This document shows positions 1 to 64,000 of a stretch of 64,000 bases of DNA, one piece after another; position 1 is the first letter of the stretch; every line of letters begins with the position of its first letter. Both the position numbers and the translations under genes were made by a program. Where the stretch lies: UHGV virus genome UHGV-2031204; one strand, given 5' to 3'. Source of the DNA: a virus. The notes beneath the pieces are model-generated. The model worked only from the letters and a program-made list of their open reading frames with translations. It was not told the origin of the DNA and made no database searches.

Positions 1-1
1 G

Positions 2-67
2 GATCATGAAAGCGCGGAATTGGACATCACTCTCACGTTAGAAGATGATGGATTAAAACCAGTATAA
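2..67 (+). CDS. 3' end of an upstream ORF running off the window start (function unknown)
   Basis: Open frame from position 2 to TAA at 65-67 (…DITLTLEDDGLKPV*). Confidence 0.3.
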   Translation, partial: DHESAELDITLTLEDDGLKPV

Positions 68-89
68 TAGTCCGCTTATAAAAAATATT

Positions 90-118
90 GGGGGGGGGGT
101 AAAGCACCTCCCCAGATC
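90..118 (+). terminator. G10 tract plus CCTCCCC stem element after upstream ORF (weak terminator or RNA structure)
   Basis: GGGGGGGGGG-TAAAGCACCTCCCC; near-identical element at 21370-21394. Confidence 0.35.
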
Positions 119-147
119 TTTTAGCTCCCGATAGAGAATTAAATATC

Positions 148-3100
148 ATGGCTAAAGCGGTAAAGAAAATTCGTTTACACGATTTACGTCCATACACCGG
201 GGATATAGGTGAAGGCGTTTTACTTTTTTCGAAAGACGAAAAAGATTATAAGTTACCCGTCCGCGAAATTGTTGCGGATATTGACACTGTCAGAAACGCA
301 GTTGCTGATGCACAAACAGCTGCAGCCAAATCGCAACAGTCTGCAACAGAAGCTACGCAAGCAAAAAATTTAGCAGAAACCGCGAAGCAACAAACTGACA
401 CGTTAGCTTCTACAGTTAGTGAGCAAGCGGGAACCGTTGCCACTAAAACTGCTGAGGTTAACAAAAAACACGCTGAAGTGTTGGCAGCGAAAACTGCCGT
501 AGATACTGTTTCACAATCAGTAAATGAGAAGGCTCAAGCTGTCGCTACAAGCGAACAATCGGTGACGGCTACAGCGGCTGATGTAACTAAGAAAGCAGAA
601 ACGGTTACGCAACAGGCCGGGCAAGTTCAACAAACCGCTACCAGTATCGCAGATACCGCAGCTTCAGTTGAGGCCAGTAAAGGTGCAGTGGAGAAGATTG
701 CTGCACAGGTCACGAAAGATAAGGAAAGTTCAGAAGGTGCAGCAACACGATCGGAATCAGCCGCTTTGCGTGCGGAGAAAATCGCTGCACAGGGTTTAGT
801 TGACGCTAGTACGACCGGTAAAGGTATCGTTAAACTTAACAATACCCTGACTAGCGAATCCGTGACTGAGGCTGCCACACCATCCACGGTTAAACAGCTG
901 AATGACGAATTACAGTTAAAAGCCAATAAACATTCGCCGAATTTTACGGGTAAACCGTCATCCCCAACACCCCCGAAGGACTCGAACGACACGAGCATCT
1001 CCACAACGGCCTGGGTGCGTGACGCGATTGCAGAACTGGTTGGTTCTTCACCCGAGACGTTAAACACCTTAGCGGAATTAGCTGAGGCGTTAGGTAATGA
1101 CCCTAACTTCGCAACAACGATTACTGAGGAACTTGCGCAGAAACAACCTCTCAGTCCGTTACTCACCGCTATTGCCGCAGTCACCACAGCGGCAAACAAA
1201 CTCATGTATTTCACCGGCAGTAATAAAGTCGGATTAACGGATTTTACAGAAACGGCCAGATCCTTGTTAGCGAAAGGGTCAACTGCGGATATCATCAATT
1301 TCTTGGGATTAAGAGCCACCGTAGATAAAGCGAATGGTGCGTTACAGAAGAACTCTAACGGCGCTGATATCCCAGATAAAGAAACGTTTGCTCGCAACAT
1401 CGGTCTATCTCCTGACACCTATCTGCGTTTCCGTGGCGAAATGCCTGTAGATGCTGATATTAACACATTTGCTCCAGATGCTAATTACACAGGAACGTGG
1501 GCTAAGTCGACATCAACCAATGCGTCGATGGCAAAACACTTCCCAGAAGACGGCGCAGTCGGTTATCTGGAAGTGTATAAAGCGGGCAACTACAGCGGCG
1601 CGCAACGTTTTACCTGTCGTAATGGTAACGTGTACAACCGTATGTTGTCAGGTGCGTGGAACGGAACTAATGGACCCTGGTCACCGTGGAGAATGGTAAC
1701 TACTGGTGTTCGTCCACTGTCTACCGCTATAGACTTGAACTCTCTGGGTGGCGCTGAGCATATGGGTAACTGGCGGAACTCGTCCAGTTCGTTAGCGGTG
1801 TTCGACCGACATTACCCCGAAGAAGGCGGTGGTGCGCAAGGCGTACTAGAAGTAATGGAAGGTGGTCTTTACGGACGGTTGCAGCGATACACTACGCGTC
1901 GTGGTACAATGTATGTCCGTGGTTTGACTGCAACGTGGGATTCATCAAACCCGCAATGGGAAGATTGGATTCAGGTTGGTTATCAGACTGACGGTGCTTT
2001 CTTTAAAGCCAATTTTAACGATCTCGTTAAACCAGGACGTTTCAGTGTCACTGGTGAAGCAACTAATGGTCCACTTACCGGTTCTTCTGGTGAAACCATA
2101 TTAGGCGTTTGTGAAGTTACCTTACGCTTAGACGGTACAGGGGTCGAACAGAATTATACTACATACGGTACGGGTGTAGAAACTAAAGGTCGTAAATTCC
2201 AACGTATCCGTACGGGTAACGCTTGGAGTGATTGGCGTGAGATTTTCACATCGTATTCGCTTCCGTTAGTATTAGGGGTTGGCGGTGAGCGTGCGAATGT
2301 TGATCCTTTAGACTGGCAAACCTATGACTTTAAACCAGGTGAGTTAATCTGTACGCCACTTAACACCATGAAAAACATTCCTGCGGGAATGGATTGGGGT
2401 GTTATTGACGGTAACTTAATTAGCATCCTGGTTGGACCATCAGATGGTGCATCCTCGGGTCGGAGCATGTTGGTTTGGCGTAGTACGGTGTCTACTGCCA
2501 ACTATCGATTCTTTGCCGTTCGCCTTGCAGGTAATCCGGGTAATCGTACTATTACTCCTCGACAGATGCCTGTATTGACCGCAGCACACACCTGGGCAGA
2601 AAAACAGACCTTTGCAAAAGGGTTAGCAGGTGAGTTAACAGGCAACGCTTCAACCGCCACTAAATTAAAGACGGCGCGTAGAATTGGTGGGGTCGCCTTC
2701 GATGGTAGCGGCGACGTTAACCTCCCAGGTGTTAACCAACAAGGTAATCAAAACACCACGGGTAACGCCGGTACAGCCACTAAACTTCAAACCGCTAGAA
2801 ATATTAACGGTGTGAGGTTCGATGGTTCTGCTGACATCAATATCAACACCTTGGTGGGTCGTGGTCGGGTTACCGCACTAACCGGTTCAAACAAAGGTAC
2901 GCCTGGTATTCAGATGTACGAAGTTTACAATAACGGCTATCCGTACGCTTATGGTAACTTACTCCATTTGGGTGGTGCTGCTGCGCTAGGCGAAGGCGAG
3001 TTGTTAATTGGTTGGTCGGGCACGAGTGGTGCGCACGCGCCAGTTTATATTCGTAGTCGACGTGATACGGCAGATGCGCCGTGGTCAGATTGGGCACAAG

Positions 3101-4770
3101 TTTATACTACACGTGACAGTATCCCTGGCGTAAATACCACAGGTAATCAGGACACTACTGGCAATGCCGCTACCGCGACGAAACTGAAAACCGCTCGCAG
3201 AATCGGCGGCGTTACCTTTGACGGTACTGGGGATATCAATTTACCGGGGGTTAACCAAGCCGGTAACCAGAATACGTCAGGTAATGCTGCAACAGCGACT
3301 AAACTCCAAACTGCTCGAAGTATCGGTGGTGTGGCTTTTGATGGTACTAAAGACATCAGTTTACCTGGGGTAAACCAAACTGGGAATCAGTCAACTACGG
3401 GGAACGCGGCCACTGCAACGAAGTTGCAGACAGCGCGTACCATTAATGGTATTGCTTTCGATGGCACGAAAAATATTGAACTGACCCCAAGAGCCATAGG
3501 CACGATTAACTCAACAACCATGTCTTTTAATGGTGGTGCCGGATGGTTCAAGCTGGCAACTGTAACTATGCCACAAGCCAGTTCCGTGGTTTACATAAGC
3601 ATGATTGGTGGCGCAGGGTTTAACGTTGGCTCCCCGCAGCAAGCTGGCATTTCTGAGCTGGTACTGCGTGCTGGAAATGGTAACCCAAAAGGTATTACTG
3701 GCGCATTATGGCGACGGACATCGGTTGGATTTACTAATTTTGCATGGGTGAATACATCTGGTGACACCTATGACATTTATGTAGAAATAGGTAATTACGC
3801 CACAGGGGTTAATATTCAGTGGGATTACACCAGTAATGCAAACGTAACAATCCACACAACACCAACTTATACAGCAGATAAACCAGCTGGCCTGACTGAT
3901 GGAACGGTATATGTCGTTTACAGTTCACACATTAAACCTACGGCGGGTGATGTTGGGGCGTTGCCATTATCCGGCGGCCAATTGAATGGAGCTTTGGGTA
4001 TTGGAACCGCCAATGCTTTAGGTGGGAACTCCATAGTTTTAGGGGATAATGACACCGGCCTTAAGCAGAACGGGGATGGCGTTCTAGATGTTTACGCCAA
4101 TAATGCTCACGTTTTACGCTTTACGAGTGGGGCTGTTCAAAGCAATAAACCTCTCAACGTTACTGGGGATATAAGAACCAATACTTGGGTTTATGCAAAT
4201 AGATATTCTATTAACAGCAACTCAGGTTCTTGGATTAGCATGAGAGACCATAACGTTATTTTTGGTCTTAATGCGGTAGGAACTAGTTCTGCTCAGGCAT
4301 TGTTAAGACAAGACCATGCTGATAGGAAATATTTTGTTGGTGGTTTAGGTAACAGTCAATTCGGCTTTTACATGATAAACAACTCACGTACTGATAATGG
4401 CACCGATGCCAATGCTTATTTGCAAAATGACGGTACTTGGGTTTGTGGTGGGAACGGTAACTTTAACGACGTTTATATACGTTCAGACGCCCGGCTGAAA
4501 AGTAATTTCTCTCCAATAACTAATGCATTGGAGAAGGTAAAGGAATTGTCAGGTTTAATATACGACAAAAAGGAGAACTTTAAATCCACTAATGTTCATC
4601 GTGAGGCTGGTGTTGTAGCGCAGACCTTACAAAAAGTGTTACCTGAGGCAGTTTCTACTTATAAAGACGCTAATGGTGAGGACGTTTTGACGGTCTCTAA
4701 TTCTGCTCAAATAGCTTTACTTATTGAGGCAATAAAGGAGTTGGCGGAGATAATTGAGACCAAGTTATAA
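148..4770 (+). CDS. Long tail fibre protein (distal-subunit-like) with tandem fibre repeats and C-terminal S74 intramolecular chaperone
   Basis: 1540 aa; Ala/Thr/Gln-rich N-terminal shaft; five tandem ~35-aa repeats TGNAATATKLxTAR.I.G..FDG..DI.L; C-terminal SDARLKSN…NALEKV…ALLIEAIKEL matches the S74 autoproteolytic chaperone signature. Confidence 0.85.
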   Translation: MAKAVKKIRLHDLRPYTGDIGEGVLLFSKDEKDYKLPVREIVADIDTVRNAVADAQTAAAKSQQSATEATQAKNLAETAKQQTDTLASTVSEQAGTVATKTAEVNKKHAEVLAAKTAVDTVSQSVNEKAQAVATSEQSVTATAADVTKKAETVTQQAGQVQQTATSIADTAASVEASKGAVEKIAAQVTKDKESSEGAATRSESAALRAEKIAAQGLVDASTTGKGIVKLNNTLTSESVTEAATPSTVKQLNDELQLKANKHSPNFTGKPSSPTPPKDSNDTSISTTAWVRDAIAELVGSSPETLNTLAELAEALGNDPNFATTITEELAQKQPLSPLLTAIAAVTTAANKLMYFTGSNKVGLTDFTETARSLLAKGSTADIINFLGLRATVDKANGALQKNSNGADIPDKETFARNIGLSPDTYLRFRGEMPVDADINTFAPDANYTGTWAKSTSTNASMAKHFPEDGAVGYLEVYKAGNYSGAQRFTCRNGNVYNRMLSGAWNGTNGPWSPWRMVTTGVRPLSTAIDLNSLGGAEHMGNWRNSSSSLAVFDRHYPEEGGGAQGVLEVMEGGLYGRLQRYTTRRGTMYVRGLTATWDSSNPQWEDWIQVGYQTDGAFFKANFNDLVKPGRFSVTGEATNGPLTGSSGETILGVCEVTLRLDGTGVEQNYTTYGTGVETKGRKFQRIRTGNAWSDWREIFTSYSLPLVLGVGGERANVDPLDWQTYDFKPGELICTPLNTMKNIPAGMDWGVIDGNLISILVGPSDGASSGRSMLVWRSTVSTANYRFFAVRLAGNPGNRTITPRQMPVLTAAHTWAEKQTFAKGLAGELTGNASTATKLKTARRIGGVAFDGSGDVNLPGVNQQGNQNTTGNAGTATKLQTARNINGVRFDGSADININTLVGRGRVTALTGSNKGTPGIQMYEVYNNGYPYAYGNLLHLGGAAALGEGELLIGWSGTSGAHAPVYIRSRRDTADAPWSDWAQVYTTRDSIPGVNTTGNQDTTGNAATATKLKTARRIGGVTFDGTGDINLPGVNQAGNQNTSGNAATATKLQTARSIGGVAFDGTKDISLPGVNQTGNQSTTGNAATATKLQTARTINGIAFDGTKNIELTPRAIGTINSTTMSFNGGAGWFKLATVTMPQASSVVYISMIGGAGFNVGSPQQAGISELVLRAGNGNPKGITGALWRRTSVGFTNFAWVNTSGDTYDIYVEIGNYATGVNIQWDYTSNANVTIHTTPTYTADKPAGLTDGTVYVVYSSHIKPTAGDVGALPLSGGQLNGALGIGTANALGGNSIVLGDNDTGLKQNGDGVLDVYANNAHVLRFTSGAVQSNKPLNVTGDIRTNTWVYANRYSINSNSGSWISMRDHNVIFGLNAVGTSSAQALLRQDHADRKYFVGGLGNSQFGFYMINNSRTDNGTDANAYLQNDGTWVCGGNGNFNDVYIRSDARLKSNFSPITNALEKVKELSGLIYDKKENFKSTNVHREAGVVAQTLQKVLPEAVSTYKDANGEDVLTVSNSAQIALLIEAIKELAEIIETKL

Positions 4771-4774
4771 TTAT

Positions 4775-4796
4775 CAGTGAGGGGTTCCCCTCACTG
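4775..4796 (+). terminator. Stem-loop after fibre gene (CAGTGAGGGG-TTCC-CCTCACTG), no T-run
   Basis: Perfect 9-bp inverted repeat immediately 3' of the stop; weak or attenuating. Confidence 0.3.
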
Positions 4797-4825
4797 ACTC
4801 ACAAGTACGTTATAAGGTGGTTATT

Positions 4826-5608
4826 TTGTCTGTATCAGCGACTCCCGGATGGATTGGTTCTTCAGCAAAAGCTGAAGCTGGTAATGGTTGGATGTCTGGC
4901 GCGATGCGCACACTTGGTGTGCCGGTCCCAGGCTGGATGTCGCAATTGGCGGGAAAATCAAAAGAGGCTCAGTATTCGATCGGGGCTAATCACAATTACA
5001 ATAAAGATACGCTTATTAACTATTTACGTTCCATAGGCTCTACTGCTGTCGTTGTGACCATTACAGGGGATTTAGTGTCTTATAGTAGCGGGGTTCCTTG
5101 TTTAGAGTTCCCTAGCAATCTTCCAAATTCGTATATTACCCTCATCATCAATCCTGGGGTTACAGTATACGGCAGAGGAGGCAACGGCGGTTCTAACTCA
5201 CCAGGCGGTGCAGGTGGAACCGCAATACAGAACGGAATAGGAAACAGACTGCGTATAACCAACCGTGGCGCTATTGCCGGAGGCGGTGGCGGCGGTGGCG
5301 GCGGTAACAGGGGTAGACTAATATTTGGTGGTGGCGGTGGTCGCCCATTCGGTGCTGGTGGGTCTTCCTCTCATATGAGTTCCGGTGCGGCTGCTGGTAC
5401 TATTTCCGCTCCTGGTAGAGGATCTGTTGGTGAGGGGTCTCTTAGTGCATATACAGGCGGTTCGGGTGGTAATGTCGGTGCTGGTGGAGGAAGATGTAAT
5501 ACTCATGGTAACGGTACAGAATATAACGGCGGGGCAGCTGGTGCTGCTGTTACTGGTAATGCGCCAAGATGGGACGCAGTAGGTGCAATATACGGTTCAC
5601 GTGTTTAA
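4826..5608 (+). CDS. T2-type gp38-like tail-fibre tip adhesin with polyglycine motifs
   Basis: GWIGSSAKAEAGNGWMS…GANHNYNKDTLINYLR…ITITGDLVSYS…CLEFPS…GGTAIQNGIGNRLRITNRGAIAGGGGGGGGG…GGGGGRPFGAGG resembles T2/T6-type gp38 (recalled, not searched). Start taken at TTG 4826 (RBS AAGGTGG 5 nt upstream); track start GTG 4817 is possible. Confidence 0.8.
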   Translation: MSVSATPGWIGSSAKAEAGNGWMSGAMRTLGVPVPGWMSQLAGKSKEAQYSIGANHNYNKDTLINYLRSIGSTAVVVTITGDLVSYSSGVPCLEFPSNLPNSYITLIINPGVTVYGRGGNGGSNSPGGAGGTAIQNGIGNRLRITNRGAIAGGGGGGGGGNRGRLIFGGGGGRPFGAGGSSSHMSSGAAAGTISAPGRGSVGEGSLSAYTGGSGGNVGAGGGRCNTHGNGTEYNGGAAGAAVTGNAPRWDAVGAIYGSRV

Positions 5609-5625
5609 TTAAAAAAGGAGGGTAG

Positions 5626-6129
5626 ATGGGGGTAGCGTCAGGATGGGTCGGATCTTCAGCTAGGAATGAAACTGGCCAACAATGGATGAGCGCTGCGGGT
5701 AGTAAATTAGGATTGGGTAGACCTTTTATGATGAGTCAAATGGTGGGACGATCTATGGGCTGTAAAATTGCAACCGCTGCATATAGCGATTCTTTAGGTA
5801 AGAAATGGGGCGCAGTAGGACCAAGCTGGCCGTTAAACCAGAAAAATCAGGGAACCATTCAAAACGCGGGTAACTGCGGGGTGGGAACTTTAGTAGGTAT
5901 TGAGTTACAGTTAACAACGATAGTTGCCAACGCAAAGCCTACTTTAGCGGTTTACTTACAAGGAGGCAGAGCCTCTAACATTACCGTAAATTTAGGTGGT
6001 AACACCTGCGCGCTGACCTATCAGCAGGTTATTAACGGACAGCATTATTACTGGACTAATAACATCAGCGCTGCGTTCCAAAACGTGATGAAATCAACCG
6101 GTACACTGAGAGATTTCAAAATTAGTTAA
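5626..6129 (+). CDS. gp38-like paralog: same N-terminal domain, unrelated non-glycine-rich C-terminal domain
   Basis: MGVASGWVGSSARNETGQQWMSAAG aligns with the N-terminus of 4826..5608; strong RBS AAGGAGGG; C-terminal 100 aa lack polyglycine tracts. Confidence 0.65.
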   Translation: MGVASGWVGSSARNETGQQWMSAAGSKLGLGRPFMMSQMVGRSMGCKIATAAYSDSLGKKWGAVGPSWPLNQKNQGTIQNAGNCGVGTLVGIELQLTTIVANAKPTLAVYLQGGRASNITVNLGGNTCALTYQQVINGQHYYWTNNISAAFQNVMKSTGTLRDFKIS

Positions 6130-6216
6130 TTATTTTTCAAGTGGAAGCGCTTGAAATCGTAATCGGGGGGATGTTTTAAAAGACTTTCTACGTCCCCCTA
6201 AACTTAAAGGTGTGTT

Positions 6217-8151
6217 ATGATGTTGGTGCGCGATATTAAAGATTACACCGAACTAGCAACATACGCGTTAAATTCGTTGTTAACGCTTGACAAACCAGAA
6301 ATACTCGATGAATCCGTCACGATAACGGTAGACCAGGAAACGAACTATGATTACGTTGGTCAAGTTACTGGTCGTGTTTCTGTAGCTAGTCCCACTGAAT
6401 ATAAAATTGCGATGTATACCTATACAACGGGAGAGTACGCGCAAGGTGAATCAGCATTAAACGAATCGGGTGAGTTTAATTTTAAACGAACATGGCCGGG
6501 GACAAAACAATTTCGTTTAATTAGAATTGCTGATGGCAAATGGATTTCTACGTTAGAGTTCCCATTGTGCATCCGTAGTTACCATATGCCAGAAAACGCG
6601 GACCCTGAAACGATCAGGATTATGAAAGATCGGTGTTATACTTACGATCAGGCTGTTGCTGCTCTTGCATTAATGGTATACGGTCATGAAAAGGTAGAAC
6701 AGTTTGTAAAAGGTCTTTTAGCGCTGGTCAATGAAGACGGGGGCGTTAAATTCTACGTAAACCGACTTTCAGCTAAATCTTCGCGAAATTATTACCGTAT
6801 GGGTAACGTCGCGTGGGTACTTTACGCTTTAGCTTTTTATCTTGAAAAATTTCCTGCCGGAAATCTAGCGGCACAGGTTCGTGAAAAATTAACACTTTCC
6901 TTAACCTGGCTGGAAACTTACAAGGTAACGCAGGAGACAGATCGCCGCAAAGGTTTATATCTTGGTGGAAAGGGTCGTTTTGTTACTACCGAATCAGGCG
7001 AACGTGTTTTTGAAGAAGACTACGTTGCACCTTTTGCGGCTTTAGAACATCAGGTAGATATTTGGTTCCTGTTCGAATTACTAGGGCGCGTCGGTTTTGA
7101 TGCATACCAACAAAAAGCAGCGGACTTCGGTAATAGAATAGTAGAAGCTTTTTGGATGGAAGACGAAGGACGTTTTCGTCAGGGTGTGAGAGAAACAGAA
7201 GATGATAACGCAGCTGCGTTAGATCAGTCCAGTTGGGGTGGGCTATTTGCGGCCAAATTTAAACCAGAGTACGCCGAACGTTGTCACGCTTTTATGGAGA
7301 AATTTCGTTCGGAAACCTCTGAGTGTCGTGGCTACACACCATACAAAACCGAGTTTGGTTACCCTAATGCTAAAGAAGGGGTGTGGGTTGAAGGTGCCGC
7401 CGGTGTTGCATTATTCGAACGTCAGTTAGGAAATGATAAACGTGCTGTTGAGATCATTAACGACTTAGATGTTCTTTTATCAGAATACGGTTATCGTGAT
7501 TCTTGCGATGATCCTACCTATGATACGCTGCCGCCGTGGTGGTCAACCACAAACACTGCATGGGTGCTTTTAGTCTGTAAGCCAAGTAATTTTTGGCTTG
7601 TAGATAAGTCTCCTTTAACGGAGAGATATAATCCGCAGAATAAATTTTTACCAGATATTTCATTAAACTCTTTAAATCTTGTAATTTCGTTAGTGAATCA
7701 CGATTTAAAAACAGATTACACGGAGTCTGATGTTGAAATCAGCAAGATTTCACTTAGCACGGAAGAAAATCGTGACACAACAGCGATAATGGAAATAAAA
7801 CGTCCTAATAAACGGTCGTTACAGATCTATTACAACCGTTTAACCGCAGCGCGGTGGTTAAACCAGCAACCTATTCTGGTAAAGGTCACCGGTAATGGTT
7901 TTACTACTCGCGATCTGATCGACGGAATTAACGCTGTCTGTGGTAGTAATTTACAAGCCGACGATCTTACCGATAAAACATTTACCGTAGGGAGGGACGC
8001 TGTAACATTACAAGTTTCACCCAACTCGCTAGGTTATAAAGGCCAATTCTCCGTTCTGGTTTTCGGTAACGACGAAGAAGCCGCTGTAGTAAAAGACAAC
8101 GATTTAATCGTTACTGCAGATAACCGTGTCTTAACATTCGGAGGTCACTAA
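6217..8151 (+). CDS. Hypothetical 644-aa protein, possible (alpha/alpha)6-toroid glycosidase-like fold
   Basis: RBS AAAGGTG; recurring aromatic helix-end motifs (NVAWVLYALAFY, VDIWFLFELL, SSWGGLFAA, GVWVEGAAGVALF, TNTAWVLLV). Fold assignment is inference. Confidence 0.55.
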   Translation: MMLVRDIKDYTELATYALNSLLTLDKPEILDESVTITVDQETNYDYVGQVTGRVSVASPTEYKIAMYTYTTGEYAQGESALNESGEFNFKRTWPGTKQFRLIRIADGKWISTLEFPLCIRSYHMPENADPETIRIMKDRCYTYDQAVAALALMVYGHEKVEQFVKGLLALVNEDGGVKFYVNRLSAKSSRNYYRMGNVAWVLYALAFYLEKFPAGNLAAQVREKLTLSLTWLETYKVTQETDRRKGLYLGGKGRFVTTESGERVFEEDYVAPFAALEHQVDIWFLFELLGRVGFDAYQQKAADFGNRIVEAFWMEDEGRFRQGVRETEDDNAAALDQSSWGGLFAAKFKPEYAERCHAFMEKFRSETSECRGYTPYKTEFGYPNAKEGVWVEGAAGVALFERQLGNDKRAVEIINDLDVLLSEYGYRDSCDDPTYDTLPPWWSTTNTAWVLLVCKPSNFWLVDKSPLTERYNPQNKFLPDISLNSLNLVISLVNHDLKTDYTESDVEISKISLSTEENRDTTAIMEIKRPNKRSLQIYYNRLTAARWLNQQPILVKVTGNGFTTRDLIDGINAVCGSNLQADDLTDKTFTVGRDAVTLQVSPNSLGYKGQFSVLVFGNDEEAAVVKDNDLIVTADNRVLTFGGH

Positions 8152-8771
8152 TGGCTGAACTGGTAGGAAAGGTACGCGTTCACGAACTACCGACACTTTC
8201 AGATGACGTCACAGGTGTAGTCGTCTTAGCGTCTAAAGAACAAACTGAATACCAACTCCCGATTGAGAACTTAGGGGGTGGTGAGGTTACAGTGAGTCCG
8301 TCGGCGAATAACATCCTTAAGTCTAACAGTGATGGGTTGTTTGTTAATGGTGCACATCCGATTGTACCAAAAATGGATGCAAAAACCGTATCGGGAAATA
8401 TGGTAGTAGAAAAAACGTTGACGGGTGGTGCGGTAATCTGCAAAACAACGGTTGACGTTAATAACAGGCTGGGTGTTACGCAATTATCAGGGGTATCAAT
8501 TTATAGCCAGTGTCTGTTGGAAAATAAATTGGTTTACCTGGCAGCAGATGGTGGTATTATTGATGCGTACTTCTACGTTAGTGGTACAAAAACCACAGCG
8601 AGTACAATAACCCACACCATTCGTGTTGTTTTAGCGAAGATACCCTCTAAAGTTATCGATATCACCGATTTGTCTGAAACCGAAGTACAATACGAGAATA
8701 GTAATTTACCTGTTAAGATCGTTATTAAACATCTTGCAGGGACAACACTTTCTCAGAACGGAATGAAATAA
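8151..8771 (+). CDS. Short fibre-like protein sharing the N-terminal anchor domain of the 1540-aa fibre
   Basis: MAELVGKVRVHELPTLSDDVTGVVVLASKEQTEYQLPI aligns with MAKAVKKIRLHDLRPYTGDIGEGVLLFSKDEKDYKLPV of ORF 148..4770; ATG overlaps the upstream stop, RBS GGAGGT. Confidence 0.6.
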   Translation: MAELVGKVRVHELPTLSDDVTGVVVLASKEQTEYQLPIENLGGGEVTVSPSANNILKSNSDGLFVNGAHPIVPKMDAKTVSGNMVVEKTLTGGAVICKTTVDVNNRLGVTQLSGVSIYSQCLLENKLVYLAADGGIIDAYFYVSGTKTTASTITHTIRVVLAKIPSKVIDITDLSETEVQYENSNLPVKIVIKHLAGTTLSQNGMK

Positions 8772-8777
8772 TTTTTA

Positions 8778-8818
8778 GGTAGTAGGGGCTTAGCCCCTAC
8801 TACCTTTTTTATTTTTTC
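8778..8818 (+). terminator. Rho-independent terminator
   Basis: GGTAGTAGGGG-CTTAG-CCCCTACTACC followed by a T-run. Confidence 0.7.
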
Positions 8819-8863
8819 TCAGATATATATTACCTAGAGGAGAGTGAAATTTACGTTCACTCC
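8816..8863 (+). promoter_or_regulatory. Conserved phage promoter-like motif plus 5'-UTR hairpin (copy 1 of 4)
   Basis: TCAGATATATATTACCTAGAGG followed by hairpin GGAGAGTGAA…TTCACTCC; related copies at 13205, 45418, 49705. Confidence 0.45.
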
Positions 8864-8891
8864 ATTAGTTATAGCCGAAAAGGAGGATTAG

Positions 8892-9743
8892 ATGCATTAC
8901 CCGTATTATCTCCCGCACATTCTAGCAAATAGGGACCCTGGTTATTACTACGAACAAACAGAAGGATCTTTTAATCGACTATACATTCGTGAATTTGATA
9001 CCGATGAAATGACGGATGACCAGTATCTGGAGTATCTAAAAGACCTTTACAGTTTTTCAAAATCGAATAAAGATGGCTTTGGACGTCTCTCAGTCATTAG
9101 CGATGGCGAATATCGTCATTTAGCTAAGCCTGTTACGTACCCTATTATTACGCGAGCTTATACATCGGATAGGCAATATCTTGCTGAACTAAAAATTCCT
9201 CTACGGATAGACGGGCCCCAAATTAGCTGTATGGAAGTAGAAATTCAACCGATTGCTGAAGACTACATCGAAGACTACTTCAAGAAAGCTAAAGACTTAC
9301 TCGACGAGGGTTTAAGTTTCTCTGAAGAAGGCACGATTTGTCTTCTCTCGCTACTCTCGAAGACTTATGTCACGGCAAATTTCCGTGTCTCTGATTCCAG
9401 TAACTACAATACACTTACTCCCTCTAAGACAAAACCGGTTTATTGGGACGATCGGTTAGTCGATAGACACCGTTGGCTTACTATCTTAGATAAAGTAAAA
9501 TTCGAACCCCCTAAACACACCGAAGACAATTTTACTTTATTACACAACTTCGACCCGATCTATATCCCGACGCATTTTGAACAAGCCTTACGTCATCGGT
9601 TGAAATATGTGTTGGAATTACGGTACGGGAAGATAAATGGGCTAACCTGTTCTGGTGAATTGGGAGAAGAAGAACGCGAGAAAATAAAAATCGTGTTTGA
9701 TAAGTTGGTTGAAGATTACATTAAGAAGGAAGGGCAATTATGA
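8892..9743 (+). CDS. Hypothetical protein
   Basis: 283-aa ORF with RBS AAAAGGAGG; no motif recognised. Confidence 0.55.
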   Translation: MHYPYYLPHILANRDPGYYYEQTEGSFNRLYIREFDTDEMTDDQYLEYLKDLYSFSKSNKDGFGRLSVISDGEYRHLAKPVTYPIITRAYTSDRQYLAELKIPLRIDGPQISCMEVEIQPIAEDYIEDYFKKAKDLLDEGLSFSEEGTICLLSLLSKTYVTANFRVSDSSNYNTLTPSKTKPVYWDDRLVDRHRWLTILDKVKFEPPKHTEDNFTLLHNFDPIYIPTHFEQALRHRLKYVLELRYGKINGLTCSGELGEEEREKIKIVFDKLVEDYIKKEGQL

Positions 9744-10183
9744 AACCAAATACTACTAACGGCATTATGCTACTTTGTGATTCTGAAACGTTAGCAAACC
9801 GTATTCGCGGTTTGATGCAAGTACGTTGGCAGCAAAAAGTTCTCGTGGATTACGATGCACCGTTTGTTCACATTACATGGTTGCCAGAAGCTAGTGATTT
9901 CAAAGAACGTATAACCACAAGAAGAATTAAAGAATGGTTATCGGCGATCATTAATAAACAGATTACCGTCATCAATTTCCAGTTGTTCGGTACCGCTGAA
10001 GAACATGAAATCTTAAAACAATGTTTAAGAGCGTTGGCTGTTTCCTTTTCTGTTCGTGGTAGCTGCTATACGGCTTACTTTATCGGTTCACTTGAGCTGT
10101 TTAAGAATACGCTAATGCTTCAGCTAAAAGATGACTACAAACTTTTAGATAAAATCGATTTCGAATTCCCAGGTATGATTTAA
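9740..10183 (+). CDS. Hypothetical protein
   Basis: 147-aa ORF, start overlaps upstream stop (translational coupling). Confidence 0.5.
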   Translation: MKPNTTNGIMLLCDSETLANRIRGLMQVRWQQKVLVDYDAPFVHITWLPEASDFKERITTRRIKEWLSAIINKQITVINFQLFGTAEEHEILKQCLRALAVSFSVRGSCYTAYFIGSLELFKNTLMLQLKDDYKLLDKIDFEFPGMI

Positions 10184-10194
10184 GGAACTATAAC

Positions 10195-11040
10195 ATGTTA
10201 CAGTTCGAACTCACCGAAGAAGAAAAAGTCATCACCAAGTTTAAAATTTCCCCTATCCCTACTGAAGAACAAATTAAGGAAATCGCTGAGCTACAAAAAA
10301 CGTACACTTTTTACTATAAAGTTAAATCGGAAACATTTAACATTTTCTGGGTAGAAGGTGATGTCGATTTTCCTAACAAACTCATTAGTGCGATTACGGA
10401 TATTTTAGTACGGTCTGTTGAGGTGTCTAAAGATCCAGAATTACCAGAACAGTCGACTTGTGGGCTAATGGACAAGCCAACTATGAAAGACACCGCTCGT
10501 TACACAAGCGAGTTTCCACTTACCCCTAAACAAGCAGATAAAATTGAACCAATACTACACCATTTTTTCAGCGATAAATTCACGTATGTGATTGAAGACA
10601 ACGTGCTTAAAGCGAGCTATAAATATACTGGTTATCGTGCTCTTATAGATCAACTATTGAAAGATATAGAGGACGAGAATATTCTGCTATTTACCGTTGA
10701 AAATATCACAGAAGCCGATGCTGATGAGCTTATTATCCGAGCCGTGGATGTTGAAAAAGAACTCGGTGGGTTTATAATTTGTCAAAGCAAGTATTTTAAA
10801 GATAATTTACATCTCCTGATCAGAAACAAACCGCGGTTTCTTAAAGCTTTGAAAACTCATGTGCGGGAAATTAAGAGATGTAATGAATCTTTTAAACACG
10901 TTTTCGAGAAATACGAAAAGGAAGTCAGCGAACGTCTTTCACGCCACCTTTTTGGGGAGTTCGAAAAACACGTTGACAAATACGCCCAGTTGTTTGATAA
11001 GTTTTGTAACGAGATGAGAGAAATTCGAAATCTTAAATAA
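10195..11040 (+). CDS. Hypothetical protein
   Basis: 281-aa ORF in tight co-directional array. Confidence 0.5.
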   Translation: MLQFELTEEEKVITKFKISPIPTEEQIKEIAELQKTYTFYYKVKSETFNIFWVEGDVDFPNKLISAITDILVRSVEVSKDPELPEQSTCGLMDKPTMKDTARYTSEFPLTPKQADKIEPILHHFFSDKFTYVIEDNVLKASYKYTGYRALIDQLLKDIEDENILLFTVENITEADADELIIRAVDVEKELGGFIICQSKYFKDNLHLLIRNKPRFLKALKTHVREIKRCNESFKHVFEKYEKEVSERLSRHLFGEFEKHVDKYAQLFDKFCNEMREIRNLK

Positions 11041-11082
11041 CGAAGGCTTAAACACCACACCATCTACCTAAAGGAGCATTAA

Positions 11083-11598
11083 ATGTCAGTAAATATTAAC
11101 ATGAATCTTTATACTAAACGTGAACGTCAGATTCTGGCGAATCAACCTGGCGTTACTGCCATCGACGGTAAACCTATTGACCGTTTAAAAGTTATCGTTG
11201 CGCGAAATTGCCATGAACGCGATTGGGATATCACCTACTTCCGTTGCTGTTCGGTCGCAAACGCGCTTACCCAACTCTCCAACTATCACCCAGGACCGCT
11301 ATTAAAAGACTGGGTTTGGTTAGTCCCTAAAACTCCCTCAGCAATTGAGTATCCCGCTGGGTTAGTCTATATTCGACCTGTCGCTTACCCAGAACGTCTG
11401 AAAGAGTATCTTGAAGTTATCTGGAACCGCCCTCGTAAAGAGCTGGTGTCGATTATTAATTTACTGCAACAGATCGATATCCCCGGTGTTTTGAATTTGA
11501 AACTCACGTCTCGCGATATTAACCAGGCTTACTGGGAACTGGAGTGGACTGAACCGAAATTCGAAAACACTAACCGTATTTTCTTGCACCGGGGGTAA
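11083..11598 (+). CDS. Hypothetical protein
   Basis: 171-aa ORF, RBS AAAGGAG. Confidence 0.5.
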   Translation: MSVNINMNLYTKRERQILANQPGVTAIDGKPIDRLKVIVARNCHERDWDITYFRCCSVANALTQLSNYHPGPLLKDWVWLVPKTPSAIEYPAGLVYIRPVAYPERLKEYLEVIWNRPRKELVSIINLLQQIDIPGVLNLKLTSRDINQAYWELEWTEPKFENTNRIFLHRG

Positions 11599-11600
11599 AA

Positions 11601-11882
11601 ATGTTAGATTGGTTGTTGGGGTTAATTAACTCACGTCAACAGGAGCTTTATAAAGAAAACACGCGATTACGGCAGGAACTTAGTAACAATCGCCAAACCA
11701 AACGACAATTAATTCGGATGGTAAAACAACAGGCGCGTTGTATACGGGATATCGATTATCAGTATCACCGTCTGAATACCTTAGACCCAACAACAAAAGC
11801 TTTAGGCAGTACGATTGGACATGCACGTAAAGTCAGTCACGATGCGTTAGTTCGATTAGATACAATAGAAGAGAAACTGTGA
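11601..11882 (+). CDS. Hypothetical small coiled-coil protein
   Basis: 93-aa ORF, heptad-like basic/Gln-rich sequence; followed by hairpin CTCTCCCTCGG-GAACG-CCGAGGGAG. Confidence 0.45.
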   Translation: MLDWLLGLINSRQQELYKENTRLRQELSNNRQTKRQLIRMVKQQARCIRDIDYQYHRLNTLDPTTKALGSTIGHARKVSHDALVRLDTIEEKL

Positions 11883-11925
11883 TTAGCTCTCCCTCGGGAA
11901 CGCCGAGGGAGATAAGGTGATTTAC

Positions 11926-12315
11926 ATGATGTGTTTATTTTACTTAAAAAGGCGTTTGTCATTAAAAGCCCAACTGTTTGTTAACGGGAAAGTTAAAAAC
12001 TGGCTGTGTGGTAAAAGAGTACAATATGTCGTTAAAGAAGGCGACTGGTATACGGAGGTTGTGACTTCCCCTAACGGTGAACTTATAAACGTTACTATTC
12101 GTGACGTTATGGTTAAGGTTGGCAGGGGAGGCGGTCGGTTGTTTGAATCGGAAACTATAAGAGTCGCTGCTAAACAATTGAAAGAAGGTCGAGTTATATT
12201 CAACTCTACTGCCCAGAAATACTACGACAATTTATTCGAGTGTCAACGAGCAATGGAGAGAATGACCCGTGAGATGCGAAAAATGCACATCACGGAGATC
12301 ACTATAGGAGTTTAA
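11926..12315 (+). CDS. Hypothetical protein
   Basis: Track ORF 11917..12315; ATG at 11926 sits 6 nt after RBS AAGGTG. Confidence 0.45.
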   Translation: MMCLFYLKRRLSLKAQLFVNGKVKNWLCGKRVQYVVKEGDWYTEVVTSPNGELINVTIRDVMVKVGRGGGRLFESETIRVAAKQLKEGRVIFNSTAQKYYDNLFECQRAMERMTREMRKMHITEITIGV

Positions 12316-12317
12316 CG

Positions 12318-12626
12318 ATGGAAAGTAAAATCACAAACACATCGGTACCTGAGAACATTGTCAACTATATTCTCCGCGGTGGGTTGTTAGAAGACAACAA
12401 AGAAACGTGCGATAAACTCGTTTCTCAACTACTGCCTATTCGTTCAGAATACTGCGAAATCGTTATCTTAGGTTCCGAGTATTGCGTACGCTCTTACTGC
12501 CGTCGTTTCGAAGCCTTACGCGTACCTCGTACGTTAGGCGGCGTGATCTTGCTGATTTCGTCTTTTCAAGACGCTCATGTGCGTGTGGCGACCTGGATTG
12601 CCAAAGGAGGCGATAGTGGTTTTTAA
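12318..12626 (+). CDS. Hypothetical Cys-containing small protein
   Basis: 102-aa ORF. Confidence 0.45.
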   Translation: MESKITNTSVPENIVNYILRGGLLEDNKETCDKLVSQLLPIRSEYCEIVILGSEYCVRSYCRRFEALRVPRTLGGVILLISSFQDAHVRVATWIAKGGDSGF

Positions 12627-12924
12627 ATTGCTAGGTTTTGGAAAATGCAAAGCGTGCGCAGAGCACGAAGAATTTATCAAGCTATTAGAAGAAACAGTTG
12701 AAACACAACAAGAACTTATCTCTGAATACCGTGCGAAAACAGGTTCAGTAGAATATTTGACTGTTCTCGTTTGTGCTATTGCTGAATTGGGTTGCGAGGG
12801 TAAATTGCCTAAAGAGGAGATATTAAAACTATTAAAAGAAAAAACGTCGTTTTACCGTAAAGATATTGAAGACTGTAAACGTGAGATTATAAGAGCGAAT
12901 TGGGAGATTATCAATGAAGCGTGA
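12616..12924 (+). CDS. Hypothetical protein with CKAC motif
   Basis: GTG at 12616 preceded by AAAGGAGG; track start 12577 would overlap upstream gene by 50 nt. Confidence 0.4.
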   Translation: MVFKLLGFGKCKACAEHEEFIKLLEETVETQQELISEYRAKTGSVEYLTVLVCAIAELGCEGKLPKEEILKLLKEKTSFYRKDIEDCKREIIRANWEIINEA

Positions 12925-13195
12925 AACTATTGTATTTTGTCAAAACGGTGATGTAAAACAGTACCGGGGTAAGAAGTTAATTCGTACGTTAGATTATCGT
13001 GAAGCAAAACGTTTCGTTGAAGAGTGCGCGTGGTTAATGCATTACGAAGGGAACTATCGTGCCATCTTAGAAGCGCCGCGTTTAGAACGTGCAGTTGCAC
13101 AGATGGCAATAGGTAATCCTAAGAACTGTTACCTGGCACGCAAACCAAAATACCTACAGCGTGTCTCGCTAGGCAGTTTTATTGCGGGATTTTAA
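12914..13195 (+). CDS. Hypothetical protein
   Basis: 93-aa ORF overlapping upstream stop. Confidence 0.45.
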   Translation: MKRETIVFCQNGDVKQYRGKKLIRTLDYREAKRFVEECAWLMHYEGNYRAILEAPRLERAVAQMAIGNPKNCYLARKPKYLQRVSLGSFIAGF

Positions 13196-13204
13196 TAAAA
13201 ATAA

Positions 13205-13247
13205 TTTCAGATATATATTACTTAGGTGAGAGTACAAAAGCTCTCAC
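13205..13247 (+). promoter_or_regulatory. Conserved promoter-like motif plus 5'-UTR hairpin (copy 2 of 4)
   Basis: TTTCAGATATATATTACTTAGGTGAGAGTACAAAAGCTCTCAC; near-identical over ~75 bp to 49700-49776. Confidence 0.5.
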
Positions 13248-13275
13248 TTAACGAACCATTTTAGGAGAATATACC

Positions 13276-13770
13276 ATGAACTTCACTAAACTTGATTACA
13301 CTAACGAATTAGTCGACAAAGAAAAATACAAATTCACAGTTGACTTGGGTTATGGGCTGTGGGACGTAGAAAAAGACGTCCTATACAAAGAATTCCGTGA
13401 GCAGTTCGGTGCTTTGTTCTGCGCAGGTTTCCGTAGAAACTCTATCGATGTCGGTTATAGCGCAACACCGTATACCGACGAAGAAATGTTTAAGCTGATA
13501 ACAGAGATTGTCGGAACACGTGTAGCCAAACGTCTTAACTATTCCAACGAACTTGTTTCGAAAGACCATTACAAATTCACCGTTAGATTACACGTACCCC
13601 TCACCGAAGAAGATAAGAATACACTCTATAAAGCCCTACAAACCGAATTCGGTAAAACACTCAAAGTCGGGTTCCGTAGTCGTAGTATCGACATCGGCAT
13701 TAGCGTAGACTTGTGCAGTGACGATGACCTTTACGAATTAGTTTCGGAAGTTATCAGAAAACATCTCTAA
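13276..13770 (+). CDS. Hypothetical protein built from two tandem ~80-aa internal repeats
   Basis: LDYTNELVDKEKYKFTVDLGY…GFRRNSIDVGYS versus LNYSNELVSKDHYKFTVRLHV…GFRSRSIDIGIS. Confidence 0.55.
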   Translation: MNFTKLDYTNELVDKEKYKFTVDLGYGLWDVEKDVLYKEFREQFGALFCAGFRRNSIDVGYSATPYTDEEMFKLITEIVGTRVAKRLNYSNELVSKDHYKFTVRLHVPLTEEDKNTLYKALQTEFGKTLKVGFRSRSIDIGISVDLCSDDDLYELVSEVIRKHL

Positions 13771-13825
13771 GCATAAATCAACTCATTATCACTTCGACAT
13801 GTAAAAACTAAAAAGGAAGATAAAA

Positions 13826-14602
13826 ATGAAAACTGTTGAGTTTAAAAATAACAGTCTTTGGGCATACTCGCACATCATTACGAGTTTCCTGAAAAACGTT
13901 ACTTCGCACCTCGCTTATCAGTTTTGTGGAAATGAGCTCACTATCGGTGGTTTTAACGAGGAAGAATTAAAACGTGCAAAAGAGTTCATTGACGATGTTC
14001 TTCATGGCGACGCGACGTGTTTAGTTGCGAGTTACGTTGCTAAAGACAAAGGAAGATTAAACATCATGGCAATCTTCAGGGCACACTCCGAGAAAGTATA
14101 CGAAGTTGAGAAGGTTAGTCATGGTGTTTATATTGTTTACTTTAAACGTTCAGCGGAGAAAAACGCTGATAAACTTCTGGAGTATTTCGACTGTAACCCA
14201 GGGGAAGGTATGGATGTCTATACGCTCGGTTATGATGGGGTACCTCACCGGAATAACCTTATTCGTATTGACGAACCTTTTTCAGTCAATGATAGCTCCA
14301 CGCCTATAGAGTTGGTTCTGGTATACAAAGATCGTTTCGCGCATTACGATTCTGATACTATTCAACGTGTCCTGAACAACGTTAATATTCAGTTTTCACA
14401 AACCGAGCACCTGGTACGTGCTTGTGTTAGGTCTAATGGCACAACATCATTTTTCCTCGAACGTCAAATCGTTTGGCAGACTTATCTGGCTTTGATGGAA
14501 GAACTCGATAGGATCGAACCAGTTCAGGTTGGTACAAATTGCTTATATTGGATAAAAACAACGGGGTTCAAGAATGAAAATACTCAATTCAGATTTGCGT
14601 GA
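13826..14602 (+). CDS. Hypothetical protein
   Basis: 258-aa ORF, RBS AAAGGAAG. Confidence 0.5.
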   Translation: MKTVEFKNNSLWAYSHIITSFLKNVTSHLAYQFCGNELTIGGFNEEELKRAKEFIDDVLHGDATCLVASYVAKDKGRLNIMAIFRAHSEKVYEVEKVSHGVYIVYFKRSAEKNADKLLEYFDCNPGEGMDVYTLGYDGVPHRNNLIRIDEPFSVNDSSTPIELVLVYKDRFAHYDSDTIQRVLNNVNIQFSQTEHLVRACVRSNGTTSFFLERQIVWQTYLALMEELDRIEPVQVGTNCLYWIKTTGFKNENTQFRFA

Positions 14603-15002
14603 TTATATCCGTAAGTACCCAGCCAGTATTCCTGTACTGGCTTCACTTACGCTTTCAGGTACTGACGTTAACGTCTTAACTGTGGAACAATTTCACGAGA
14701 TAATAAAAACCGCTTATAACTCCATTACCGCAACCTCAGTACGTAAACGTTGCGATTATCCCGACGGTCCTTTCGGGACAGAGATGTTCACAGACTACGC
14801 AGTTGCGTTTCTGTTAGGACGACACTGTCTCGATAAACTTAACACTGCTGTAGAAGGGGAAACAGTGACGGAAATAGTCAACGCTTGGCAGCAACGTATT
14901 CTGAGCGACCCTTACTGCCGCCAGGCGTTAAAACGAATGTCCACAACGGCGATTACAAACGACCAGCGTGCTTTAGAGTTCTTTAAGCACAATTACAGCT
15001 AA
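14574..15002 (+). CDS. Hypothetical protein, paralog of 16195..16626
   Basis: N-termini align (LNSDLRDYIRKYPASIPVLA vs LNDEIRNYIRNNPIALGVLA). Confidence 0.5.
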   Translation: MKILNSDLRDYIRKYPASIPVLASLTLSGTDVNVLTVEQFHEIIKTAYNSITATSVRKRCDYPDGPFGTEMFTDYAVAFLLGRHCLDKLNTAVEGETVTEIVNAWQQRILSDPYCRQALKRMSTTAITNDQRALEFFKHNYS

Positions 15003-15024
15003 TTTACCAAAAGGAAAAAATGAC

Positions 15025-16125
15025 ATGTTTAATATCGAAATTACCCCGCTCGTTAAAACTGAAATCCGTCCGGTTCCTGAAGCACAGTTACTTGATCAAC
15101 TTTATCGCATATTCCTGGATAAAGGTGTACATTTCCGTGTAGAGCAGGTCAACGATGAAAGCATCGTATTCTACTGGACTCACACCAATGATTACCTTTA
15201 CACTATCGTGAAAGAAATCGGTGAGTTACTCAACCCGGTAGCCGAGAACGCCAAGGTAAAAGCGACCGAGGCTGAGCAACCGAAAGTCGATGGCCAGCAG
15301 TGGCCTGGCAATGATGACACGTCATACGTAAATCAATATGATGTCGAAACGATCGAGAAAATTAAAGAAGCATTAAATATCCTCTATCCCGACGCCTTAT
15401 ACATTAGTCAAAAATACGACATGTTGGCTTTCAGGATGAAGGAATTCGATCCTAAGATCATGAAAGCTATTCGCATCATCGTTTCTCTGATCGTCAAAGA
15501 CGCCGTTCGCCTTATTTCGGTTCGCGATATCGGAAAAGAAGACGCAGATGAAATCATGCGTGGTGCTGTTCACGAATACCAGGGGAAAATTCGTGGGTCT
15601 AATTATGTCGACGGCACTCTAACTGTGCTTGTTGATAATGATCCTGACGTTATTAAATGGTTCGAAGAACTGTATTCCTTTACTTACACTGGCCCAAAGG
15701 CCAAAGTGATTAATGATACATTGACAGCAATCTACTCTAGCAGGGTAGAAACTAAACTCGAGAGCGAACGACTCACCATTAAGTTCCAGTTAGGTGACCT
15801 TTCCTTGCAAGATGAAATTCATAGCCTCATTGATGAGTTTGTTAACAACCGCCTACGTCTTCTAACGATCAATACTATCGGGGAAGAAGATGCTGATCTG
15901 TTTATGGGCGAGATTCTTCACACGTTTCCTGAGAAAGTCCGTCAGTGGACTTACACAGACAATACACTTACCATTCTACTCAACTATGAACCTGGCCTTA
16001 TTAAAAATTTAGAACGCCGTCTAGAGGATTTGTCGCTCAAACGTTTTCTTAAAGATGGCGCGCGTTCAGTCCTTAAAGGATTATTTTCTGATTGCAACTG
16101 CCCTATTTGCCAGAAGCATCGCTAA
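15025..16125 (+). CDS. Hypothetical protein with internal duplication and C-terminal CNCPIC motif
   Basis: 366-aa ORF; repeats around IGKEDADEIMRG / IGEEDADLFMGE. Confidence 0.55.
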   Translation: MFNIEITPLVKTEIRPVPEAQLLDQLYRIFLDKGVHFRVEQVNDESIVFYWTHTNDYLYTIVKEIGELLNPVAENAKVKATEAEQPKVDGQQWPGNDDTSYVNQYDVETIEKIKEALNILYPDALYISQKYDMLAFRMKEFDPKIMKAIRIIVSLIVKDAVRLISVRDIGKEDADEIMRGAVHEYQGKIRGSNYVDGTLTVLVDNDPDVIKWFEELYSFTYTGPKAKVINDTLTAIYSSRVETKLESERLTIKFQLGDLSLQDEIHSLIDEFVNNRLRLLTINTIGEEDADLFMGEILHTFPEKVRQWTYTDNTLTILLNYEPGLIKNLERRLEDLSLKRFLKDGARSVLKGLFSDCNCPICQKHR

Positions 16126-16143
16126 TTAACTAAATTCGTACAA

Positions 16144-16175
16144 GGGGTGGTTTACCACCCCTCTATTATTGTATT
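16144..16175 (+). terminator. Putative terminator
   Basis: GGGGTGGTTTACCACCCC followed by T-rich tract. Confidence 0.5.
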
Positions 16176-16194
16176 TACCTAAAGGAGTATTAAA

Positions 16195-16626
16195 ATGTTT
16201 TTCGTATTAAATGATGAAATCCGTAACTACATTCGTAACAACCCTATTGCTCTGGGCGTTTTAGCAGGTTTCTGTCGTCCAAATACTGATTTCGATTTAG
16301 TTAAGTTAGAAGAATATCAGGAAATTGTGAATACTAACTACATGCACATCTGTAGCTGGGGTAAACGTCCTCGCGAAGAGTACCCTGTAGGTGAGTTAGG
16401 TGACACTATGCATCGTGACCAGAATCTGATGCACGAATTCGTTGAATACACACTGGAAAATCTTAACTATCCGCTTCTGGTCGACACTGTACCAGAAATG
16501 GTTGACGAATGGTTAAGTCGTGTTTACAATGACCGTACTGCCAGCACTCTACTGAGTCAGATGTCGCAAACTTCTCGCGATATCGATACCCGGACCCTGA
16601 TGTACTTAGCACACAACGTTCGTTAA
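16195..16626 (+). CDS. Hypothetical protein, paralog of 14574..15002
   Basis: 143-aa ORF, RBS AAAGGAG. Confidence 0.5.
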   Translation: MFFVLNDEIRNYIRNNPIALGVLAGFCRPNTDFDLVKLEEYQEIVNTNYMHICSWGKRPREEYPVGELGDTMHRDQNLMHEFVEYTLENLNYPLLVDTVPEMVDEWLSRVYNDRTASTLLSQMSQTSRDIDTRTLMYLAHNVR

Positions 16627-16633
16627 GCTCTCA

Positions 16634-16680
16634 CCGCTATAGACTTCGGTCTATAGCGGAATTAATTTTCTTTCCCTTTT
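16634..16680 (+). terminator. Rho-independent terminator
   Basis: CCGCTATAGAC-TTCG-GTCTATAGCGG followed by T-rich run. Confidence 0.7.
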
Positions 16681-16792
16681 CTTTTTTGTTATTTTGACGC
16701 TACTTTGCTTACCCTCTACTCGACTATTCCTATGCTGGCTGAGGGATGTAAAACAACCTCTTAAACCTTTTTACTTATTGTGAGTTAACGCG

Positions 16793-17641
16793 ATGTCTCT
16801 TACGTCAAAACAGAAACTGCTAAAACTCATCAACACTGAAAACAATATTGTTCCGCCATTGACCTTCAGTGATGTTGATATCGGCGAACCTACTGGTACT
16901 GGGGTTGATACCCAGGTGGTTCTGACTTCTAAACTCAAAGGCGACGAGTCTACTACTTTAACGGTGACTTACCATCGTCGTAATTTGCCCGAATACCTAA
17001 CAGGTGAGTTGGTATTCGGTAACGACGGTGTTGTAACCGCTGCAGATTTGCTTAATGCGATCAACGCAAAATACGATTTAAATATTCTGCCGTCGGATAT
17101 CGTTGATGCGAAAGTTGAAGGTAAAACCCATCAGCTTACCGCTAACGAGAAATCCTACGAGTGGTGTGGCGAAGTAACACTTACGCTACGCGATCCTATT
17201 GATCTGGCTAAACTGTTACCTGTTACTCAATTAGAAAACCTGGTAGAGTATCCGTCCACTAAGAAAGGTAACGCGGCAGTTTATTCTTATCCGATTGATT
17301 TCACCGCAGAAAAAGATTACCTTGATCCTATTACCATTAACGACACCGTCGACCTGGCCGAGTTAGCCACTAAACTGACTAACGTCGTTGATGAGAAATG
17401 GGTAAGTGTACCTAAGAACGCTGCTAATAACCTGTACGGTGCTAAGGTTATCTACGATGGCCCTACCGCAGGTTTCGAAGGTGCAAATACGAAGTACACG
17501 CGTGTGCTGGTACTCACCCTAAGCGGTATGTGTTCTAACCTGACCGGTAAACTGTTAATTCACTTTAACGGAACCGATCGTCCGAAGTCGAAGATTGAAT
17601 TAGCCAAGACTAATTCGGTCTTACCGGGATTCTTAGATTAA
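16793..17641 (+). CDS. Member of a four-paralog family of small proteins, possibly virion-associated
   Basis: 282 aa; N-terminal pattern shared with 17655, 20822, 21430. Confidence 0.55.
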   Translation: MSLTSKQKLLKLINTENNIVPPLTFSDVDIGEPTGTGVDTQVVLTSKLKGDESTTLTVTYHRRNLPEYLTGELVFGNDGVVTAADLLNAINAKYDLNILPSDIVDAKVEGKTHQLTANEKSYEWCGEVTLTLRDPIDLAKLLPVTQLENLVEYPSTKKGNAAVYSYPIDFTAEKDYLDPITINDTVDLAELATKLTNVVDEKWVSVPKNAANNLYGAKVIYDGPTAGFEGANTKYTRVLVLTLSGMCSNLTGKLLIHFNGTDRPKSKIELAKTNSVLPGFLD

Positions 17642-17654
17642 GAGGATTACAGTA

Positions 17655-18152
17655 ATGACCAGTCAAGAAACTATCTTCGACCTTATTAAAAAGGCTAACC
17701 CAGACGCTGAGTTCGACACCGCCAAAGTCACGCTGGGCGATCCGGTTGTGACCACCGGTACTTACAACACCGAAATTACGGTTGCGTCAATTAAGAATCT
17801 CGGTTACACTAACGAACAAACGTTCCAGTATAACCGTATTGACGCAGGTTTATATTTCCTGAACGTATTACCGAAGCTGTTGGTAGAATCTGCAACGACT
17901 ACCGCTGACTTACTGCCCGTCATTAACGAGCAGTACAGCCTAACCCTTACAGAAGACGACGTGTGGGTAGAGCAGGTCGGCGAGTTACCGTTAGACGGTA
18001 GCGCAATCGAACACGGTATTTTCTTCCGCCCTGAATGTTTAACCTGGGTAGGAGGTTTTACGGTGCGCGTTGCACGTAAAACTGCTGAAGATGCTGAACC
18101 TGCGCCAAAAGCAGCTAAAGCACGTACAACTCGTGCACGAAAATCCAAGTAA
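17655..18152 (+). CDS. Paralog-family member with basic Ala/Lys-rich C-terminal tail
   Basis: 165 aa; ends …EPAPKAAKARTTRARKSK. Confidence 0.55.
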   Translation: MTSQETIFDLIKKANPDAEFDTAKVTLGDPVVTTGTYNTEITVASIKNLGYTNEQTFQYNRIDAGLYFLNVLPKLLVESATTTADLLPVINEQYSLTLTEDDVWVEQVGELPLDGSAIEHGIFFRPECLTWVGGFTVRVARKTAEDAEPAPKAAKARTTRARKSK

Positions 18153-18157
18153 GATTT

Positions 18158-18193
18158 GGGTGGGGTAAAACCCACCCAACGTTTTTCTTTTTT
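18158..18193 (+). terminator. Rho-independent terminator
   Basis: GGGTGGGG-TAAAA-CCCCACCC plus T-run. Confidence 0.7.
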
Positions 18194-18216
18194 GTGTAAA
18201 ATGGGGGTTAAACAAA

Positions 18217-18807
18217 ATGGCTGAACGTTGGACTAAAGAAGGTATTATTGAATCCAAAACGGATTTAGAAGGCGGGTACGTCAACGACCCTGACGACTTA
18301 GGTGCAGAAACGAACCACGGTATCACGGTAACGACTGCACGTGAGTATGGTTATAAAGGGAAAATGAAAGACCTTACCCGTGCTCAAGCTTTTGACATTT
18401 ACGATCGTGGTTGGTGGAAGAAACTCAAACTCGATGAGATTTTTGCTATCTCGCCTTTACTGGCTGACCGGATGTTTGATTTCGGAATTAACGCAGGTCG
18501 TGCCAACTGCGTGAAATCGCTCCAGCGTATTCTCAACGTGTTGAACAACGAAGGTAAACTCTACGCGGACATCGATGCTGACGGTGGAATGGGGCCTAAA
18601 ACGCTGGGCGCGTTGAACGCGTATCTGAAATACCGTAAAGATAAAGGGTTAAGCATTTTAATCTTTGCGTTAATCTCGCACCAAGTAACTTACTACACGG
18701 AAATCTCCGAAAAACGTAAGAGAAACGAGAAATACACCTACGGCTGGTACGGCCGCGTGTTCAGAGAAATGGCAGATTATGCGGTGAAAGCGGGGTTAGT
18801 AAAATGA
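18217..18807 (+). CDS. Endolysin-like GH108 glycosidase with C-terminal peptidoglycan-binding region
   Basis: EGGYVNDPDDLGAETNHGIT matches the GH108 N-terminal signature. Confidence 0.8.
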   Translation: MAERWTKEGIIESKTDLEGGYVNDPDDLGAETNHGITVTTAREYGYKGKMKDLTRAQAFDIYDRGWWKKLKLDEIFAISPLLADRMFDFGINAGRANCVKSLQRILNVLNNEGKLYADIDADGGMGPKTLGALNAYLKYRKDKGLSILIFALISHQVTYYTEISEKRKRNEKYTYGWYGRVFREMADYAVKAGLVK

Positions 18808-18908
18808 ACTGGTTTGCTAAACTCTTAGTGTTATTGTGGAAAGCGTTAACGTTTGGTCGAAAACGTAAAGACGAAAAACGTGGGCAAGAATTCTTCTGGT
18901 TTTTGTAA
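18804..18908 (+). CDS. Small 34-aa hydrophobic/basic ORF overlapping the endolysin stop (possible lysis accessory protein)
   Basis: ATGA overlap at 18804; MNWFAKLLVLLWKALTFGRKRKDEKRGQEFFWFL; not in track (under 60 aa). Confidence 0.3.
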   Translation: MNWFAKLLVLLWKALTFGRKRKDEKRGQEFFWFL

Positions 18909-18923
18909 GGAAAGGTGTGGGTA

Positions 18924-19589
18924 ATGGAAAAGCTTCAATATAAACGTTTAGATAATAAGTGGTTTGTATTAACGGAGGATTACCATTATCCGTTTACGTT
19001 ACGTGAGATTTATCACGACCACGTACACTTAGACCGTGCGGTTTATTTAACCGGTGTATTACCTGACACGCAACTGTGGTTAACCGCTCCGAAAGGGTTC
19101 GTAACGGACTTAGCGTCGATACCCGAACGCTTACAGGGAATTTTCCATCCTGACGGGCCTTGGGCACCGGCTGCGTGTATTCACGACTTACTCTATCAAA
19201 AATGTAACACGGAGCGTAGCTATCCCATGACACCGGGTGGTAACGTTTCACGTATTATCGATAAAGAGTTCTCTGACTTAACATTCCTGCGTATTATGCA
19301 GTCGTTGGAAATCTCGCCTTATATCTGCCAAACATTTTATAAGGCCGTTGTTGAATTCGGCTGTGATGCCTACGTAGATCCTAATGCAAAACCATCCTAC
19401 AGCACTAACGCGTTTCGTACGTTAGATTACAATCGAAACTATTTATTCGTTCGTGAGTTTAGGGAACCTGCAATCCCTAACCACGAACGTATTGATATCA
19501 CCACAGAACAACCCGTTAATGTCAAATACCTGAACATCAAACGTGCTTTTCTGTCTGGGAGGGAAGATGTTTCATCCAAATCCGAGTAA
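18924..19589 (+). CDS. DUF1353-like protein
   Basis: GFVTDLASIPERL and IHDLLYQ motifs; ATG 18924 follows RBS GGAAAGGTG. Confidence 0.6.
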   Translation: MEKLQYKRLDNKWFVLTEDYHYPFTLREIYHDHVHLDRAVYLTGVLPDTQLWLTAPKGFVTDLASIPERLQGIFHPDGPWAPAACIHDLLYQKCNTERSYPMTPGGNVSRIIDKEFSDLTFLRIMQSLEISPYICQTFYKAVVEFGCDAYVDPNAKPSYSTNAFRTLDYNRNYLFVREFREPAIPNHERIDITTEQPVNVKYLNIKRAFLSGREDVSSKSE

Positions 19590-20082
19590 CTTTAAACTCA
19601 GAGAGTTAGTACCACAGTCCTATATTGCCAAATACGGCGATTCTGCAATTCGGTTTATGAATCCGTTGCTAATGATTTCACTGCAACAGATTCGTAACCG
19701 TTTCGGTAGAATGGTGATTAACTCAACCGCCTCACAACAACGCGGACTAAGAACCTTAGATTTCTTTATTAATCAAGAAAAGCCTAAGGGCGGTAGTTAT
19801 AAACAACGTGCGTTACAGCTTTACGCCGATTCAGGAAGTCAACACAAGTTCGGTAACGCCATTGATGCAACGTTGTTGGACAGTACCGTAAAACAGGTTC
19901 ACGACTATATCGCTGCTAACCCTGATGAGTTTCCGTTCATTCACTTTATTGAATGTGACATCAGTTGGTTACACATCGACGTTCGTAACCAGCCTAACAT
20001 TACTTTCTGGTCACCAAATCGTGGTACTGTGAAAGTGGTTAAGCAAAAACCAATCGATTGGAGCGCCTTAGTCGAGATTTAA
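19567..20082 (+). CDS. Peptidase M15-like zinc cell-wall peptidase (possible L-Ala-D-Glu peptidase)
   Basis: SQHKFGNAIDAT (H-x6-D) and WLHIDVR zinc-ligand motifs; ATG 19567 after RBS GGGAGGGAAG. Confidence 0.7.
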   Translation: MFHPNPSNFKLRELVPQSYIAKYGDSAIRFMNPLLMISLQQIRNRFGRMVINSTASQQRGLRTLDFFINQEKPKGGSYKQRALQLYADSGSQHKFGNAIDATLLDSTVKQVHDYIAANPDEFPFIHFIECDISWLHIDVRNQPNITFWSPNRGTVKVVKQKPIDWSALVEI

Positions 20083-20167
20083 CTATTTCTAAGGCGTTTA
20101 TACCTTATTTTGTATAAAGACGCTTAGAATGCGTTTTACGCACGATTTGGCGGTTAAAATGAATATA

Positions 20168-20199
20168 CCCTACTCCTTAATAGGAGTAGGGTAGTTTTT
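20168..20199. terminator. Terminator between convergent genes
   Basis: CCCTACTCC-TTAAT-AGGAGTAGGG plus T-run; same stem family as 61200 and 61811. Confidence 0.65.
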
Positions 20200-20680
20200 A
20201 TTGTTCCGCAGGATGGAGCATTGTTCCAGTGTCAGGCGCTACACCTTCAATACAGCGGAAGAACGTAATGCCTTTACCATCACCCGTTTTATATTCTAAA
20301 GTAGAATACGCAAACGTTGGTGTTTTTGAAAGTAAACCGTTTACACGGTAATAACGTTGTCCTGTGATAGGATCAATATTCCCATTGACTTTACCTAATA
20401 AATCTTTATAAAGTTGGGGCGACTCAATCTTACCATTTGGCCAAGTGGCTACCCAATTAGCACCAGTATCGACTACGGTTACTGAACCTAACATGAGGTT
20501 AGTCGAACTGACGACAGGTTTGTAATTTGCAAAATCTTGCTCTACGCCCATACAGGTGTAAATAACCATGTCGTGTGGTTCCACCGGCACAGTCGAGAAT
20601 TGACCGTTAGCGGTGGGTTGTAAAGCACATCCTGCTAATGAAAAAACACCAACCATAACGGTAAGAAAACGCTTTATCAT
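20198..20680 (-). CDS. Lipoprotein (signal peptide with lipobox LAG-C), opposite-strand moron
   Basis: MIKRFLTVMVGVFSLAGC…; ATG 20680 after RBS AAGGTGA; track start GTG 20689. Confidence 0.65.
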   Translation of the reverse strand: MIKRFLTVMVGVFSLAGCALQPTANGQFSTVPVEPHDMVIYTCMGVEQDFANYKPVVSSTNLMLGSVTVVDTGANWVATWPNGKIESPQLYKDLLGKVNGNIDPITGQRYYRVNGLLSKTPTFAYSTLEYKTGDGKGITFFRCIEGVAPDTGTMLHPAEQ

Positions 20681-20821
20681 ACTTTTCACCTTTTTTATAA
20701 AAAGTTAAAAAAAAATATTTTTACAGACAAGCCTTACTGCCGTCTGTCATAACAATTAACACCACTTCTATAATCCGAACAATACTATGCAATCCACCCT
20801 GCCAACCACGAGGTAAATACG

Positions 20822-21361
20822 ATGGCTAAGGCTTTTCAACAGCAACTTATTGACGCCGTTAATGCCAAAAACGGTTCCCTGGAACACCAACTGACTGTTG
20901 GAGATGTTAATTTCGGTACTGTAGAACTTTATAGTCCTTCTGGCGAAGACGACAACCGTAACACTAAAGTTGTCCTGACCGCAAAAGACGAAAGCGCTAA
21001 CTTTACCGGAAGCAAAGAGTTCCATTATATCCGTCTGGTCGCTGAATCTTTAATCGGTGTGAAAACCGTTACCGATGCAACTACAGATGTCGCTAACGAT
21101 GTTATCGTAGCTGCTCTGAATGCCGACATGATTACTAAAGGTTATGTCAATGATGCCTTTACCGCTGAAGAACTGGAAATCCAGAAAACTGATGCAGGTG
21201 AAGGCGGTTTCAACTATACCGTTCAGGTAAAAGAAGGTCATATCAAGTTCCAGGCTGGTATGATCGCAAACTACCAGTACCGTGTACCGGCTCCTCCGAA
21301 GGTAGCTCTGGACGGCCTGGACGGTGAGCTTGACGGCTTCAATGCAGAAGCGGTTATGTAA
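20822..21361 (+). CDS. Paralog-family member (family of 16793/17655/21430)
   Basis: 179 aa; …NTKVVLTAKDESANFTGSKEFHYIRL…GELDGFN. Confidence 0.55.
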   Translation: MAKAFQQQLIDAVNAKNGSLEHQLTVGDVNFGTVELYSPSGEDDNRNTKVVLTAKDESANFTGSKEFHYIRLVAESLIGVKTVTDATTDVANDVIVAALNADMITKGYVNDAFTAEELEIQKTDAGEGGFNYTVQVKEGHIKFQAGMIANYQYRVPAPPKVALDGLDGELDGFNAEAVM

Positions 21362-21369
21362 GTTAAATC

Positions 21370-21394
21370 GGGGGGGGGGGTAACCTCCCCCGAT
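21370..21394 (+). terminator. G11 tract plus CCTCCCCC stem element
   Basis: CGGGGGGGGGGG-TAAC-CTCCCCCG directly after stop; related to element at 90-118. Confidence 0.4.
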
Positions 21395-21429
21395 ATTTCT
21401 CTAACTCGTATTATTAAGGACCTAAGATA

Positions 21430-21960
21430 ATGGCCGCTACTAACCAGATGATGTTGGTCGCGCTTTATAATGCTGCTAACACTGAGCTACCACATCAGAT
21501 TACTGATAAAGAAGTGTCCTTTGGTCTCCCTACTGCGCTGGAGGGCGAAAGTAAGAATACCAAAGTTACCATGACTGCACTACCAGGTTCTGAGAATTTC
21601 AAAGGTGCAATCGAACTGCATTACGATCGTCTGGAACCGGGTGTTGTAGGACGTATTGAACTAACTGACGATCTGTCTCGTTGGGAAGATCAAAACGAAT
21701 TGCGCGCATGGTTACAATATTACATCAACAAAGTAAAACCTGACGATGCTATCGCACCAGCTGACGTTTCTTATTCTACCGAAGACCAGAAAGACGAACA
21801 TGAAAACGTCACTCTGCGTACGGTAACGTGCACCGTTACTGAAAAGAACCTCCGTTATAAACCGGGCGTAATGGCAACTTTCGTAATTACACCGAAAGTT
21901 GTTGATAATCGTATTGACCTGGCCACCACCAACGGTGAGCTGGACGGTTTTACGTCCTAA
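21430..21960 (+). CDS. Paralog-family member
   Basis: 176 aa; …NTKVTMTALPGSENFKGAIELHYDRL…GELDGFT. Confidence 0.55.
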   Translation: MAATNQMMLVALYNAANTELPHQITDKEVSFGLPTALEGESKNTKVTMTALPGSENFKGAIELHYDRLEPGVVGRIELTDDLSRWEDQNELRAWLQYYINKVKPDDAIAPADVSYSTEDQKDEHENVTLRTVTCTVTEKNLRYKPGVMATFVITPKVVDNRIDLATTNGELDGFTS

Positions 21961-21973
21961 GAAAAAATAAAAA

Positions 21974-22013
21974 TACCTACCTCCCGTAATAGGAGGTAGG
22001 TATACTTTTTTTT
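21974..22013. terminator. Bidirectional terminator between convergent gene blocks
   Basis: TACCTACCTCC-CGTAAT-AGGAGGTAGGTA flanked by A-run and T-run. Confidence 0.7.
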
Positions 22014-22022
22014 CGCTGTCGA

Positions 22023-22694
22023 TTACAGCCCTTGCTCTAACGCAAACGCTTTTATCGAATCGTAATCACGTGCTTCAGCCCAAGCCCTGACTTCTCTCTT
22101 CTGCTCAGACATTGCGTGGTGTAATCTTTGATCGCGCTCAACGATTGCTGCCAGCAACGTCTTGCACTGTTCTAACGTAAACGGTTCGATACGGGTGTTG
22201 TTAGCCGTTAACCAATACGCTGGCGCAGTTTCTGACTGGATATAACGACTCAGTGCTACCTGTGACTTCTCATCTGCCTGGAAAGTGAAATCACCTACCT
22301 GAATCTCAGCATAGCGCGCATCCTGATAACGGAATTCCAAAGCGCTTAGAATTTTCTGAACATCGGTAAAGATATACCGCACCGTGGAACGTAAACCTGT
22401 ACGAATTTCTTCCAGGTCAATCCCCAACGTGTCGTTAACAAAGTCTTTCGCTTTCTGTAGCGTAAACCGTGCTTCGATTTCAGACATGTCGTAGTTACGC
22501 ATTTGTTCCAATGCTTCGCGATCAGACATCCCATCAATCAGCTTATAGTGCAGTAACGCACAAAACCCTGTACGGCCGTGATCTTCGCTACCGATTTTCT
22601 CCATGTAGTTACCATGACGGTCAATCGGTAAATCATGCGCAAAATAACGGCGACGGATTTCTTCTTTCGTTAAGCCTTCACCAGTAGCAGACAT
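22023..22694 (-). CDS. Hypothetical protein, last gene of the radical-SAM operon
   Basis: 223-aa ORF overlapping upstream gene by 25 nt. Confidence 0.5.
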   Translation of the reverse strand: MSATGEGLTKEEIRRRYFAHDLPIDRHGNYMEKIGSEDHGRTGFCALLHYKLIDGMSDREALEQMRNYDMSEIEARFTLQKAKDFVNDTLGIDLEEIRTGLRSTVRYIFTDVQKILSALEFRYQDARYAEIQVGDFTFQADEKSQVALSRYIQSETAPAYWLTANNTRIEPFTLEQCKTLLAAIVERDQRLHHAMSEQKREVRAWAEARDYDSIKAFALEQGL

Positions 22695-23242
22695 TCATCG
22701 TCTCCTTTAATCAACCCTAATTCGATTAACAGTTCAAAATCGATATGACGGAATCTTGTGTCGAAATCCGATTCCCAATCGATACGGATACCCTGGCATT
22801 CTTCTGGCGTTAGCTCAGGAAAAATCACGGTATTAAATTTCTCTCGCTCATCGTAAAACCCATCAATCGGTGAGTTCGGGTTACGTGTTGCGAAGATAGT
22901 AATGCCGGGGAAGGACAATGCCAACACAGTGATAGATTCTGCGCTGGGTTCGCTTAAAGAGCGGCGTAGAAACGCAATTTTGTGACGTGGGAAATCCAAT
23001 ACCCGTTCTTCAAACCCTGGGTTACGTTTTTCAATTTCCGCGACCGACAGGTCAGTAAGTTCGGTGCAGTACATTGGGATGATTACAGTCACGCCGTGAC
23101 GAATCAGTAAGCGTTTTACGTCATCGGTAAAATCTTCACCGTTAATCACCGCATAGCAACCGAATAGCTTACTGTTTTCCAGAAACTTATCCAGAAGTCG
23201 AATTCTACGCTTCGTAATATTGTTGATCAGAATTGGTTTCAT
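22670..23242 (-). CDS. Hypothetical protein in the radical-SAM operon
   Basis: 190-aa ORF; RBS AAGAGAAG; overlaps the 3' end of the upstream gene. Confidence 0.5.
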   Translation of the reverse strand: MKPILINNITKRRIRLLDKFLENSKLFGCYAVINGEDFTDDVKRLLIRHGVTVIIPMYCTELTDLSVAEIEKRNPGFEERVLDFPRHKIAFLRRSLSEPSAESITVLALSFPGITIFATRNPNSPIDGFYDEREKFNTVIFPELTPEECQGIRIDWESDFDTRFRHIDFELLIELGLIKGDDECLLLVKA

Positions 23243-24527
23243 CTTTGGCTTCTCTTAATAATTTTTCCTTTTGGGCACGTTCACGAACACAGCGTGGGCA
23301 ATAACACATACTCGTGTCGTGGAACGCTTTTGCTGACGTCGTACCCATCTTCTGTTTCCAGTATTCCGCCACCATCAGTTTCGCTGTCGTCCAGCCGCAC
23401 TGGCGTCGTTCAGCGTGATACGCTTTACGGTCTTCTAACGTTCCTTCCCCGTTCTCGTAAGAAGCCGCCGCACAGCTACCACAAGCGTGTTTCATCGGAC
23501 AACCTAAACAGGTTTCTGGGTAGTTGGTATATTGCGTTTGAATCTCTTCTAGCAGCTTACCGTTGTCCAGACTGACGAATTCCCGACCTACCAACTCAAA
23601 CACCGCAGAACGCGACGTTACCGTTGACATAAAGCGGTTACAGCCAAAGATCTTACGGTCAAATCCTAAGCACGTCATGTGCGTTAATGTCCCACAGAAC
23701 GGACGTAAGCGTTCTGGGTTCAACCGTACGGTGTCATTATACAGTAACTGGTCACGCCAGTTCGGTTCCCAAATCGTATCGAAATCCAACCCTTCTGGAA
23801 TGATGTGCGATAAGATATTACGTGGGTTGGTGTGTAATCCTTTCTCAACCCAGTAATCTATCACATCCATCATCTGTAAAGCGATTGACGTCGCCATGCT
23901 ACGTGGCATAACGTCTTCGAAAGTTACGTTTCCAGAAATTGTCCCACCGCCAGTAATGTCAATTAATGACTTCATCCCCGCAGCATAGAACGGCAGCGTT
24001 TCTAACGTAAAGGTTGCTTTTACGCCGAGCTCTGCAATGCCAACCTCTTTTAAGTAGTTATAGCCACGTACTGCGGCTTCGTAAGAACCCTGGCGTGTTG
24101 TTGTGAAGATACGATAACGGTCATGGGATTCAGGTAAGCCATCAATCGAAACCCCAACCGAAAGTTTATCTTTCCAACGTTCTACAATCTCACGGTTCAA
24201 CGGACGATCTAACAGCGTTCCGTTCGTGGAGATACTAAACATAAACGGTCGGTTGTGTTCTTTACACAACTGCTCAGCGGTTTCAAACGCAGCCAGCAGC
24301 AGTTTAGGCTGCATGAACGGTTCGCCACCGATAATGTCGATAATAACTTCAACATTCGGTTCGTTTTTATCGCGTTCAAAACAGGCGTGCAAGAAATCAA
24401 CAATATCTGCCGCTTTGTTGTTACGTGGGTACTTACGTTCGTAACAATATTCGCAGTCCAGGTTACATGAAAGGTTGGTTACGATCTGATACGTTAACTG
24501 CTTAGGGAATTCATTTACTTGACTCAT
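23205..24527 (-). CDS. Radical SAM enzyme with C-terminal SPASM-like Cys cluster
   Basis: CNLDCEYC (CxxxCxxC) near N-terminus; C-terminal cysteines CLGCPMKHACGSC…CGW…CYCPRC. Confidence 0.75.
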   Translation of the reverse strand: MSQVNEFPKQLTYQIVTNLSCNLDCEYCYERKYPRNNKAADIVDFLHACFERDKNEPNVEVIIDIIGGEPFMQPKLLLAAFETAEQLCKEHNRPFMFSISTNGTLLDRPLNREIVERWKDKLSVGVSIDGLPESHDRYRIFTTTRQGSYEAAVRGYNYLKEVGIAELGVKATFTLETLPFYAAGMKSLIDITGGGTISGNVTFEDVMPRSMATSIALQMMDVIDYWVEKGLHTNPRNILSHIIPEGLDFDTIWEPNWRDQLLYNDTVRLNPERLRPFCGTLTHMTCLGFDRKIFGCNRFMSTVTSRSAVFELVGREFVSLDNGKLLEEIQTQYTNYPETCLGCPMKHACGSCAAASYENGEGTLEDRKAYHAERRQCGWTTAKLMVAEYWKQKMGTTSAKAFHDTSMCYCPRCVRERAQKEKLLREAKDETNSDQQYYEA

Positions 24528-25434
24528 TTGCCGCCCCTCTATTACGCCCTGCCATCACTACGCGACGAATATATTCGTACGCCTCTACACCGATAGAGAA
24601 GGCCAGTTGGTTACATCCCGATTCCAGAACGTTAGGTGCATTCTGGAGTTGGTGCTCACCACCGTCTGCATTAATCCAAAGACTTTCGCTGCAAACGTTA
24701 CACCCTTCTTCAAACACTTTACTTACCGTAAAGCCACATTCACGACTATTTACTACATTCAGTCGTTCAATGTTGTCCTGAACCTGATAGTAGCCGTAAA
24801 TAAAGTTCATGACGTGGTCGGGCGATAAAGGTTTTGGCATTTTCGCATCTAAGAGTAACGTCATTGCACGGAAACCGTAATGGTAAATCGCGCTGTGCAG
24901 CTGAATAATATCTTCGTGCCAGCGTTTGTCCCCTAAACGGTCCCGTGTCAGGACACCCCAAGTCTGGACATTATCCAGCTCGTAGATCGTTTCCAGTGCT
25001 TCGTAACAGCCTTCGTCAATAAAGCGCATAAACGGGCGCTCAGACGACTTAAACCCATCGATGCTAACGTAGACATTGTCAAACTGTTTTAGCAACGGGA
25101 GATGCGATTTACGCATCTTTAAGCCATTGGTATACAACTGGTGTTTGAGTTCTGGACGAATCACTTTTAATTCGTCAACAAACGCCTCAATTTTACGGGT
25201 TGCCAGTAATGGCTCACCACCCGTCCACTGAATTTCGGTAATGGTTGGATTAGCTTCCAGCGCTTCCAAAATTCGCTCACGTTGAAACTCTCGCGGAGAA
25301 TCTTCACGATTCATGTAATAGGCTCCACCGCAGAAGCTACAGTCCAGGTTACACTTGGACGTAGCGACTACGGACAATACGGTGGGTTTATCGTATAAAC
25401 GATTCGATAACCTTGGTTCTGCATTGGTTGTCAT
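24511..25434 (-). CDS. Radical SAM enzyme (second maturase-like protein)
   Basis: CNLDCSFC motif; C-terminal CGF…CNVC…GCNQ cysteines; 17-nt overlap with downstream gene. Confidence 0.7.
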   Translation of the reverse strand: MTTNAEPRLSNRLYDKPTVLSVVATSKCNLDCSFCGGAYYMNREDSPREFQRERILEALEANPTITEIQWTGGEPLLATRKIEAFVDELKVIRPELKHQLYTNGLKMRKSHLPLLKQFDNVYVSIDGFKSSERPFMRFIDEGCYEALETIYELDNVQTWGVLTRDRLGDKRWHEDIIQLHSAIYHYGFRAMTLLLDAKMPKPLSPDHVMNFIYGYYQVQDNIERLNVVNSRECGFTVSKVFEEGCNVCSESLWINADGGEHQLQNAPNVLESGCNQLAFSIGVEAYEYIRRVVMAGRNRGAANESSK

Positions 25435-25455
25435 TGCAGGTGACTCCGGTCGTTT

Positions 25456-26343
25456 TTAAATATAATCAATGGCGAACAAAGGATCGTCGTCTACGTTAGC
25501 ACCAGGGGTTAACAAGAATGGAGAGTTATACGCTTCCAAAATACGGTTAAGGTCTTTATAACGGACATTTAAACGTTCTAAATCCGCTAACGTTACGTTA
25601 CGGTCCAACACCGCCGACACTGCTGCTTTCTCTTCGTCAGTTAACGTGACTTTCGTCATTAAGAAACTAACGAGTTTTGCCAGATCCGCTTCTGTTGACG
25701 GATGCTCGCCAATACGCGTTTGAATCAAATGCTGCATCCAAGGCTTACGGATGCGTTTTGTGATTTCGTGTTCATCCGTCAGGGCAACCCACACAGAACG
25801 TTCACGATCCCACACGAACTTATAGCTATACGCCATTAAATCCGCTAAGCAATTAATCCCTAACGCTTCGTACCCTTCAATTTCGATATACGATTCCGTA
25901 TCGAAATAGTTCTTCGTTTCTGGTGTTACCAGGGTAAAGAAATACGGGAACGAGCCTAAGTAATCCGGTGACCACCAACGACGGGCAACCGGTTTTGCGC
26001 CCATTTCTTCAAATGGGGTAAAGAACAATTCCATATCTACGGAGTTATTCAAAATCCCATCACTAAAGAAATATTTACCCGCAACCAGTTTACCACGCAA
26101 CTCGGAGTCACCGGTAAAGACCACTACACTTTCTGCCGACAGATCACGAATCTTAAACGTATTTTCTACACGATAGTTTTTACGATCGGTAAAGAAACGC
26201 CCGCGCACTTTAGGCCATTCGCCCGGCAACTGTGTCAACAGACGAACTTCGTCTGCTAAGTGTGCACGTACGGAATCAGGGGAAGAAATGTGAAGTGGAT
26301 GATTGAAAATTGTTTTGTACGCTAAATGTAAATCATTCTTCAT
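25456..26343 (-). CDS. Hypothetical protein, first gene of the enzyme block
   Basis: ATG 26343 follows GGAG; track start TTG 26355. Confidence 0.5.
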   Translation of the reverse strand: MKNDLHLAYKTIFNHPLHISSPDSVRAHLADEVRLLTQLPGEWPKVRGRFFTDRKNYRVENTFKIRDLSAESVVVFTGDSELRGKLVAGKYFFSDGILNNSVDMELFFTPFEEMGAKPVARRWWSPDYLGSFPYFFTLVTPETKNYFDTESYIEIEGYEALGINCLADLMAYSYKFVWDRERSVWVALTDEHEITKRIRKPWMQHLIQTRIGEHPSTEADLAKLVSFLMTKVTLTDEEKAAVSAVLDRNVTLADLERLNVRYKDLNRILEAYNSPFLLTPGANVDDDPLFAIDYI

Positions 26344-26492
26344 TGATTGCTCCAATTATTTCACGGTCAAACGGGCATTCAGGGTATAGAACCCACCGCG
26401 CCATTGCCTACCGGTAACTTGAAACTCAGTAGTAAACCCGTACGATTAACTCGGTTATTGCGTAATAGACATACTACCACTGGAGGGCTTAG

Positions 26493-26699
26493 TTACCTTC
26501 CCCCCGCACCTTTACTACAGCTACCACTGCACGACCAGCTACATCCGCCGTTACAGTTATAATGGCTTAAAGGTAAACCGGCAAGGTTATTGGTTGAAGA
26601 CACAGTGCCTTGGTTTGCAATATAGTTGTTTGCGTTAGCGGTCGTAATATACCCTTCCGCTGTTACTAACCGATCACGAAGGTTCTTAAGGCTAATCAC
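26493..26699 (-). CDS. Short Cys-repeat peptide 3 (precursor-like: leader plus short Cys core)
   Basis: GTG 26699 after RBS GGGAGGT; MISLKNLRDRLV…SHYNCNGGCSWSCSGSCSKGAGGR; track start TTG 26729 would overlap upstream gene. Confidence 0.5.
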   Translation of the reverse strand: MISLKNLRDRLVTAEGYITTANANNYIANQGTVSSTNNLAGLPLSHYNCNGGCSWSCSGSCSKGAGGR

Positions 26700-26701
26700 A
26701 A

Positions 26702-27100
26702 TTACCTCCCAGAACACCCACCAGAACAACTACCTGAGCAGCCTGCAGAACAGTTTCCTACACACGAGTTAGAACAACTCCCCGTACAGCTTCCTGAACA
26801 GCCACCAGAACAGGTATTCGAACATCCACTACAGCCTGCACTACAACCTGATACACAGTTTGCAGAACACGAAGAACCACAGCCGCCTGATGCGTTCCCT
26901 GTACAACCACCAGAACAGCTCGAACAGGTCCAGCTACAGCTCCCACCACAGTCGTAGTGGTTGCGAGCTTGCCCACCGAATAAGTCTGCGTTGTTCGTCG
27001 CTTTCCCACGAATATAGTTTTGCACTGCACCCGTATTCTTCAATGCAGTGTTGTCAATGTTATTTAGCCGCGCTTGTAGCGCAGGTAATCCAATTGCCAT
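26702..27100 (-). CDS. Cys-tetrad-repeat peptide 2 (precursor-like)
   Basis: RBS AAGAGGTGA; ~50-aa leader then …HYDCGGSCSWTCSS followed by ~19 C-[ST]-[GSN]-x repeats. Confidence 0.6.
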   Translation of the reverse strand: MAIGLPALQARLNNIDNTALKNTGAVQNYIRGKATNNADLFGGQARNHYDCGGSCSWTCSSCSGGCTGNASGGCGSSCSANCVSGCSAGCSGCSNTCSGGCSGSCTGSCSNSCVGNCSAGCSGSCSGGCSGR

Positions 27101-27110
27101 TTTTCACCTC

Positions 27111-27506
27111 TTAGGTTGGGCCAGAACAGCCACCAGAGCAAGCACCAGAACAACCCGTAGAGCAACGGCCCGAGCAAGCACCCCCACAGGTCCCACTGCA
27201 ACCTGAGCAGCCACCGGAACACGTTGAACTACATCCAGTACACTGGTTACCGCACGCAGAGGAGCAGCTACCTACACACACTGACGTACAGGTGCCCGAA
27301 CAACTCGTACAGCCATGCGTACAACCGTTTGAGCACGTCCAGCTGCAGCTCCCCCCGCAGTCTAACCGACTTGGCGTCCAACCCGAAAAAGTGTCGGCGG
27401 CATTATGTGCTTTCGACGCAACTTGCGGATCAACACGTGGGCCAGTTGCCATTTGGTTCTCTACGTTGGTGATTCGGTCACGTACATTTTTAACACTGAT
27501 CGCCAT
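27111..27506 (-). CDS. Cys-tetrad-repeat peptide 1 (precursor-like)
   Basis: ATG 27506 after RBS AAGGA; leader …SRLDCGGSCSWTCSNGC then 21 Cys at period-4 spacing. Confidence 0.6.
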   Translation of the reverse strand: MAISVKNVRDRITNVENQMATGPRVDPQVASKAHNAADTFSGWTPSRLDCGGSCSWTCSNGCTHGCTSCSGTCTSVCVGSCSSACGNQCTGCSSTCSGGCSGCSGTCGGACSGRCSTGCSGACSGGCSGPT

Positions 27507-27573
27507 CACGTATCCTTAAAATAAAAAAGAATGGAGGACTACGCCCATAAGCATAGTTCCTCCTGTAATAAAG

Positions 27574-28773
27574 TTATCGCGTACCCGCTTCTGCCTGAAC
27601 GTCATCACGGGACGTCAAGTTAGCGTTAACGTGTACTGGAGCCTGAACCACACCACCATATTTCTTGTGGAGATAGCCCGTATGTGGGTTATCCGCCGCA
27701 ATATGGTTTTGCAGGTTCTGATTCGCCTGACTGATTGCGTTCGTGTTATTCGCAACCTGTTGTTTAAGCGCATCCAGGTTTTGTTGCAGATTATCAATTT
27801 TCTGATCGGACTCATTACCCCGCTGTTCTAACGCAGCAATGCGCTGAATCGCTTGGTTGAGTTTGGTGCTCAGATCGTTGATATTTTTCTGTAACTGTAA
27901 CACTAGCGAATTTAGGTTCGCCAATGCCAATGCCATCTTCTGGTAGTTTTGTGCAACGATGTTAAGTTGGTCGTTCCACGCTTCCAAAGATTTGACAACA
28001 GCATCAATACGTTTTCCTAACGCTTCGTCTGCTTTCTTCAACGCATTAATATCAGTAATGGTTGCATCGATGGCAGACTGTACGTCACGGATAAGTGCAC
28101 GGATCTCCGTTTCTGTTAACCCGTTAACCTGGTGAATATCCAGATGGTGGACGTTACCCGTGGCGTTAATGTGCGCGTTCAGCGCGTCCAGGAAATCGTT
28201 TTTCAGGCTTTCGAGAATCGCTTTGATGTTCTCAAGCTGTACAGCATCGCCCGCCGTTATCGCATCTTTGATGCCAGCGAGCACTGTAATAATGTATTCG
28301 AAGCCGTAAATATCGCCGACGTCTTTATACGTCGGTGCCGACGGAAATGTATCAGGAACATTTCGCAAGTCTTTAAAGCCAACAGTTCGATTATCGAGAT
28401 TCAACTCAGCAATCGCCTGTTCTATCGCAGTCACGTTTGCCGACTGCGGACCCCCGACTACTTGCGCCGATACCGTGATATCGGTCGGAATCGCGGTGTT
28501 CGTTACAACAACCGCCATTACCACTTCCCGGTTCTTCGTCAATTTCTCGTAAGCCGGGTGTGCAAAAATCAACTCATAGTCCGTTCCGCGCTCATACGTC
28601 GCATCGGGGCGGTTAGCAACCCGCAAGCGGAACGTATCAGCATAAAACGGTCCGTCAGGAAAAGCAAACGCACGGTTAACTTTACCTGTACCTAACGTAA
28701 CCTGACGCTCCACGGCGTTAGAGGTTAGGCTTCCCGTTAAATCTAAAGGGTATTGGTATACAATGGAGGCCAT
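27574..28773 (-). CDS. Fibre protein with N-terminal anchor domain and long coiled coil (fibritin/whisker-like)
   Basis: ATG 28773 after RBS AAGGAGA; heptad-rich 250-380 region; N-terminal motif shared with the three giant proteins. Confidence 0.6.
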   Translation of the reverse strand: MASIVYQYPLDLTGSLTSNAVERQVTLGTGKVNRAFAFPDGPFYADTFRLRVANRPDATYERGTDYELIFAHPAYEKLTKNREVVMAVVVTNTAIPTDITVSAQVVGGPQSANVTAIEQAIAELNLDNRTVGFKDLRNVPDTFPSAPTYKDVGDIYGFEYIITVLAGIKDAITAGDAVQLENIKAILESLKNDFLDALNAHINATGNVHHLDIHQVNGLTETEIRALIRDVQSAIDATITDINALKKADEALGKRIDAVVKSLEAWNDQLNIVAQNYQKMALALANLNSLVLQLQKNINDLSTKLNQAIQRIAALEQRGNESDQKIDNLQQNLDALKQQVANNTNAISQANQNLQNHIAADNPHTGYLHKKYGGVVQAPVHVNANLTSRDDVQAEAGTR

Positions 28774-28813
28774 GGCCACTCTCCTTAATCCGAGACGTCC
28801 TTGTCTCGTGGCG

Positions 28814-31800
28814 TTAAGATGTAAACATAAGATTGAACTGGAGCTTATCGATATCGCGCGTTTGTGCTGGGTTAACCGCGTCGTACGTGGTTGCCACGTA
28901 AACCGTTAATGTCCCGTCAGCAAACGAGGTTTTCACCGGTGGTGTAGTCCCTGTTTGTCCGTCGGTTACAATGACAACAGGTTGAGCTGGAAGTTGATGG
29001 AACTGACCCTTAACCGCTTTGTACACCAAACCAGATTGCGCTGCTAACTCCGTGTCGGTATACACGATAAACGGTGTGTCGATATCTGTCTGTTTAATGA
29101 CAGTGTTCGTCTCAACGTCAATCAGCTGAACAGCACCGAACTTCATACGGTAGCTATCGTATTCATTTTTTGGAATGACAAACGTAGCATGTACACGGAC
29201 TTCTTCGGCGGGTTTAAATCCGGCGTGTTCTTTTTCCAGATAGCTGTTAGCAGTTAACGTTACTGTCTGTTCAGTCATCGTACCACCAGACTGGTTTAAC
29301 CCGTAACGAACTTGGGTTATACCTGTCGGAGCCGCAAGCCTGATTTTTAGTCTACGGTTAGCGGTGCCGGGATTACCAGGCACTCTAACACGCAGGCTCA
29401 AAGCCAGATATGCATTCGTACCGGTAGTCGGTTTCGTATACGCACCCAACCACTTCATATTCGCGGTTGCCGCTTGACTGTTCTCAGAAGCAGTAGCCGC
29501 TACAACGTTTGCAGCGACCGCTTTCTGCCAGAACTGGTCAGCGCAGTTCTCATACGCTACTCTACCGATACTTTTATAACCTGCATAGGTTTCCTGTATC
29601 GGCAGCTTGGGGCGTGTTGTGATCCCGCTCAACGCATTCCATCTCTGACCATCGACATACCCCGCACCATTGCTCGCGGATGCCGTGGGGGCTTTCAGCG
29701 GTTGGTTAACCAAGGTTTGGAGTGGACCCGTTTTTCGATCGTACGCCGCTGCAACGTCGTGCTGATCTCTAACAGCAGCGTGTTCTTCTAATTCACGAAC
29801 CCTGCCTAACCGTTTCACTTTATCGATGTTAATAGCAACTATACGCTTTTTATCGGTTGTAACTGTACCAACAAATAATCGCGAACTCGTATCCGGCAGC
29901 TTTTCCAGACCGATCTGATATTGAGCTTTCGAACCTACAAGAGCAGCATGAACATAGAACGTCTGGTTAGCATGGTTTTCTGGGAATTCGTTGCTTAAAT
30001 CCACCGACCACGTCGGTAATGTATAGCTATTACTACCGAAATCTAACCTGACCTCTTCCGTCAAGTATAGAATCCAACCTTCCGCGGTTTCCACGCCTGC
30101 GATAATAACTGCCTGCCCCGCTGTTGAGAATGTGGTATCATTAACGAACTCTTCGACTGTGTATGCGTTACCTGAACAGAAAACGCGGTCAGCTTTAGAG
30201 AAAATTCGTGCCATCTTGTCCCAATTACCCGCACCCATGTAACAACCAGATTCTGGGTTGTGGGCAGGAGCCATCTGACGCAACTGTGACTTACCGGGAA
30301 CTCGCGTCCAACCCGACCCAGGGTTAAAGGTATACTTCGCAGCGTAACCCAAAGCATTTAGGTCCCCGATATTCCGTATTGTCAGCGTATAAGGCAGCCA
30401 TAGACCGAAGTTTACACCGTCGGCAGAAGCAAAAATTGGCTGGCCTACACGTCGCGTTTTATTACCCGCTTCTTCCCTCAGAGACTGATAACTTAAGCCG
30501 TAATCAAGGTCTAAGAACCAATCAACGAGTTTGAAAGTAGCCGAGTTAAAACGTAGATAACCATTTTCTTTAGTCGGACTTACCATGAAGTAATAGATGT
30601 CGAGGACCCGACGTCCGTTACTCAAGATTTTCATGCATGAAACTTGTAATAAGTCGAACTCACAAACGGTGTTAATACCTAACATCCAAAGAGCAAACAA
30701 TGCATTGCCGCTTTGGTGTGCTGCACTGATGCGCTCGTTCGCGTAACCATTTGCCTGACCAGATGGTGCGCCATCGACAATCATCCTAATCATCTTCTGG
30801 CGATCCGCTTCCTCTAACGTCAGCCGTTCTGATGACAGGGCAAAGTTACCGTAGATGTTTCGATATGGGAAGGTTTCCGCTTTCGTCAAATACCAACCGT
30901 TTAACTGACCGTGACGCTCCTCTGGAGTCATACATGCAGCCATACAGCTTAACTGTTCGTAAAGCGTCGGATCAACTTCTCGGCGGTTGTTGTTCGGACC
31001 ATAGCCGCTATATCCGGGAACGTCATAAGGTTTACTTGGGTCAACTTCTACTTCGATCGTATAACGGTTACGTGGATTGGATAGCCATACTTTGTTTGAG
31101 CCACCGATACCAACAGGATGAGAAAGACCGATGGTATAGATAGAACCACGACCTTTATCCCAAGTAAATGTTGCTTCGCCTGAGGTATTGTTTGGGTTAT
31201 CGTAACGCAGATAATCAAAAAACTCTTTGCCTTGCGTACTTTTAATAGTAACGTTCGGCATCTGGTCCGCATCGTTAATCTGCCAGCAGGAAAGCATCAT
31301 CCCTGAGACATTAGGTTTAGCATACATCGCAAAACAACGATTGTTTGCCTGTCCACCGCCCCACTTACGACTGGTTTCTACAGTTGAGCCATCCGCGAAC
31401 GATAGTCTGGTAGCATCAACCTTAATGGGGAAACGTTCGGCACCCTCTAACGTAACTCTGCCCGTTAACGTATCGATTGTGAAACTTGTTGACCATTGAC
31501 GGAAATTAATCGTCGTACCGTCGGCAGCCGCAAACCACACGCTGGGCACATGATTCACACGAATCACGCTGTCGCGTACCGCACAAGCATGGTTACATTC
31601 TGGACCGTGAACAAAGTTGTGACCGATTGTCCATTTAGCCCGTGCCTCTGGCGGGTAATACGTAAAGAACTGACCAGTCTGCGACTCTTCGGTCTTCTGA
31701 CCAATTCGTAAACAGAGGTTATCTCCGAATTGCCCCATTTCTCCGGTTAGGGTTACACGTTCAAATTCTAACTCAGTATTAGCAGACAAGTCGGCTTTAC

Positions 31801-33997
31801 GTAAACGCCATGCCGCCACGGCATAAGCAGCGTTATTTACCGTGGAGCGAAGAAGATAAACGTGGTCGTCAACTAACACAACATCGTCAGCTTCTGGCCA
31901 AGGATTCCAGGTTTGTTCCACAGTACCGCTGGGGTTGCCATTACGGTATTTAGGCATTGTAACACGACATACCACCATGTGTTTACTGTGGTCCATTGAA
32001 CCATTGAACAACACCAAATAACGGTTATTGTCAGAACCCAGACAAATAATCGCTTCCTGACCACCGATCAATATAGCTTTTAAGGTCACTCCAGGATATT
32101 TACTCATCCCAACAGGATGGTATTTCACCGAAGTTTGCTGAGGGTTCACAAACACATTCGACGTATTGATATCAGCATAACCGTAGTAAATCGCCTCTGT
32201 ACCAGGTACACCATTAGAAGCATTACGTAACGAATAAACTTTACCTTGTTGGAATCCTACGACACCTTTCTGATAAGACTGATTCTTTGTAAAACCTGAA
32301 TAATTACCGAGTGCCGGGATGGGTAAGAAGTTTTTGTTACCGAACTTCGCCCCACCGACAGTCCACGCAGGTAAGATGGTATTCAGTTTATCGGAAACCT
32401 TCTTGATCTCTTTTGCGAACAACCACCCTTGACGCGACGTGACAGCTTTGTCGTTCGTGGCATCAATCGCATCCCACAGCTGTAAAATACCATCTACAGT
32501 CGCACTACCAATCGGGACATTATCCAAATCGGCGGTAGTGTGCGTGTGCTCCTTCACACTTTTATTTTTCAGCACGTTCGCTAACGCTTTTGTTACCGGT
32601 TTAGCGATCGGCATGGTGTTATCCATCTTATCGATACCGAAATCGGTTTTCGTTAAGGTTAACACCATTTTATCGCCCGTCTTAACAAACCCTTTACCGT
32701 TAACCGTGTAGTCATCGTCAACGTACAAGTCTAACCGGTCTTTTAATTCGGTCACCGCCTTTTGGGAAATAGCAGTGCCTAGTGCTACGGAGGTTGCGAT
32801 ATTCGTAATCGAAAACACCCCATAAACCGACTCGGTTGCTGTGGGAATATTCGCGTTCAACGTTAGCGGGTTAGACTGCTTCGCTGTACCGTATGGTTTT
32901 ACGGTGTCTGATGGTTTGAAATAGGCATTTGCTTCAAGTAACGTTACAGACGTCAGGTACATGTTCACCATTTCTGGTGTAACCAAATACACGGAGTTGT
33001 AAACCGGGGCTAATACATCTTGTTCTGTCCCAGAGTGTACCCAAAGCGTATTCAGGCCCGCACTAAATTCAACCGCCAAACCCGATTCGTTGTTGTCCTG
33101 GTCCGCTTTAATCACTAACGGTTGTGGTGAGGTAATTAACCACTTATCACCACGGATACTGATAATGTGCCCGCCTGCGGTTTTAAACGTCAGTTCGTTA
33201 CCATTCGTGCTCCCCCATCGACCGTAAACAGTACCGAGGGCTTCACCCATTAACTGATCGACGTCTGACTGCTCAATGCCCGCCGAACCCATCAGCGTAG
33301 CCAATTCGTCAATCGTCAGTCCAAACGCTTTTGTCGCGTCAACAGCACGTCCTAAGACTGGAAGGGCACCAACGTCAGTGGTCGTATACTGGTGTGCGTT
33401 AGGATTAAGGTGGTGTTGGTATAACCCCTCGTCGAAAACCTTTTTACCGTTCTCGTAAATCAGGTTAGTGACTTCGGTAAACGCTGCATCTAACTCTGTT
33501 GAACGTTGAACGATTTTCTTACGGATGTCGTTTAACGCTTTAACAACCTCATCCCTCAGAATAGCTTCTTCTAAGTTAGCAGGAGGATCGATGGGTTGAA
33601 TAACTGGCGCATACGCCATTAACTCTGACCAGTCCACGTTACGTGGGTCTTTCAGGTCAGTACGAACTAAGAACTTTCCGATTTCAGATTGTGGTACACG
33701 ATACTGGCGTGCTACCCCTAAAATCTCATATTCGATTTCTGTTGCGGTCAGCAACATGAACCCGCCGTAGATCTGATCTTGCTCAGCTTCTGCGAGTTCT
33801 TTAAAGTAATAGCCTAAATAGTAGTCCAACCCCTCAATCAGAGTACGACGTCCGTTAGGCGCGGTATCGTCGGCTACTGTGAGTTTTAATCCGATACGAT
33901 AAAAAGGTCCTTCAGGCGGAATGACCACATTAAATCGGTTAGGGTACGTCGCTGTGCTTAACGTACCGTTAAACTGCGCCGCGTCTTCTCTCGGCAT
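28814..33997 (-). CDS. Giant fibre-like structural protein (1727 aa)
   Basis: N-terminal VVIPPEGPFYRIGLKL…GLDYYLGYY shared-anchor motif. Confidence 0.7.
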   Translation of the reverse strand: MPREDAAQFNGTLSTATYPNRFNVVIPPEGPFYRIGLKLTVADDTAPNGRRTLIEGLDYYLGYYFKELAEAEQDQIYGGFMLLTATEIEYEILGVARQYRVPQSEIGKFLVRTDLKDPRNVDWSELMAYAPVIQPIDPPANLEEAILRDEVVKALNDIRKKIVQRSTELDAAFTEVTNLIYENGKKVFDEGLYQHHLNPNAHQYTTTDVGALPVLGRAVDATKAFGLTIDELATLMGSAGIEQSDVDQLMGEALGTVYGRWGSTNGNELTFKTAGGHIISIRGDKWLITSPQPLVIKADQDNNESGLAVEFSAGLNTLWVHSGTEQDVLAPVYNSVYLVTPEMVNMYLTSVTLLEANAYFKPSDTVKPYGTAKQSNPLTLNANIPTATESVYGVFSITNIATSVALGTAISQKAVTELKDRLDLYVDDDYTVNGKGFVKTGDKMVLTLTKTDFGIDKMDNTMPIAKPVTKALANVLKNKSVKEHTHTTADLDNVPIGSATVDGILQLWDAIDATNDKAVTSRQGWLFAKEIKKVSDKLNTILPAWTVGGAKFGNKNFLPIPALGNYSGFTKNQSYQKGVVGFQQGKVYSLRNASNGVPGTEAIYYGYADINTSNVFVNPQQTSVKYHPVGMSKYPGVTLKAILIGGQEAIICLGSDNNRYLVLFNGSMDHSKHMVVCRVTMPKYRNGNPSGTVEQTWNPWPEADDVVLVDDHVYLLRSTVNNAAYAVAAWRLRKADLSANTELEFERVTLTGEMGQFGDNLCLRIGQKTEESQTGQFFTYYPPEARAKWTIGHNFVHGPECNHACAVRDSVIRVNHVPSVWFAAADGTTINFRQWSTSFTIDTLTGRVTLEGAERFPIKVDATRLSFADGSTVETSRKWGGGQANNRCFAMYAKPNVSGMMLSCWQINDADQMPNVTIKSTQGKEFFDYLRYDNPNNTSGEATFTWDKGRGSIYTIGLSHPVGIGGSNKVWLSNPRNRYTIEVEVDPSKPYDVPGYSGYGPNNNRREVDPTLYEQLSCMAACMTPEERHGQLNGWYLTKAETFPYRNIYGNFALSSERLTLEEADRQKMIRMIVDGAPSGQANGYANERISAAHQSGNALFALWMLGINTVCEFDLLQVSCMKILSNGRRVLDIYYFMVSPTKENGYLRFNSATFKLVDWFLDLDYGLSYQSLREEAGNKTRRVGQPIFASADGVNFGLWLPYTLTIRNIGDLNALGYAAKYTFNPGSGWTRVPGKSQLRQMAPAHNPESGCYMGAGNWDKMARIFSKADRVFCSGNAYTVEEFVNDTTFSTAGQAVIIAGVETAEGWILYLTEEVRLDFGSNSYTLPTWSVDLSNEFPENHANQTFYVHAALVGSKAQYQIGLEKLPDTSSRLFVGTVTTDKKRIVAINIDKVKRLGRVRELEEHAAVRDQHDVAAAYDRKTGPLQTLVNQPLKAPTASASNGAGYVDGQRWNALSGITTRPKLPIQETYAGYKSIGRVAYENCADQFWQKAVAANVVAATASENSQAATANMKWLGAYTKPTTGTNAYLALSLRVRVPGNPGTANRRLKIRLAAPTGITQVRYGLNQSGGTMTEQTVTLTANSYLEKEHAGFKPAEEVRVHATFVIPKNEYDSYRMKFGAVQLIDVETNTVIKQTDIDTPFIVYTDTELAAQSGLVYKAVKGQFHQLPAQPVVIVTDGQTGTTPPVKTSFADGTLTVYVATTYDAVNPAQTRDIDKLQFNLMFTS

Positions 33998-34091
33998 CGT
34001 AAAGACTCCTACTTTTAAATAAAATGGATACCCCTCCCCATTACAGGGAGGGGTTACCTACGGACACACAACTGCCCGCAGGCAGCCTGTC

Positions 34092-37000
34092 CTAAGTACG
34101 ATCCCCTAACTGCTTCCCGTTAAGTTCTCGTTTCAGTACAGCCAAAATCCACTTCCACGCTTTACTCGTGATGTGGTACGGATTGCGTTTCTCCATTAAG
34201 AACTGACTTTCGCCGCTACGGAGTTCGAAGCTCTGCGCATTGAGTTGGTCTTGACGAACACCGTTCTCGTCAGTGACATCTAACGAACAGGTAAAGTTAA
34301 GCTCGTAGCCTTCAGGATTATTACCCGGTGGTTCTAAGACAATATAAATGTCCTGCCCTACACGTTGGTCCTTTGGCGTAAGGGTAACTGCTTTACCTGT
34401 GTCCGCGTTGGTCGAAAGCGCAAACGGTACGCTATCGATAGCTGATACATACGCGTCCTTCCCAGCATCACCGATAATCACCTTACCCGGCCAGTTACAC
34501 TTCACCGTTCCTGTCACTTTTGCAACACGGTACTGCTGTTTATCAGCACCTTGTGCAAAGCGTAAAATGAGTTTATGCCGATACCGGTTTGCGGCAACTT
34601 TGGATGTACTCCACTCATTGTTCCAGGAGGCATGAAGTTCACCTTTCTTGGCCATCAAAGCACCACGAGACAGCTTACGTGGGAAGAATTGTGCCGGAAG
34701 TTGCCCTTCGTGGGAAATCGCTACACTCCCTTGTCCGGTTGGAAGTGCTATTGTTTCCGTAGGGCAATAATTTAACTCGTACACGTGTGTTGTAGGATCG
34801 ATCAATTTCTGATAGTAATCACCGTCCTTACTGTCCGCTAACCAACCAACGGAAGAATCCGTATACGATTCAAACAGTGAACGTAAATAGTGATACTTAT
34901 CGATATCGATGTTGCCCGTTTTTGGATCGATCAGTGCATGGTTAATAGTGAGGAAACACTTCTCACTCAAACCATTAAACGCCAGCCCCACACCGTCACC
35001 GGTAAAATAGTCTACCAGGTCAAATGGAAGCGTCATTTCTATTTGTCGCAGGTTGATAGTCGTTGAACCAAACTGCGAAAAAGATAGCGCTAAACGAAGT
35101 ACACGAGTATTAACATTATAACGATAACGAATCATCCCACGCGGCGCATGGTTCGCGGAGATCTTATCACCGTTTGCACCCCACCCAATTAAATCGAGTA
35201 TTTCGGCGTTTGCTACTTCACCATTAAACAAAACGTCTTTAGTCGTGACTTCAACTGACGTTTCCCTTCCGGCATCCATCAACATCGAACCGTTATTCAA
35301 CTCGAAGCTCTTGTGCCAAACTTCAGAAGTCGAACCAGCACCTACACCCACCTTACAAGTTTTACTAGTAAGGTTAATACGCACATAACGGCGTCCCACT
35401 GTACCGCCCTGCGAGCTTGCACACAAAATAAGATCAGGTGCCGCAGACAGTGCCTTGGTCCCTCCAATGTCATCAACATCGAAAACGAATGAACCTTCGA
35501 ACGTTGGTGCGTTATTTTCCTTCGGGTTAAATGGCGTAAACCAACAATAAGGCGTCGCGCCCTCGGTTGAGAAAATCAACTCTAAGTCAGATTTAACATT
35601 TAATCCGTGGGAATAAGAAAAAAGACCGCGACTTAAGGTACAGAGCGTTCCACCGCTTCCGCTACCTAACGTTTTTCGATATATTAAAGCGCGGGGTTCT
35701 GGGATAGCACGGTTTAATAACGGCAACCGTGGGTTATCCGTTAACGCCCAGTCTACAGAACTGAGTCCGTGCGCTTTGCGTGTGTCAATATGTTCACTAA
35801 CCTCGGTACTTTTCCCGAAATCAAACGTGGTTTCAAAACTCACGGTTTTATTCGAGTAAGATTCACCGGCAACAATATCAACGTAGCCAATATATCCGCG
35901 CTCAGGGTCAACTGCAATACTCTGAATTGGCTCAGTACGCGAATACAGAGAGCCTGTGAGCATGTTAACGTACAGATAATGACGAATGCCTACGTGTGTT
36001 GTAACGAACTCTTGGAGAAGCTCTACGTGCGTTTCAGGACCACTGAAATAAACGGGGTAGTCACCGTCGTAAATTTCGAATTGCACCGCTGCGGATTTAG
36101 CCGTGTCGCTACACTCAGCTTTAACCGCTACGGTGTAGTTTTCAACGTCTGCTGATGTTTCATACACTGCAACAAGCGGAGACTGGCCTGTGGCTGCCTG
36201 GATACCGTTAATGTAAACTGTAACCGGGCCACCCCCTGCGGCATAAACCCAAAGCTTCGGCTGGCGTGCTCTTACCCGCGTTTTTGCCAACACAGTAACA
36301 ACTGACTGGTCACCCATCTGTGAGGCAGTTTTACCTACCGGAACAGATTGGAAACCCATTAGTGGTGGTTCTTCAATACCTGTCCAGCTAATGCCCTTAC
36401 CAGCACTCACTTTCCCCGTAGGCCAAGTCGTCTCAATTTGGTTGTTCGGTGAGAACCAGTTAAACATCGGTGTAGTTTGCAGGTCAATCGAACCTGTAAC
36501 GGCGCTATCAGCTTTCGCGCCGTTCAGCAAATAGAAATATTTCAAATCTTGAACGGAGATTGCCGTACCCTGGCTATTAAAGCGCCAGTCTGCGCCTTTT
36601 ACCGCAGCGAAATCCGTTACCGACCCTTCTTTCGCGTTTGCAATCGCCGCAGCAACCACATCTAAACGCGCCGAAAGTTCTTTTAAAATGTTCGGCACCA
36701 CTGCACGGTTTTCAACCAAACCGTTCTGGTTAGTTGCGTAACGACCGATACCGTAAACGGATTGCGAGGCTTTATAAATGCCTAGTTCCGACCAATCGTG
36801 GTGGTGGCCTGCATCCGCTAAGCCGCTAAGTGCCGCATTTAACTCGGTAGACAACGGCTTGTCAACGTCTGCGGTGTTATCCGCTTGCCCTAACCCCAGA
36901 TCAGCTTTCGTGATTGTCCTGGAGCCGTCGTTCATCGGCTTACCGTTAATCATGGTCGTTTTAGCCACATACCCCGATAGGTCGGTCGAGTATGGTGCTA

Positions 37001-38297
37001 ACGAAGCCGGAGTTGCAGCAACCCCAGTCGTTTCTGTACCTTTACCTGTTTTAAGTTTAGCGACGCCTTTTTCGGCGGTTGTCGCTTTTGTTGGGTCGAT
37101 AGTCCCCACGATAGGGTCGGCGCGAGAACCTTTACCGGTAAAGCTAATCCCATTACGGCCTTCAATGTACACCTTCGAGTCATCAGGGTCGCCACCGCCA
37201 CCAGAACCCGCATCTGGATCTTGTTGGTATTCCATCAATGTCGTGGTAGTCAGTAACGGGTTACCGTTCAGGGTGAGTTTGTTCATCCCTAAAGCATCGC
37301 CTGTTGACTCGATGCGTAATGTGTTTTTACCGGCACGCCAATTAATGTAACGTCCTGCACCTGTGCCTTCCAGATGTCCTACCGCTAATACCACAGAACC
37401 GTTGGATTTTAACGTAAAACCATCGTTGGCAAAAATGATTTCTGACTCACCGTTTTTCGAACGGAACTGTGCGCGGTTTCCTGACACCGTACAGTTAAAC
37501 ACGCCCCGTACTTCCGAAGAAATCCAGTGAGAGATATACGTGTCGATAACCGACTGCGGTAAACGAAACGCTTTCAGCTCATCCGTCAGTGCTTTCAACT
37601 TTAACCCGTACGCCATAAAGGTGTCGGGGGTTTTCAAGTTAACAGGATGCGCGTTAATCTGCGCGGATGTGGTTTCGTGCGGGTTCTTCGCTGCGATGTG
37701 TGCCGGGTAGTTAAATGCTTCGATTTCTTTACCCAACGCAGTCACTAACGCTTTAACTTCAGCTAATTTGTCTTTAATTAACTGGTTAGCGTCGTCGGTT
37801 TTCAATTCAATATCGTGAACTGCCGACGCTAAATATTTTTTGTTCAGCAAATCCGCCCAGGACGTTGCTGCTGGCGTCGCTGGATATAACGATGGTCTAC
37901 CGTCTAATAACAACCAGTCAGCACTGACTGGGTTATTCAAATATTTCACCAGTTCATCAAGAATATCAACGAACGGGTCGTAGAACGTACCACCGAGCAT
38001 TTGTCCTTCAAAGGTTACGATGCCTTTGATGGATGGGTTGATAAGGTGTACCCCACAATACACGTTGGCTGCTACCGAGTCATCCAGTTCCGTCAGCTGA
38101 TATTGCAGTTCGTAGTCCACCCCACGACTCAGTGGGGTGGTTGAACCTGGTTGTCTGACGACCAAATCTTCAAAGAACGGGCGGTGGTCTAAAATCACCA
38201 CCCGATCGTTGTTGTTCTCTGACCCGATGATACGCTCCTCTAAGAAGTGATTCTCGGCTTTCGTCCCCCGAGGATCGTAAGGATACGCTTTCATCAA
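34092..38297 (-). CDS. Giant fibre-like structural protein (1401 aa)
   Basis: N-terminal VVILDHRPFFEDLVVRQ…GVDYELQYQ anchor motif; hairpin at 34012-34040 between this gene and the next. Confidence 0.7.
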   Translation of the reverse strand: MMKAYPYDPRGTKAENHFLEERIIGSENNNDRVVILDHRPFFEDLVVRQPGSTTPLSRGVDYELQYQLTELDDSVAANVYCGVHLINPSIKGIVTFEGQMLGGTFYDPFVDILDELVKYLNNPVSADWLLLDGRPSLYPATPAATSWADLLNKKYLASAVHDIELKTDDANQLIKDKLAEVKALVTALGKEIEAFNYPAHIAAKNPHETTSAQINAHPVNLKTPDTFMAYGLKLKALTDELKAFRLPQSVIDTYISHWISSEVRGVFNCTVSGNRAQFRSKNGESEIIFANDGFTLKSNGSVVLAVGHLEGTGAGRYINWRAGKNTLRIESTGDALGMNKLTLNGNPLLTTTTLMEYQQDPDAGSGGGGDPDDSKVYIEGRNGISFTGKGSRADPIVGTIDPTKATTAEKGVAKLKTGKGTETTGVAATPASLAPYSTDLSGYVAKTTMINGKPMNDGSRTITKADLGLGQADNTADVDKPLSTELNAALSGLADAGHHHDWSELGIYKASQSVYGIGRYATNQNGLVENRAVVPNILKELSARLDVVAAAIANAKEGSVTDFAAVKGADWRFNSQGTAISVQDLKYFYLLNGAKADSAVTGSIDLQTTPMFNWFSPNNQIETTWPTGKVSAGKGISWTGIEEPPLMGFQSVPVGKTASQMGDQSVVTVLAKTRVRARQPKLWVYAAGGGPVTVYINGIQAATGQSPLVAVYETSADVENYTVAVKAECSDTAKSAAVQFEIYDGDYPVYFSGPETHVELLQEFVTTHVGIRHYLYVNMLTGSLYSRTEPIQSIAVDPERGYIGYVDIVAGESYSNKTVSFETTFDFGKSTEVSEHIDTRKAHGLSSVDWALTDNPRLPLLNRAIPEPRALIYRKTLGSGSGGTLCTLSRGLFSYSHGLNVKSDLELIFSTEGATPYCWFTPFNPKENNAPTFEGSFVFDVDDIGGTKALSAAPDLILCASSQGGTVGRRYVRINLTSKTCKVGVGAGSTSEVWHKSFELNNGSMLMDAGRETSVEVTTKDVLFNGEVANAEILDLIGWGANGDKISANHAPRGMIRYRYNVNTRVLRLALSFSQFGSTTINLRQIEMTLPFDLVDYFTGDGVGLAFNGLSEKCFLTINHALIDPKTGNIDIDKYHYLRSLFESYTDSSVGWLADSKDGDYYQKLIDPTTHVYELNYCPTETIALPTGQGSVAISHEGQLPAQFFPRKLSRGALMAKKGELHASWNNEWSTSKVAANRYRHKLILRFAQGADKQQYRVAKVTGTVKCNWPGKVIIGDAGKDAYVSAIDSVPFALSTNADTGKAVTLTPKDQRVGQDIYIVLEPPGNNPEGYELNFTCSLDVTDENGVRQDQLNAQSFELRSGESQFLMEKRNPYHITSKAWKWILAVLKRELNGKQLGDRT

Positions 38298-38307
38298 AAA
38301 AATCTCC

Positions 38308-41300
38308 TTAATCGCGAATGATTACCGCCTGCACTTTATTGTTGGTGTCGATAAACGACATTACGCGCTCCTTGTTAAGATAAGGAGGTATCGGTAACGC
38401 AGCGTAATCCGCCAGGTTGTTATTAAATTCAGTTGCCACTAACGCATTAAGCGTTTCGGGGTCTGAACTGACACCGGTCAAATCCATAACGCGCACACGA
38501 TTTAATGAGGAATAGTTGCTAATATAGTCTAACAACGTACCATAGACTTTATTCGCGGTTGCGCTATCTGCCGTAGAACGGATGTTGGCACGAACCTCAT
38601 CCTCATAAAGTCCCCCTAAACCGTAGTAAATAGGGGTATACGGATCGTTAACGATAGGTGCGATATTGAACCCTGTTAAACGGTCAGTTAGAGGGATTTT
38701 CTGCGTAGCTCCCCCTGCTGCCGTGCAGCTTACGTATTTATCTGTCGCAGATAAAAACACCACGATGGTATACGTAGTGCCCGCTAAGGTCAATGTTGCG
38801 TTAAACGTTATTGCGTTATTTGCAGCACGGGTGTGGGTAAACGTTACGTCAGGTTGTAACGTATTCCACGGCGCAGGCGTAACACGCTTCGTTGGTGTGA
38901 AACCTAACACTACCGATTTCCCGCTACCGAAGTTCAAACCGAACCCTGCGTAACAATATTCACCGTTGCTGTCAGTTAAACGATAACCACGAGTGATAAG
39001 TAACGACAACCGCATAAACTCGCCGTCGGTGTTTTTCCAACAACCTAAAACAGTTTCTAACACCGTGCCAGTTTTTGCGTTGCTTTCTGTTTCCCAACTT
39101 ACCCGCATTCCTGCGTTCTTAAAAGCTGGGAACGTGTTGTGGATAAACCCGTGTAGGTTATCGCTTACTCCTTTCGCGTCAAAAATCCACTTGGATGCAA
39201 GCTGGTCGTATTTCACCCCGTCTAAAGCTTTATACTGCCCCCCGGCAACATAACGCCAATCTGCTTCACCGCGTACTACTGCCTGGAGTCCAGAAGCCCA
39301 GCAAGGCGCGCCTACCGTTAAGTTAGCTAACCCAAGCGCTGCACGTGACGCGGTGCGTTGAATGTGTGCGTTGTCATCGGCCTTATGATCTTTCAGTTCA
39401 CGGAAATCACCCAACCGTGTGACATTACGCATCTCCGTAACGAACACCTCAGAAATGTCGTTAACACCAATCAACCCTACACGCGTCATGGTATCCGTTT
39501 CAGCCTGACTGTAGCTGTCGTGGACAATATACTTCGCTTTGTTGTCAACAATATCAACAAAAATCCCTGCGTAGATTTCTGTATTCAATTTCGGAAAACG
39601 TTCACTGACGTTAATCGTCATCAACGGAACGTCGTATGTTTCACCACCGATAAAATACGTTGAAGCTGGAAGCGTGACCAGAATTTTGTCTTTGACCGTA
39701 AGGTCTATTAAGTCGTTACCAGACTCACCAAAACGTATAATGTCAAGACGTGCCTCCGAGTCAACACCGCTGACAGCGCGCTCCAATTTTTCAATCTGAG
39801 AAGTCTGCGCCATTACCACACTCCCATCGAGTGCTAAAGTCGCATCATCCACATCCAGACCAAATTTAATCAGACCACGTTTCGCGGTGGTTGCGTTTCC
39901 AGTACCAAAAGCGGTAAACGGGTGTTGGTGAACTTTAGGCGAGTATTTATCTAACTCCGCACGTTGTGCTGTAGAAATCGGTAAATCGACATCGGGCGTA
40001 TTCGCAACATTACCTAAACCAAAGGTAATCTTATCGATAGTAACCGAGCTGGTAAGTTGCATGTCGTTAATGTACGATTTAACTGCAACTAACTTACCGG
40101 TGAACTCCGCATCGAGTTTTTCAATCAGTGCTGGCGTTGCTGCAAGGTTTTCAGCGGTACCGAACTCATCGGTCAACTGCCAAGCTGCCAGAGTTGTTGT
40201 ATCGGTCGCGGTAGGAAGAATAAAGGTCGCTACGAACGGCGAGGCTTTTATCCCGCTACCGGTGATCGTAACCGTTGTTGTCGAGTTTGCGTAGAATAAA
40301 CCTGTACCACCTGCGGTATTGCCTGGCAGATACGGGGCTACGGTGGTGGGGTCTAAGAGTTTTTTACCACGCCACAACAATCCTCGGTCATCGGGGTATA
40401 GCACAAGCTGGTTAGTACCTGCTTGGAACGTTACGGGGTTGTTACCCACGTTAACATCAGTTGAACCTTGGCCAATAAACTTAATGGATTTCGGATCAAC
40501 AACAAACTGAGCGCCTAAACGTGTCTCGTCAACAACATCCGGTGCTTTCTTAATGGTAACCGTGTTACCTTTGTTTTGCGAACTAATGGTAACGGCGTCG
40601 GCAACATTATTGATCAGCGATTTAAAGTGGTGCTGATTCTCTAATGCTTCTAACGCAGCGTCCATGTTATTGAAGTTGATCCGACCGCTATACGTTTTAC
40701 TGTTTACGGTAATAACGACGTCAAACACATTCCCTGTACGCTTCAGTTGAAAACGTAGCGTAAAATCCCCATCCGGTATTGCCGGGTTAGGAGCTTGTGA
40801 AATATACCGAACTGCCGGTACCGGACTACCGTAACCGTGCAACGCCAGTTCGATAGTAAGAGTACCGGACCAGACTTCACCGGTAATCTCTACGTACTTA
40901 CCGGAGTTACTACCAGGATTTTCGTAGAAACGTAAACCAACCCTACCGACCGCTTCATTACCAGACGCTGTTTTACGTCCAGTAACAATAAAGTCAATAT
41001 CTTGCAGGTTGGCAGGCACCGCATTAAAGTTAGCACTGAAACCGCTTTTCGCTCCTGTATAACGAAGCGCACCGTGATATCTGTGACCACTACTAACATA
41101 GCTTTCGCTAAAATAAGGACTCACGTATTTCGACATCGAGACCGGATCAACTTCCGTCGTGAACGAAGTAAAACCCGGAAGTGTGGTAATCGTGCCGTTA
41201 ACGTTCTTGCTCGCCGATTCACGAAGCAGTTTTTTCTGTGCGGTTAACGTTGCTTGTGTTGGGTACTTAGCATTAACGTAATCCGTTAACTGCTGTTTCG

Positions 41301-42630
41301 TTTTCCCGTAAGCTAACGCGGCATCCGACGCAATACCATTCAGCTCTAACGCACGGATCGGACCCCACGTATCGGTGTGCGGGTTGTCCTTACGTGTAAC
41401 GTGTTCGTGTGCAGGCGCGTTACGATACAGCTGCTCAACTAACTGATGGTATTTAACTATTAACTGGTAAACATCGTTATCGACGTCAGGTTCTGGTGCG
41501 CCGGGTAAAGAACGAATTTGAATATAATCATTTTCGGCCGCATACCAGTTTAGATTAATGTTCGTTTTAAACTTCAACCATTTAGCAACATCCGTTTTCG
41601 AATACCCTGCCGAGAACTCATCAGGCGGCGTATCGACGTTGAATGTGTAATCCATGGTCTGTTTATTTGTTTTTACTACGATGACGTAAACACCGTTTCC
41701 GGGTTGACGGGTTACACTAAAATCGATATCGTTTTTTAACTCATCGTCAGTTAAACCGTTGATTAACGTATAATCGTAGTTTGTTGAACCGCTACCAATA
41801 GCGACCGTTAAGACCAGTGAGATTTTGCGCTGTTTTAGCTGCAGCCGTAGAATACTTGCACCGCCGTTAGCATAACAGAGCATCCAATCGATCTGTTCGT
41901 TTGGATTCAATTTCGTCATGTCTGGCAGAATAGCAGGAATTCTGTGTTTCACTGACAGGACGTAGTCGTTAAAGGTTGCAGTTTTATAACTCAAGCTATA
42001 ACGATGACGGGTAGTGTTGTAGGTGAAGCCACCTTTATTGTCGTATACGGCATACTGCTCGGAAGTGATAACCTTGCTATTAGCACGGTATTCCAAATCC
42101 AGGGTATTGCGTGCGATGGGGTTAAGCCGACTCACGACTTCCCCTAACGAATCGCCTAATCCAGCAATAGCCTGCATTAATTCCAGTTCACCTTTCCAAT
42201 TCTCCCAATCGAACTGGATATCAACCGGCGGAAAGTAAACGTCCCCGATGACGGTGTCCCACTGACACGCAGACGGGTATTTATCTTTATTGAGTTCGCG
42301 TTCTGCGGTAATCTGTTGTTGGGTAGCCTGACCGCAACCAACGGCGTGGTAATCTACCGTAAAATTCGATTTGTATTTGTCATTAACAATCCAAATCATC
42401 CCGTGAATGAGATAGGCTGTGCGCAACATACCGGTCTCGTACGGGTGTGTAATAATGTAATCGTCGCCTAAGGTCAGTGTTTTGCCGCCGCTCTTGACCA
42501 CCAGGGATGTGGTGAAAAAAGGGGCGTGGGCAGGTACCAACATTCGGTATTTCGTACCAATGACGGCGACCGCTTCACCGGTTATTTTATTCCCCGGTTT
42601 TTTGAAGTGTGGGTCTAAGACGACAGCCAT
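38308..42630 (-). CDS. Giant fibre-like structural protein (1440 aa)
   Basis: N-terminal MLVPAHAPFFTTSLVVK…GDDYIITHPYE anchor motif; first gene of the minus-strand operon. Confidence 0.7.
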   Translation of the reverse strand: MAVVLDPHFKKPGNKITGEAVAVIGTKYRMLVPAHAPFFTTSLVVKSGGKTLTLGDDYIITHPYETGMLRTAYLIHGMIWIVNDKYKSNFTVDYHAVGCGQATQQQITAERELNKDKYPSACQWDTVIGDVYFPPVDIQFDWENWKGELELMQAIAGLGDSLGEVVSRLNPIARNTLDLEYRANSKVITSEQYAVYDNKGGFTYNTTRHRYSLSYKTATFNDYVLSVKHRIPAILPDMTKLNPNEQIDWMLCYANGGASILRLQLKQRKISLVLTVAIGSGSTNYDYTLINGLTDDELKNDIDFSVTRQPGNGVYVIVVKTNKQTMDYTFNVDTPPDEFSAGYSKTDVAKWLKFKTNINLNWYAAENDYIQIRSLPGAPEPDVDNDVYQLIVKYHQLVEQLYRNAPAHEHVTRKDNPHTDTWGPIRALELNGIASDAALAYGKTKQQLTDYVNAKYPTQATLTAQKKLLRESASKNVNGTITTLPGFTSFTTEVDPVSMSKYVSPYFSESYVSSGHRYHGALRYTGAKSGFSANFNAVPANLQDIDFIVTGRKTASGNEAVGRVGLRFYENPGSNSGKYVEITGEVWSGTLTIELALHGYGSPVPAVRYISQAPNPAIPDGDFTLRFQLKRTGNVFDVVITVNSKTYSGRINFNNMDAALEALENQHHFKSLINNVADAVTISSQNKGNTVTIKKAPDVVDETRLGAQFVVDPKSIKFIGQGSTDVNVGNNPVTFQAGTNQLVLYPDDRGLLWRGKKLLDPTTVAPYLPGNTAGGTGLFYANSTTTVTITGSGIKASPFVATFILPTATDTTTLAAWQLTDEFGTAENLAATPALIEKLDAEFTGKLVAVKSYINDMQLTSSVTIDKITFGLGNVANTPDVDLPISTAQRAELDKYSPKVHQHPFTAFGTGNATTAKRGLIKFGLDVDDATLALDGSVVMAQTSQIEKLERAVSGVDSEARLDIIRFGESGNDLIDLTVKDKILVTLPASTYFIGGETYDVPLMTINVSERFPKLNTEIYAGIFVDIVDNKAKYIVHDSYSQAETDTMTRVGLIGVNDISEVFVTEMRNVTRLGDFRELKDHKADDNAHIQRTASRAALGLANLTVGAPCWASGLQAVVRGEADWRYVAGGQYKALDGVKYDQLASKWIFDAKGVSDNLHGFIHNTFPAFKNAGMRVSWETESNAKTGTVLETVLGCWKNTDGEFMRLSLLITRGYRLTDSNGEYCYAGFGLNFGSGKSVVLGFTPTKRVTPAPWNTLQPDVTFTHTRAANNAITFNATLTLAGTTYTIVVFLSATDKYVSCTAAGGATQKIPLTDRLTGFNIAPIVNDPYTPIYYGLGGLYEDEVRANIRSTADSATANKVYGTLLDYISNYSSLNRVRVMDLTGVSSDPETLNALVATEFNNNLADYAALPIPPYLNKERVMSFIDTNNKVQAVIIRD

Positions 42631-42698
42631 TCTCTACTCCTATAATCCGTGGGCGTCGAAGTTCATACTATGACTTGAATCTATAGAGGAAAAGAGCT

Positions 42699-43961
42699 GT
42701 GACTACTGCTTATCAAGTGCGGCCCGACAGCGCTTTTGGCTTCTCTCGAGAGTCCCGTACCTGGGGAGCCATCGATGTCACGCAACCCTTAAATACGTTG
42801 TGTTCAGACTACCACACCTTTGAGATCGGTTTAAGTGCACTTGGTAAAGACTATACGTTAGTCAGCCAATACCATCTTGCCGAACTACAAAACCGAACAG
42901 ACACTTTACAAGATTGGTTAAATGAAAAAGCCGGAAACGTCATCCCCACTCTAAAAGCCGGATTGCCGAAACTGGAATTCAGTTGGGCGCATTACCAATC
43001 AATTAATGCCGATGTACCTGTCGAAACGTACCTGTGTCCGCCGGGGTACCACCACAGTCAAGATTTCAGCTTAGACGATGCTGATGACGTTGTCGTCGTT
43101 TGTGAGGACAAGTGGAAGGACAAATACCGTAATAGTGTACTGTACAACATTAACGGTCAATGGGTACCGCATCAGACAGATACCGTAGGTGTCCGATTAC
43201 CCGGGGCCGGTAAAATCGTACGGAGAGCCTGTACGCCTGATATCGGCTGTATGGTTTTTGGTCAGTTAGGGAATGTTAAAACTTACCCCATTGCCAACCT
43301 TACCCTAAACAAGCTCGACACTACACGTGACTATTACTCCACGTTAATGATTTCGCTGCCCGAATCTATTACGGGAAAAACGGTGGGTTTCGTCATCGGT
43401 GGACTGTTACGTTGGTTGCCTCCGGGCGGTTATTTCTCCGACCGTGCGATCATGATTTCTTTGCCGAATTTTGATCTTGCTCGGACCGTTCTAGAAACCC
43501 GTCGCTATTACGACTGGGATGCCATCGGTGTGGGGGATTTATCAACGCCTACTAATGTCCAACGCATTCGCAACCCCGAAACATTAAAGGCGCTTTTACT
43601 CCACGAGTCTTCGTTTATCTTTACGGTAGATAACCCGTATTTAGAAGAAGAGGTTGTGGGTGTATCGCATAACGCAGTTTGGGGACGTTGTTATCTCAAG
43701 GACCCTAGCGATCCTGATTCTGAAAAACCATTAGGGTACTTAAATAATCGCTTCGGGAAGACGGTGGGCTATTGGCCTACATGGGAGGAGGGTGAGTGGG
43801 TATTTAACACCACCGAATTCGACAGTCAAAACTACGTCTTTCGTGAAGCCCGGTGGTATAATCAGAAGAAGATTAACGACGCGCAAGCAATCGTCGGTCC
43901 ATTCGGTCCCTGGGAAAAAGTGTATTTAGAAATGCATCGCTTTAGAGCACGAAAAAAATAA
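42699..43961 (+). CDS. Hypothetical 420-aa protein
   Basis: GTG start; isolated plus-strand gene between minus-strand blocks. Confidence 0.5.
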   Translation: MTTAYQVRPDSAFGFSRESRTWGAIDVTQPLNTLCSDYHTFEIGLSALGKDYTLVSQYHLAELQNRTDTLQDWLNEKAGNVIPTLKAGLPKLEFSWAHYQSINADVPVETYLCPPGYHHSQDFSLDDADDVVVVCEDKWKDKYRNSVLYNINGQWVPHQTDTVGVRLPGAGKIVRRACTPDIGCMVFGQLGNVKTYPIANLTLNKLDTTRDYYSTLMISLPESITGKTVGFVIGGLLRWLPPGGYFSDRAIMISLPNFDLARTVLETRRYYDWDAIGVGDLSTPTNVQRIRNPETLKALLLHESSFIFTVDNPYLEEEVVGVSHNAVWGRCYLKDPSDPDSEKPLGYLNNRFGKTVGYWPTWEEGEWVFNTTEFDSQNYVFREARWYNQKKINDAQAIVGPFGPWEKVYLEMHRFRARKK

Positions 43962-43966
43962 AGTAA

Positions 43967-44009
43967 CCTCCTACCCTCTAAGAGGGTAGGAGTAGCACGT
44001 TTTTTTTTC
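43967..44009. terminator. Bidirectional terminator
   Basis: CTCCTACCCTC-TAAG-AGGGTAGGAG flanked by A-run and T9 run. Confidence 0.7.
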
Positions 44010-44011
44010 GC

Positions 44012-44221
44012 TTAGTCTTTTTTGTAGACAATTGCGTTACCGTGCAGTTTGTTGTTGCCGGAAATACCGATAACTTTGAATGCGTCGCCGCCAATTTTTT
44101 CAGCTTCAGCAGCCAGCTTACCCGTTACATGATCAACGGTGTCGCCGAAAGCGCTAACGTTACCGATTTTCTTAAACTCTTCTGGAATATGCTCAGCAGA
44201 AGAGAACTCTTTAATAGACAT
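44012..44221 (-). CDS. DUF1471 (YhcN/BhsA-family)-like small protein without signal peptide
   Basis: …IGNVSAFGDTVDHVTGKLAAEAEKIGGDAFKVIGISGNNKLHGNAIVYKKD; ATG 44221 after RBS GGAGAG. Confidence 0.55.
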   Translation of the reverse strand: MSIKEFSSAEHIPEEFKKIGNVSAFGDTVDHVTGKLAAEAEKIGGDAFKVIGISGNNKLHGNAIVYKKD

Positions 44222-44427
44222 AACAGCTCTCCATTTCAAAAGGAAGGTGGTCTAAGACCGACGTGTGTTACAACCGAAGCATAAGATAGCTCCTCCCCGT
44301 AGGGAGGAGTAGAGTGCGCGAAAAAAGTGGCCTGCTTAACTAAACGATGGGTTTAAGAAAAGTGTTGATAAAAAGCTTTACCAACGTCAGGTCACAATAT
44401 ATAAACACAACGTAAGAAAAAGGGGAA

Positions 44428-45393
44428 TTATTGCGGAGGTGATGTCGGACCATGTTTACCTTGGTGAATGTGAACGCTAAAGGTAATACCGGAAATAATG
44501 GCATCTTTAACCGTAAAGACACCCACGCCTTCACCCGTACCACCGTATTTGAAGTTCTTAGCGACTTCCAGATTACCGGTGAACATCGCTTCCTTCCCTT
44601 CTTGTTTAAAGTTCGGCGTTTTGAACGTTGTCGAACTGCCCGCTTCTGTTAACCAGGTTTGTGTTTTAAACGTAACGGAATTCGCTGCTTCCGTATTGCG
44701 GACTTCACATTTTTCATTAATCGTTTTCGTTTCCAGGTTAATAGAACGCTTTGAATAAATGAACGCATCTTCTTTGTTGATGTTCACTTTTGAAAGCATC
44801 GCATTCTCAAACCCGAGATCATCTTCAACCGAGTTAATGTAATACTTGTTTCCTTTATGGTCAACGCACTGCCACGTACCGTTTGCATTATCAAACTGAA
44901 ACAACCACGCCGCTTTCTCGCCATTCACCATACTCGTTCTTAGCGTGATATGTTTGTCAATCGTCGAAACGTTCAACACATACGCATTGGACAAGTCATC
45001 CGCCATTTGGTTTTCAGGGTCAGCCGACCACGCATAAACCGCATCTTCTAATCGCTTAACGTTAGCGAAGTTCAGATCAATCCAAAAATAAATATCGGTT
45101 TTCCCCAAACGTAACAAGATAACGTAGTCTTCTCGTTTAACGTCAGGGGAATTAATTCGGTTGGAGTTAAACTTCCACCACTTTGCTGTTATCGTGTTAC
45201 CCGTCTTAATGGTTAGGTTATCTGTTGCACCAGACGTTTCATGCGTCTTTTCAGTTGCTGAAGAAACAGATTGTACCACGGTAGGGTTAGCAAAGTTAGT
45301 TTCAATTGGTATCACTTTTACCCGATCTGTACCACGGGGTTTGTCTTCCGCGACGATACCAATTGAGAAAAAATCAACACTGGATTTCTCCAT
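44428..45393 (-). CDS. Putative central tail spike (P2 gpV-like) with C-terminal HxH apex
   Basis: C-terminus …ITFSVHIHQGKHGPTSPPQ resembles the His-rich apex of P2 gpV (…LHTHKHPGDSGGTTGSPL). Confidence 0.5.
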   Translation of the reverse strand: MEKSSVDFFSIGIVAEDKPRGTDRVKVIPIETNFANPTVVQSVSSATEKTHETSGATDNLTIKTGNTITAKWWKFNSNRINSPDVKREDYVILLRLGKTDIYFWIDLNFANVKRLEDAVYAWSADPENQMADDLSNAYVLNVSTIDKHITLRTSMVNGEKAAWLFQFDNANGTWQCVDHKGNKYYINSVEDDLGFENAMLSKVNINKEDAFIYSKRSINLETKTINEKCEVRNTEAANSVTFKTQTWLTEAGSSTTFKTPNFKQEGKEAMFTGNLEVAKNFKYGGTGEGVGVFTVKDAIISGITFSVHIHQGKHGPTSPPQ

Positions 45394-45417
45394 CGGGACG
45401 TTCCTTAGATCGGAATT

Positions 45418-45473
45418 GATTTCAGATATATTTTACTTAAGTGAATAGGGACTGAAGTACCAGTTCAGTCCCT
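45418..45473 (+). promoter_or_regulatory. Conserved promoter-like motif plus hairpin (copy 3 of 4)
   Basis: GATTTCAGATATATTTTACTTAAGTGAA then hairpin GGGACTGAA-GTACCA-GTTCAGTCCC. Confidence 0.45.
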
Positions 45474-45714
45474 ACGGACACGTTACCCTTTTAGTACCTT
45501 TCGTTAAAGGTTACTAAAAAATTACATTATGTCCCTTTATTCTGCTACTCGGGATACCGGTAGGGGATAGGGGGCATTATGTATACGGATATAAATAGCG
45601 GAGGTATACGGAGTATACCGACATACTCTTCCCAGAGGAACGTAGTGACTTCCTTATACCTCTTTTACAATCCATAATAATAGCCTTCCCTTCATTGGGA
45701 TTAGCGAGTAAATC

Positions 45715-46449
45715 ATGAAAGAATTATTAGACGATATCTTTACCAATACCAGTTTAGAACTTTCTTCTACGGTGGTTAACGAACTAATAAAACAATCGCA
45801 ACCTGCTAAGTTAGGCGCTGCCAGGGTAGTTAACCCTAAAGATTATCTAGGCTGCGATATCATAGGTGGTACGATCGATGAGTACGCAATTGGTATTTAC
45901 CCCAACTGGGTCTTCTTTGTTCTTAATACCGAAACCGGTGTCATGTTAACCTACACGATGAGTAGTGATGCCGAACACGAAGTTGTAGCGGAACATATTC
46001 GCCACATCGCCAGCACGCCTATCTTTTCCGACGTTACGTTTATTGGGGGAAGCACTATGCTGACGTTATTCTCTTACTTCCCACTGTTTAGACATGGGGT
46101 AGGGTTAATCAAGCATGTAGAAAACCTTCCCGATAACGTAGAGTTATCACTGCTTGGCCCCGGCATCGATCTTTATCCATTAAAAGATAACGGTAAGTTA
46201 TACGGTTTACGTATCTATGTTTCTTGGTTAAAGGGATACCGCGTTATTGAACTGATTGCATCAGACTTAACAAAACAGATCCCAGAAGTAGAAACGATTT
46301 CTAAAGCCACCCACCTGGTTGAGATTAACCCAGACGATCCGTTTTTACAGTACCACAAAGAAATTGCCCTTCGTGGTATCGCGGCCGTAAAAGGGTGGGG
46401 CTGTGCTGAGATTACGAAGGGCTATCTGCTTCTAATTAAAACCGCGTAA
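45715..46449 (+). CDS. Paralog-family protein A (conserved C-terminal GW…LLF module)
   Basis: 244 aa; N-terminal MKELLDDIFTNT resembles 48282 ORF. Confidence 0.55.
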   Translation: MKELLDDIFTNTSLELSSTVVNELIKQSQPAKLGAARVVNPKDYLGCDIIGGTIDEYAIGIYPNWVFFVLNTETGVMLTYTMSSDAEHEVVAEHIRHIASTPIFSDVTFIGGSTMLTLFSYFPLFRHGVGLIKHVENLPDNVELSLLGPGIDLYPLKDNGKLYGLRIYVSWLKGYRVIELIASDLTKQIPEVETISKATHLVEINPDDPFLQYHKEIALRGIAAVKGWGCAEITKGYLLLIKTA

Positions 46450-46478
46450 TTAAGAAAACCGAAAAAGGAGAATATACC

Positions 46479-47033
46479 ATGTTTCAAACTGAACTGAAAA
46501 ATGAAATTATCCAAACCCTTGAAAAGGGCGTAGGCGAACATTTCTTTGTCCGTCCTTATACCGTACTGACCAATACCATTATTCAGCCAGGTGCGATGAT
46601 AGTAGGGGTGAGTGTACAAGCTGTGGAGGAAACCCCACTGCGTCGCAACATCACACGTAAAACCCATATCCCGTTTAGAACAGGTTTTACAGATTACTTT
46701 CAGAGCTTACTGAAAGATAGCGTTTGGAAAACAGGTAGCTTCTTCCACGAAGGGAAGACTTCCACGCTGGTTTATAAAGAGAACACCAAGTATCTGGTCG
46801 ATTTTCTCTTAGCGCGTCAGTATGCTTTCTTTCCAACCCCTACTGACTGCACCACAGACAACCCAGGTAAGTTATTAAACCAAAGCGAAGCCGAGGCACT
46901 CTTTACAAGACTTCGGAATGAGCAGTGCGATGTTGACGACTGGGAAACATTGATCGCGGTCGCTAAAGCCCACGGTTGGTATACCGTACGTAAACTCGGT
47001 CAGCAGTTGTTGTTCTTAGCTTACCCTGCTTAA
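46479..47033 (+). CDS. Paralog-family protein B
   Basis: 184 aa; C-terminal AKAHGWYTVRKLGQQLLFLAYPA. Confidence 0.55.
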   Translation: MFQTELKNEIIQTLEKGVGEHFFVRPYTVLTNTIIQPGAMIVGVSVQAVEETPLRRNITRKTHIPFRTGFTDYFQSLLKDSVWKTGSFFHEGKTSTLVYKENTKYLVDFLLARQYAFFPTPTDCTTDNPGKLLNQSEAEALFTRLRNEQCDVDDWETLIAVAKAHGWYTVRKLGQQLLFLAYPA

Positions 47034-47062
47034 GTAACGAAAAAACCTAAAGGAGAGTAAAA

Positions 47063-48214
47063 ATGCGAAATATTATTTCTAAACCAGGACATGTCAAAAT
47101 CCTAAAAGAACTGATGGACAGATGCTATAATCGGACTTGGTCACTACCAAGCTTAACCATCGAGTCTTCATTACAACGTGAGTTGTTTGGTTATAACTTG
47201 GGCTGTTGTGTACTTACTGAATACAATGAGATTATCGCGCCTGTCGATGTCTGTACTTACGATGAAGAAATTGAAGGTTACAAGTTCGCGGTTTACACAA
47301 ATTGTGGACTAAATTACCGTAAACTCGTTGTTAGGGAAAAGAGTAGCAGCCGGAAGATTATGTTTAAGGTCTTCCCAAGTGGTAAAGTCAGTAATTTATG
47401 TTTTCAGCTTGAGAAAGTGCCCTTTCACGGTGCGGACATTTTAACTAAACCGGAGCTCGCGTTATTAAGCGGGTTAATTGGCTTTGAAGCAAAAACCATC
47501 AAAGTTGAGCAGGAACTTACACGAAACGATTTCGGGTCAACTTGGTACGAAAGTTTCTTCCGCTACGAAATGTTAAGTGATAAAGCTATCAAACTCACTT
47601 ACCGTTCTACCGACGACATCGTTTACCACATTTTAATTAGCGGCGAACCCCACCAGATTATTGAAGTCGAAGGAGAAAAATCCGTGCGTACCTTAAAAGA
47701 TGAATTAACTGATTTTGTTAACAAAATTGATAACGTGGGTATCAGTGAATTATTATTCCCGATTCAACATCCAGAGTTGCTTGACGAGAAATGTGAAAAC
47801 ATGATTATGGCGGTGCATTTACTTCCTGACCATCTTGCTATCTACCGTACACTTTCTAAGAACCAACTTAAAGTGTGGTGTCTGTTAAAAGGTCTTTTAA
47901 CAGAGGCGGGGTGGTCGTGTAGTGTAGATGTTAACTGTGAAGGAGTTGCGTTCTTCATCACAATAGGCAATCGTAGTTTTTCTGTCGATTTACCTACTCG
48001 CAGCTATTACGATTTCTTCCCGACCGCAGAAGGACGTACTGAAAAAGAACCCGCATTACTGCTCAGTGCTGAGGAGTCCAATGCGTTAATGGCGAAACTG
48101 AAGGCGAAAGACGAGAAGCTGGATGCTTTACATCTACCTATAATCGGGAAAGACTACGGTTGGGCTGACGTGCAAAAATACGGCAGTCAGCTGTTGTTTG
48201 TTGCTGACCTCTAA
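47063..48214 (+). CDS. Paralog-family protein C
   Basis: 383 aa; C-terminal GKDYGWADVQKYGSQLLFVADL. Confidence 0.55.
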   Translation: MRNIISKPGHVKILKELMDRCYNRTWSLPSLTIESSLQRELFGYNLGCCVLTEYNEIIAPVDVCTYDEEIEGYKFAVYTNCGLNYRKLVVREKSSSRKIMFKVFPSGKVSNLCFQLEKVPFHGADILTKPELALLSGLIGFEAKTIKVEQELTRNDFGSTWYESFFRYEMLSDKAIKLTYRSTDDIVYHILISGEPHQIIEVEGEKSVRTLKDELTDFVNKIDNVGISELLFPIQHPELLDEKCENMIMAVHLLPDHLAIYRTLSKNQLKVWCLLKGLLTEAGWSCSVDVNCEGVAFFITIGNRSFSVDLPTRSYYDFFPTAEGRTEKEPALLLSAEESNALMAKLKAKDEKLDALHLPIIGKDYGWADVQKYGSQLLFVADL

Positions 48215-48281
48215 TAAGTGAAAATACACTTTCTCTAACTGCCGCGCTTTAGTCGCGGCTTTTGTTAAGAAGGAAATAGAA

Positions 48282-49055
48282 ATGAAAGTCCATTTAGACG
48301 ACATCTTTAAAACCGAACCGTATATGATCGAAGGCCCGCTATCATCACTACTATTTGCCGATAGATTAGATCGTACGCTGCAATTACAATCGGTCGAAAC
48401 TGCACCCGTTGACGATGTAGAGCGTTACGAGCGCATCAACTATACGCGTGGTGAGTATCGTCGCTATAAGCCAAATTCACTAAGCATCAAGCTTTGGAAT
48501 GTGAGCACAGGTAAAGTATTAACTTATCGCGCTGTTGGTAGTTATTACATTCAACAAGCCAAAGAGTGGTTAGAAAAAGTTAAAGAACTGAACTTCGATC
48601 TACTGAGCAAAAAACTGCGCGATCATAACGCCAGTTTGCCGATACGTAATTATTTCTCCACGATTGAAAATAGTCGTTGTTTCGTTTCACGTGAAACCAC
48701 GATATTACCTGGGGATGATGTTCAGACAACACTAAAAGATGTGGTTGTGAAGAAAATCTTTCATGAATCTGAACACGTTGGATTTCGTATCTATTTAACG
48801 CATAAGAGACCATTTACCGTGATTCACGTTGTTACCGCACCCGAAGGCTCAGCGATTATTCGTGAACTTCCTGATGCTCGAGACCGTTGCCCTAATGAGC
48901 CGCTTTATTTAATGTCAGGAACAAAATCAACCGCGTTGATGTCCCGTTACAGCATGTTAGATGTTGTTGACGCTGCTATGAAACTAGGTTGGAAAGAAGT
49001 GCAGCAACATGGTAAACAATTGCTGTTTATTGCCGATGTAAAACTTAATCAATAG
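48282..49055 (+). CDS. Paralog-family protein D
   Basis: 257 aa; C-terminal AMKLGWKEVQQHGKQLLFIADV. Confidence 0.55.
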   Translation: MKVHLDDIFKTEPYMIEGPLSSLLFADRLDRTLQLQSVETAPVDDVERYERINYTRGEYRRYKPNSLSIKLWNVSTGKVLTYRAVGSYYIQQAKEWLEKVKELNFDLLSKKLRDHNASLPIRNYFSTIENSRCFVSRETTILPGDDVQTTLKDVVVKKIFHESEHVGFRIYLTHKRPFTVIHVVTAPEGSAIIRELPDARDRCPNEPLYLMSGTKSTALMSRYSMLDVVDAAMKLGWKEVQQHGKQLLFIADVKLNQ

Positions 49056-49067
49056 TGAGGTGGTACC

Positions 49068-49646
49068 GTGTACCGATTAATAGAAATGCGAAAAGACGTT
49101 TGGTTGGAAAACCTCGTCGATGGGGAGCTTGAGGGAATAGAGCTTTCCTTACCAGAAAGAGCGGACACGGTATTGGTCTTTCTGATAAAACAGGCAGCGA
49201 AGGAACCGGTAGGAATCTTCAGCGTGGACTATAAAGACCCACGAGGGATTCATTTACGGAACATTTGCAGTGGTTTAGAAAGCTTACCGGCTAATCCGTT
49301 CTTAAACTACGCAAAACGTAAACTCCAGCCAGGGCAACATCTCTGGGTAGTTCTAGCGCCTGATACACGCATTATACGTGACGACCAGACTGCGTTTGTC
49401 CAAGCAACGAAAGTCAGTTTGTACAATCCTAATGCGGATCGTACCGATATGCCGTTTACAATCACCTTAGAAGACGATGGAACGCAAGAGGGTATTGAGG
49501 CAATTACGGAATTAGTAAACTCTTATCCGGTAGCATCTATTGAGTTAGAAAACCCAAACCGATTACCGTTGGGTGATTTACTCGAATGGATTGAGCTGAA
49601 TACCGAGTTCCTCATTAACTCCCGGCAGTACCGGTTCGATGTATAA
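49068..49646 (+). CDS. Hypothetical protein
   Basis: 192-aa ORF, GTG start after RBS GAGGTGG. Confidence 0.45.
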   Translation: MYRLIEMRKDVWLENLVDGELEGIELSLPERADTVLVFLIKQAAKEPVGIFSVDYKDPRGIHLRNICSGLESLPANPFLNYAKRKLQPGQHLWVVLAPDTRIIRDDQTAFVQATKVSLYNPNADRTDMPFTITLEDDGTQEGIEAITELVNSYPVASIELENPNRLPLGDLLEWIELNTEFLINSRQYRFDV

Positions 49647-49650
49647 CATC

Positions 49651-49683
49651 GGTGGGGGTAAACCCCCACCTTTTATTTTTTTG
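49651..49683 (+). terminator. Rho-independent terminator
   Basis: GGTGGGGG-TAAA-CCCCCACC plus T-run. Confidence 0.7.
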
Positions 49684-49704
49684 TTCGTTAATATTAAAAA
49701 TAAT

Positions 49705-49747
49705 TTCAGATATATATTACTTAAGTGAGAGTACAAAAGCACTCACT
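49705..49747 (+). promoter_or_regulatory. Conserved promoter-like motif plus 5'-UTR hairpin (copy 4 of 4)
   Basis: TTTCAGATATATATTACTTAAGTGAGAGTACAAAAGCACTCAC; near-duplicate of 13205-13247. Confidence 0.5.
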
Positions 49748-49776
49748 TAACGAAAACCATTTTAGGAGAACTAAAG

Positions 49777-50148
49777 ATGAAAAACGAATTATTCAAAGAC
49801 CCGTTTGTTGTATTAATGATCGTTACTCGCGCTGCCACTAACCCAGAAAACCTGAAACGTTTACTTACTAACGAAGCATACCTTATCGAACAGCGTGACG
49901 CGCAGTTAGCCAAACCACACGCTGAAGGCCAGGCGAAAGACCTTATCTCTATTTTCCGTAACGAAGAATGGCGTAAAAACAACGAGCTGTCCGACAACCT
50001 GACGGTTGCAATTGCAAAACTCTTGACACTGTTCAATCTTGACAAAGACATTAACCAAAGCCTTTCTACAGAAGAGCGTCTGGAAATGATAAGAGGTATC
50101 GGAGATAGTTATACACAGATTAAAGCATTACCCAACACAGTTATTTAA
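49777..50148 (+). CDS. Hypothetical protein
   Basis: 123-aa ORF; RBS TAGGAGAA. Confidence 0.5.
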   Translation: MKNELFKDPFVVLMIVTRAATNPENLKRLLTNEAYLIEQRDAQLAKPHAEGQAKDLISIFRNEEWRKNNELSDNLTVAIAKLLTLFNLDKDINQSLSTEERLEMIRGIGDSYTQIKALPNTVI

Positions 50149-50194
50149 TTTCATAATTTGTGGGAACTTCCCCATAACCCGAAGGAGCATTTCA

Positions 50195-50656
50195 ATGAAA
50201 ACCTTTATCACTTTCTTAATAACTATTTTAACTTTCGGCCTCAATACTGCACACGCCGCTATCAACAGCTGGGAACAAATACAAAACCCTGGCCAGGCAG
50301 TTTACGAAATTGAAGACACCGCCGGAAACGGACTGTCTATCAACTGTGACACTGAAACTGCGAATCGCAAATTTTACGGTCGCATGGTTTGGTATTACGG
50401 GGAACCCGTAGGTGCAACTAACGCTGAAGATAACACGATGGATATTGTCGTAAACGGCAAGACCTATAACATCCCTACCGTGGACGGTAGTGACAAAGCA
50501 GAACACGCTTGGGTTGCTTTCGTTAATGCTATCGGTAATGCCAAAACTTTCAGTGTGAGTATCAATGGTAACGATGCCGCTAACTTTACCGTAGAAGGCG
50601 AACGTCTGTCTGAAACTTTCTTCCAGAACTGTGGACACACCCGTCCTAACAAATAA
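50195..50656 (+). CDS. Small secreted protein (signal peptide, 2 Cys)
   Basis: MKTFITFLITILTFGLNTAHA-AINSW; RBS GAAGGAG. Confidence 0.6.
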   Translation: MKTFITFLITILTFGLNTAHAAINSWEQIQNPGQAVYEIEDTAGNGLSINCDTETANRKFYGRMVWYYGEPVGATNAEDNTMDIVVNGKTYNIPTVDGSDKAEHAWVAFVNAIGNAKTFSVSINGNDAANFTVEGERLSETFFQNCGHTRPNK

Positions 50657-50684
50657 GTATTAATCTTTTTTAGAGTGCGTGAAA

Positions 50685-51071
50685 ATGAATATCAGAACTA
50701 TACTTTATACTATCATTATTTTCTGTGCGGTCGGAATTACTGGCACTTATGCTTTCGGTGATTCAGATGTCCGTTATTACGAACCGGCTCCTGACTCACC
50801 GATTATCAACCCGGATGAGACGCCTACGTTAATGCGCAGTTTCGGTAAACTGCAAGTTTATCGTTTAGTGCGTGGTGAAACCTGTACGGGTTTACTCATT
50901 GCTGACACCCGTGCACAAGTCTACCAACGTCTAACCGATATCGCCTGCGAACAACCAAAAGTAATGTCAGTTAGTATCCATCCGCTATCAGTTGGTAACT
51001 ATACCGCTGTGGACTTCTTTCACAACGCCGAATTAATCGGACGCGTTACCTTAAATCGTCCTGCCGAATAA
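50685..51071 (+). CDS. Small secreted protein (signal peptide, 2 Cys)
   Basis: MNIRTILYTIIIFCAVGITGTYA-FG; track start GTG 50679. Confidence 0.55.
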   Translation: MNIRTILYTIIIFCAVGITGTYAFGDSDVRYYEPAPDSPIINPDETPTLMRSFGKLQVYRLVRGETCTGLLIADTRAQVYQRLTDIACEQPKVMSVSIHPLSVGNYTAVDFFHNAELIGRVTLNRPAE

Positions 51072-51089
51072 TCTAAAGGAGTAGTTACA

Positions 51090-51575
51090 ATGAAACGTTT
51101 ACATACACTGATGTTCTTTCTGGTTTTCTTGTTTATCGGTGCCACGCCAACTGTAGATGCGGCCTCCGTAGACGAATTGCTTACCTGCGATGGAAACGCT
51201 TGGGAAGGTCAGCCAAATGCGTGCCCAAACATCAACGACTTGTACGATACCGATAAGTCGTTTAAAGCCGTTGTTGATAAAACACTAGACCCCGTAGGGC
51301 TGGATGGTATGTTCGGCTCTAAAGGTTACATGGATGGCCCTGGCGGTAACATGTATCCGGTAAACATCAACAACAAAATCTGGATTGAAAGCGGCGGTTG
51401 TAAAGCTAACGCTTGTGGTTGGGAATACATCGTAACGCTATACAACCCACACACTAAGAAACTCGTCGGCTATTACTACAACATCGACCCCGGTTACCTG
51501 ATTTGGTTCGGTGATATCGGTGTTGCCGAATTCGCTTACCTGGTTAAGAAATACGTAGAACAATCTAAATACTAA
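51090..51575 (+). CDS. Small secreted protein (signal peptide, 4 Cys)
   Basis: MKRLHTLMFFLVFLFIGATPTVDA; RBS AAAGGAG. Confidence 0.6.
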   Translation: MKRLHTLMFFLVFLFIGATPTVDAASVDELLTCDGNAWEGQPNACPNINDLYDTDKSFKAVVDKTLDPVGLDGMFGSKGYMDGPGGNMYPVNINNKIWIESGGCKANACGWEYIVTLYNPHTKKLVGYYYNIDPGYLIWFGDIGVAEFAYLVKKYVEQSKY

Positions 51576-51586
51576 GGACTTTTATC

Positions 51587-51997
51587 ATGAAAACTATCAT
51601 TAATACTCTTCTCATTGCAATGGCTGTTCTGTTCTCTGTCAACGCTACAGCAAAAACAATACAGTTGCCAGACAATATTAAGTACGTCAATAGCACCGAT
51701 GATTTCTATTGTACGGAAATTGACGGCTTGTACTGTCAGGCAAAGAGCCTGTTTAAATACAAAGGTAGCAGATACGTATTCATCGTTGAGCAAGGTGGTG
51801 CCTGGTGCTACGACAGCCCAATGTCCGTACTCAACCTCGAAACGTGGAAGGCTCAGCGTCTCGAATACAACGACAAACGTCTGTGCTCTGGTAATAACAA
51901 ACCATTCTTCGAAGTCGTAGATGGTGTGCCAATGGTAGGGATATTAGACACTTCGGAAAAACCTATCGTTGTAGCTATGGATAAACTTAAAATTTAA
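51587..51997 (+). CDS. Small secreted protein (signal peptide, 4 Cys)
   Basis: MKTIINTLLIAMAVLFSVNATA. Confidence 0.6.
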   Translation: MKTIINTLLIAMAVLFSVNATAKTIQLPDNIKYVNSTDDFYCTEIDGLYCQAKSLFKYKGSRYVFIVEQGGAWCYDSPMSVLNLETWKAQRLEYNDKRLCSGNNKPFFEVVDGVPMVGILDTSEKPIVVAMDKLKI

Positions 51998-52007
51998 GGA
52001 GTAACTC

Positions 52008-52397
52008 ATGCGTCTCGTCTGCGTTTTAGCATTCTTCTTCTCCCTGAGTGTAGCAGCATCTACCCAAGTTAACGATTTACTGCTAACCCCAAACAACAAT
52101 ACCGATTATCAGTACAATCCTCCGGGGTTTGAAGTTTGCGAAGTCGGTGAAACAATCTGCCAAGAAGTCGGCGCAGACGGGCGCTATATTCTGGTAAAAG
52201 CTGACGGTGGCACAATGTGTCCCGCAGGTTATTACTTTCTGCTCGATTCCGTCGCAAGAGAGGTTCTTCCTATCACCACGAAAACGTGCGACCCTACCGT
52301 TGTCTTAACTCTCGCTAAAAGTAAATCTCGCGACCGTTATCTGATCGTTATCGAAGAACGGGGCAAGATGGCGGGTGCTATTGAATTAGATCATTGA
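52008..52397 (+). CDS. Small secreted protein (signal peptide, 4 Cys)
   Basis: MRLVCVLAFFFSLSVAAS; RBS TAAGGAG. Confidence 0.6.
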   Translation: MRLVCVLAFFFSLSVAASTQVNDLLLTPNNNTDYQYNPPGFEVCEVGETICQEVGADGRYILVKADGGTMCPAGYYFLLDSVAREVLPITTKTCDPTVVLTLAKSKSRDRYLIVIEERGKMAGAIELDH

Positions 52398-52407
52398 GTG
52401 TAGTCTT

Positions 52408-52434
52408 GACCCCGGTACGTCCGGGGTCCTTTTT
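52408..52434 (+). terminator. Rho-independent terminator
   Basis: GACCCCGG-TACGT-CCGGGGTC then CTTTTT. Confidence 0.65.
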
Positions 52435-52463
52435 ACGACATGTTTACCTAAAGGAGTATTAAA

Positions 52464-52940
52464 ATGCAATTATCTAACGTTTACCAAGCTGCGCAATTTC
52501 ATCATGACCTGTCGGCTAAACCTGAACAAATTCGCCACAACTTAACGGTGGCCTGGAAACTGCTACGTATCGCCGAAGCCTCGCGCCTTAACGATCAGTC
52601 GACGATTATCGAAACGGTGCGCACACTACATCCAGTCGACCTGGAAACAATCTGGACCTTTGATTTAACCCGAATTTATCACCGTCGTTTTAATGCGGCA
52701 GTTGATGCAATCCGTCCTTACTTTCACCACCTGCGAACAACACGCGAAAATGATACCGCACTTGAGTGGGTGTTGGTACAAAGCGTATGGAGCGACTACA
52801 TTTATCTCCTTTCTTTAGAGACGGGTGAATGTATCGTTGCTAACGAAGTTTTTTCAAGTAACGCAGAAATGTATCGTTCCTACGCGACGATTAAAGGTGA
52901 AACACAACCTATTTTATCACTCACGCACTTAGGGCTGTAA
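52464..52940 (+). CDS. Hypothetical protein
   Basis: 158-aa ORF; RBS AAAGGAG. Confidence 0.5.
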   Translation: MQLSNVYQAAQFHHDLSAKPEQIRHNLTVAWKLLRIAEASRLNDQSTIIETVRTLHPVDLETIWTFDLTRIYHRRFNAAVDAIRPYFHHLRTTRENDTALEWVLVQSVWSDYIYLLSLETGECIVANEVFSSNAEMYRSYATIKGETQPILSLTHLGL

Positions 52941-52948
52941 TTAGCCCG

Positions 52949-52976
52949 GCCCCGTTTACTCGGGGCTTCTTTTTTT
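52949..52976 (+). terminator. Rho-independent terminator
   Basis: GCCCCG-TTTACT-CGGGGC plus T7. Confidence 0.65.
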
Positions 52977-52996
52977 GATCTAAAAGGAAAGACCAG

Positions 52997-53605
52997 ATGA
53001 ACGAAATTACATTAGTTCGTTTTCTTGAAGCGATGCAAAATGCAGAGCGCTTTTCGCACGCGCCTTTATTCATTGACTTAATGGAAGAAGAAGTAGAGGG
53101 CTTCCTGGCATACCCTCGCTTACGGGAGTATTTTAAACGTAAAACACCGACTGCTTACGAAAAGTTGGTTTACGCGCTTGAGAACAGTACAACATTGTTA
53201 ACGTCGCCTTTTAAGGCGTTGGAGGCTTTAGACCCGGCTGGTACCACAAGTATCCCACAACGTGTTGTGTTCTACTATATCGACCACGATCGAATTAAAG
53301 CCGATGTTGTTAACTGGATCTCTGAAAACGCAGTTCCTGAAACACGCACTTTTAATCTCTGTCCTGTAGAAGAAGGATGGAAGGTCGGTAGCCACTATTC
53401 TTACCCGTACCAATCCATTAAATCGCCGTTTTTATACCCGGTTTATCTGGATGATGTTACACCTGGAAATTGTATCCCGGTAACAAATCTGATCTGTACA
53501 TTGACGATGGAAGTCTTAGCCACAAAGGCGGGACAGGTTTGGGTAGAAAACACGAAGAACGTCGATTATTGGACTTCAATGGGTTATCACCTGTACACCA
53601 AATAA
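52997..53605 (+). CDS. Hypothetical protein (no Mre11/SbcD phosphoesterase motifs)
   Basis: 202-aa ORF; RBS AAAGGAAAG. Confidence 0.5.
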   Translation: MNEITLVRFLEAMQNAERFSHAPLFIDLMEEEVEGFLAYPRLREYFKRKTPTAYEKLVYALENSTTLLTSPFKALEALDPAGTTSIPQRVVFYYIDHDRIKADVVNWISENAVPETRTFNLCPVEEGWKVGSHYSYPYQSIKSPFLYPVYLDDVTPGNCIPVTNLICTLTMEVLATKAGQVWVENTKNVDYWTSMGYHLYTK

Positions 53606-53610
53606 CGTTT

Positions 53611-53653
53611 GGGAGAACCTTCGGGTTCTCCCTTTCTTTATTTTTTTCTTTTT
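53611..53653 (+). terminator. Rho-independent terminator
   Basis: GGGAGAACC-TTC-GGGTTCTCCC plus T-rich tract. Confidence 0.7.
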
Positions 53654-53683
53654 ACACCACACTCCGTCTTTATGGAGGTGGGT

Positions 53684-56188
53684 ATGCTAAAAGTTGAACG
53701 CATTATACTCAAAGGTTTTACGGGGATGGGATTACATGAAATTGAAACTTTCGATTTCACTATCCAGTCTCCAACAACAATTATCCTAGGTGGGAACGGT
53801 TGCGGGAAAACCAGTCTACTGTCTGTATTCTTACCCTTAGCACCGGCTAAAACTGAATTCAGAGACGGCGGTTCTTACACGAACTACTGTTTAGTTGGCG
53901 ATCAACGCTATCGTTTCAAAGTTGCCCGTAAAGGCAACTCTTTGGTTTGCGATATTGAGAACCTGACCACGGGGACAAAGATCGTCGAACAAGGCAATGC
54001 GAAAGTCTACAACTCCCGTGTTGAAGAAATCACGGGTATTACGAAAGAGATTAAAGAATTATTAAATGGTGAGGTGTTGTTAACTGATGCGGGAACCGAA
54101 CTACGTCGCAAGTGGTTTTACCGTTTAAGTACCTCTGACCTCACTTACGCGTTAGGGTTTTATCAACGTTTACGTAAAAACCTTACTGCCTTAAATGGGG
54201 GGATTGAAATCACCAGCCGTAAGATCGCCGAATTACGGACGCGTGTTATTGAGAACGAGGAAGAACGTCAGCAATTAGCGACGAGATTAAAAGGTTTGGA
54301 ATCGGATTTACGTGAACTGAACCGAGAAATCGAACAGTTGCCAGGATTAAATCGCGGCGTCACCATCGAAACAATCCAAGCGTCATTAAACAGCTTGGGT
54401 CCAACCATCGACGCAATATTACAACATCGTGGTGGTCTGCCTACTGATGAACAGATACAGGTCGCACGACAAAACGAGGCGACCGCCCGCGAAGCCGTCG
54501 TGTCTACTGAAACAGAGGTATCGATGTTGAATAAAGACTTGTCGCTATTGATGGATGAGTCGACACGACAAGACTACCTGATGCGGAATCACGAAGGTCT
54601 CAAGAATACACTGGCACGTTTACGTGAGTTACTTACCAAATGGGACACCGAGCATCTCTTTCCGGGTTTATTTAACGACAACGTCAATTTAGACCAACTT
54701 CGTGCGGCTACCGATGCGCGTGTCTGGGGGCAACGGTTAGGAACAACACTGGACGCAATTCATTCAACCGAAAAACTCAATGTTTTGGAAGAACGGCTTC
54801 TGGTGATGGATCAAAAAACCGCAGGGTTGCGGGATAGACTCCAGCGAGTGGAGAACGTTTTACAGAATTTAAATCACGAACGTAATCACTACTTAGAAAC
54901 AGCGGAAGTGGATTGCCCGCAGTGTCGGTTTAAGTTCCGTCCTGGTGTTACGCGTTCTTTACCTGAACTTGAGTCTTCGATTCGCGGACAACAACAGCAG
55001 CGCACGGAACTGCAAACGCAGTTAGAGACCTTATTACGCGATCGTGTTGAATTAGAATCTGATGTAACTTATATGCGGCAGGTTCGTGAGATTGTACTGA
55101 CGTATTCAAAGGACCCGGTATTGAGCATGTTCTTTAAGCGTTTGCAAGAACGTAACGTTTTCACAGAATCACGCGAGCAGTTCGGGAGTCTATGCGCAGC
55201 GTTTGACAGCGAGTTGTACTCTGCTATTGAGTACCATGAAACCCGTCAACGGTTAGTGAAGGCGGAAAAAGAATGGCAGGATGCCGTGGCGGCCGTTGGT
55301 AACGTCGATGGTGCTTTACAACAAAAAATCGCTTTCCAACAGTCACGATTAGGTAAAGCCACAGAGATGCTCTCAATGCGTCGTAGAGAGCACGAACTGG
55401 CTAACACGACACTTACCTATCTGGTGAATGTTAAACGTGCTGTAGATGATTTCAGTGCGTTATTCGAACGGTTAGAGAGTGATGTTAAGGTTACGTTGAC
55501 AAATACAGTCGTCGAGGAACTCTTACGTACACGAGAAGGGAAGCTGGATGCTTTTACAACCGCACGCGAACGTTATCGTCAAATGGAAAATGAATTGAAC
55601 CAGCTCAACAGTTTGGAACGCGAACTTGCTGACTTACAAGCCCAGCAGTTCAATAACAAACTGATGATTCAAGCCTTCTCGCCAGAAAAGGGTGTACTTA
55701 GAAAGTATTTTTACAACGCTATCGTTAGAATCACAGAGTTAATGACGCGTTATATCGAACAGGTCTGGACGTACCCCATGCGTGTTATGCCTTGTGATCT
55801 CACTGACGGCGATTTGGATTATACTTTTCCTGTCCAGCTAAAAACGCATCCTGAGCCTGTTCCTGACGTGCGTAAAGGGTCAAAGGCGCAGCGTGCGATA
55901 TTTAATCTGATGTTCAGACTGACTGCGTACAAAGCGCTGAAGTTGCATCAGTTTCCGTTGCTTTTGGACGAGCCTTCGGAGGGTATGGATGAGGAGCACC
56001 GTAACAACCTGGTCGGCTTTATTAAAACGTTAGCAAACTCAGGAGATTTTTCACAACTGTTGGTAGTCTCCCACGAAGCTGAGGTTCATTCTAAACTTAA
56101 TGAAGCATCGTACTGTGTCATCGAACCGGAAGGGGTGACATTACCTGCGGTGTATAACGAAGGAGTAAAAATTGTTTATGCAAACTGA
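53684..56188 (+). CDS. SbcC/Rad50-like SMC-family ATPase with coiled coil and CxxC zinc hook
   Basis: Walker A GGNGCGKTS; central CPQC; C-terminal LLLDEPSEGMD and VVSHE; ATG 53684 after RBS GGAGGTG (track start 53609 lies in the terminator). Confidence 0.75.
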   Translation: MLKVERIILKGFTGMGLHEIETFDFTIQSPTTIILGGNGCGKTSLLSVFLPLAPAKTEFRDGGSYTNYCLVGDQRYRFKVARKGNSLVCDIENLTTGTKIVEQGNAKVYNSRVEEITGITKEIKELLNGEVLLTDAGTELRRKWFYRLSTSDLTYALGFYQRLRKNLTALNGGIEITSRKIAELRTRVIENEEERQQLATRLKGLESDLRELNREIEQLPGLNRGVTIETIQASLNSLGPTIDAILQHRGGLPTDEQIQVARQNEATAREAVVSTETEVSMLNKDLSLLMDESTRQDYLMRNHEGLKNTLARLRELLTKWDTEHLFPGLFNDNVNLDQLRAATDARVWGQRLGTTLDAIHSTEKLNVLEERLLVMDQKTAGLRDRLQRVENVLQNLNHERNHYLETAEVDCPQCRFKFRPGVTRSLPELESSIRGQQQQRTELQTQLETLLRDRVELESDVTYMRQVREIVLTYSKDPVLSMFFKRLQERNVFTESREQFGSLCAAFDSELYSAIEYHETRQRLVKAEKEWQDAVAAVGNVDGALQQKIAFQQSRLGKATEMLSMRRREHELANTTLTYLVNVKRAVDDFSALFERLESDVKVTLTNTVVEELLRTREGKLDAFTTARERYRQMENELNQLNSLERELADLQAQQFNNKLMIQAFSPEKGVLRKYFYNAIVRITELMTRYIEQVWTYPMRVMPCDLTDGDLDYTFPVQLKTHPEPVPDVRKGSKAQRAIFNLMFRLTAYKALKLHQFPLLLDEPSEGMDEEHRNNLVGFIKTLANSGDFSQLLVVSHEAEVHSKLNEASYCVIEPEGVTLPAVYNEGVKIVYAN

Positions 56189-56357
56189 TTGGTTCCGTCG
56201 TTTTATGGACGCGGCGGGGTTTGGTTTCATGTCCATTCTAGCGGTTCTTTATGTCATGTTTTGCGTGGTGATGATTTTATGGGTAGTTTCATCTTATCTG
56301 ATTAAACTATCGTGGGGTTCAATTTGGCGTCAACGCGAATGCGAATGGCGGAATTAG
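56172..56357 (+). CDS. Small membrane protein (61 aa)
   Basis: Hydrophobic core FGFMSILAVLYVMFCVVMILWVVSSYLI; overlaps SbcC-like stop. Confidence 0.45.
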   Translation: MFMQTDWFRRFMDAAGFGFMSILAVLYVMFCVVMILWVVSSYLIKLSWGSIWRQRECEWRN

Positions 56358-56367
56358 GAGAGGGAAT

Positions 56368-56466
56368 ATGGTTGTAGGGGTTCTGTTAACACTTGGCTCG
56401 TTGTGGTTAATTGGTAAAGGTTTAAACTGGCTGATTAAACGTCACCGTTGGGCATTCGAAGATTAA
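56368..56466 (+). CDS. Tiny single-TM protein (32 aa)
   Basis: Strong RBS AGGAGAGGG; MVVGVLLTLGSLWLIGKGLNWLIKRHRWAFED; not in track. Confidence 0.4.
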   Translation: MVVGVLLTLGSLWLIGKGLNWLIKRHRWAFED

Positions 56467-56523
56467 CCACCCAAATAATCCAGAAGATACCCTCCGGTGT
56501 GAGGGTATTGATAGGAGCAGAAA

Positions 56524-56652
56524 ATGACCACGATAAACGCTACGAATGTAGCGATATCCGCACTATACGACGCGGAACTTTCATGGGGTGGGTTAATAAT
56601 CACCACAGCCATATTAGCCGCTGCGGCTTTCGTCATCGCGCGTTGGTTTTAA
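56524..56652 (+). CDS. Tiny single-TM protein (42 aa)
   Basis: RBS AGGAGCAG; …GGLIITTAILAAAAFVIARWF; not in track. Confidence 0.4.
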   Translation: MTTINATNVAISALYDAELSWGGLIITTAILAAAAFVIARWF

Positions 56653-56683
56653 TTTTACTTTTTTGCGTCTCTAAGGTTTGCAA

Positions 56684-57127
56684 ATGGAAATTTATTTGTT
56701 GAACGCATCTTCTAAAGTCGGCGAACGACAAGCTGCCGATTTACTCAAACTGCACTACCGTTACTTAGACCACCAGGCCACGTTACTGAAAATCAAAATG
56801 TCGGTGCCGAAGTTAAATGCGCGACAGCTGATCGAAGGTAACTGCATAGTTCTGGTGTATCAGGATGATGTCGCGGTAGGATACTGTAGTTATCGGAATC
56901 GTAACGGTTCACTTAAGATACGTTCGGTATACGTGCTCCCAGACTATCGTCAACGGGGTGTAATGAAAGAGATTTTCAAAGCAATTGCAGCTGATGAGGT
57001 TTTCGGCGAGATTGTTACTGGCATGTATGCGAAATGTAAAGAAGCAAAAGAGTATTTCATCCGACGCGGCTATCAAGCGGTTTACTCACGCGATCGTGAG
57101 TGGGTCGATTTTAGCAAAACATTCTAA
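56684..57127 (+). CDS. GNAT-family N-acetyltransferase-like protein
   Basis: VYVLPDYRQRGVMKEIF resembles the GNAT acetyl-CoA-binding motif. Confidence 0.55.
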   Translation: MEIYLLNASSKVGERQAADLLKLHYRYLDHQATLLKIKMSVPKLNARQLIEGNCIVLVYQDDVAVGYCSYRNRNGSLKIRSVYVLPDYRQRGVMKEIFKAIAADEVFGEIVTGMYAKCKEAKEYFIRRGYQAVYSRDREWVDFSKTF

Positions 57128-57193
57128 AAACAATAAAGCTCTCTTGGCGTACCTCACTATGAGTGTGAGAAATTTACGTCAGGAGAGCTAATT

Positions 57194-57439
57194 ATGTTAA
57201 AATCGTACGGAGTGGGTGGTTTGGATACGAGTATTTGTTGGAAGGAATACGAACGTGCGAAAGCGTTCTTACAGCATCCCAATGTAGGGACAATAGGTAA
57301 GGTCTGTTTCGGCAAACCTTCACTGACGGCTTGTATCCAAGGGGCTTTAGGGACGTTGCCACCCGAATCACATTTCGAGCCTGAGGAGAATATGAATGTT
57401 CACAGAGAACCCATCAATTTACGGTATACCGTTGAATGA
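57194..57439 (+). CDS. Hypothetical protein
   Basis: 81-aa ORF; RBS AGGAGAG. Confidence 0.45.
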   Translation: MLKSYGVGGLDTSICWKEYERAKAFLQHPNVGTIGKVCFGKPSLTACIQGALGTLPPESHFEPEENMNVHREPINLRYTVE

Positions 57440-57764
57440 AATTGATATTCTACAAATTTGTTATCAGTGTGGTGACTTCGGTAAGACGCAGGTAACGCCG
57501 TTAGTTAAGCTTTTAGGTTACTTGCCTGAAATCGAGTTGCCTTTTGTTAAACCTAGCTTAGTTCGTCGTGCATCGTGTCGTGAAGCTTATTTGCTCTGGA
57601 AACACAATATTGCGGTAGAGAAGGTCTGGGATCGTATGAACGATCATCAGTTCCGTGAGCAGGTCGTACATACGCTTAACTTGGCACTGACTATGCAGCG
57701 CCTGGGCTTACAACACGAAGGTTTAGAAGCGGCGGTCAAGCAATGGATTACGAAAAATCGATAA
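57396..57764 (+). CDS. Hypothetical protein
   Basis: 122-aa ORF; RBS GAGGAGAA; overlaps previous ORF. Confidence 0.45.
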   Translation: MFTENPSIYGIPLNEIDILQICYQCGDFGKTQVTPLVKLLGYLPEIELPFVKPSLVRRASCREAYLLWKHNIAVEKVWDRMNDHQFREQVVHTLNLALTMQRLGLQHEGLEAAVKQWITKNR

Positions 57765-57788
57765 TGGGTAAAACATATATCGCTATAC

Positions 57789-58349
57789 TTGTCGAGCTAT
57801 CAATCGGCGGTACACGTTTTAATGCTACACATCAGCTCCGGGCGTTTCGTTATGTTAACGGTACGTAAAGAATCTGAAATTGGTAACGATCTTTTTAATG
57901 CACCCGAAGACTATAAAGTCGTTACCATTAACTGCGTAGGAGCGATGGGTCGCGGTATTGCACTCGCGTGTCGTGAACGCTACCCCAACCTTTACCAGGA
58001 TTATCGTAAGCGGTGTCGTGAAGACGAAATTAAGATTGGTAGCGTTTACGTTTACTCTGACGAAAAGTGTATCTTGCTCCCCACGAAAACCCATTGGCGC
58101 TTAAAGTCCCAGGTTTCTTATGTTACTGCGGGCATTACCGCACTAGCAGACTGTGCTGAGGATCTAGATACCAGCGTTGCTATCCCTCCACTGGGAATGG
58201 CAAATGGGTGGTTAGATTCCTGGGAAAGACAAGAAATCTTTTTGTGGCTTTACAAAAAACTTGAACCGAGGAGACAACACTACACGTTATACTTACCCGA
58301 TAGTTTGTACCGAGAAGCAGAGTCATTAATTCCAAACTCTTTTAAATAG
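57789..58349 (+). CDS. Macro-domain protein (TARG1/O-acyl-ADP-ribose deacylase-like)
   Basis: DLFNAPEDYKVVTINCVGAMGRGIALACRERYP…LLPTKTHWRLKS…IPPLGMANG; start uncertain (TTG 57789, ATG 57822 or 57852). Confidence 0.65.
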   Translation: MSSYQSAVHVLMLHISSGRFVMLTVRKESEIGNDLFNAPEDYKVVTINCVGAMGRGIALACRERYPNLYQDYRKRCREDEIKIGSVYVYSDEKCILLPTKTHWRLKSQVSYVTAGITALADCAEDLDTSVAIPPLGMANGWLDSWERQEIFLWLYKKLEPRRQHYTLYLPDSLYREAESLIPNSFK

Positions 58350-58449
58350 ATATTATCATTAGGGCACACAACAAAGGAGTATTAGCTGTCCGCGCCGTCA
58401 TTTCGTCTTACGGAATACGGAAATGTATAAATCCAACTGGAGAAACAAA

Positions 58450-59148
58450 ATGTTTCGTATCTTCTTTCTTTTACTGGTAACACTTTTCGCGTTTAACGCA
58501 CAGGCGTCAACGTCAACGCCACATTCTAAACATCAGCGTGAGTTTACACAAATCCAACATCGGTTCGAAAAAGTCAGTCCGTTAATTGTGGAAATCTCAC
58601 GAAAGCAAGGCGTTGATCCTAAGCTGATGATTACGCTGATTTATCGTGAATCGCGTTTTGATCCCAAGGCTTACAACAAAAGCTCACGAGCACACAGCCT
58701 GGTACAGATGCTTCCAAGTACCAAGCGTAATCTGCTAAGGCTTTATGGAAAAGAATTAGGTCTTAGTCAGAACGCCGATTTGTATAATCCGCGTAATGCT
58801 GTTTTGCTGGCTGCCGCGTATGTTAAACATCTTGAAAAGGGGTTAACCAAACGACTCAAACGCAAGCCCACCATGGCTGAAGTTGCGTTAGCTTACCACT
58901 GGGGTGAAAGTGGCGCTCACACGCGAATCAAAAGCAAATCTCGAGCAGCACAACGAGAAATGGCAGGCTTTATGAAAGACGCCTCGTTCTATAGCGCGAA
59001 AATCGATGTGCCTGTTGTTGTGGGCTCGGCCCCACGTCAGCTTGCGTTTGCGAAGAAAACACCACGTCAGATTCAATTGGCGGAAGTTAGTAAAATTTGG
59101 GATACGATAAACACGAGTTTTCCAATCAATAGAGGAGTTACCCTTTGA
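58450..59148 (+). CDS. Secreted lytic transglycosylase (SLT domain)
   Basis: Signal peptide MFRIFFLLLVTLFAFNAQA; YRESRFDPKAYNKSSRAHSLVQMLPST matches the SLT motif; RBS GGAGAAAC before ATG 58450. Confidence 0.7.
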   Translation: MFRIFFLLLVTLFAFNAQASTSTPHSKHQREFTQIQHRFEKVSPLIVEISRKQGVDPKLMITLIYRESRFDPKAYNKSSRAHSLVQMLPSTKRNLLRLYGKELGLSQNADLYNPRNAVLLAAAYVKHLEKGLTKRLKRKPTMAEVALAYHWGESGAHTRIKSKSRAAQREMAGFMKDASFYSAKIDVPVVVGSAPRQLAFAKKTPRQIQLAEVSKIWDTINTSFPINRGVTL

Positions 59149-59654
59149 GCATCGTAGTAACCGATTGGTATAAAGGCATTACAAAAGCCGCACAATTGAC
59201 CGCGAAAGACGTTTACAGTATCGTCCGAAGCAGCATCGAAGACGAGATTAAGTCGGATGAAGAATTCGCAGAGAAACACGAATTTTACGATGCTTTACCC
59301 ACAGCATTCGGTGATGACGAAGAAGAAGGTTTAGAGTTTGACTGGAACGTCAACCTTGCCTTGTTGTGGATTTGTGGTTTACGACCAACGGTAAAAGAAA
59401 CCGAAGAAGGGAAAGTCTTGCTTTGGAATTTTACCGGACAGTATAATCGTAGTTTAGTCTTTAAACAGGCGTATATGGACGCTACTGTAGAACTTCAAAA
59501 TCTACTGCTTGGTGAAAACACATACTGCCAGCGTAGTTTTTTAACGATTCTGGAAAAACTTGTGACGACGCACAAAGTCTGGCGTAAAGAAGACGCCCCA
59601 GAACACATGTTCATTTTAGAGTACGCTGTCATTCCAAATCAGCCGTTCTTCTAA
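59145..59654 (+). CDS. Hypothetical acidic protein
   Basis: TTG start after RBS AGAGGAG. Confidence 0.45.
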   Translation: MSIVVTDWYKGITKAAQLTAKDVYSIVRSSIEDEIKSDEEFAEKHEFYDALPTAFGDDEEEGLEFDWNVNLALLWICGLRPTVKETEEGKVLLWNFTGQYNRSLVFKQAYMDATVELQNLLLGENTYCQRSFLTILEKLVTTHKVWRKEDAPEHMFILEYAVIPNQPFF

Positions 59655-59660
59655 CCTCTA

Positions 59661-59698
59661 CCCCTTACCCTATACGGAGTAAGGGGTACTTTTATTTT
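59661..59698 (+). terminator. Rho-independent terminator
   Basis: CCCCTTACCC-TATACGGAG-TAAGGGG plus T-run. Confidence 0.65.
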
Positions 59699-59720
59699 CA
59701 TTCCCTAAAGGAGCAGAGTT

Positions 59721-60200
59721 ATGATAAAATTCATTTGGCGTTATCCAACGCGTTTTTGGTTTGTGGTACTTGAACTGTGTATGGTTCTTGTAGCAGTTAC
59801 TTTTGTCGATGCACCTGCCTCACAGTTGACCATTTTCTGTCTATTCGTGACTGTTCCTGTATGGGTTATTGCGAAGGCTATTAAGTTCCTCATGGTGAGT
59901 TGGGCGAATTATACGTGTCCGTATAAGCCCAGACAAATCATGAACTGGCTAATGTATATTGAAGAACGTTTACCGGCGCAACGTAAATTACTGGGCTGGT
60001 CGTCAATGTTGGATATTGCGCTAGAAACCAATGCAAAGTTCCCCGGTGCGAAAAATCCGTATTTGTTGATGGCGGTAATTGTTGCACAACAAAAACTGGT
60101 AGGCGATCGTTGGTTGCCAGAAGAAGCGAAAGCGTATATCCGTAAACATCCAAAAGCTTTTTACTCGGTAGGGCAATGGCGTAACTTGCCATTATTTTAA
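59721..60200 (+). CDS. Membrane protein (two N-terminal TM helices)
   Basis: 159-aa ORF; RBS AAAGGAG. Confidence 0.5.
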   Translation: MIKFIWRYPTRFWFVVLELCMVLVAVTFVDAPASQLTIFCLFVTVPVWVIAKAIKFLMVSWANYTCPYKPRQIMNWLMYIEERLPAQRKLLGWSSMLDIALETNAKFPGAKNPYLLMAVIVAQQKLVGDRWLPEEAKAYIRKHPKAFYSVGQWRNLPLF

Positions 60201-60253
60201 CTTTTTACATAACCCTTAGTTGATTTGAACAAACCTAAAAGAGGACTATTAAA

Positions 60254-61189
60254 ATGACTTTTCCATCTGAAGTAATTCACGAACTGGCTAACACGCTACG
60301 TCGTTACCATAGCAGCAAGACGATGCAAACCAATGTGGGCGCGACCGCCGACTTTTTACGTGGTTATTTCCTAGGCAGAAATCCAACGTCGATTACACAG
60401 GAAACGGTTTTCTCTATCGAACGTACCTCCTTAATCCTTCCAATTGATAATTTCACTGCGTTTCAAGAAAGGAATACGTTCAACTTCTCTATGGGAATGC
60501 TGTATTCGACCATCGCCATTAATCCCATCATGAGAGATGACCCATCTTTCGTGCCTTACCAACATACAACGGATCACGGTAATTGGTTCGTTGTGGTAGA
60601 ACAAGGTGCGAATCAGTATGATGTTGTTGCGGCTCGTGACGAAGCTTTCTTTGATTTAGGACAGATTTATCGCCGTCAAGAAATTGCGTTTGACCTACGT
60701 CAAGGTAATATCGGATTAAGTGGGTCTGCTGTCTATTTCATCCTGAGCAGTTGGTCACATGTAGGTTTTGTGTTGATGAAAAAAGGACCGTTGTTCAACT
60801 CACCGTTGGTAAAATACCATAACCCTGAGGAAGGAGATCATGACGAAAAAGAAACGGTACCTGGCACAGAAGTCGCCGTTTGTGAAAACTACGATGATCT
60901 GAAATCTGTGCTCGTTAAACGTGATGTTTTCGAATCGTTAAACCTGGATTTCCCTGGTGACGAAAAAGAAATATCCGTAGCTGACCTGGTAGAAGCATTG
61001 TGTCAGAAAGACCAAGCTAATGAGATCAGTGACGAAGAAGCGGAACTCTTCCAAGTTCAACAACTCGTCAGCAAGGTTATCGGCGGCCAGGAAATCGTTG
61101 ACACCCTTATGGCTTTACCACCGAAGAAACGTACTCAAAAGTACATTCGTGAACTGGTTCTTAAAAACCTGGGTCAAGTCAAAAAGTAA
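60254..61189 (+). CDS. Hypothetical protein, N-terminus paralogous to 61251 ORF
   Basis: 311 aa; FPSEVIHELANTLRRY vs FPSSEYLTHLAYGIRR. Confidence 0.5.
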   Translation: MTFPSEVIHELANTLRRYHSSKTMQTNVGATADFLRGYFLGRNPTSITQETVFSIERTSLILPIDNFTAFQERNTFNFSMGMLYSTIAINPIMRDDPSFVPYQHTTDHGNWFVVVEQGANQYDVVAARDEAFFDLGQIYRRQEIAFDLRQGNIGLSGSAVYFILSSWSHVGFVLMKKGPLFNSPLVKYHNPEEGDHDEKETVPGTEVAVCENYDDLKSVLVKRDVFESLNLDFPGDEKEISVADLVEALCQKDQANEISDEEAELFQVQQLVSKVIGGQEIVDTLMALPPKKRTQKYIRELVLKNLGQVKK

Positions 61190-61199
61190 TTTAAGTCCC

Positions 61200-61230
61200 C
61201 TACTCCTCCGGGAGTAGGGTTAATTCTTTC
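61200..61230 (+). terminator. Terminator hairpin (CCCTACTCC family)
   Basis: CCCCTACTCC-TCCG-GGAGTAGGG then T-rich. Confidence 0.6.
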
Positions 61231-61250
61231 TCCATCTTAGGAATATTAAA

Positions 61251-61799
61251 ATGTTTCCATCGTCTGAATATTTAACTCATCTGGCTTACGGTATTCGCCG
61301 TGGTTCTGTTTTCCGCTCACGTTTAAAGGATATAAATTTCCTGGCTAATTTCTTATATAACCATTTTGGAGATGGCAATAGCGTTTACAAAAAGATCACC
61401 ACAACACAACTTTATTCCCTTATAGCAGCGTCTGAAATTGTACCTACAGATATTTGCCGATTCAAACGGTATTGCGAGGAAATTACGATCATTTTTCTTG
61501 ATCATTCTACGATTACCGTTGAAATCGTCGATCGCGTTGATATTAATAGTGAAGTATCAGGTTGGAAGATTCTGTTCGATTGTGGCAATCGTTACGCGGT
61601 ACTCGGTTCCTCTGATGAACGTGACTTCCCATTCGACAAACCCTACTACTACCTTAGCGAGGATGATTTCCCGGATAAAGAATCCAATATCTATTTAAAC
61701 GGGGATACCGTTTACTTCATTTTTCGTACTTGGAACGATGTTGCTGCTATGATTGCTCAAGGCGTCATCGATTACCGTAAACTAGAAGTCGACATTTAA
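61251..61799 (+). CDS. Hypothetical protein
   Basis: 182-aa ORF. Confidence 0.5.
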   Translation: MFPSSEYLTHLAYGIRRGSVFRSRLKDINFLANFLYNHFGDGNSVYKKITTTQLYSLIAASEIVPTDICRFKRYCEEITIIFLDHSTITVEIVDRVDINSEVSGWKILFDCGNRYAVLGSSDERDFPFDKPYYYLSEDDFPDKESNIYLNGDTVYFIFRTWNDVAAMIAQGVIDYRKLEVDI

Positions 61800-61810
61800 A
61801 ATAAAAGCTA

Positions 61811-61842
61811 CCCTACTCCTTCGGGAGTAGGGTAATCTTTTT
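61811..61842. terminator. Bidirectional terminator (CCCTACTCC family)
   Basis: CCCTACTCC-TTCG-GGAGTAGGG plus T-run, A-run upstream. Confidence 0.7.
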
Positions 61843-62465
61843 TAGTTAACTAACCCGTTAGCTTTAAGAATCTCTAACATTTGGTTGTTTAACTCTTTTA
61901 ATTTTTTGTTTTCTTCTGTCAACGCAGCAACTTTCTCACCCAACGGAATAGACTCACGAATTTTATTTTTTCGTGCCGCTTCCATCTGCAAGTGTTGTTC
62001 CTCCGTTACCTTCCCCTCATACTCGAGTGTTGTAATCTCAACTTTCGGCTCAATCCCCAGTGTATGCGTGAGAATATCTGAAACGTCTTTTGTTATAGAC
62101 GACACTTTCACGTAATCTGGTACCAGTGCCAAATCTACCACTAACACATTTCGTTGATACGTGATACCGGATAAACCCGGGTACGATTCCAGGTAGGTGT
62201 CGGGTATGTATACAACCTGACCATCGCGTGATTTAAATGTCAGTATCGACGCACTAACATTCGCATCTGCTAAATATTCTTCACGTCCTAGCCCTACTGG
62301 CTGGTAATACGAGTTATAAACATCGATATTCTGACGTACTAAATCTGGGAAGGTGCGCGATGCCTCTACCGTATAAATGACGGTCTCGGCTAAAGTAAAA
62401 GGCGTTTTTACTCTAAACAGACCCGTGGTGTTGACTGGTACCTGAAGTGGTAAACGCGTAGCCAT
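61842..62465 (-). CDS. Hypothetical protein with C-terminal coiled coil, possibly structural
   Basis: 207-aa ORF. Confidence 0.5.
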   Translation of the reverse strand: MATRLPLQVPVNTTGLFRVKTPFTLAETVIYTVEASRTFPDLVRQNIDVYNSYYQPVGLGREEYLADANVSASILTFKSRDGQVVYIPDTYLESYPGLSGITYQRNVLVVDLALVPDYVKVSSITKDVSDILTHTLGIEPKVEITTLEYEGKVTEEQHLQMEAARKNKIRESIPLGEKVAALTEENKKLKELNNQMLEILKANGLVN

Positions 62466-62468
62466 TCA

Positions 62469-63842
62469 TTACTCCTCGTCTAACTCGGTGTACCATTTCG
62501 CTTTCCGAGACAGGATTCGATATTCTACGTTGTCGTATTCGAACACCCAGAAGTAGTTGTCAGGGTCAGCCTCGTCGACCAGTTTTACAACATCTAAACT
62601 GGTTTGATACGGGTGGTATTCTTCCGCAGCAATAAGTGCCTGGAAGAATAACGCCAACCATTCGGTTGTTGATTTCGACATACGCGCAATATCAGGGTTA
62701 GTCGTCGCAATTAACGCATAATCCGGGATAGTTTCGTGTAAGGTCGCTTTCCGTGTATCGTTTTCCGGCCCACTGATTACAACACAGTTTAATGATTTAT
62801 AAACTGTTGGTAAGTCAGTTACGTCTGTTGTAGGTTTACTGATCGTTTTAGTATTTCTTTCTGCTACCGTCTGGTCTGCCCATTCTCCAAACCGACTGAT
62901 AGCTTTGACCCAGAAATCATATGGAAGGATGGGGGAATAAAGCGCCGCCACATCTTCCTCATTGGGTATCCCACGAATTTTCCATCCAGGGACAATTGTA
63001 AATTTCGTGGTAGTGAAAATTTCGGGAAATACTTTTACCCCGATAGGGACAGTAAAGCTAGAATTAGCGAGAATGTGTTCTCGCAACGCTTGCTTTATTT
63101 TCGTTGGGTTTTTTCCCGCACGTCCGTAGATAATAACCGACATTGGGACAACTAGGGTAGACTCGTAGTTTTCTTGATCGTGCCAAGTATAGTAGTTGGT
63201 TTGGATAGCGGTATAAGGAAACCCTGCCATTAACTCATTGATTTTCTTATGGTGTTCGGTAAGGTTAAACCCTTCCATCGCCTTTTCAACGACTGACTTG
63301 GTCGACAAAAATGTGTCGATTGGTGAAATCGGCATCTGTACTTCGATTTCGTACCCTGTGTAATCTTGATCGAAGTCTTCATCCGAGAACCAAACAATGA
63401 TCTGATTATCTACATCAGTGTCATCTTGTACTTGATCTGCCGTTACTTCATATTTCCAGCTCACCCAACGTGGGAACCAGTTACTGTTCGTCTGGATCAT
63501 CGCACCGGACTGAACGCCAGAAATGGTTGATTGGAATTGGCCTAGTAATAGGCGCTGGAATTCAAGTTCGTCATTTCTCAGATTACCCAAGATGGCTTGC
63601 TGGTAAATCCATTGAGAAACGGTTAGAATATGATCAGAAAATTCGGCTGGTACAACAACCGTCTGTTTTTCTCGTTTAGACGTAAAAGTCACCAATTGAA
63701 CTTGCAAATTGGTTTTAGTAAACGTCTGTTTACTCTTCGCGTACGAGAGTGTCAAATCCGACAGCTCGCCCACCGGAGCGGTGACGCCGTCCTGATTGTC
63801 AAACAGTGCCGGTATCTGAATAAAACCTTGTAAGTCTAACAT
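62469..63842 (-). CDS. Hypothetical 457-aa protein, possibly structural
   Basis: ORF tightly coupled to the downstream gene. Confidence 0.5.
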   Translation of the reverse strand: MLDLQGFIQIPALFDNQDGVTAPVGELSDLTLSYAKSKQTFTKTNLQVQLVTFTSKREKQTVVVPAEFSDHILTVSQWIYQQAILGNLRNDELEFQRLLLGQFQSTISGVQSGAMIQTNSNWFPRWVSWKYEVTADQVQDDTDVDNQIIVWFSDEDFDQDYTGYEIEVQMPISPIDTFLSTKSVVEKAMEGFNLTEHHKKINELMAGFPYTAIQTNYYTWHDQENYESTLVVPMSVIIYGRAGKNPTKIKQALREHILANSSFTVPIGVKVFPEIFTTTKFTIVPGWKIRGIPNEEDVAALYSPILPYDFWVKAISRFGEWADQTVAERNTKTISKPTTDVTDLPTVYKSLNCVVISGPENDTRKATLHETIPDYALIATTNPDIARMSKSTTEWLALFFQALIAAEEYHPYQTSLDVVKLVDEADPDNYFWVFEYDNVEYRILSRKAKWYTELDEE

Positions 63843-63867
63843 AATTAAAAATACTCCGAGGTGAGCA

Positions 63868-64000
63868 ATGGGTTCATTTTTTAAAGTGCTTCCGTTCTTC
63901 CTTCAGATGTTAATGGAAGCATTTAAACCAGGAGAAGGAGAAAACGTATCAAGAGCAAGCAAGATAATGACTTTAATCATCACGATCTTGTTGTCGTATT
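63868..64000 (+). CDS. 5' end of a membrane-protein ORF running off the window end
   Basis: RBS GAGGTGA before ATG 63868; MGSFFKVLPFFLQ…IMTLIITILLSY. Confidence 0.3.
   Translation, partial: MGSFFKVLPFFLQMLMEAFKPGEGENVSRASKIMTLIITILLSY

What the first reader, a model, noticed from the sequence alone, without database searches (positions are those of the whole stretch)
22023..26343. Two-radical-SAM cassette embedded in the late fibre operon: candidate undescribed phage peptide-maturation system
Directly downstream of the Cys-repeat peptides, co-oriented and with overlapping stop/start codons, lie five genes: unknown 296 aa, radical SAM (CNLDCSFC), radical SAM with SPASM-like C-terminal Cys cluster (CNLDCEYC plus CLGCPMKHACGSC…CYCPRC), unknown 190 aa, unknown 223 aa. 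Precursor-like peptides followed by radical-SAM maturases is the canonical RiPP cluster layout. Here it sits at the 3' end of a virion fibre operon, so the product could be a cross-linked virion component or a released effector.
Basis: partly seen in the sequence, partly recalled or inferred. Interest (0 to 1): 0.92.

Follow-up and report, generated by a model that had tools for sequence, protein, structure and literature searches.

The report
Radical-SAM maturases for cysteine-repeat tail-fibre proteins
A giant Salmonella-type phage carries, at the end of its tail-fibre operon, two radical-SAM enzymes and a partner protein that almost certainly chemically modify three adjacent cysteine-repeat proteins, and the same enzyme-plus-cysteine-repeat pairing recurs next to or fused to tail-fibre genes in many unrelated phages, which suggests an unstudied way of hardening phage fibres.

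Summary
Five co-oriented minus-strand genes (22023-26343) lie downstream of three Cys-repeat ORFs, at the 3' end of an operon encoding orthologues of the SPN3US tail proteins gp168 and gp167.

The window is a diverged SPN3US-like jumbo phage.

The 440-aa enzyme is a radical-SAM/SPASM peptide maturase. Its best solved relative is the thioether synthase CteB, and its best families are PapB and TIGR04115, the "CXXX-repeat target" maturase. It scores below both curated cut-offs and lacks an N-terminal RRE.

In 77 of 80 viral loci retrieved by enzyme similarity alone, a same-strand Cys-repeat ORF lies nearby. In at least four lineages that repeat is the C-terminal end of a recognisable tail-fibre protein.

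The conserved core is the Cys-repeat protein, the 296-aa orphan-fold partner, the short radical-SAM enzyme and the SPASM enzyme. One locus fuses the two enzymes. The 190-aa and DUF4376 genes are restricted to the jumbo-phage clade.

Best reading: maturation of a fibre-associated Cys-repeat module, probably by thioether cross-linking. The chemistry and the virion location are inferred, not shown.

This is a new variant of a kind so far known only from database models. No paper in the searched library links these enzymes to tail fibres.

The parts
27111..27509 (-). Cys-repeat protein C1 (132 aa). About 50 aa of non-Cys N-terminal segment, then the junction 'LDCGGSCSWTC', then an 82-aa core with 21 Cys (17 spacings of 4, 3 of 3). 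Presumed substrate.
   Evidence: ORF. phrog_6085 E=1.6e-40. Weak TIGR04114 hit, 14.4 bits. Composition and spacing. Third-position-biased divergence from the SPN3US orthologue.
26702..27100 (-). Cys-repeat protein C2 (132 aa, 20 Cys). Presumed substrate.
   Evidence: phrog_6085 E=4.7e-38. TIGR04114 'Cys-rich repeat' 20.4 bits against a cut-off of 20..
26493..26699 (-). Short paralogue C3 (68 aa, GTG start after GGGAGG). It keeps only the junction motif CNGGCSWSCSGSC (5 Cys).
   Evidence: phrog_6085 E=2.5e-24. Sequence read. 35 synonymous against 7 non-synonymous codon differences from SPN3US.
25456..26343 (-). Accessory protein 'ACC' (295 aa, phrog_8030). Orphan fold: beta-rich N-terminal half and helical C-terminal half. 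Co-inherited with the enzymes. Role unknown; proposed substrate-presenting partner.
24511..25434 (-). rSAM1 (307 aa): radical-SAM enzyme with CNLDCSFC and TGGEPL, plus three conserved C-terminal Cys (C-x1-2-C ... C). One auxiliary cluster is inferred; this is not a full SPASM domain.
   Evidence: Pfam Radical_SAM 53 bits. Family alignment. Present in 28 sources, the window plus 27 loci. Extra paralogue nested between the Cys genes in L018. Fused to the SPASM enzyme in L028.
23205..24527 (-). rSAM2 (440 aa): radical-SAM/SPASM maturase with CNLDCEYC, IGGEPF and eight conserved C-terminal Cys including CLGCPMKHACGSC. No N-terminal RRE. Clade-specific CxCxxC tail.
   Evidence: Pfam 57 bits. NCBIfam PapB 116.8 bits and TIGR04115 114.7 bits, both below their cut-offs. 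PDB profile hit to CteB 5WGG, E=1.8e-35, aligned to CteB residues 105-431. Conserved Cys.
22670..23242 (-). p190 (190 aa, phrog_7988). Found only in SPN3US-like phages. The predicted alpha/beta fold resembles the radical-SAM partial TIM barrel but has no CxxxCxxC motif. Possibly a degenerate rSAM paralogue; this is only a lead.
22023..22694 (-). p223 (223 aa) with a DUF4376 domain. Apart from one hit in L066, found only in SPN3US-like phages. Weakly linked to tail and tail-fibre families. Probably a fibre-related accessory rather than part of the maturase core.
   Evidence: Pfam DUF4376 E=5e-11. phrog_8169, plus weak tail-fibre PHROGs. Distribution. The SPN3US orthologue gp161 is not listed among virion proteins.
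21973..22003 (.). Bidirectional intrinsic-terminator-like hairpin that closes the minus-strand operon.
   Evidence: 13-bp stem followed by T-runs on both strands.
27574..28779 (-). 401-aa coiled-coil virion protein, orthologue of SPN3US gp167. Operon context.
   Evidence: 77% identity. phrog_2163. Abundant in SPN3US virions.
28814..33997 (-). 1727-aa fibre/baseplate-periphery protein, orthologue of SPN3US gp168. First gene of the operon.
   Evidence: 48% identity over the full length. Tail protein, related to phiKZ gp131 (PMC5105663). Virion mass spectrometry.

Best explanation
This is a phage-borne protein-maturation module of the 'CXXX-repeat target' radical-SAM/SPASM kind, attached to the tail-fibre operon.

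Proposed course of events:
1. Late in infection the operon makes the gp168-like and gp167-like fibre proteins and three small proteins, C1, C2 and C3. Each has a roughly 50-aa N-terminal segment, a conserved junction (…H/Y-Y/L-D/N-C-x-G-x-C-S-W-S/T-C…) and a core of C-[S/T]-[G/S]-[S/G/T] units.
2. The SPASM enzyme (rSAM2) and the shorter enzyme (rSAM1), together with the orphan-fold partner ACC, act on the Cys cores.
3. By analogy with the closest characterised relatives, CteB and PapB, each enzyme cleaves SAM to a 5'-deoxyadenosyl radical, abstracts a hydrogen from a carbon of a neighbouring residue and joins it to a cysteine sulphur. This would give a series of small thioether rings.
4. The product is a covalently stapled, protease- and reduction-resistant rod or tip that becomes part of, or decorates, the tail fibre.

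Shown here:
- the enzyme families;
- the conserved Fe-S ligand patterns;
- the tight and widespread co-occurrence of enzyme and Cys repeat;
- the fusion of the Cys module to tail-fibre proteins in other phages;
- the conservation of ACC and rSAM1 with rSAM2, and a natural rSAM1-rSAM2 fusion.

Inferred:
- that C1-C3 are the substrates (about 0.85);
- that the chemistry is thioether cross-linking (about 0.5-0.6);
- that the products sit in the virion fibre of this phage (about 0.65);
- that ACC replaces the missing RRE (about 0.35).

The 190-aa and DUF4376 genes are lineage-specific additions, not core parts.
For: Enzyme identity:
- rSAM2 best families are PapB (1.2e-33) and TIGR04115 'CXXX-repeat target family' (6.5e-33, covering profile positions 3-345 of 359).
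- Best solved relative is the thioether synthase CteB (1.8e-35), aligned through its SPASM region.
- Eight C-terminal Cys are conserved.

Substrate link:
- C2 reaches the TIGR04114 cut-off.
- Of 80 viral loci retrieved by enzyme similarity alone, 77 have a (C-x2-3)x6-C ORF on the same strand and only 1 on the opposite strand, within 1.09 Mb. In the 64-kb window the only two such stretches are C1 and C2.
- The repeat unit has the same composition in all three clades.
- A close relative (L018) has an extra rSAM1 paralogue nested between C1 and C2.

Fibre link:
- Campylobacter P2-like prophage: a 384-aa tail fibre (PF12571, 1.8e-40) ends in CNGCSGSCSGSCSSGC…, followed by ACC, rSAM2 and rSAM1, then the sheath gene.
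- Deferribacter GpJ-type prophage: a 302-aa fibre-like protein with '…NADQLGGQAGSYYRCSDCSWTCSSSC…', followed by ACC, rSAM1 and rSAM2.
- The carriers in L022, L028 and L029 match tail-fibre PHROGs.
- In five lineages the junction 'F[DN]G[ST]GD..I..G|C' continues a fibre-type repeat (my reading of the motif).
- A true TIGR04115 member (L055, 385 bits) follows baseplate hub, baseplate wedge and tail-collar-fibre genes.

Core set:
- ACC is in 28 of the 29 fetched loci L001-L029. rSAM1 is in 28 sources. The two enzymes are fused in L028.

Operon context.
Against: - No chemistry was tested.
- rSAM2 fails the curated cut-offs of TIGR04115 (115 against 350 bits) and PapB (117 against 340).
- The window's cores contain no Asp or Glu, so the PapB CX3D/E rule cannot apply.
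- C1-C3 have no recognisable tail-fibre domain of their own.
- Fusion to annotated tail-fibre domains is seen in only about 4-5 of 47 distinct non-jumbo carriers.
- SPN3US virion proteomics did not report these proteins. However, the ORFs were mis-annotated and the cores have almost no tryptic sites, so this absence is uninformative.
- Radical-SAM/SPASM enzymes also catalyse other reactions, such as Cys-to-formylglycine conversion, epimerisation and C-C links.
Confidence: 0.6

Rival explanations
1. The Cys-repeat proteins are the substrates, but the modification is not a thioether ladder. Candidates are Cys-to-formylglycine conversion (anSME-like), epimerisation, C-C cross-links, or preparation of a metal- or Fe-S-binding array. 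The product is still fibre-associated.
For: anSME is the second-best solved relative (1.2e-15). TIGR03942 (sulfatase maturase) is among the hits. The acceptor residues of CteB and PapB are not obviously conserved; there is no Asp or Glu in the cores. Two different rSAM enzymes could mean two different reactions.
Against: The closest relatives by a wide margin are thioether synthases: CteB 125.7 bits against anSME 60.5 bits, with PapB and TIGR04115 as the top families. A target that is 25% Cys fits S-C cross-linking best.
Confidence: 0.2
2. Classical RiPP. C1-C3 are precursors whose N-terminal 50 aa is a leader. The mature Cys-rich peptides are released at lysis as effectors, for example antimicrobial or signalling peptides, rather than built into the virion.
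For: The layout is short ORFs followed by rSAM maturases. The precursors are 68-132 aa, with a conserved N-terminal part and a junction motif. Many carriers in the TIGR04115-proper clade are also small stand-alone proteins.
Against: There is no protease, exporter or immunity gene in the operon. The module lies inside a structural operon closed by a terminator. In other phages the same module is the C-terminus of 250-600-aa tail-fibre proteins. No RRE was found.
Confidence: 0.1
3. Assembly device. The Cys tails and the enzymes act only transiently, as a covalent trimerisation or folding clamp for the fibres, like tail-fibre chaperones. They are removed or are sub-stoichiometric in the mature particle.
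For: The position at the C-terminal end of fibre proteins is where intramolecular chaperones usually sit (established knowledge of tail-fibre assembly; not tested here). A DUF4376 tail-related protein lies adjacent. The SPN3US proteins gp161-166 are not listed in virions.
Against: There is no protease domain at the junction. The repeats are long and conserved (up to 92 Cys), which is more than a clamp would seem to need.
Confidence: 0.07
4. The radical-SAM enzymes are nucleotide or cofactor enzymes (QueE, NrdG or MoaA type) unrelated to the Cys proteins.
For: Weak N-terminal matches of rSAM1 to MoaA (43.8 bits), QueE (35.5) and NrdG (34).
Against: All are far below their cut-offs (284, 260 and 131) and cover only the generic Fe-S/SAM-binding segment. 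rSAM2 is clearly of the SPASM peptide-maturase type. The co-occurrence with Cys repeats and the rSAM1-rSAM2 fusion argue against it.
Confidence: 0.02

Closest known systems
NCBIfam TIGR04115 / TIGR04114: 'radical SAM peptide maturase, CXXX-repeat target family' and its 'Cys-rich repeat-containing' target. Defined in silico; I found no experimental characterisation in the searched library.
   Same: An rSAM/SPASM enzyme lies next to a protein with Cys at every fourth residue. The repeat unit has the same composition, C-[S/T]-G-[S/G/T]. True members (L033 434 bits, L055 385 bits) also sit in viral contigs, and L055 sits in a baseplate/tail-fibre module.
   Different: The window's enzyme scores 115 bits against a cut-off of 350, so it belongs to a sister clade. 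That clade additionally carries ACC in all but one locus examined (L019) and, in most loci, a second, shorter rSAM enzyme. It uses a different start motif, CSW[ST]C instead of C-x3-C-[TSA]-G-L-C.
CteB (SCIFF maturase, PDB 5WGG) and PapB (freyrasin): ranthipeptide/sactipeptide-type thioether synthases.
   Same: Best solved-structure and best family matches. The same rSAM core plus a two-cluster SPASM domain. Cys-rich substrates.
   Different: No N-terminal RRE; the alignment starts at CteB residue 105 and the phage CxxxCxxC motif begins at residue 21. The substrates lack PapB's CX3D/E acceptor pattern. The substrates are repeat proteins or fibre tails, not peptides of about 45 aa. The curated cut-offs are not met.
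His-Xaa-Ser system (HxsB and HxsC paired radical-SAM maturases acting on the repeat peptide HxsA).
   Same: Two different rSAM enzymes are encoded together with a short-period repeat target and an extra protein of unknown function. rSAM2 hits HxsB (75 bits) and rSAM1 hits HxsC (39 bits).
   Different: The scores are far below the cut-offs (370 and 268). The target repeat is C-x3, not H-x-S. ACC has no NCBIfam hit, so there is no HxsD match.
Non-standard stabilisation of phage fibre tips, for example the metal-ion-stapled HxH repeats of the T4 gp37 tip and dedicated fibre chaperones (from my own knowledge, not tested here).
   Same: A short-period repeat at the distal end of a fibre protein, with its folding or rigidity depending on something beyond the polypeptide. 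Dedicated helper genes lie next to the fibre gene.
   Different: Here the helpers are radical-SAM enzymes, which implies covalent chemistry. To my knowledge no such case has been described for any virion protein.

Membership tests
Radical SAM superfamily (PF04055) | CX3CX2C cluster motif, a GGE-type SAM-binding motif, and a Pfam score above the gathering threshold | tested here: met
   rSAM1: CNLDCSFC, TGGEPL, 53 bits. rSAM2: CNLDCEYC, IGGEPF, 57 bits. The cut-off is 29.5.
SPASM-domain subgroup (rSAM2) | C-terminal domain with about 7-8 Cys, including CX2CX5CX2-3C, that ligate two auxiliary [4Fe-4S] clusters | tested here: met
   C278, C286, C296, C340, C343, C349, C352 and C377 are conserved in 16 homologues. 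The profile aligns through the CteB SPASM region. Caveat: the Pfam SPASM model gives no hit at E<=0.1 for the window protein; it hits weakly (18 bits) in the L028 homologue.
SPASM-domain subgroup (rSAM1) | The same 7-8 Cys pattern | tested here: not met
   Only three conserved C-terminal Cys (C-x1-2-C … C). A single twitch-like auxiliary cluster is inferred, not shown.
TIGR04115 (CXXX-repeat target rSAM maturase) | Score at or above the curated cut-off of 350 bits | tested here: not met
   114.7 bits. Other ACC-clade enzymes score 144-182. True members in viral loci score 385-434.
TIGR04115 (CXXX-repeat target rSAM maturase) | Adjacent gene encoding a Cys-every-fourth-residue repeat protein (TIGR04114) | tested here: met
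   C2 scores 20.4 bits (cut-off 20) and C1 14.4 bits. Spacing of 4 in 17 of 20 and 16 of 19 intervals.
PapB-type ranthipeptide maturase (NF047865) | Curated cut-off of 340 bits, and a substrate with CX3D/E motifs | tested here: not met
   116.8 bits. No Asp or Glu in the C1 and C2 cores.
SCIFF/CteB maturase (TIGR03974) | Curated cut-off of 425 bits, and an N-terminal RRE domain | tested here: not met
   59.5 bits. The homology starts at CteB residue 105, and the phage protein has only 20 residues before its CxxxCxxC motif.
RiPP biosynthetic cluster (general definition) | Ribosomal precursor with a recognition (leader) part and a core part next to its modifying enzyme | tested here: met
   A roughly 50-aa N-terminal segment, a conserved junction and a Cys core. 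The enzyme genes start about 150 nt downstream of C3, the last Cys-repeat gene.
RiPP biosynthetic cluster (general definition) | RRE, leader protease and/or exporter | tested here: not met
   No such domains in the operon. ACC has no PqqD/RRE-like structural match.
Thioether (sactionine/ranthionine) cross-linked product | S-C bonds between Cys and the C-alpha, C-beta or C-gamma of another residue | not testable with these tools
   Requires mass spectrometry or NMR of the co-expressed product.
Phage tail-fibre component (C1-C3 of this window) | Presence in the virion tail, or a tail-fibre domain | tested here: inconclusive
   C1-C3 have no tail-fibre domain of their own. Homologous Cys modules are C-terminal parts of tail fibres in L003, L022, L028 and L029. 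The SPN3US proteomics is uninformative because the ORFs were mis-annotated.
   rSAM1 scores 35.5 against 260 (QueE), 34 against 131 (NrdG) and 43.8 against 284 (MoaA). None of the three appears among rSAM2's 25 listed family hits.

The most novel reading that the evidence does not exclude
Phage tail fibres, or fibre-tip subunits, carry a cysteine-repeat module that dedicated radical-SAM enzymes convert into a covalently stapled poly-thioether rod. This would be the first enzymatically cross-linked, RiPP-like structural material in a virion. It would be widespread (more than 478 viral contigs) and spread across jumbo myoviruses, P2-like myoviruses and GpJ-type (lambda-like tail) phages. The jumbo-phage version would use a heteromeric set of three small subunits, a new partner protein fold and two cooperating radical-SAM enzymes.
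Probability: 0.4. Interest if true: 0.88.

Novelty: new variant of a known kind. Interest (0 to 1): 0.78.

Why it matters
If the reading is right, radical-SAM chemistry is used to build virion parts, not only to make secreted peptides or cofactors. That would matter in several ways.

- **Biology.** It would add a new class of post-translational modification to phage structural biology. It could also explain why radical-SAM genes sit in tail-fibre clusters of giant phages, a fact noted as 'highly unusual' but left unexplained for Aeromonas phage 332-Vera (PMC12390700).
- **Testability.** SPN3US has amber mutants, proteomics and cryo-EM, so it offers a tractable model in a cultured phage.
- **Annotation.** The substrate genes are mis-annotated or missing in SPN3US and missing in several relatives, and the annotated start of one enzyme cuts off its Fe-S motif.
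- **Enzymology.** Here are SPASM maturases without an RRE, together with a conserved orphan-fold partner and a second rSAM enzyme. They act on an extremely simple, repetitive substrate, which is attractive for mechanism studies and for making cross-linked peptide materials.
- **Phage engineering.** A covalently stapled fibre tip could bear on particle stability and on host-range engineering.

Tried and rejected
2. **p190 as an electron donor (flavodoxin-like).** The model instead resembles rSAM partial TIM barrels. The profile-profile comparison with rSAM2 is not significant. I keep this only as a lead.
3. **A regulatory RNA or terminator in the 149-nt C3-ACC spacer.** Folding gives z=0.02 and there is no match in phage genomes. 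Relatives have a spacer of about 22 nt. Nothing found.
4. **Sigma-70 promoters.** Fewer were found than in shuffled sequence. This is uninformative for a phage that carries its own RNA polymerase.
5. **The Cys region as a recent DNA tandem repeat.** Only weak period-12 arrays were found. The periodicity is kept at the protein level.
6. **Literature.** Ten searches found no paper linking radical-SAM enzymes to tail fibres or to CXXX repeats. The 2011 paper that I recall as the origin of the TIGR models is not held, so I could not check what it says about phage context.
7. **afdb50 fold search.** Unavailable.
8. **Scans of genome contigs and metagenome contigs.** Not run. The viral-contig scan and three prophage contexts answered the question, and the cost was not justified.

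Full report
**What the window is.** The region matches SPN3US-like jumbo phages (Seoulvirus and Erwinia, Cronobacter and Proteus relatives) at about 72-74% nucleotide identity over the enzyme genes. Gene order is identical to SPN3US genes 161-168. The closest proteins (93-99% identical) come from uncultured contigs of about 225 kb and from Salmonella assemblies.

**Checking the observation.**
- Three of the four junctions overlap, by 17, 38 and 25 nt. The first junction is a 21-nt gap.
- Both enzymes pass Pfam Radical_SAM.
- The operon starts with orthologues of SPN3US gp168 (1727 aa, 48% identity) and gp167 (401 aa, 77%). Both were detected in SPN3US virions, and gp168 was assigned to the tail (PMC5694885 Suppl. 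Table 1; PMC5105663).
- The operon ends at a strong bidirectional hairpin at 21973-22003.

**The Cys-repeat genes.** Between the fibre genes and the five-gene block lie three paralogous ORFs.
- C1 (27509..27111) has 21 Cys.
- C2 (27100..26702) has 20 Cys.
- C3 (26699..26493, GTG start) is 68 aa with 5 Cys.
- In C1 and C2, 33 of 39 Cys-Cys intervals are exactly four residues, and about 85% of the core is C, G, S or T.
- They are real genes. Against SPN3US the differences concentrate at codon position 3, and C3 has 35 synonymous against 7 non-synonymous codon changes.
- All three match phrog_6085.
- Across all six frames of the 64-kb window, the pattern (C-x2-3)x6-C occurs only in C1 and C2.

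**What the enzymes are: rSAM2.** The 440-aa protein has the CX3CX2C and GGE motifs plus eight C-terminal Cys, conserved in homologues down to 27% identity.
- Its family profile finds the thioether synthase CteB (5WGG) at E=1.8e-35, aligned through the SPASM region. anSME is next at 1e-15.
- The alignment begins at CteB residue 105, and the phage protein has only 20 residues before its cluster motif. It therefore has no RRE.
- In NCBIfam the top hits are PapB (116.8 bits) and TIGR04115, the 'CXXX-repeat target family' (114.7 bits over nearly the whole profile). Both are far below the curated cut-offs.
- C2 just reaches the cut-off of the matching target model TIGR04114.

**What the enzymes are: rSAM1.** The 307-aa protein has the canonical cluster and SAM motifs and three conserved C-terminal Cys. 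That fits one auxiliary cluster rather than a full SPASM domain. Its matches to MoaA, QueE and NrdG cover only the generic N-terminal segment and lie far below the cut-offs.

**Comparative evidence from prophages.** Distant homologues of rSAM2 (33-40% identity) lie in prophages of quite different tail types.
- *Campylobacter pinnipediorum*, a P2-like prophage. After the baseplate J and I genes comes a 384-aa tail fibre (PF12571, 1.8e-40). Its last 38 residues are CNGCSGSCSGSCSSGCTACSGCSGSCSGKSDGCGCRHS. It is followed by an ACC homologue, an rSAM2 homologue, an rSAM1 homologue, DUF1353 and the sheath gene.
- *Deferribacter abyssi*, a GpJ-type tail. It has a 302-aa fibre-like protein with '…NADQLGGQAGSYYRCSDCSWTCSSSC…', the same junction as in the window. 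ACC, rSAM1 and rSAM2 follow.

**Comparative evidence from viral contigs.** A scan of IMG/VR with the enzyme alignment confirmed 478 relatives and kept the best 80.
- The loci were chosen on the enzyme alone. In 77 of the 80 a Cys-repeat ORF lies on the same strand within a few kb, against 1 of 80 on the opposite strand in 1.09 Mb.
- Two of the three exceptions, L026 and L027, carry a minimal C3-like ORF.
- The more distant loci include bona fide TIGR04115 members (434 and 385 bits). One of these sits directly after baseplate-hub, baseplate-wedge and tail-collar-fibre genes.
- The repeat unit C-[S/T]-[G/S]-[S/G/T] is the same in all clades.
- Carriers in L003, L022, L028 and L029 have N-terminal tail-fibre domains.
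- In five lineages the Cys region follows a junction 'F[DN]G[ST]GD..I..G', which I read as a fibre-shaft-type repeat.
- Most of the other carriers have short, unannotated N-terminal parts. Fusion to a fibre is therefore shown in some lineages and not in all.

**What belongs to the system.** Iterated HMM searches over all fetched loci give the following picture.
- ACC is in 28 of the 29 fetched loci L001-L029, those whose SPASM enzyme is 31% or more identical to the window's. The exception is L019.
- rSAM1-type genes are in 28 sources, the window plus 27 loci.
- In L028 the two enzyme types are fused in one 686-aa protein with two CxxxCxxC motifs.
- In the closest relative, L018, an extra rSAM1 paralogue (63% identical) sits between C1 and C2.
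- p190 is confined to SPN3US-like phages. p223 (DUF4376) is too, apart from one hit in L066.
- The functional core is therefore the Cys-repeat protein, ACC, rSAM1 and rSAM2.

**The proteins of unknown function.**
- ACC belongs to a tiny family: 41 representatives among 1.84 billion proteins.
- The C-terminal helical half of ACC is the part conserved with the distant Deferribacter (L005) homologue.
- p190 gives a less reliable model. Its best structural matches are radical-SAM partial barrels, but generic TIM barrels score close behind, and there is no sequence support.

**Mechanism.** The best-supported explanation is that rSAM2 and rSAM1, with ACC, modify the Cys cores of C1-C3, and that the product is associated with the tail fibre.
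- Thioether cross-linking is the most likely chemistry, because the nearest characterised relatives do exactly that on Cys-rich substrates.
- The window's cores lack PapB's acidic acceptors, and other SPASM reactions cannot be excluded.
- The conserved junction motifs may be the recognition elements. They are CSW[ST]C in the ACC clade and C-x3-C-[TSA]-G-L-C in the TIGR04115-proper clade. This is an inference.

**Comparison with what is known, and novelty.** As an enzyme-target pairing this is the kind already catalogued as TIGR04115 and TIGR04114. The window's enzyme fails that family's cut-off and belongs to a sister clade with two extra conserved partners.
- I found no paper connecting these systems to phages or fibres, and no experimental work on them.
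- The original in-silico description could not be read.
- One 2025 paper notes eight radical-SAM genes in the tail-fibre cluster of a giant Aeromonas phage as 'highly unusual', without explanation.
- SPN3US proteomics could not have seen the Cys proteins. The annotated gp166 is in the wrong frame and the true ORFs are unannotated.
- I therefore rate this a new variant of a known, uncharacterised kind. Interest is high because it points to radical-SAM-made structural material in virions and can be tested at once in SPN3US.

Noticed in passing
L001 (SPN3US NC_027402) 12167-13196; record 143191-144220: The annotated SPN3US gene gp166/ACQ60_gp100 (111 aa, Val/Ala-rich) is in the wrong frame. The three conserved Cys-repeat ORFs (130, 134 and 68 aa) are unannotated. 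In several related phage records the same place carries no annotation at all.
   Followed up: yes
L001 10321-11256 (SPN3US gp164/ACQ60_gp102): The annotated start of the short radical-SAM gene is Met48 of the ORF. That lies after the CNLDCSFC cluster motif, so the deposited protein lacks its radical-SAM Cys triad.
   Followed up: partly
L018 3576-4487: The closest uncultured relative (93% identical SPASM enzyme) has an additional rSAM1-type gene inserted between the first and second Cys-repeat genes. It is 63% identical to that phage's own rSAM1.
   Followed up: partly
L028 6131-8188: A natural fusion of an rSAM1-type and an rSAM2/SPASM-type enzyme in one 686-aa protein, next to a 437-aa tail-fibre protein with a Cys-repeat tail and an ACC homologue.
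   Followed up: yes
window 26344-26492: The spacer between C3 and the 296-aa gene is about 125 nt longer than in SPN3US and L018, where it is about 22 nt. It has no significant RNA structure and no match in phage genomes. Its origin is unknown.
   Followed up: partly
window 3469-5610: A mosaic segment with 77-85% nucleotide identity to sequences from unrelated phages: the gp38 tail-fibre adhesin/assembly genes of T-even-type phages JSE and Phi1, unnamed ('hypothetical protein') genes of Yersinia phages, and E. coli phage CMS-2020a. It looks like a horizontally exchanged receptor-binding module, and GC skew is locally high.
   Followed up: no
window 17655-18152, 20822-21361, 21430-21960: Three DUF7941 paralogues flank the operon. 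In SPN3US this is 'paralog family B', assigned to the head from tailless-mutant proteomics. A 2026 Goslar preprint proposes that DUF7941 proteins form a baseplate-associated 'fiber cloud'. In addition, the SPN3US paper's text lists gp161 in this family, whereas its table and the domain content point to gp160.
   Followed up: partly
window 18915-19589; L003 8068-8433: A DUF1353 protein lies about 2.4 kb from the operon in the window. A DUF1353 gene also directly follows the radical-SAM pair in the Campylobacter prophage. This may be coincidence or a loose association.
   Followed up: no
window 23205-23330 (C-terminus of rSAM2): The jumbo-phage clade of the SPASM enzyme carries an extra C-terminal CxCxxC motif (CYCPRC here) that is absent from all other homologues. 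It could be an additional metal site.
   Followed up: partly
window 20198-20689 (minus strand): A 163-aa ORF with a lipoprotein-type signal (…VFSLAGC), set against the direction of its neighbours. It has no family hit and its function is unknown.
   Followed up: no
L006 6237-9134: An uncultured phage with a GpJ-type tail gene carries three consecutive radical-SAM genes (274, 301 and 377 aa) after its Cys-repeat protein and ACC homologue. A TSP1_ADAMTS-domain protein lies downstream.
   Followed up: no

Follow-up and report, generated by a model that had tools for sequence, protein, structure and literature searches.

A signal-less DUF1471 protein encoded among the tail genes of a clade of enterobacterial jumbo phages

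Introduction

Enterobacteria make DUF1471 proteins in abundance, as factors of stress, biofilm formation, and virulence. The family is restricted to Enterobacteriaceae and is tied to the stress response and to biofilm formation; one host DUF1471 domain, SrfN, binds sulfated polysaccharides (PMC4092069). Characterized members are made with a Sec signal peptide and are periplasmic or secreted. A 64,000-nucleotide stretch of viral DNA (UHGV-2031204), referred to here as the window, encodes a protein that appears to belong to this family and to have no such signal. The locus therefore raises two questions: how a jumbo phage came to carry this domain, and where the domain could act without a leader. 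In a jumbo phage that carries many accessory genes of host origin, a signal-less DUF1471 is not unexpected. Nevertheless, a jumbo clade in which one is kept under purifying selection and traded between lineages amounts to an experiment of nature on the binding of the domain by itself. A defined partner of the phage protein, if there is one, whether on the particle, in the cytoplasm, or at the cell surface, could reveal the function of the host family, and it would also settle the standing of the smallest reported 'virion protein' of phage SPN3US.

The window encodes one complete mature DUF1471 domain

The gene and its surroundings are listed in Table 1. The product of the frame, which runs from ATG to TAA, is MSIKEFSSAEHIPEEFKKIGNVSAFGDTVDHVTGKLAAEAEKIGGDAFKVIGISGNNKLHGNAIVYKKD, with a pI of 6.3 and no cysteines. 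The GC content of the gene (42.9%) shows no compositional anomaly relative to the window (44.7%), and a tblastn search of the 64-kb window found no second DUF1471 copy. The open reading frame is a real gene and the ortholog of SPN3US gp172.

Table 1. Features of the DUF1471 locus in the window (minus-strand features are also given in reading direction where useful).
Feature	Coordinates	Strand	Remarks
CDS including stop codon, leaderless single-domain DUF1471 protein, 69 aa, 7.4 kDa	44012..44221	-	SPN3US gp172 ortholog, phrog_8068
Shine-Dalgarno GGAGAG	44227..44232 (44232-44227)	-	5 nt 5' of the DUF1471 ATG
In-frame TAG closing the DUF1471 frame upstream	44252..44254	-	N-terminal extension of at most 6 residues
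Baseplate assembly protein, 321 aa, upstream neighbor	44428..45393	-	phrog_3216; SPN3US gp173 homolog
Tail/virion protein, 420 aa, convergent neighbor	42699..43961	+	phrog_3337; SPN3US gp171 homolog, also in distant phiKZ-like phages
Virion structural protein, 1440 aa	38308..42630	-	phrog_7557; at SPN3US gp170 position, baseplate/tail-fiber candidate
GC-rich hairpin CTCCTCCCTACGGGGAGGAG, between baseplate gene and DUF1471 gene	44290..44309 (44309-44290)	-	
11-bp GC-rich hairpin, T-runs on both strands	43968..43992	.	between the two convergent genes
Block GCCACTTTTTTCGC	44318..44331	-	about 110-160 nt 5' of the DUF1471 start

The original prediction, made from the sequence alone, was that this gene encodes a DUF1471 domain that has the C-terminal signature of the family and lacks an export signal, and it proposed a profile HMM search as a check. 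That search bears out the family assignment. Profile PF07338 (YdgH_BhsA-like; YdgH/BhsA/McbA-like, formerly DUF1471) aligns to the window protein through positions 2-55 of its 55, and with 38.2 bits and an E-value of 1.4e-9 the match clears the 27-bit gathering threshold. The C-terminal signature is likewise present, as the motif G-x-N-N-K-x-H-G-x-A-I-x-Y-K that the window protein has in common with host DUF1471 proteins. When the profile of the phage family is used as the query, the solved Salmonella YahO structure 2MA4 is matched at E=3.6e-11.

The predicted fold agrees with this assignment. The AlphaFold2 model of the window protein (pLDDT 87.7) has the order short strand-strand-helix-strand-strand, which is the alpha+beta fold of the solved YahO, SrfN, YdgH-I, and YdgH-III domains. 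Its best PDB matches in Foldseek are solved DUF1471 domains (TM 0.57-0.74), namely the N- and C-terminal domains of YdgH (2m2j and 4evu), SrfN (2ma8 and 2jna), and YahO; TMq is 0.60-0.74 for the top matches 2m2j, 4evu, 2ma8, 2jna, and 2noc, and RcsF and dodecin/DUF74 folds rank behind them. The DUF1471 match of the window protein is far beyond chance.

RcsF deserves separate comment, since a published remark names it as the closest structural likeness of DUF1471 (PMC4092069). RcsF is an outer-membrane lipoprotein and the sensor of the Rcs envelope-stress relay, and the fold modeled for the window protein resembles its small alpha+beta fold (2y1b, TMq 0.85). However, RcsF has a lipobox and disulfide cysteines, whereas the window protein has no cysteine at all, and the two are 12% identical in the structural alignment. 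We rejected the window protein as a member of the RcsF family: it is cysteine-free, it has no sequence similarity to RcsF, and the likeness is one of fold alone.

We also compared the window protein with the NCBIfam equivalog models of the named host paralogs. It does not reach the cut-off of BhsA (NF047859; 46.8 versus 90), YbiJ (33.8 versus 110), YahO (24.9 versus 90), McbA (22.9 versus 110), or YhcN (18.8 versus 125). Given that all of these cut-offs are missed by far, the window protein is orthologous to no named host paralog, and 'BhsA' is too specific a label for the phage copies that bear it in GenBank. The BhsA model aligns through positions 30-85 of 85 only, its mature part, to window residues 13-67, and the alignment of YahO to the phage family begins at YahO residue 29 of 91. 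Thus, the phage protein corresponds to one complete mature domain from which the leader has been removed.

The export signal is missing throughout the phage family

The window protein has its fold and C-terminal motif in common with the host DUF1471 proteins (BhsA/YcfR, YbiJ, YahO, McbA, YhcN, SrfN, and the YdgH domains), but the host proteins have a Sec signal and are routed to the periplasm, and the phage-encoded protein has neither. We judged the presence of a signal peptide by hydropathy and by the limits of the reading frame. A signal peptide is ruled out because an in-frame TAG lies 11 codons 5' of the ATG; the sole alternative start is a TTG at 44239, which would add MKWRAV to the protein. 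The N-terminus is acidic, and the maximum 10-residue Kyte-Doolittle mean within the first 35 residues is 0.40, as compared with 2.06-2.64 in six bacterial homologs (P0019, P0023-P0027), whose N-termini resemble classical signal sequences on inspection. A plasmid-borne E. coli DUF1471 homolog that has a leader starts MKSTVLILSALLSLFSINSAFSA. A lipobox is absent since the window protein has no cysteine. The predicted lack of a signal peptide is therefore confirmed, and no start that could supply a leader is present.

The same is found in the relatives. At 13 of 13 orthologous loci the gene has the identical ATG start behind a GGAG or GAGG box, with no upstream start able to add a leader at any of the 13, and the start position is common to all 18 aligned members of the phage family. 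Judging from these N-termini, the whole phage DUF1471 family is leaderless, and the bacterial and plasmid homologs retain a classical leader. An exhaustive HMMER search of 1.84 billion representatives gave 12 matches at E<=1e-3, too few for a survey of leaderless bacterial copies, because the query is short. The six bacterial homologs compared above came from this search. Another of its matches, P0021, was discarded as spurious: it is a 1883-aa archaeal FN3 protein in which the Pfam scan finds no PF07338.

The gene belongs to a conserved family of one jumbo phage clade

The window protein matches phrog_8068 over residues 1-69 of 69 (E=4.5e-32), and no other PHROGs family is matched. A tblastn search of 50,697 phage records found the gene in at least 60, at that sensitivity solely in this jumbo clade. 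All 60 records that carry it are of jumbo phages, with sizes of 224-251 kb except for one of 197 kb, and the hosts named in all 60 are Salmonella, Escherichia, Erwinia, Cronobacter, or Proteus. The carriers include SPN3US, SPAsTU, phiEaH2, Asesino, Machina, Wellington, and CR5, and they belong to Seoulvirus, Erskinevirus, Machinavirus, Wellingtonvirus, Derbicusvirus, and related phages. The family proteins are about 67-73 aa long, and several GenBank/RefSeq phage records already describe them as 'DUF1471 domain-containing protein' or 'putative BhsA'. Hence the view of this copy as a singular oddity has to be given up: it adds one more protein to phrog_8068, a phage family that is conserved, catalogued, and already annotated in several phage records, and is not a new system.

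The window protein is 45% identical to SPN3US gp172 and 72-80% identical to its counterparts in SPAsTU, Asesino, and phiEaH2. It resembles SPN3US gp172 (phrog_8068) in length, in its leaderless N-terminus, and in position, but is of a different sequence type (A versus B, described below). We read the gene order in SPAsTU, SPN3US, Asesino, Wellington, CR5, Caitlin, Machina, metagenomic contigs, and two 222-kb episomes. In every locus the baseplate gene is separated by 185-410 nt of spacer from the DUF1471 gene, after which come a convergent gene of 420 aa and a giant virion gene; the SPN3US equivalents, in that order, are gp173, gp172 (SPN3US_0172 / YP_009153466.1), gp171, and gp170. At the SPN3US gp168-170 position the window has three successive giant open reading frames of 1727, 1401, and 1440 aa (28814-42630, minus strand). 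SPN3US gp168-170 are a paralog family and baseplate/tail-fiber candidates, and the third of the window frames was assigned to phrog_7557 by the PHROGs scan.

A megablast search of positions 43000-45500 against the phage collection gave no match; the phage is thus new at the DNA level, and its relatives in the collection are visible by protein only. The closest DUF1471 copies lie in two 222-kb 'plasmids' (87% identity in nucleotides and 92% in amino acids) and in a metagenome contig (99% in amino acids). The two 'plasmids' are p98232-contig_4 of E. coli 98232 (L016; NZ_CP173450.1, 221,873 bp, circular) and 'plasmid unnamed1' of Enterobacter ludwigii 51A:C (L017; NZ_CP134650.1, 222,441 bp, circular). 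Both have the window-like baseplate/DUF1471/tail layout, and they encode one identical DUF1471 protein, WP_079772428.1. The Enterobacter element is the nearest DNA relative, being 85% identical to the window over 66% of positions 30000-54000 (24 kb). Both elements look like jumbo-phage genomes deposited as plasmids, whether from a carrier state, pseudolysogeny, or a co-sequenced phage.

The gene is an insertion under purifying selection that has apparently been exchanged

The gp171-like neighbor is more widely spread than the DUF1471 gene. It occurs in 100 records, which include Goslar, 201phi2-1, and jumbo phages of Vibrio, Xanthomonas, and Klebsiella. The DUF1471 gene is absent from the Vibrio relative and from the more distant coliphage Goslar. 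In both genomes, those of Goslar and of Vibrio phage pVp-JHP1101, a virion structural gene at the gp173 position directly faces the convergent gp171-like gene, and the gap between them holds neither a small gene nor a DUF1471-like open reading frame. Given that this junction is empty in both phages, the DUF1471 gene is an insertion in the terminator spacer. The insertion is confined to the SPN3US-like jumbo clade on Enterobacterales, the order to which DUF1471 is limited (PMC4092069), and the phage gene is in all likelihood host-derived. The original prediction had spoken of a hijacked host domain that acts in the cytoplasm. The host origin stands at that strength; cytoplasmic action had been deduced from the missing leader alone, and it does not follow from it, since a particle-associated protein would equally lack a leader.

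The gene is bracketed by hairpins (44309-44290 upstream and 43992-43968 downstream) and has a long private 5' spacer. Like phage morons, it is inserted at a junction that stands empty in relatives, is flanked by hairpins, and has apparently been exchanged as a unit. Classical morons, however, are prophage genes with host-type promoters in lysogens, whereas the window comes from a virulent-type jumbo phage and the gene has no sigma-70-like promoter that we could find.

Within a sequence type dN/dS is 0.07-0.26, which points to purifying selection on the phage gene; between types dS is often saturated. The copies in the window, SPAsTU, Asesino, Machina, and phiEaH2 are of type A (..KKIGNV..VYK), and those of SPN3US and Caitlin are of type B. 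SPAsTU and SPN3US are 43% identical in the DUF1471 protein versus 85% in the gp171-like and 73% in the gp173-like protein, and Machina and Caitlin are 46% identical versus 72% and 80%. The reverse holds for SPN3US and Caitlin (78% in DUF1471 versus 63% and 61%) and for SPAsTU and Machina (84% versus 61% and 65%). Since the distribution of the types contradicts the flanking genes, the cassette appears to have been swapped by recombination between co-infecting jumbo phages, and its exchange between phage lineages as a unit would be the simplest reading. We had considered that Machina and Caitlin might differ by the cassette alone, but rejected this because their DNA is about 69% identical overall; the case for exchange therefore rests on the matrix of discordant identities, not on a sharp recombination breakpoint. 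In a neighbor-joining tree the phage copies at the syntenic position fall together, with bootstrap values below 50, and a single acquisition of the gene is likely on this evidence. As far as can be told, family-wide leaderlessness, clade-specific insertion between tail genes, and flank-independent exchange of two types go beyond what the database labels say.

Elements in the flanking spacers

Behind the upstream hairpin CTCCTCCCTACGGGGAGGAG the T-run is degraded in the window, whereas the equivalent hairpin of the relatives has a T-run behind it and is terminator-like. The downstream hairpin lies between convergent genes and is therefore read as a shared bidirectional terminator that serves the DUF1471 gene on the minus strand and the 420-aa gene on the plus strand. 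A match to the Rfam PyrG leader at 43956-44029 (minus strand) was rejected as sub-threshold (23.9 bits versus a gathering cut-off of 65, E=0.77); this match on the downstream hairpin is almost certainly a chance similarity to a hairpin and T-run.

The block GCCACTTTTTTCGC contains a 12-nt core, GCCACTTTTTTC, whose sequence does not vary among the window, SPAsTU, SPN3US, Asesino, and Wellington although the spacer around it has diverged (L001 3843-3854, L002 3872-3883, L003 3847-3858, and L005 2861-2872 in the loci of the relatives); the Caitlin copy differs by one base. The conserved block of the relatives is followed by the terminator-like hairpin and a TAnTATGC block. GCCACTTTTTTCGC occurs only once in the 64 kb of the window and is therefore no promoter motif of general use. 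No sigma-70-like promoter site was found for the DUF1471 gene. The candidate promoter motif TAnTATGC of the relatives shows no enrichment in the window, with 2 matches against 6.5 expected. Folding of the 5' spacer gives nothing out of the ordinary (z=-1.9). In the metagenomic locus whose protein is 99% identical (L010 3817-4000; ENA ERZ28577814 scaffold_1030), some 20 nt of the 5' spacer are missing relative to window 44222-44427, among them a small hairpin, GGTCTTAGACC, directly 5' of the Shine-Dalgarno sequence, and the conserved T-run is one T shorter. Thus, both elements are dispensable.

Mass spectrometry of the SPN3US ortholog

Published data on SPN3US bear on whether the protein is made and where it is found. 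Of the 86 virion proteins that Ali et al. (2017, PMC5694885) detected in CsCl-purified virions, gp172 is the smallest; in the wild type its 4 unique peptides and 6 spectra cover 81% of the protein. Its spectra per kDa (SC/M) amount to 0.86, as compared with 0.93 for the 12-copy portal, and terminase and DNA polymerase were undetected in the same preparation. It carries no head-protein flag, it is the one protein missing from 47(am1) particles, and according to the authors its status needs more work (PMC5694885).

Reilly et al. (2020, PMC7411985) label gp172 'Tail' in their Table S2, in which the peptide-spectrum matches (PSM) for gp172 vary with the preparation. There are 6 in the wild-type preparation, 3 in am59-supD, 2 in tail-less heads, and 0 in the doubly purified tailed phage am59-supF and in the lower CsCl step band am59-sup0-SB. 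Three purified preparations of tails and proheads gave 0 each, with gp170, gp171, and gp173 abundant. The highest count, 13, comes from a crude differential-centrifugation pellet, rich in debris, envelope, and flagella, where gp172 reaches 1.86 PSM per kDa versus 0.13-0.19 for gp171/gp170, or 10-15 times as much. A caveat on the gp172 counts, given by their source paper, is that the low-mass gel region was lost. These uneven counts indicate that gp172 is certainly made, abundant in lysates, and carried along with particles after mild purification, and that it is probably not a firmly bound baseplate subunit.

Where the phage protein might act

The reading that we tentatively prefer is that of a late-made accessory protein, loosely associated with the particle, that acts outside the cell that produces it. 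The DUF1471 protein would be made in the cytoplasm late in infection, along with the products of the surrounding tail genes, and would need no leader because it would not be a periplasmic actor of the infected cell. A peripheral and weak association with assembled particles, on the tail side, could carry it to the exterior of the next host cell, where the robust cysteine-free domain may bind an envelope or polysaccharide component, as SrfN does with sulfated polysaccharides. It would then be an accessory protein and not a load-bearing part of the baseplate. The late timing, the peripheral association, and the binding of an envelope or polysaccharide component are inferred. A precedent exists in extracellular Ig-like domains, which are reused without a leader on phage particles. 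The conserved position of the gene between gp173-like baseplate and gp171-like tail genes, in all loci read, and the recovery of gp172 from CsCl-purified virions favor a role on the particle. Conversely, the zero counts in the more stringently purified preparations make the association with particles shaky, and the window protein has no obvious anchoring module. A tight fit to tail proteins is also disfavored, because the DUF1471 types are distributed differently from the tail genes on either side. To our knowledge, the only binding partners known for DUF1471 domains are the sulfated sugars bound by SrfN. Our literature search found neither a discussion of DUF1471/BhsA in SPN3US, jumbo, or Erwinia phages nor a cryo-EM study that resolves the SPN3US baseplate.

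The main alternative, somewhat less probable and in line with the original prediction, is a soluble, non-structural effector that would stay in the cytoplasm of the infected cell and there bind a host or phage factor, or titrate it; the virion signal would then be carry-over of a small protein that is present in abundance. Such an effector would have no leader, and it would suit the moron-like layout (hairpins on either side, an extended 5' spacer, and no such gene at the junction in related phages), the exchange of the cassette independently of the flanking tail genes, and a gp172 signal that drops with stringent purification and peaks in the crude, debris-rich sample. Yet the fold has no known cytoplasmic partner or activity, its relatives being proteins of the periplasm or outer membrane or secreted ones; the gene lies within the tail module; and gp172 reached 81% coverage in CsCl-purified virions without terminase or DNA polymerase. 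The position of the gene, next to three candidate fiber or baseplate genes encoding 1400-1730 aa and to a baseplate assembly gene, together with the low and variable amounts of gp172 in particle preparations, could instead suggest an assembly helper, that is, a transient chaperone or adaptor for the giant baseplate/tail-fiber proteins (the gp168-171 homologs) that is mostly shed. We regard this as unlikely: related phages with homologous tail genes assemble without the DUF1471 gene, the types do not co-vary with the neighbor genes, and a chaperone role for the DUF1471 fold is not known.

Host BhsA alters aggregation and surface properties, and a phage DUF1471 freed at lysis might act on neighboring cells or the biofilm matrix as a public good that aids the spread of progeny. 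The ties of the host family to the stress response and biofilm (PMC4092069), the abundance of gp172 in a crude lysate pellet with envelope debris and flagella, and the cysteine-free domain of the window protein are in keeping with this, but the argument is purely inferential and an externally added periplasmic domain must cross or act on the outer membrane, so that we consider it improbable. We are slightly more skeptical still of a particle-borne protein that would enter the next host's periplasm at tail penetration or ejection, where it would mimic host DUF1471 or RcsF-like proteins and blunt or redirect the envelope-stress response, such as Rcs-driven capsule induction; if that were true, the two exchangeable sequence types would be adaptations to different host targets. 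Finally, the part of the gene needed for canonical localization is absent, as it would be in a decaying, functionless remnant of a captured host gene that had lost its 5' end. Against this stand a start and Shine-Dalgarno sequence conserved in 13 loci, the presence of the gene in at least 60 genomes, a dN/dS down to 0.07, and the peptides seen for the ortholog gp172; conservation and peptides essentially exclude a dead remnant.

Further leaderless copies

A leaderless DUF1471 of the CR5 type (P0028 cluster, 68 aa) is found under many 'Salmonella enterica' accessions, on 110 contigs of which the longest is about 225 kb. CR5-like jumbo genomes are therefore apparently common passengers in Salmonella isolate assemblies. 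Erwinia phage Wellington has a tandem second DUF1471, gp189 (L005 3287-3847), which is recorded as a hypothetical protein. In it, a leaderless N-terminal DUF1471 domain is fused to an acidic tail, about 120 aa long, which seems to be of low complexity and is probably disordered.

What the first reader, a model, noticed from the sequence alone, without database searches (positions are those of the whole stretch)
50195..52397. Cluster of five small secreted, cysteine-containing proteins
Five consecutive genes of 129-161 aa each begin with a typical signal peptide and carry 2 or 4 Cys in the mature part, consistent with disulfide-bonded periplasmic proteins. Five in tandem is unusual for a virulent phage and suggests periplasmic anti-defence, receptor masking or enzyme inhibition.
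Basis: partly seen in the sequence, partly recalled or inferred. Interest (0 to 1): 0.6.

Follow-up and report, generated by a model that had tools for sequence, protein, structure and literature searches.

The report
Jumbo-phage operon of exported cell-wall-enzyme inhibitor candidates
A giant Salmonella/E. coli-type phage carries a conserved operon of five small exported proteins; one is a relative of the bacterial lysozyme inhibitor Ivy, and the others belong to families found next to, or fused with, Ivy-like domains in bacterial islands and plasmids, which points to control of cell-wall-cutting enzymes in the periplasm.

Summary
Five consecutive + strand genes (50195-52397) each encode a Sec-type signal peptide followed by a mature domain with 2, 2, 4, 4 and 4 Cys. 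Only 7 of 67 ORFs in the window pass the same signal test, and a run of five has p<=1.4e-4.

The window is an SPN3US/Asesino-like jumbo phage, and SPN3US gp180-183 are the orthologous cluster. The five proteins are not five unrelated genes:
- p2, p4 and p5 are paralogues of one very rare all-beta family with no solved relative.
- p3 is a divergent Ivy-family (lysozyme inhibitor) protein. Its disulfide-closed C-x4-C loop is in register with Ivy's CKPHDC.
- p1 belongs to the E. coli YkfB/YfjT family.

Enterobacterial plasmids and chromosomes encode a fusion of a p3-like Ivy domain with a p5-like domain. On the one locus examined, the fusion occupies the slot held by YkfB in CP4-type islands.

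The genes sit between two terminators behind a repeated AT-rich promoter-like element that is conserved upstream of the cluster in other genera. This is the pattern described for jumbo-phage early promoters.

Best reading (about 45%): an early-expressed periplasmic battery that inhibits peptidoglycan-cleaving enzymes, meaning the lysins of superinfecting phages and/or the phage's own Sec-exported SLT endolysin. No activity has been tested.

The parts
49651..49680 (+). Intrinsic terminator closing the upstream gene (8-bp GC-rich stem plus T-run). It marks the upstream boundary of the transcription unit.
   Evidence: sequence read
49707..49720 (+). Promoter-like 14-mer CAGATATATATTAC, a probable early (virion-RNAP) promoter core. 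Exact copies lie at 8820 and 13208, and a 1-mismatch copy at 45423.
   Evidence: The same element lies upstream of the orthologous cluster, or of the gene that leads it, in SPN3US, SPLA5c, Huxley, Asesino and L003-L005. Review PMC7598289 says conserved AT-rich ~10-nt motifs upstream of operons are the early promoters of RNAP-encoding jumbo phages. The timing is inferred, not measured.
49723..49748 (+). Conserved 5'-leader hairpin (AAGTGAG...CTCACTT) that follows the promoter-like element in all three exact copies.
   Evidence: alignment; sequence
49777..50148 (+). First gene of the unit (123 aa, no signal peptide, phrog_27024). It is variable: absent from the closest relatives L003-L005, where the promoter sits directly before p1.
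50195..50656 (+). p1: exported 153-aa protein of the YkfB/YfjT family (2 conserved Cys).
   Evidence: tblastn to YkfB and plasmid homologues, E 1e-8 to 6e-6; end-to-end alignment with both Cys conserved; hhalign 98.0%, E 3e-13, 122 columns; close homologues carry precomputed Pfam PF27224.1
50679..51071 (+). p2: exported protein, subfamily A of the p2/p4/p5 family (2 Cys). Its likely true start is the ATG at 50685. Orthologue of SPN3US gp180 and Asesino gp201.
   Evidence: A vs C profiles 97.1%, E 6e-11
51090..51575 (+). p3: exported, divergent Ivy-family protein (4 Cys). The C104-KANA-C109 loop is in register with Ivy's CKPHDC. It occupies the slot held by a B'-type paralogue in SPN3US (gp181) and Asesino (gp202).
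   Evidence: no homologue in GenBank phages
51587..51997 (+). p4: exported protein, subfamily B (4 Cys). Orthologue of SPN3US gp182 and Asesino gp203.
   Evidence: B vs C profiles 97.8%, E 1e-12
52008..52397 (+). p5: exported protein, subfamily C (4 Cys). Orthologue of SPN3US gp183 and Asesino gp204. The AF2 model has a seven-strand all-beta core.
52408..52436 (+). Intrinsic terminator 11 nt after the p5 stop codon (8-bp stem, 7 GC pairs, T-run). It marks the downstream boundary of the unit.
   Evidence: sequence
58423..59148 (+). Candidate target, not part of the operon: a basic SLT-domain lytic transglycosylase (endolysin) with a cleavable Sec-type signal (likely start M10 at 58450: MFRIFFLLLVTLFAFNAQA|S). 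The signal is conserved in Asesino gp218 and the SPLA5c transglycosylase.
   Evidence: Pfam SLT 54.4 bits, E 1e-14; annotations

Best explanation
The five genes form one transcription unit, probably early, that sends a set of small acidic, disulfide-bonded proteins into the periplasm of the infected cell. There they bind and inhibit peptidoglycan-cleaving enzymes (lysozyme-like muramidases and lytic transglycosylases). What is shown: the genes, the signal-peptide architecture and its conservation, the operon boundaries, the paralogy of p2/p4/p5, the Ivy-family relationship of p3, the YkfB/YfjT relationship of p1, and the fusion and positional links between these families in bacterial mobile elements. 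What is inferred: that export really occurs; that the promoter is early; that p3 keeps an inhibitory function although its loop reads CKANAC rather than CKPHDC; that p1, p2, p4 and p5 share p3's kind of function (guilt by fusion and position); and the identity of the targets. The most likely targets are the virion-borne wall-piercing enzymes of superinfecting phages, which would be superinfection exclusion and protection from lysis-from-without, as T4 Spackle does with an unrelated fold. A second possible target is the phage's own Sec-exported SLT endolysin before lysis.
For: (1) Export: n/h/c signal plus an even number of conserved Cys in all five proteins, kept in 34/34 and 39/42 relatives and absent from 0/9 non-family neighbours. 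(2) p3 and Ivy: NCBIfam Ivy model E 1.3e-3. tblastn E 2e-10 at 95% coverage to plasmid proteins annotated as Ivy family. That plasmid protein passes Pfam Ivy's gathering score, 23.9 vs 21. The p3 profile vs its N-domain gives 98.6-98.8%, E 1e-15/1e-16. A profile of p3, its L004 orthologue and the fusion's N-domain vs E. coli plus Salmonella Ivy gives 93%, E 3e-7 over 80 columns with the C-x4-C loop in register; p3 plus the orthologue alone give 89%, E 2e-6, and pairwise BLASTP gives E 2e-5. (3) Rosetta-stone link: the 311-316-aa 'Ivy family' proteins (a cluster of 178 members, with named members from Klebsiella, Serratia, Salmonella, E. coli, Enterobacter and Citrobacter) carry a C-terminal domain that aligns with the p5 subfamily over 86 columns with all four Cys in register (hhalign 74-83%, E 9e-6 to 3e-5; hmmsearch 23-25 bits). 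(4) Same slot: in the module GTPase-DUF932-WYL-YpjK-YafY/YfjS-[YkfB/YfjT]-DUF905-antirestriction, the one fusion locus examined sits where YkfB sits, and p1 is a YkfB/YfjT relative (98%, E 3e-13). (5) Operon with a conserved promoter-like element of the type reported as early in jumbo phages. (6) A plausible target exists: a basic SLT endolysin with a conserved cleavable signal, while all five mature proteins are net acidic. (7) Literature: Ivy is a periplasmic lysozyme inhibitor, and Ivy paralogues inhibit the lytic transglycosylase MltB in vitro (PMC10139938). T4 Spackle is an early periplasmic disulfide-bonded inhibitor of the tail lysozyme that gives superinfection exclusion (PMC7677548).
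Confidence: 0.45

Rival explanations
1. Own-lysis control. The exported proteins hold the phage's own Sec-exported SLT endolysin inactive in the periplasm until lysis. This would be a proteinaceous alternative to SAR tethering or antiholin control.
For: The endolysin has an SLT domain and a cleavable Sec signal conserved in Asesino and SPLA5c, which also carry the cluster. It is strongly basic, while p1-p5 are acidic. Ivy-type proteins can inhibit lytic transglycosylases in vitro (PMC10139938).
Against: The operon carries the AT-rich promoter-like element typical of early genes, and it is about 6 kb and several terminators away from the endolysin. Five different inhibitors for one enzyme seems excessive. 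No release mechanism is evident. Related families occur in bacterial islands and plasmids that have no such endolysin.
Confidence: 0.15
2. The proteins are periplasmic but act on something other than muralytic enzymes. Options include blocking receptors or DNA entry (Imm/Llp-like exclusion), interfering with periplasmic or envelope defence, or manipulating envelope-stress signalling (Cpx/Rcs). In this reading p3 is an Ivy-fold protein recruited for a new ligand.
For: p3's loop has lost the catalytic-site-binding His. The p2/p4/p5 fold matches no known inhibitor. YafY overproduction activates Cpx, and its function is unknown (PMC6538781). E. coli Ivy is also annotated as a periplasmic chaperone. 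CP4-type islands and plasmids that carry the related genes also carry anti-phage genes such as abpAB, rnlAB and Lit.
Against: There is no positive evidence for any specific alternative target. The only family with a known biochemical function points to lysozyme/transglycosylase inhibition. The PADLOC scan was negative.
Confidence: 0.25
3. The N-termini are uncleaved signal anchors. The proteins would then be membrane-tethered, for example in the inner membrane or the early phage infection vesicle, rather than soluble periplasmic proteins.
For: No formal signal-peptide predictor was run. p2's uncharged N-terminal stretch is about 21 residues.
Against: The hydrophobic cores are 13-15 residues with AxA motifs 3-7 residues downstream, conserved across divergent orthologues. 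Even, conserved Cys counts fit an oxidising compartment. Even a signal anchor would place the domains in the periplasm.
Confidence: 0.1
4. Chance ORFs, or a meaningless coincidence of hydrophobic N-termini.
For: None beyond the absence of experimental data.
Against: The orthologues are conserved and syntenic across at least four phage genera. PHROG hits reach E 1e-31 to 1e-40. Clustering has p<=1.4e-4. Exact copies are present on many ~225-kb contigs.
Confidence: 0.01

Closest known systems
Ivy (inhibitor of vertebrate lysozyme, Pfam PF08816; E. coli b0220)
   Same: p3 is Sec-exported and of similar size. It aligns with Ivy over about 80 residues, including the beta-hairpin whose disulfide-closed C-x4-C loop is Ivy's inhibitory element; the Lys after the first Cys and the Gly after the second are kept.
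   Different: The loop is CKANAC (CKSNAC in relatives, CEQGNC in the plasmid fusions) rather than CKPHDC. An extra N-terminal Cys pair is shared with the plasmid fusion proteins. p3 is below curated thresholds on its own. It is encoded by a virulent jumbo phage, and no homologue was found in 50,697 GenBank phage records.
T4 Spackle (gp61.3)
   Same: Concept: an early phage gene product, exported with a cleaved signal, small and disulfide-bonded, that inhibits a muralytic enzyme in the periplasm to give superinfection exclusion (PMC7677548).
   Different: Spackle is an alpha-helical bundle that binds beside the active-site cleft. p3 is Ivy-like and p5 is all-beta. There is no sequence relationship. 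Here there are five proteins from three families, and their function is unproven.
E. coli K-12 cryptic-prophage pairs YafY-YkfB (CP4-6) and YfjS-YfjT (CP4-57)
   Same: p1 is a YkfB/YfjT homologue (98%, E 3e-13). The pair of a YafY-type protein next to a YkfB-type protein resembles p1 next to p2. All are exported proteins of unknown function with conserved Cys.
   Different: YafY/YfjS are lipoproteins (lipobox), whereas the phage proteins have type-I signals. Homology between YafY/YfjS and the p2/p4/p5 family is only tentative (33-75%), and Pfam YfjS_YafY does not hit the phage proteins.
311-316-aa 'Ivy family c-type lysozyme inhibitor' fusion proteins of Enterobacterales (e.g. WP_228706714.1)
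   Same: The N-domain is the closest annotated relative of p3 (E 2e-10; 98.6%). The C-domain aligns with the p5 subfamily with four Cys in register.
   Different: This is one polypeptide in bacteria versus separate genes in the phage. It is encoded on plasmids and chromosomes; the one locus examined (L011) lies in a CP4-like module. It is uncharacterised experimentally as far as the library shows.
MliC/PliC, PliI and PliG lysozyme inhibitors
   Same: Small, exported, mostly beta proteins that insert a loop into a lysozyme active site (as summarised in PMC7677548).

Membership tests
Ivy (PF08816 / NF007443), for p3 | Scores above the curated family threshold | tested here: not met
   Pfam gave no hit at E<=1. 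NCBIfam NF007443 gave 18.6 bits, E 1.3e-3, against a cutoff of 180 for this equivalog model.
Ivy (PF08816 / NF007443), for p3 | Homology to bona fide Ivy proteins by profile comparison or transitive search | tested here: met
   hhalign of a profile of p3, its L004 orthologue and the fusion's N-domain vs E. coli plus Salmonella Ivy: 93%, E 3e-7, 80 columns; p3 plus the orthologue alone: 89%, E 2e-6; BLASTP E 2e-5. tblastn E 2e-10 to plasmid proteins annotated as Ivy family, one of which passes Pfam Ivy's gathering score. p3 vs that N-domain: 98.6-98.8%.
Ivy (PF08816 / NF007443), for p3 | Disulfide-closed loop CKPHDC at the hairpin tip (His contacts the lysozyme active site) | tested here: inconclusive
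   C-x4-C and the Lys are conserved and in register, but P-H-D is replaced (CKANAC). The architecture is kept; the key His is not.
Ivy (PF08816 / NF007443), for p3 | Periplasmic location via a Sec signal | tested here: met
   MKRLHTLMFFLVFLFIGATPTVDA|AS; heuristic only.
Ivy (PF08816 / NF007443), for p3 | Ivy fold; inhibition of C-type lysozyme or lytic transglycosylase | not testable with these tools
Biochemistry is required.
YkfB/YfjT family, for p1 | Full-length homology with the conserved Cys pair and a signal peptide | tested here: met
   hhalign 98.0%, E 3e-13, 122 columns. The global alignment has W, Y, INC and the C-terminal Cys conserved. tblastn E 1e-8 to 6e-6. Close homologues carry Pfam PF27224.1; that model is not in the local Pfam copy, so its name is unknown to me.
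YfjS/YafY lipoproteins (PF20494), for p2/p4/p5 | Match to the Pfam YfjS_YafY domain | tested here: not met
   No PF20494 hit for p2, p4, p5 or distant relatives at E<=1, whereas YafY scores 215 bits.
YfjS/YafY lipoproteins (PF20494), for p2/p4/p5 | Remote homology by profile-profile comparison | tested here: inconclusive
   The p5 subfamily vs YafY gave 75% (E 2.5e-5) with a small profile and 33% (E 4.5e-4) with a larger one.
YfjS/YafY lipoproteins (PF20494), for p2/p4/p5 | Lipobox (lipoprotein signal) | tested here: not met
   No L-x-x-C lipobox is present; the signals are type I with AxA sites.
T4 Spackle | Alpha-helical bundle fold; sequence homology | tested here: not met
   The p5 model is all-beta. 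p3 is Ivy-like by sequence. No PHROG or Pfam link was found. The resemblance is functional analogy only.
PliG / MliC / PliC / PliI | Sequence or fold similarity | tested here: not met
Spanins / holins / antiholins (lysis cassette) | Lipobox o-spanin, type-II i-spanin with coiled coil, or multi-TM holin, placed next to the endolysin | tested here: not met
   No lipobox and no second TM segment. The cluster is about 6 kb from the endolysin and separated from it by terminators.
Known anti-phage defence proteins (PADLOC) | Match to a PADLOC model | tested here: not met
   No hit at E<=1 for any of the five.

The most novel reading that the evidence does not exclude
Three families of small exported proteins form an unrecognised mobile toolkit of periplasmic 'anti-muralytic immunity'. 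The families are Ivy-like, YkfB/YfjT-like and the p2/p4/p5 family (possibly related to YafY/YfjS). The toolkit would be shared by jumbo phages, CP4-type genomic islands and large plasmids, and would block invaders (phages, and perhaps conjugation or T6SS lysins) at the step where they must cut peptidoglycan. In the phage it would be an early superinfection-exclusion module. In bacteria it would be a defence module, and this would give a function to four orphan E. coli K-12 genes (ykfB, yfjT, yafY, yfjS).
Probability: 0.2. Interest if true: 0.8.

Novelty: new variant of a known kind. Interest (0 to 1): 0.62.

Why it matters
Exported proteins of nucleus-forming jumbo phages appear almost unstudied: a 2026 review of jumbo-phage biology does not mention the periplasm, signal peptides or superinfection. 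If the operon does inhibit wall-cutting enzymes, three things follow. It would be a second, structurally unrelated example of the T4 Spackle strategy. It would be, as far as these searches show, the first phage-borne Ivy-type protein (none was found in the GenBank phage collection or in the searchable literature). It would also suggest how a phage with a long infection cycle and a Sec-exported transglycosylase keeps the cell wall intact until lysis. The same families sit in E. coli K-12 cryptic prophages and in large plasmids of clinical Enterobacterales as genes of unknown function, so a result in the phage would carry over to them. All of this is directly testable with SPN3US gp180-183, a tractable model.

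Tried and rejected
(1) PliG link. A weak NCBIfam 'lysozyme inhibitor' (PRK13792) hit of YafY was followed up with the real E. coli PliG. hhalign was <3% for all families, and there was no PDB sequence support. Rejected.
(3) p1 structure. Only close homologues were admissible, and the model came out at pLDDT 52, which is unusable. No fold search was done on it.
(4) p3 structure. Not attempted, because no admissible alignment existed.
(5) Diversifying selection. Per-gene identity to the closest relatives shows the whole region is mosaic. p1's 75% in L003 marks a recombination boundary, and p3's 65% in L004/L005 is matched by other genes, so there is no cluster-specific hotspot.
(6) Giant-protein hits of the family profile fall in PKD/Ig-like repeats and were judged spurious.
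(7) Direct PDB sequence searches with p1, p3, the p3 profile and the family profile found no relevant structure.
(8) Pfam and PADLOC scans of the five proteins gave nothing above threshold. NCBIfam gave only p3's sub-threshold Ivy hit.
(9) Literature searches found nothing on SPN3US gp180-183, E. coli YkfB, or phage-encoded Ivy.
(10) The sigma-70 promoter scan was no better than shuffles.
(11) No virion-associated muralytic domain was found by Pfam among the window's large ORFs.
Full report
OBSERVATION. The five ORFs are present exactly as described, on the + strand: p1 50195-50656 (153 aa), p2 50679-51071 (130 aa from GTG; database orthologues begin at the ATG at 50685), p3 51090-51575 (161 aa), p4 51587-51997 (136 aa) and p5 52008-52397 (129 aa). 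They are separated by only 10-22 nt, and most have a Shine-Dalgarno-like sequence upstream. Each begins with a K/R-containing n-region, a 13-15-residue hydrophobic core and an AxA-type site (AHA|A, TYA|F, VDA|A, ATA|K, SVA|A/AAS|T). None has a lipobox or a second hydrophobic segment. After removal of the leader they carry 2, 2, 4, 4 and 4 Cys.

As a control I applied one crude Sec-signal rule to all 67 non-overlapping ORFs >=80 aa in the window. Seven pass: these five, a lipobox lipoprotein (20198-20689, - strand) and the endolysin. A run of five among seven positives has p<=1.4e-4. No formal predictor such as SignalP was available, so the export claim rests on this heuristic and on conservation. 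The architecture is kept in 34/34 family members from related loci and in 39/42 database relatives, and in 0/9 non-family neighbours.

WHAT GENOME THIS IS. There is no near-identical DNA in GenBank phages. However, the SbcC/SMC-like protein at 53609-56188 is 57-69% identical to those of Erwinia phages Asesino and phiEaH2 and of Salmonella SPN3US-like phages. These are phiKZ-related jumbo phages. Exact copies of p1 and p3 occur on ~225-kb contigs in many Salmonella, Shigella and E. coli isolate assemblies. A 222-kb 'plasmid' of Enterobacter ludwigii is a close relative.

The cluster is syntenic. Small genes of this kind precede the same two genes and the SMC gene in every relative examined: Asesino gp201-204, SPN3US gp180-183, Huxley gp192-194, ChrisDB gp203-205 and Wellington gp199-202. 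Nothing about SPN3US gp180-183 was found in the searchable literature.

THREE FAMILIES, NOT FIVE UNRELATED GENES. p2, p4 and p5 are paralogues. A 25-sequence alignment of mature domains has two invariant Cys columns, and a second Cys pair is present in subfamilies B, B' and C. Profile-profile comparison gives A(p2)-C(p5) 97.1%, E 6e-11, and B(p4)-C 97.8%, E 1e-12 (earlier, shallower profiles are).

The family is very rare. An exhaustive HMMER search of 1.84 billion cluster representatives found 44 hits at E<=1e-3, nearly all 50-137 aa. The few giant hits lie in PKD/Ig-like repeats and look spurious.

p3 IS AN IVY-FAMILY PROTEIN. In SPN3US and Asesino the second slot holds a B'-type paralogue (gp181, gp202). 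In this phage that slot holds p3, which has no PHROG and no homologue in 50,697 GenBank phage records.
- p3 gives a sub-threshold hit to the NCBIfam Ivy model (E 1.3e-3).
- By tblastn it matches plasmid genes annotated 'Ivy family c-type lysozyme inhibitor' at E 2e-10 over 95% of its length.
- One such protein (WP_228706714.1) passes Pfam Ivy's gathering score, 23.9 vs 21.
- The p3 profile matches its N-domain at 98.6-98.8%, E 1e-15/1e-16.
- Against E. coli Ivy plus a canonical Salmonella plasmid Ivy, a profile of p3, its L004 orthologue and the fusion's N-domain gives 93%, E 3e-7 over 80 columns. p3 plus that orthologue alone give 89%, E 2e-6. Pairwise BLASTP to E. coli Ivy gives E 2e-5.

In these alignments p3's C104-KANA-C109 lies exactly on Ivy's C-KPHD-C. 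That is the disulfide-closed loop known from the literature to enter the lysozyme active site (summarised in PMC7677548). The Cys pair, the Lys and the following Gly are kept; Pro-His-Asp are not. So p3 is a family member by remote homology, but it fails curated thresholds on its own and has a non-canonical loop. Its target may therefore differ from C-type lysozyme.

p1 IS A YkfB/YfjT-FAMILY PROTEIN. tblastn finds YkfB of the E. coli CP4-6 prophage and homologues on large conjugative plasmids (E 1e-8 to 6e-6). The alignment is end-to-end with both Cys conserved. Profile comparison with YkfB, YfjT and a plasmid homologue gives 98.0%, E 3e-13 over 122 columns. Close homologues of p1 carry a precomputed Pfam domain, PF27224.1, that is not in the local Pfam copy. 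No functional study of E. coli YkfB was found.

LINKS BETWEEN THE FAMILIES OUTSIDE PHAGES. First, the 311-316-aa 'Ivy family' proteins are fusions. They form a cluster of 178 members, with named members from Klebsiella, Serratia, Salmonella, E. coli, Enterobacter and Citrobacter. After the p3-like domain and a Pro/Ala-rich linker comes a domain that aligns with the p5 subfamily over 86 columns with all four Cys in register (hhalign 74% with a small profile and 82.8%, E 9e-6, with a larger one; hmmsearch 23-25 bits).

Second, there is a positional link. In CP4-type islands and plasmids the module reads GTPase-DUF932-WYL-YpjK-YafY/YfjS lipoprotein-YkfB/YfjT-DUF905-antirestriction-RadC-toxin/antitoxin. 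On the Klebsiella plasmid, the one fusion locus I examined, the fusion protein sits between WYL and DUF905, which is the YkfB position.

Third, the YafY/YfjS lipoproteins next to YkfB/YfjT may themselves be distant relatives of the p5 subfamily (CPAG-YYFLLD vs CEDGSYYYLVD, both core Cys aligned). The support is unstable, 75% with one profile and 33% with a richer one, and Pfam YfjS_YafY does not hit the phage proteins. I treat this third link as tentative.

Together the first two links say that relatives of p1, p3 and p5 are used together or interchangeably in bacteria. That is the basis for extending p3's predicted activity to the other proteins, and it is an inference.

TRANSCRIPTION UNIT. 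Strong intrinsic terminators lie at 49651-49680 and at 52408-52436, the latter 11 nt after p5. Between them are a variable non-exported gene (49777-50148, absent from L003-L005) and the five exported genes.

Downstream of the first terminator lies CAGATATATATTAC (49707-49720), followed by a conserved leader hairpin. The exact 14-mer recurs at 8820 and 13208, and with one mismatch at 45423. All copies are on the + strand. The three exact copies lie 62-66 nt before a start codon, with about 70 nt of flanking similarity. An exact 14-mer is expected about 5e-4 times by chance in 128 kb. The same element lies upstream of the orthologous cluster, or of the gene that leads it, in SPN3US, SPLA5c, Huxley, Asesino and L003-L005, with a degenerate copy in ChrisDB.

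A review of jumbo-phage RNA polymerases states that a conserved AT-rich motif of about 10 nt upstream of operons marks early, virion-RNAP promoters in these phages, while middle and late promoters cannot be found bioinformatically (PMC7598289). I therefore infer early expression. This was not measured.

CANDIDATE TARGETS. The phage's endolysin (58423-59148) is an SLT-domain lytic transglycosylase (Pfam 54.4 bits). It has a cleavable Sec-type signal that is conserved in Asesino gp218 and the SPLA5c transglycosylase (MFR...FNA.A|S). It is strongly basic (41 K+R vs 16 D+E), whereas all five mature proteins are net acidic.

According to PMC10139938, Ivy is a potent C-type lysozyme inhibitor, P. 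aeruginosa Ivy paralogues inhibit MltB in vitro, and E. coli Ivy inhibits MltA/B only weakly. T4 Spackle shows that a phage can use an early, exported, disulfide-bonded protein to inhibit the tail lysozyme of superinfecting phages (PMC7677548). No virion lysin was identified inside this window.

MECHANISM AND RIVALS. My best reading (about 0.45) is an early periplasmic battery of inhibitors of peptidoglycan-cleaving enzymes. The primary role would be exclusion of superinfecting phages and protection of the wall during a long infection. Restraint of the phage's own exported endolysin is a possible second role; as a stand-alone rival I give it about 0.15.

A periplasmic role unrelated to muralytic enzymes remains quite possible (about 0.25). 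Candidates are receptor or entry blocking, interference with envelope-stress signalling, or anti-defence. The reasons are that four of the five proteins have no biochemical anchor and that p3 has lost the canonical His. Uncleaved signal anchors (about 0.1) would still place the domains in the periplasm. An artefact is excluded.

NOVELTY. Ivy, YkfB/YfjT and phage-encoded periplasmic lysozyme inhibition (Spackle) are all known, so this is not categorically new. Three things appear to be new. One is an Ivy-type gene in a phage. Another is the recognition that a conserved, probably early, operon of SPN3US-like jumbo phages encodes only exported proteins. The third is the link between that operon and orphan gene pairs and fusions in E. 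coli cryptic prophages and enterobacterial plasmids. I rate it a new variant of a known kind, interest 0.62.

Noticed in passing
window 8820-8833, 13208-13221, 45423-45436, 49707-49720 (+ strand): A repeated promoter-like element, CAGATATATATTAC, followed by a conserved leader hairpin. The three exact copies share about 70 nt and lie 62-66 nt before a start codon. It is probably the early-promoter consensus of this phage group, since the same element is present in SPN3US, Asesino and Huxley.
   Followed up: partly
window 58423-59148 (+); likely start 58450: The SLT-domain endolysin carries a cleavable Sec-type signal (not SAR-like), conserved in Asesino gp218 and the SPLA5c transglycosylase. 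How an exported transglycosylase is kept harmless until lysis is unexplained.
   Followed up: partly
window 59721-60200 (+) and 59145-59654 (+): Downstream of the endolysin, a 159-aa protein with strongly hydrophobic N-terminal segments is a holin candidate. The 169-aa gene overlapping the endolysin stop is conserved (Asesino gp219) but has no family hit.
   Followed up: no
window 20198-20689 (- strand): A 163-aa protein with a classic lipobox (VFSLAG|C). It is the only predicted lipoprotein in the window and has no Pfam family. It could be an o-spanin-like or exclusion lipoprotein.
   Followed up: no
window 49777-50148 (+): The first gene of the operon (123 aa, not exported, phrog_27024) is absent from the three closest relatives (L003-L005). 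It is an indel directly behind the promoter.
   Followed up: partly
window 45715-61799 vs L003-L005: Strong mosaicism among close relatives. For example, 47063-48214 is 41% identical in L003 but 72% in L004; p1 is 75% in L003 while p2-p5 are 94-99%. Recombination boundaries fall inside and beside the cluster.
   Followed up: yes
L012 (E. coli plasmid pZ0117EC0013-3) 2441-3028: A p3-like Ivy-type gene interrupted by stop codons, an apparent pseudogene, on a small IncF plasmid. Intact 60-64% identical copies lie on other enterobacterial 'plasmid' records, of which at least one (NZ_CP134650.1, 222 kb) is really a jumbo-phage genome.
   Followed up: partly
L023 (E. coli K-12 CP4-57) and L014 (pNDM-CIT): The YafY/YfjS-YkfB/YfjT gene pair lies in islands that also hold known anti-phage genes: abpAB and rnlAB in CP4-57, and a Lit-family exclusion protein and TerB in pNDM-CIT.
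   Followed up: no
window 57789-58349 (+) and 23205-24527 (- strand): A Macro-domain protein (ADP-ribose binding/hydrolase type) lies just upstream of the endolysin, and a radical-SAM protein lies in the - strand block. Both are unusual accessory functions that were not examined further.
   Followed up: no
window 148-4770 (+): A 1540-aa tail-fibre protein with a phage tail-fibre repeat and a C-terminal S74 intramolecular chaperone domain.
   Followed up: no
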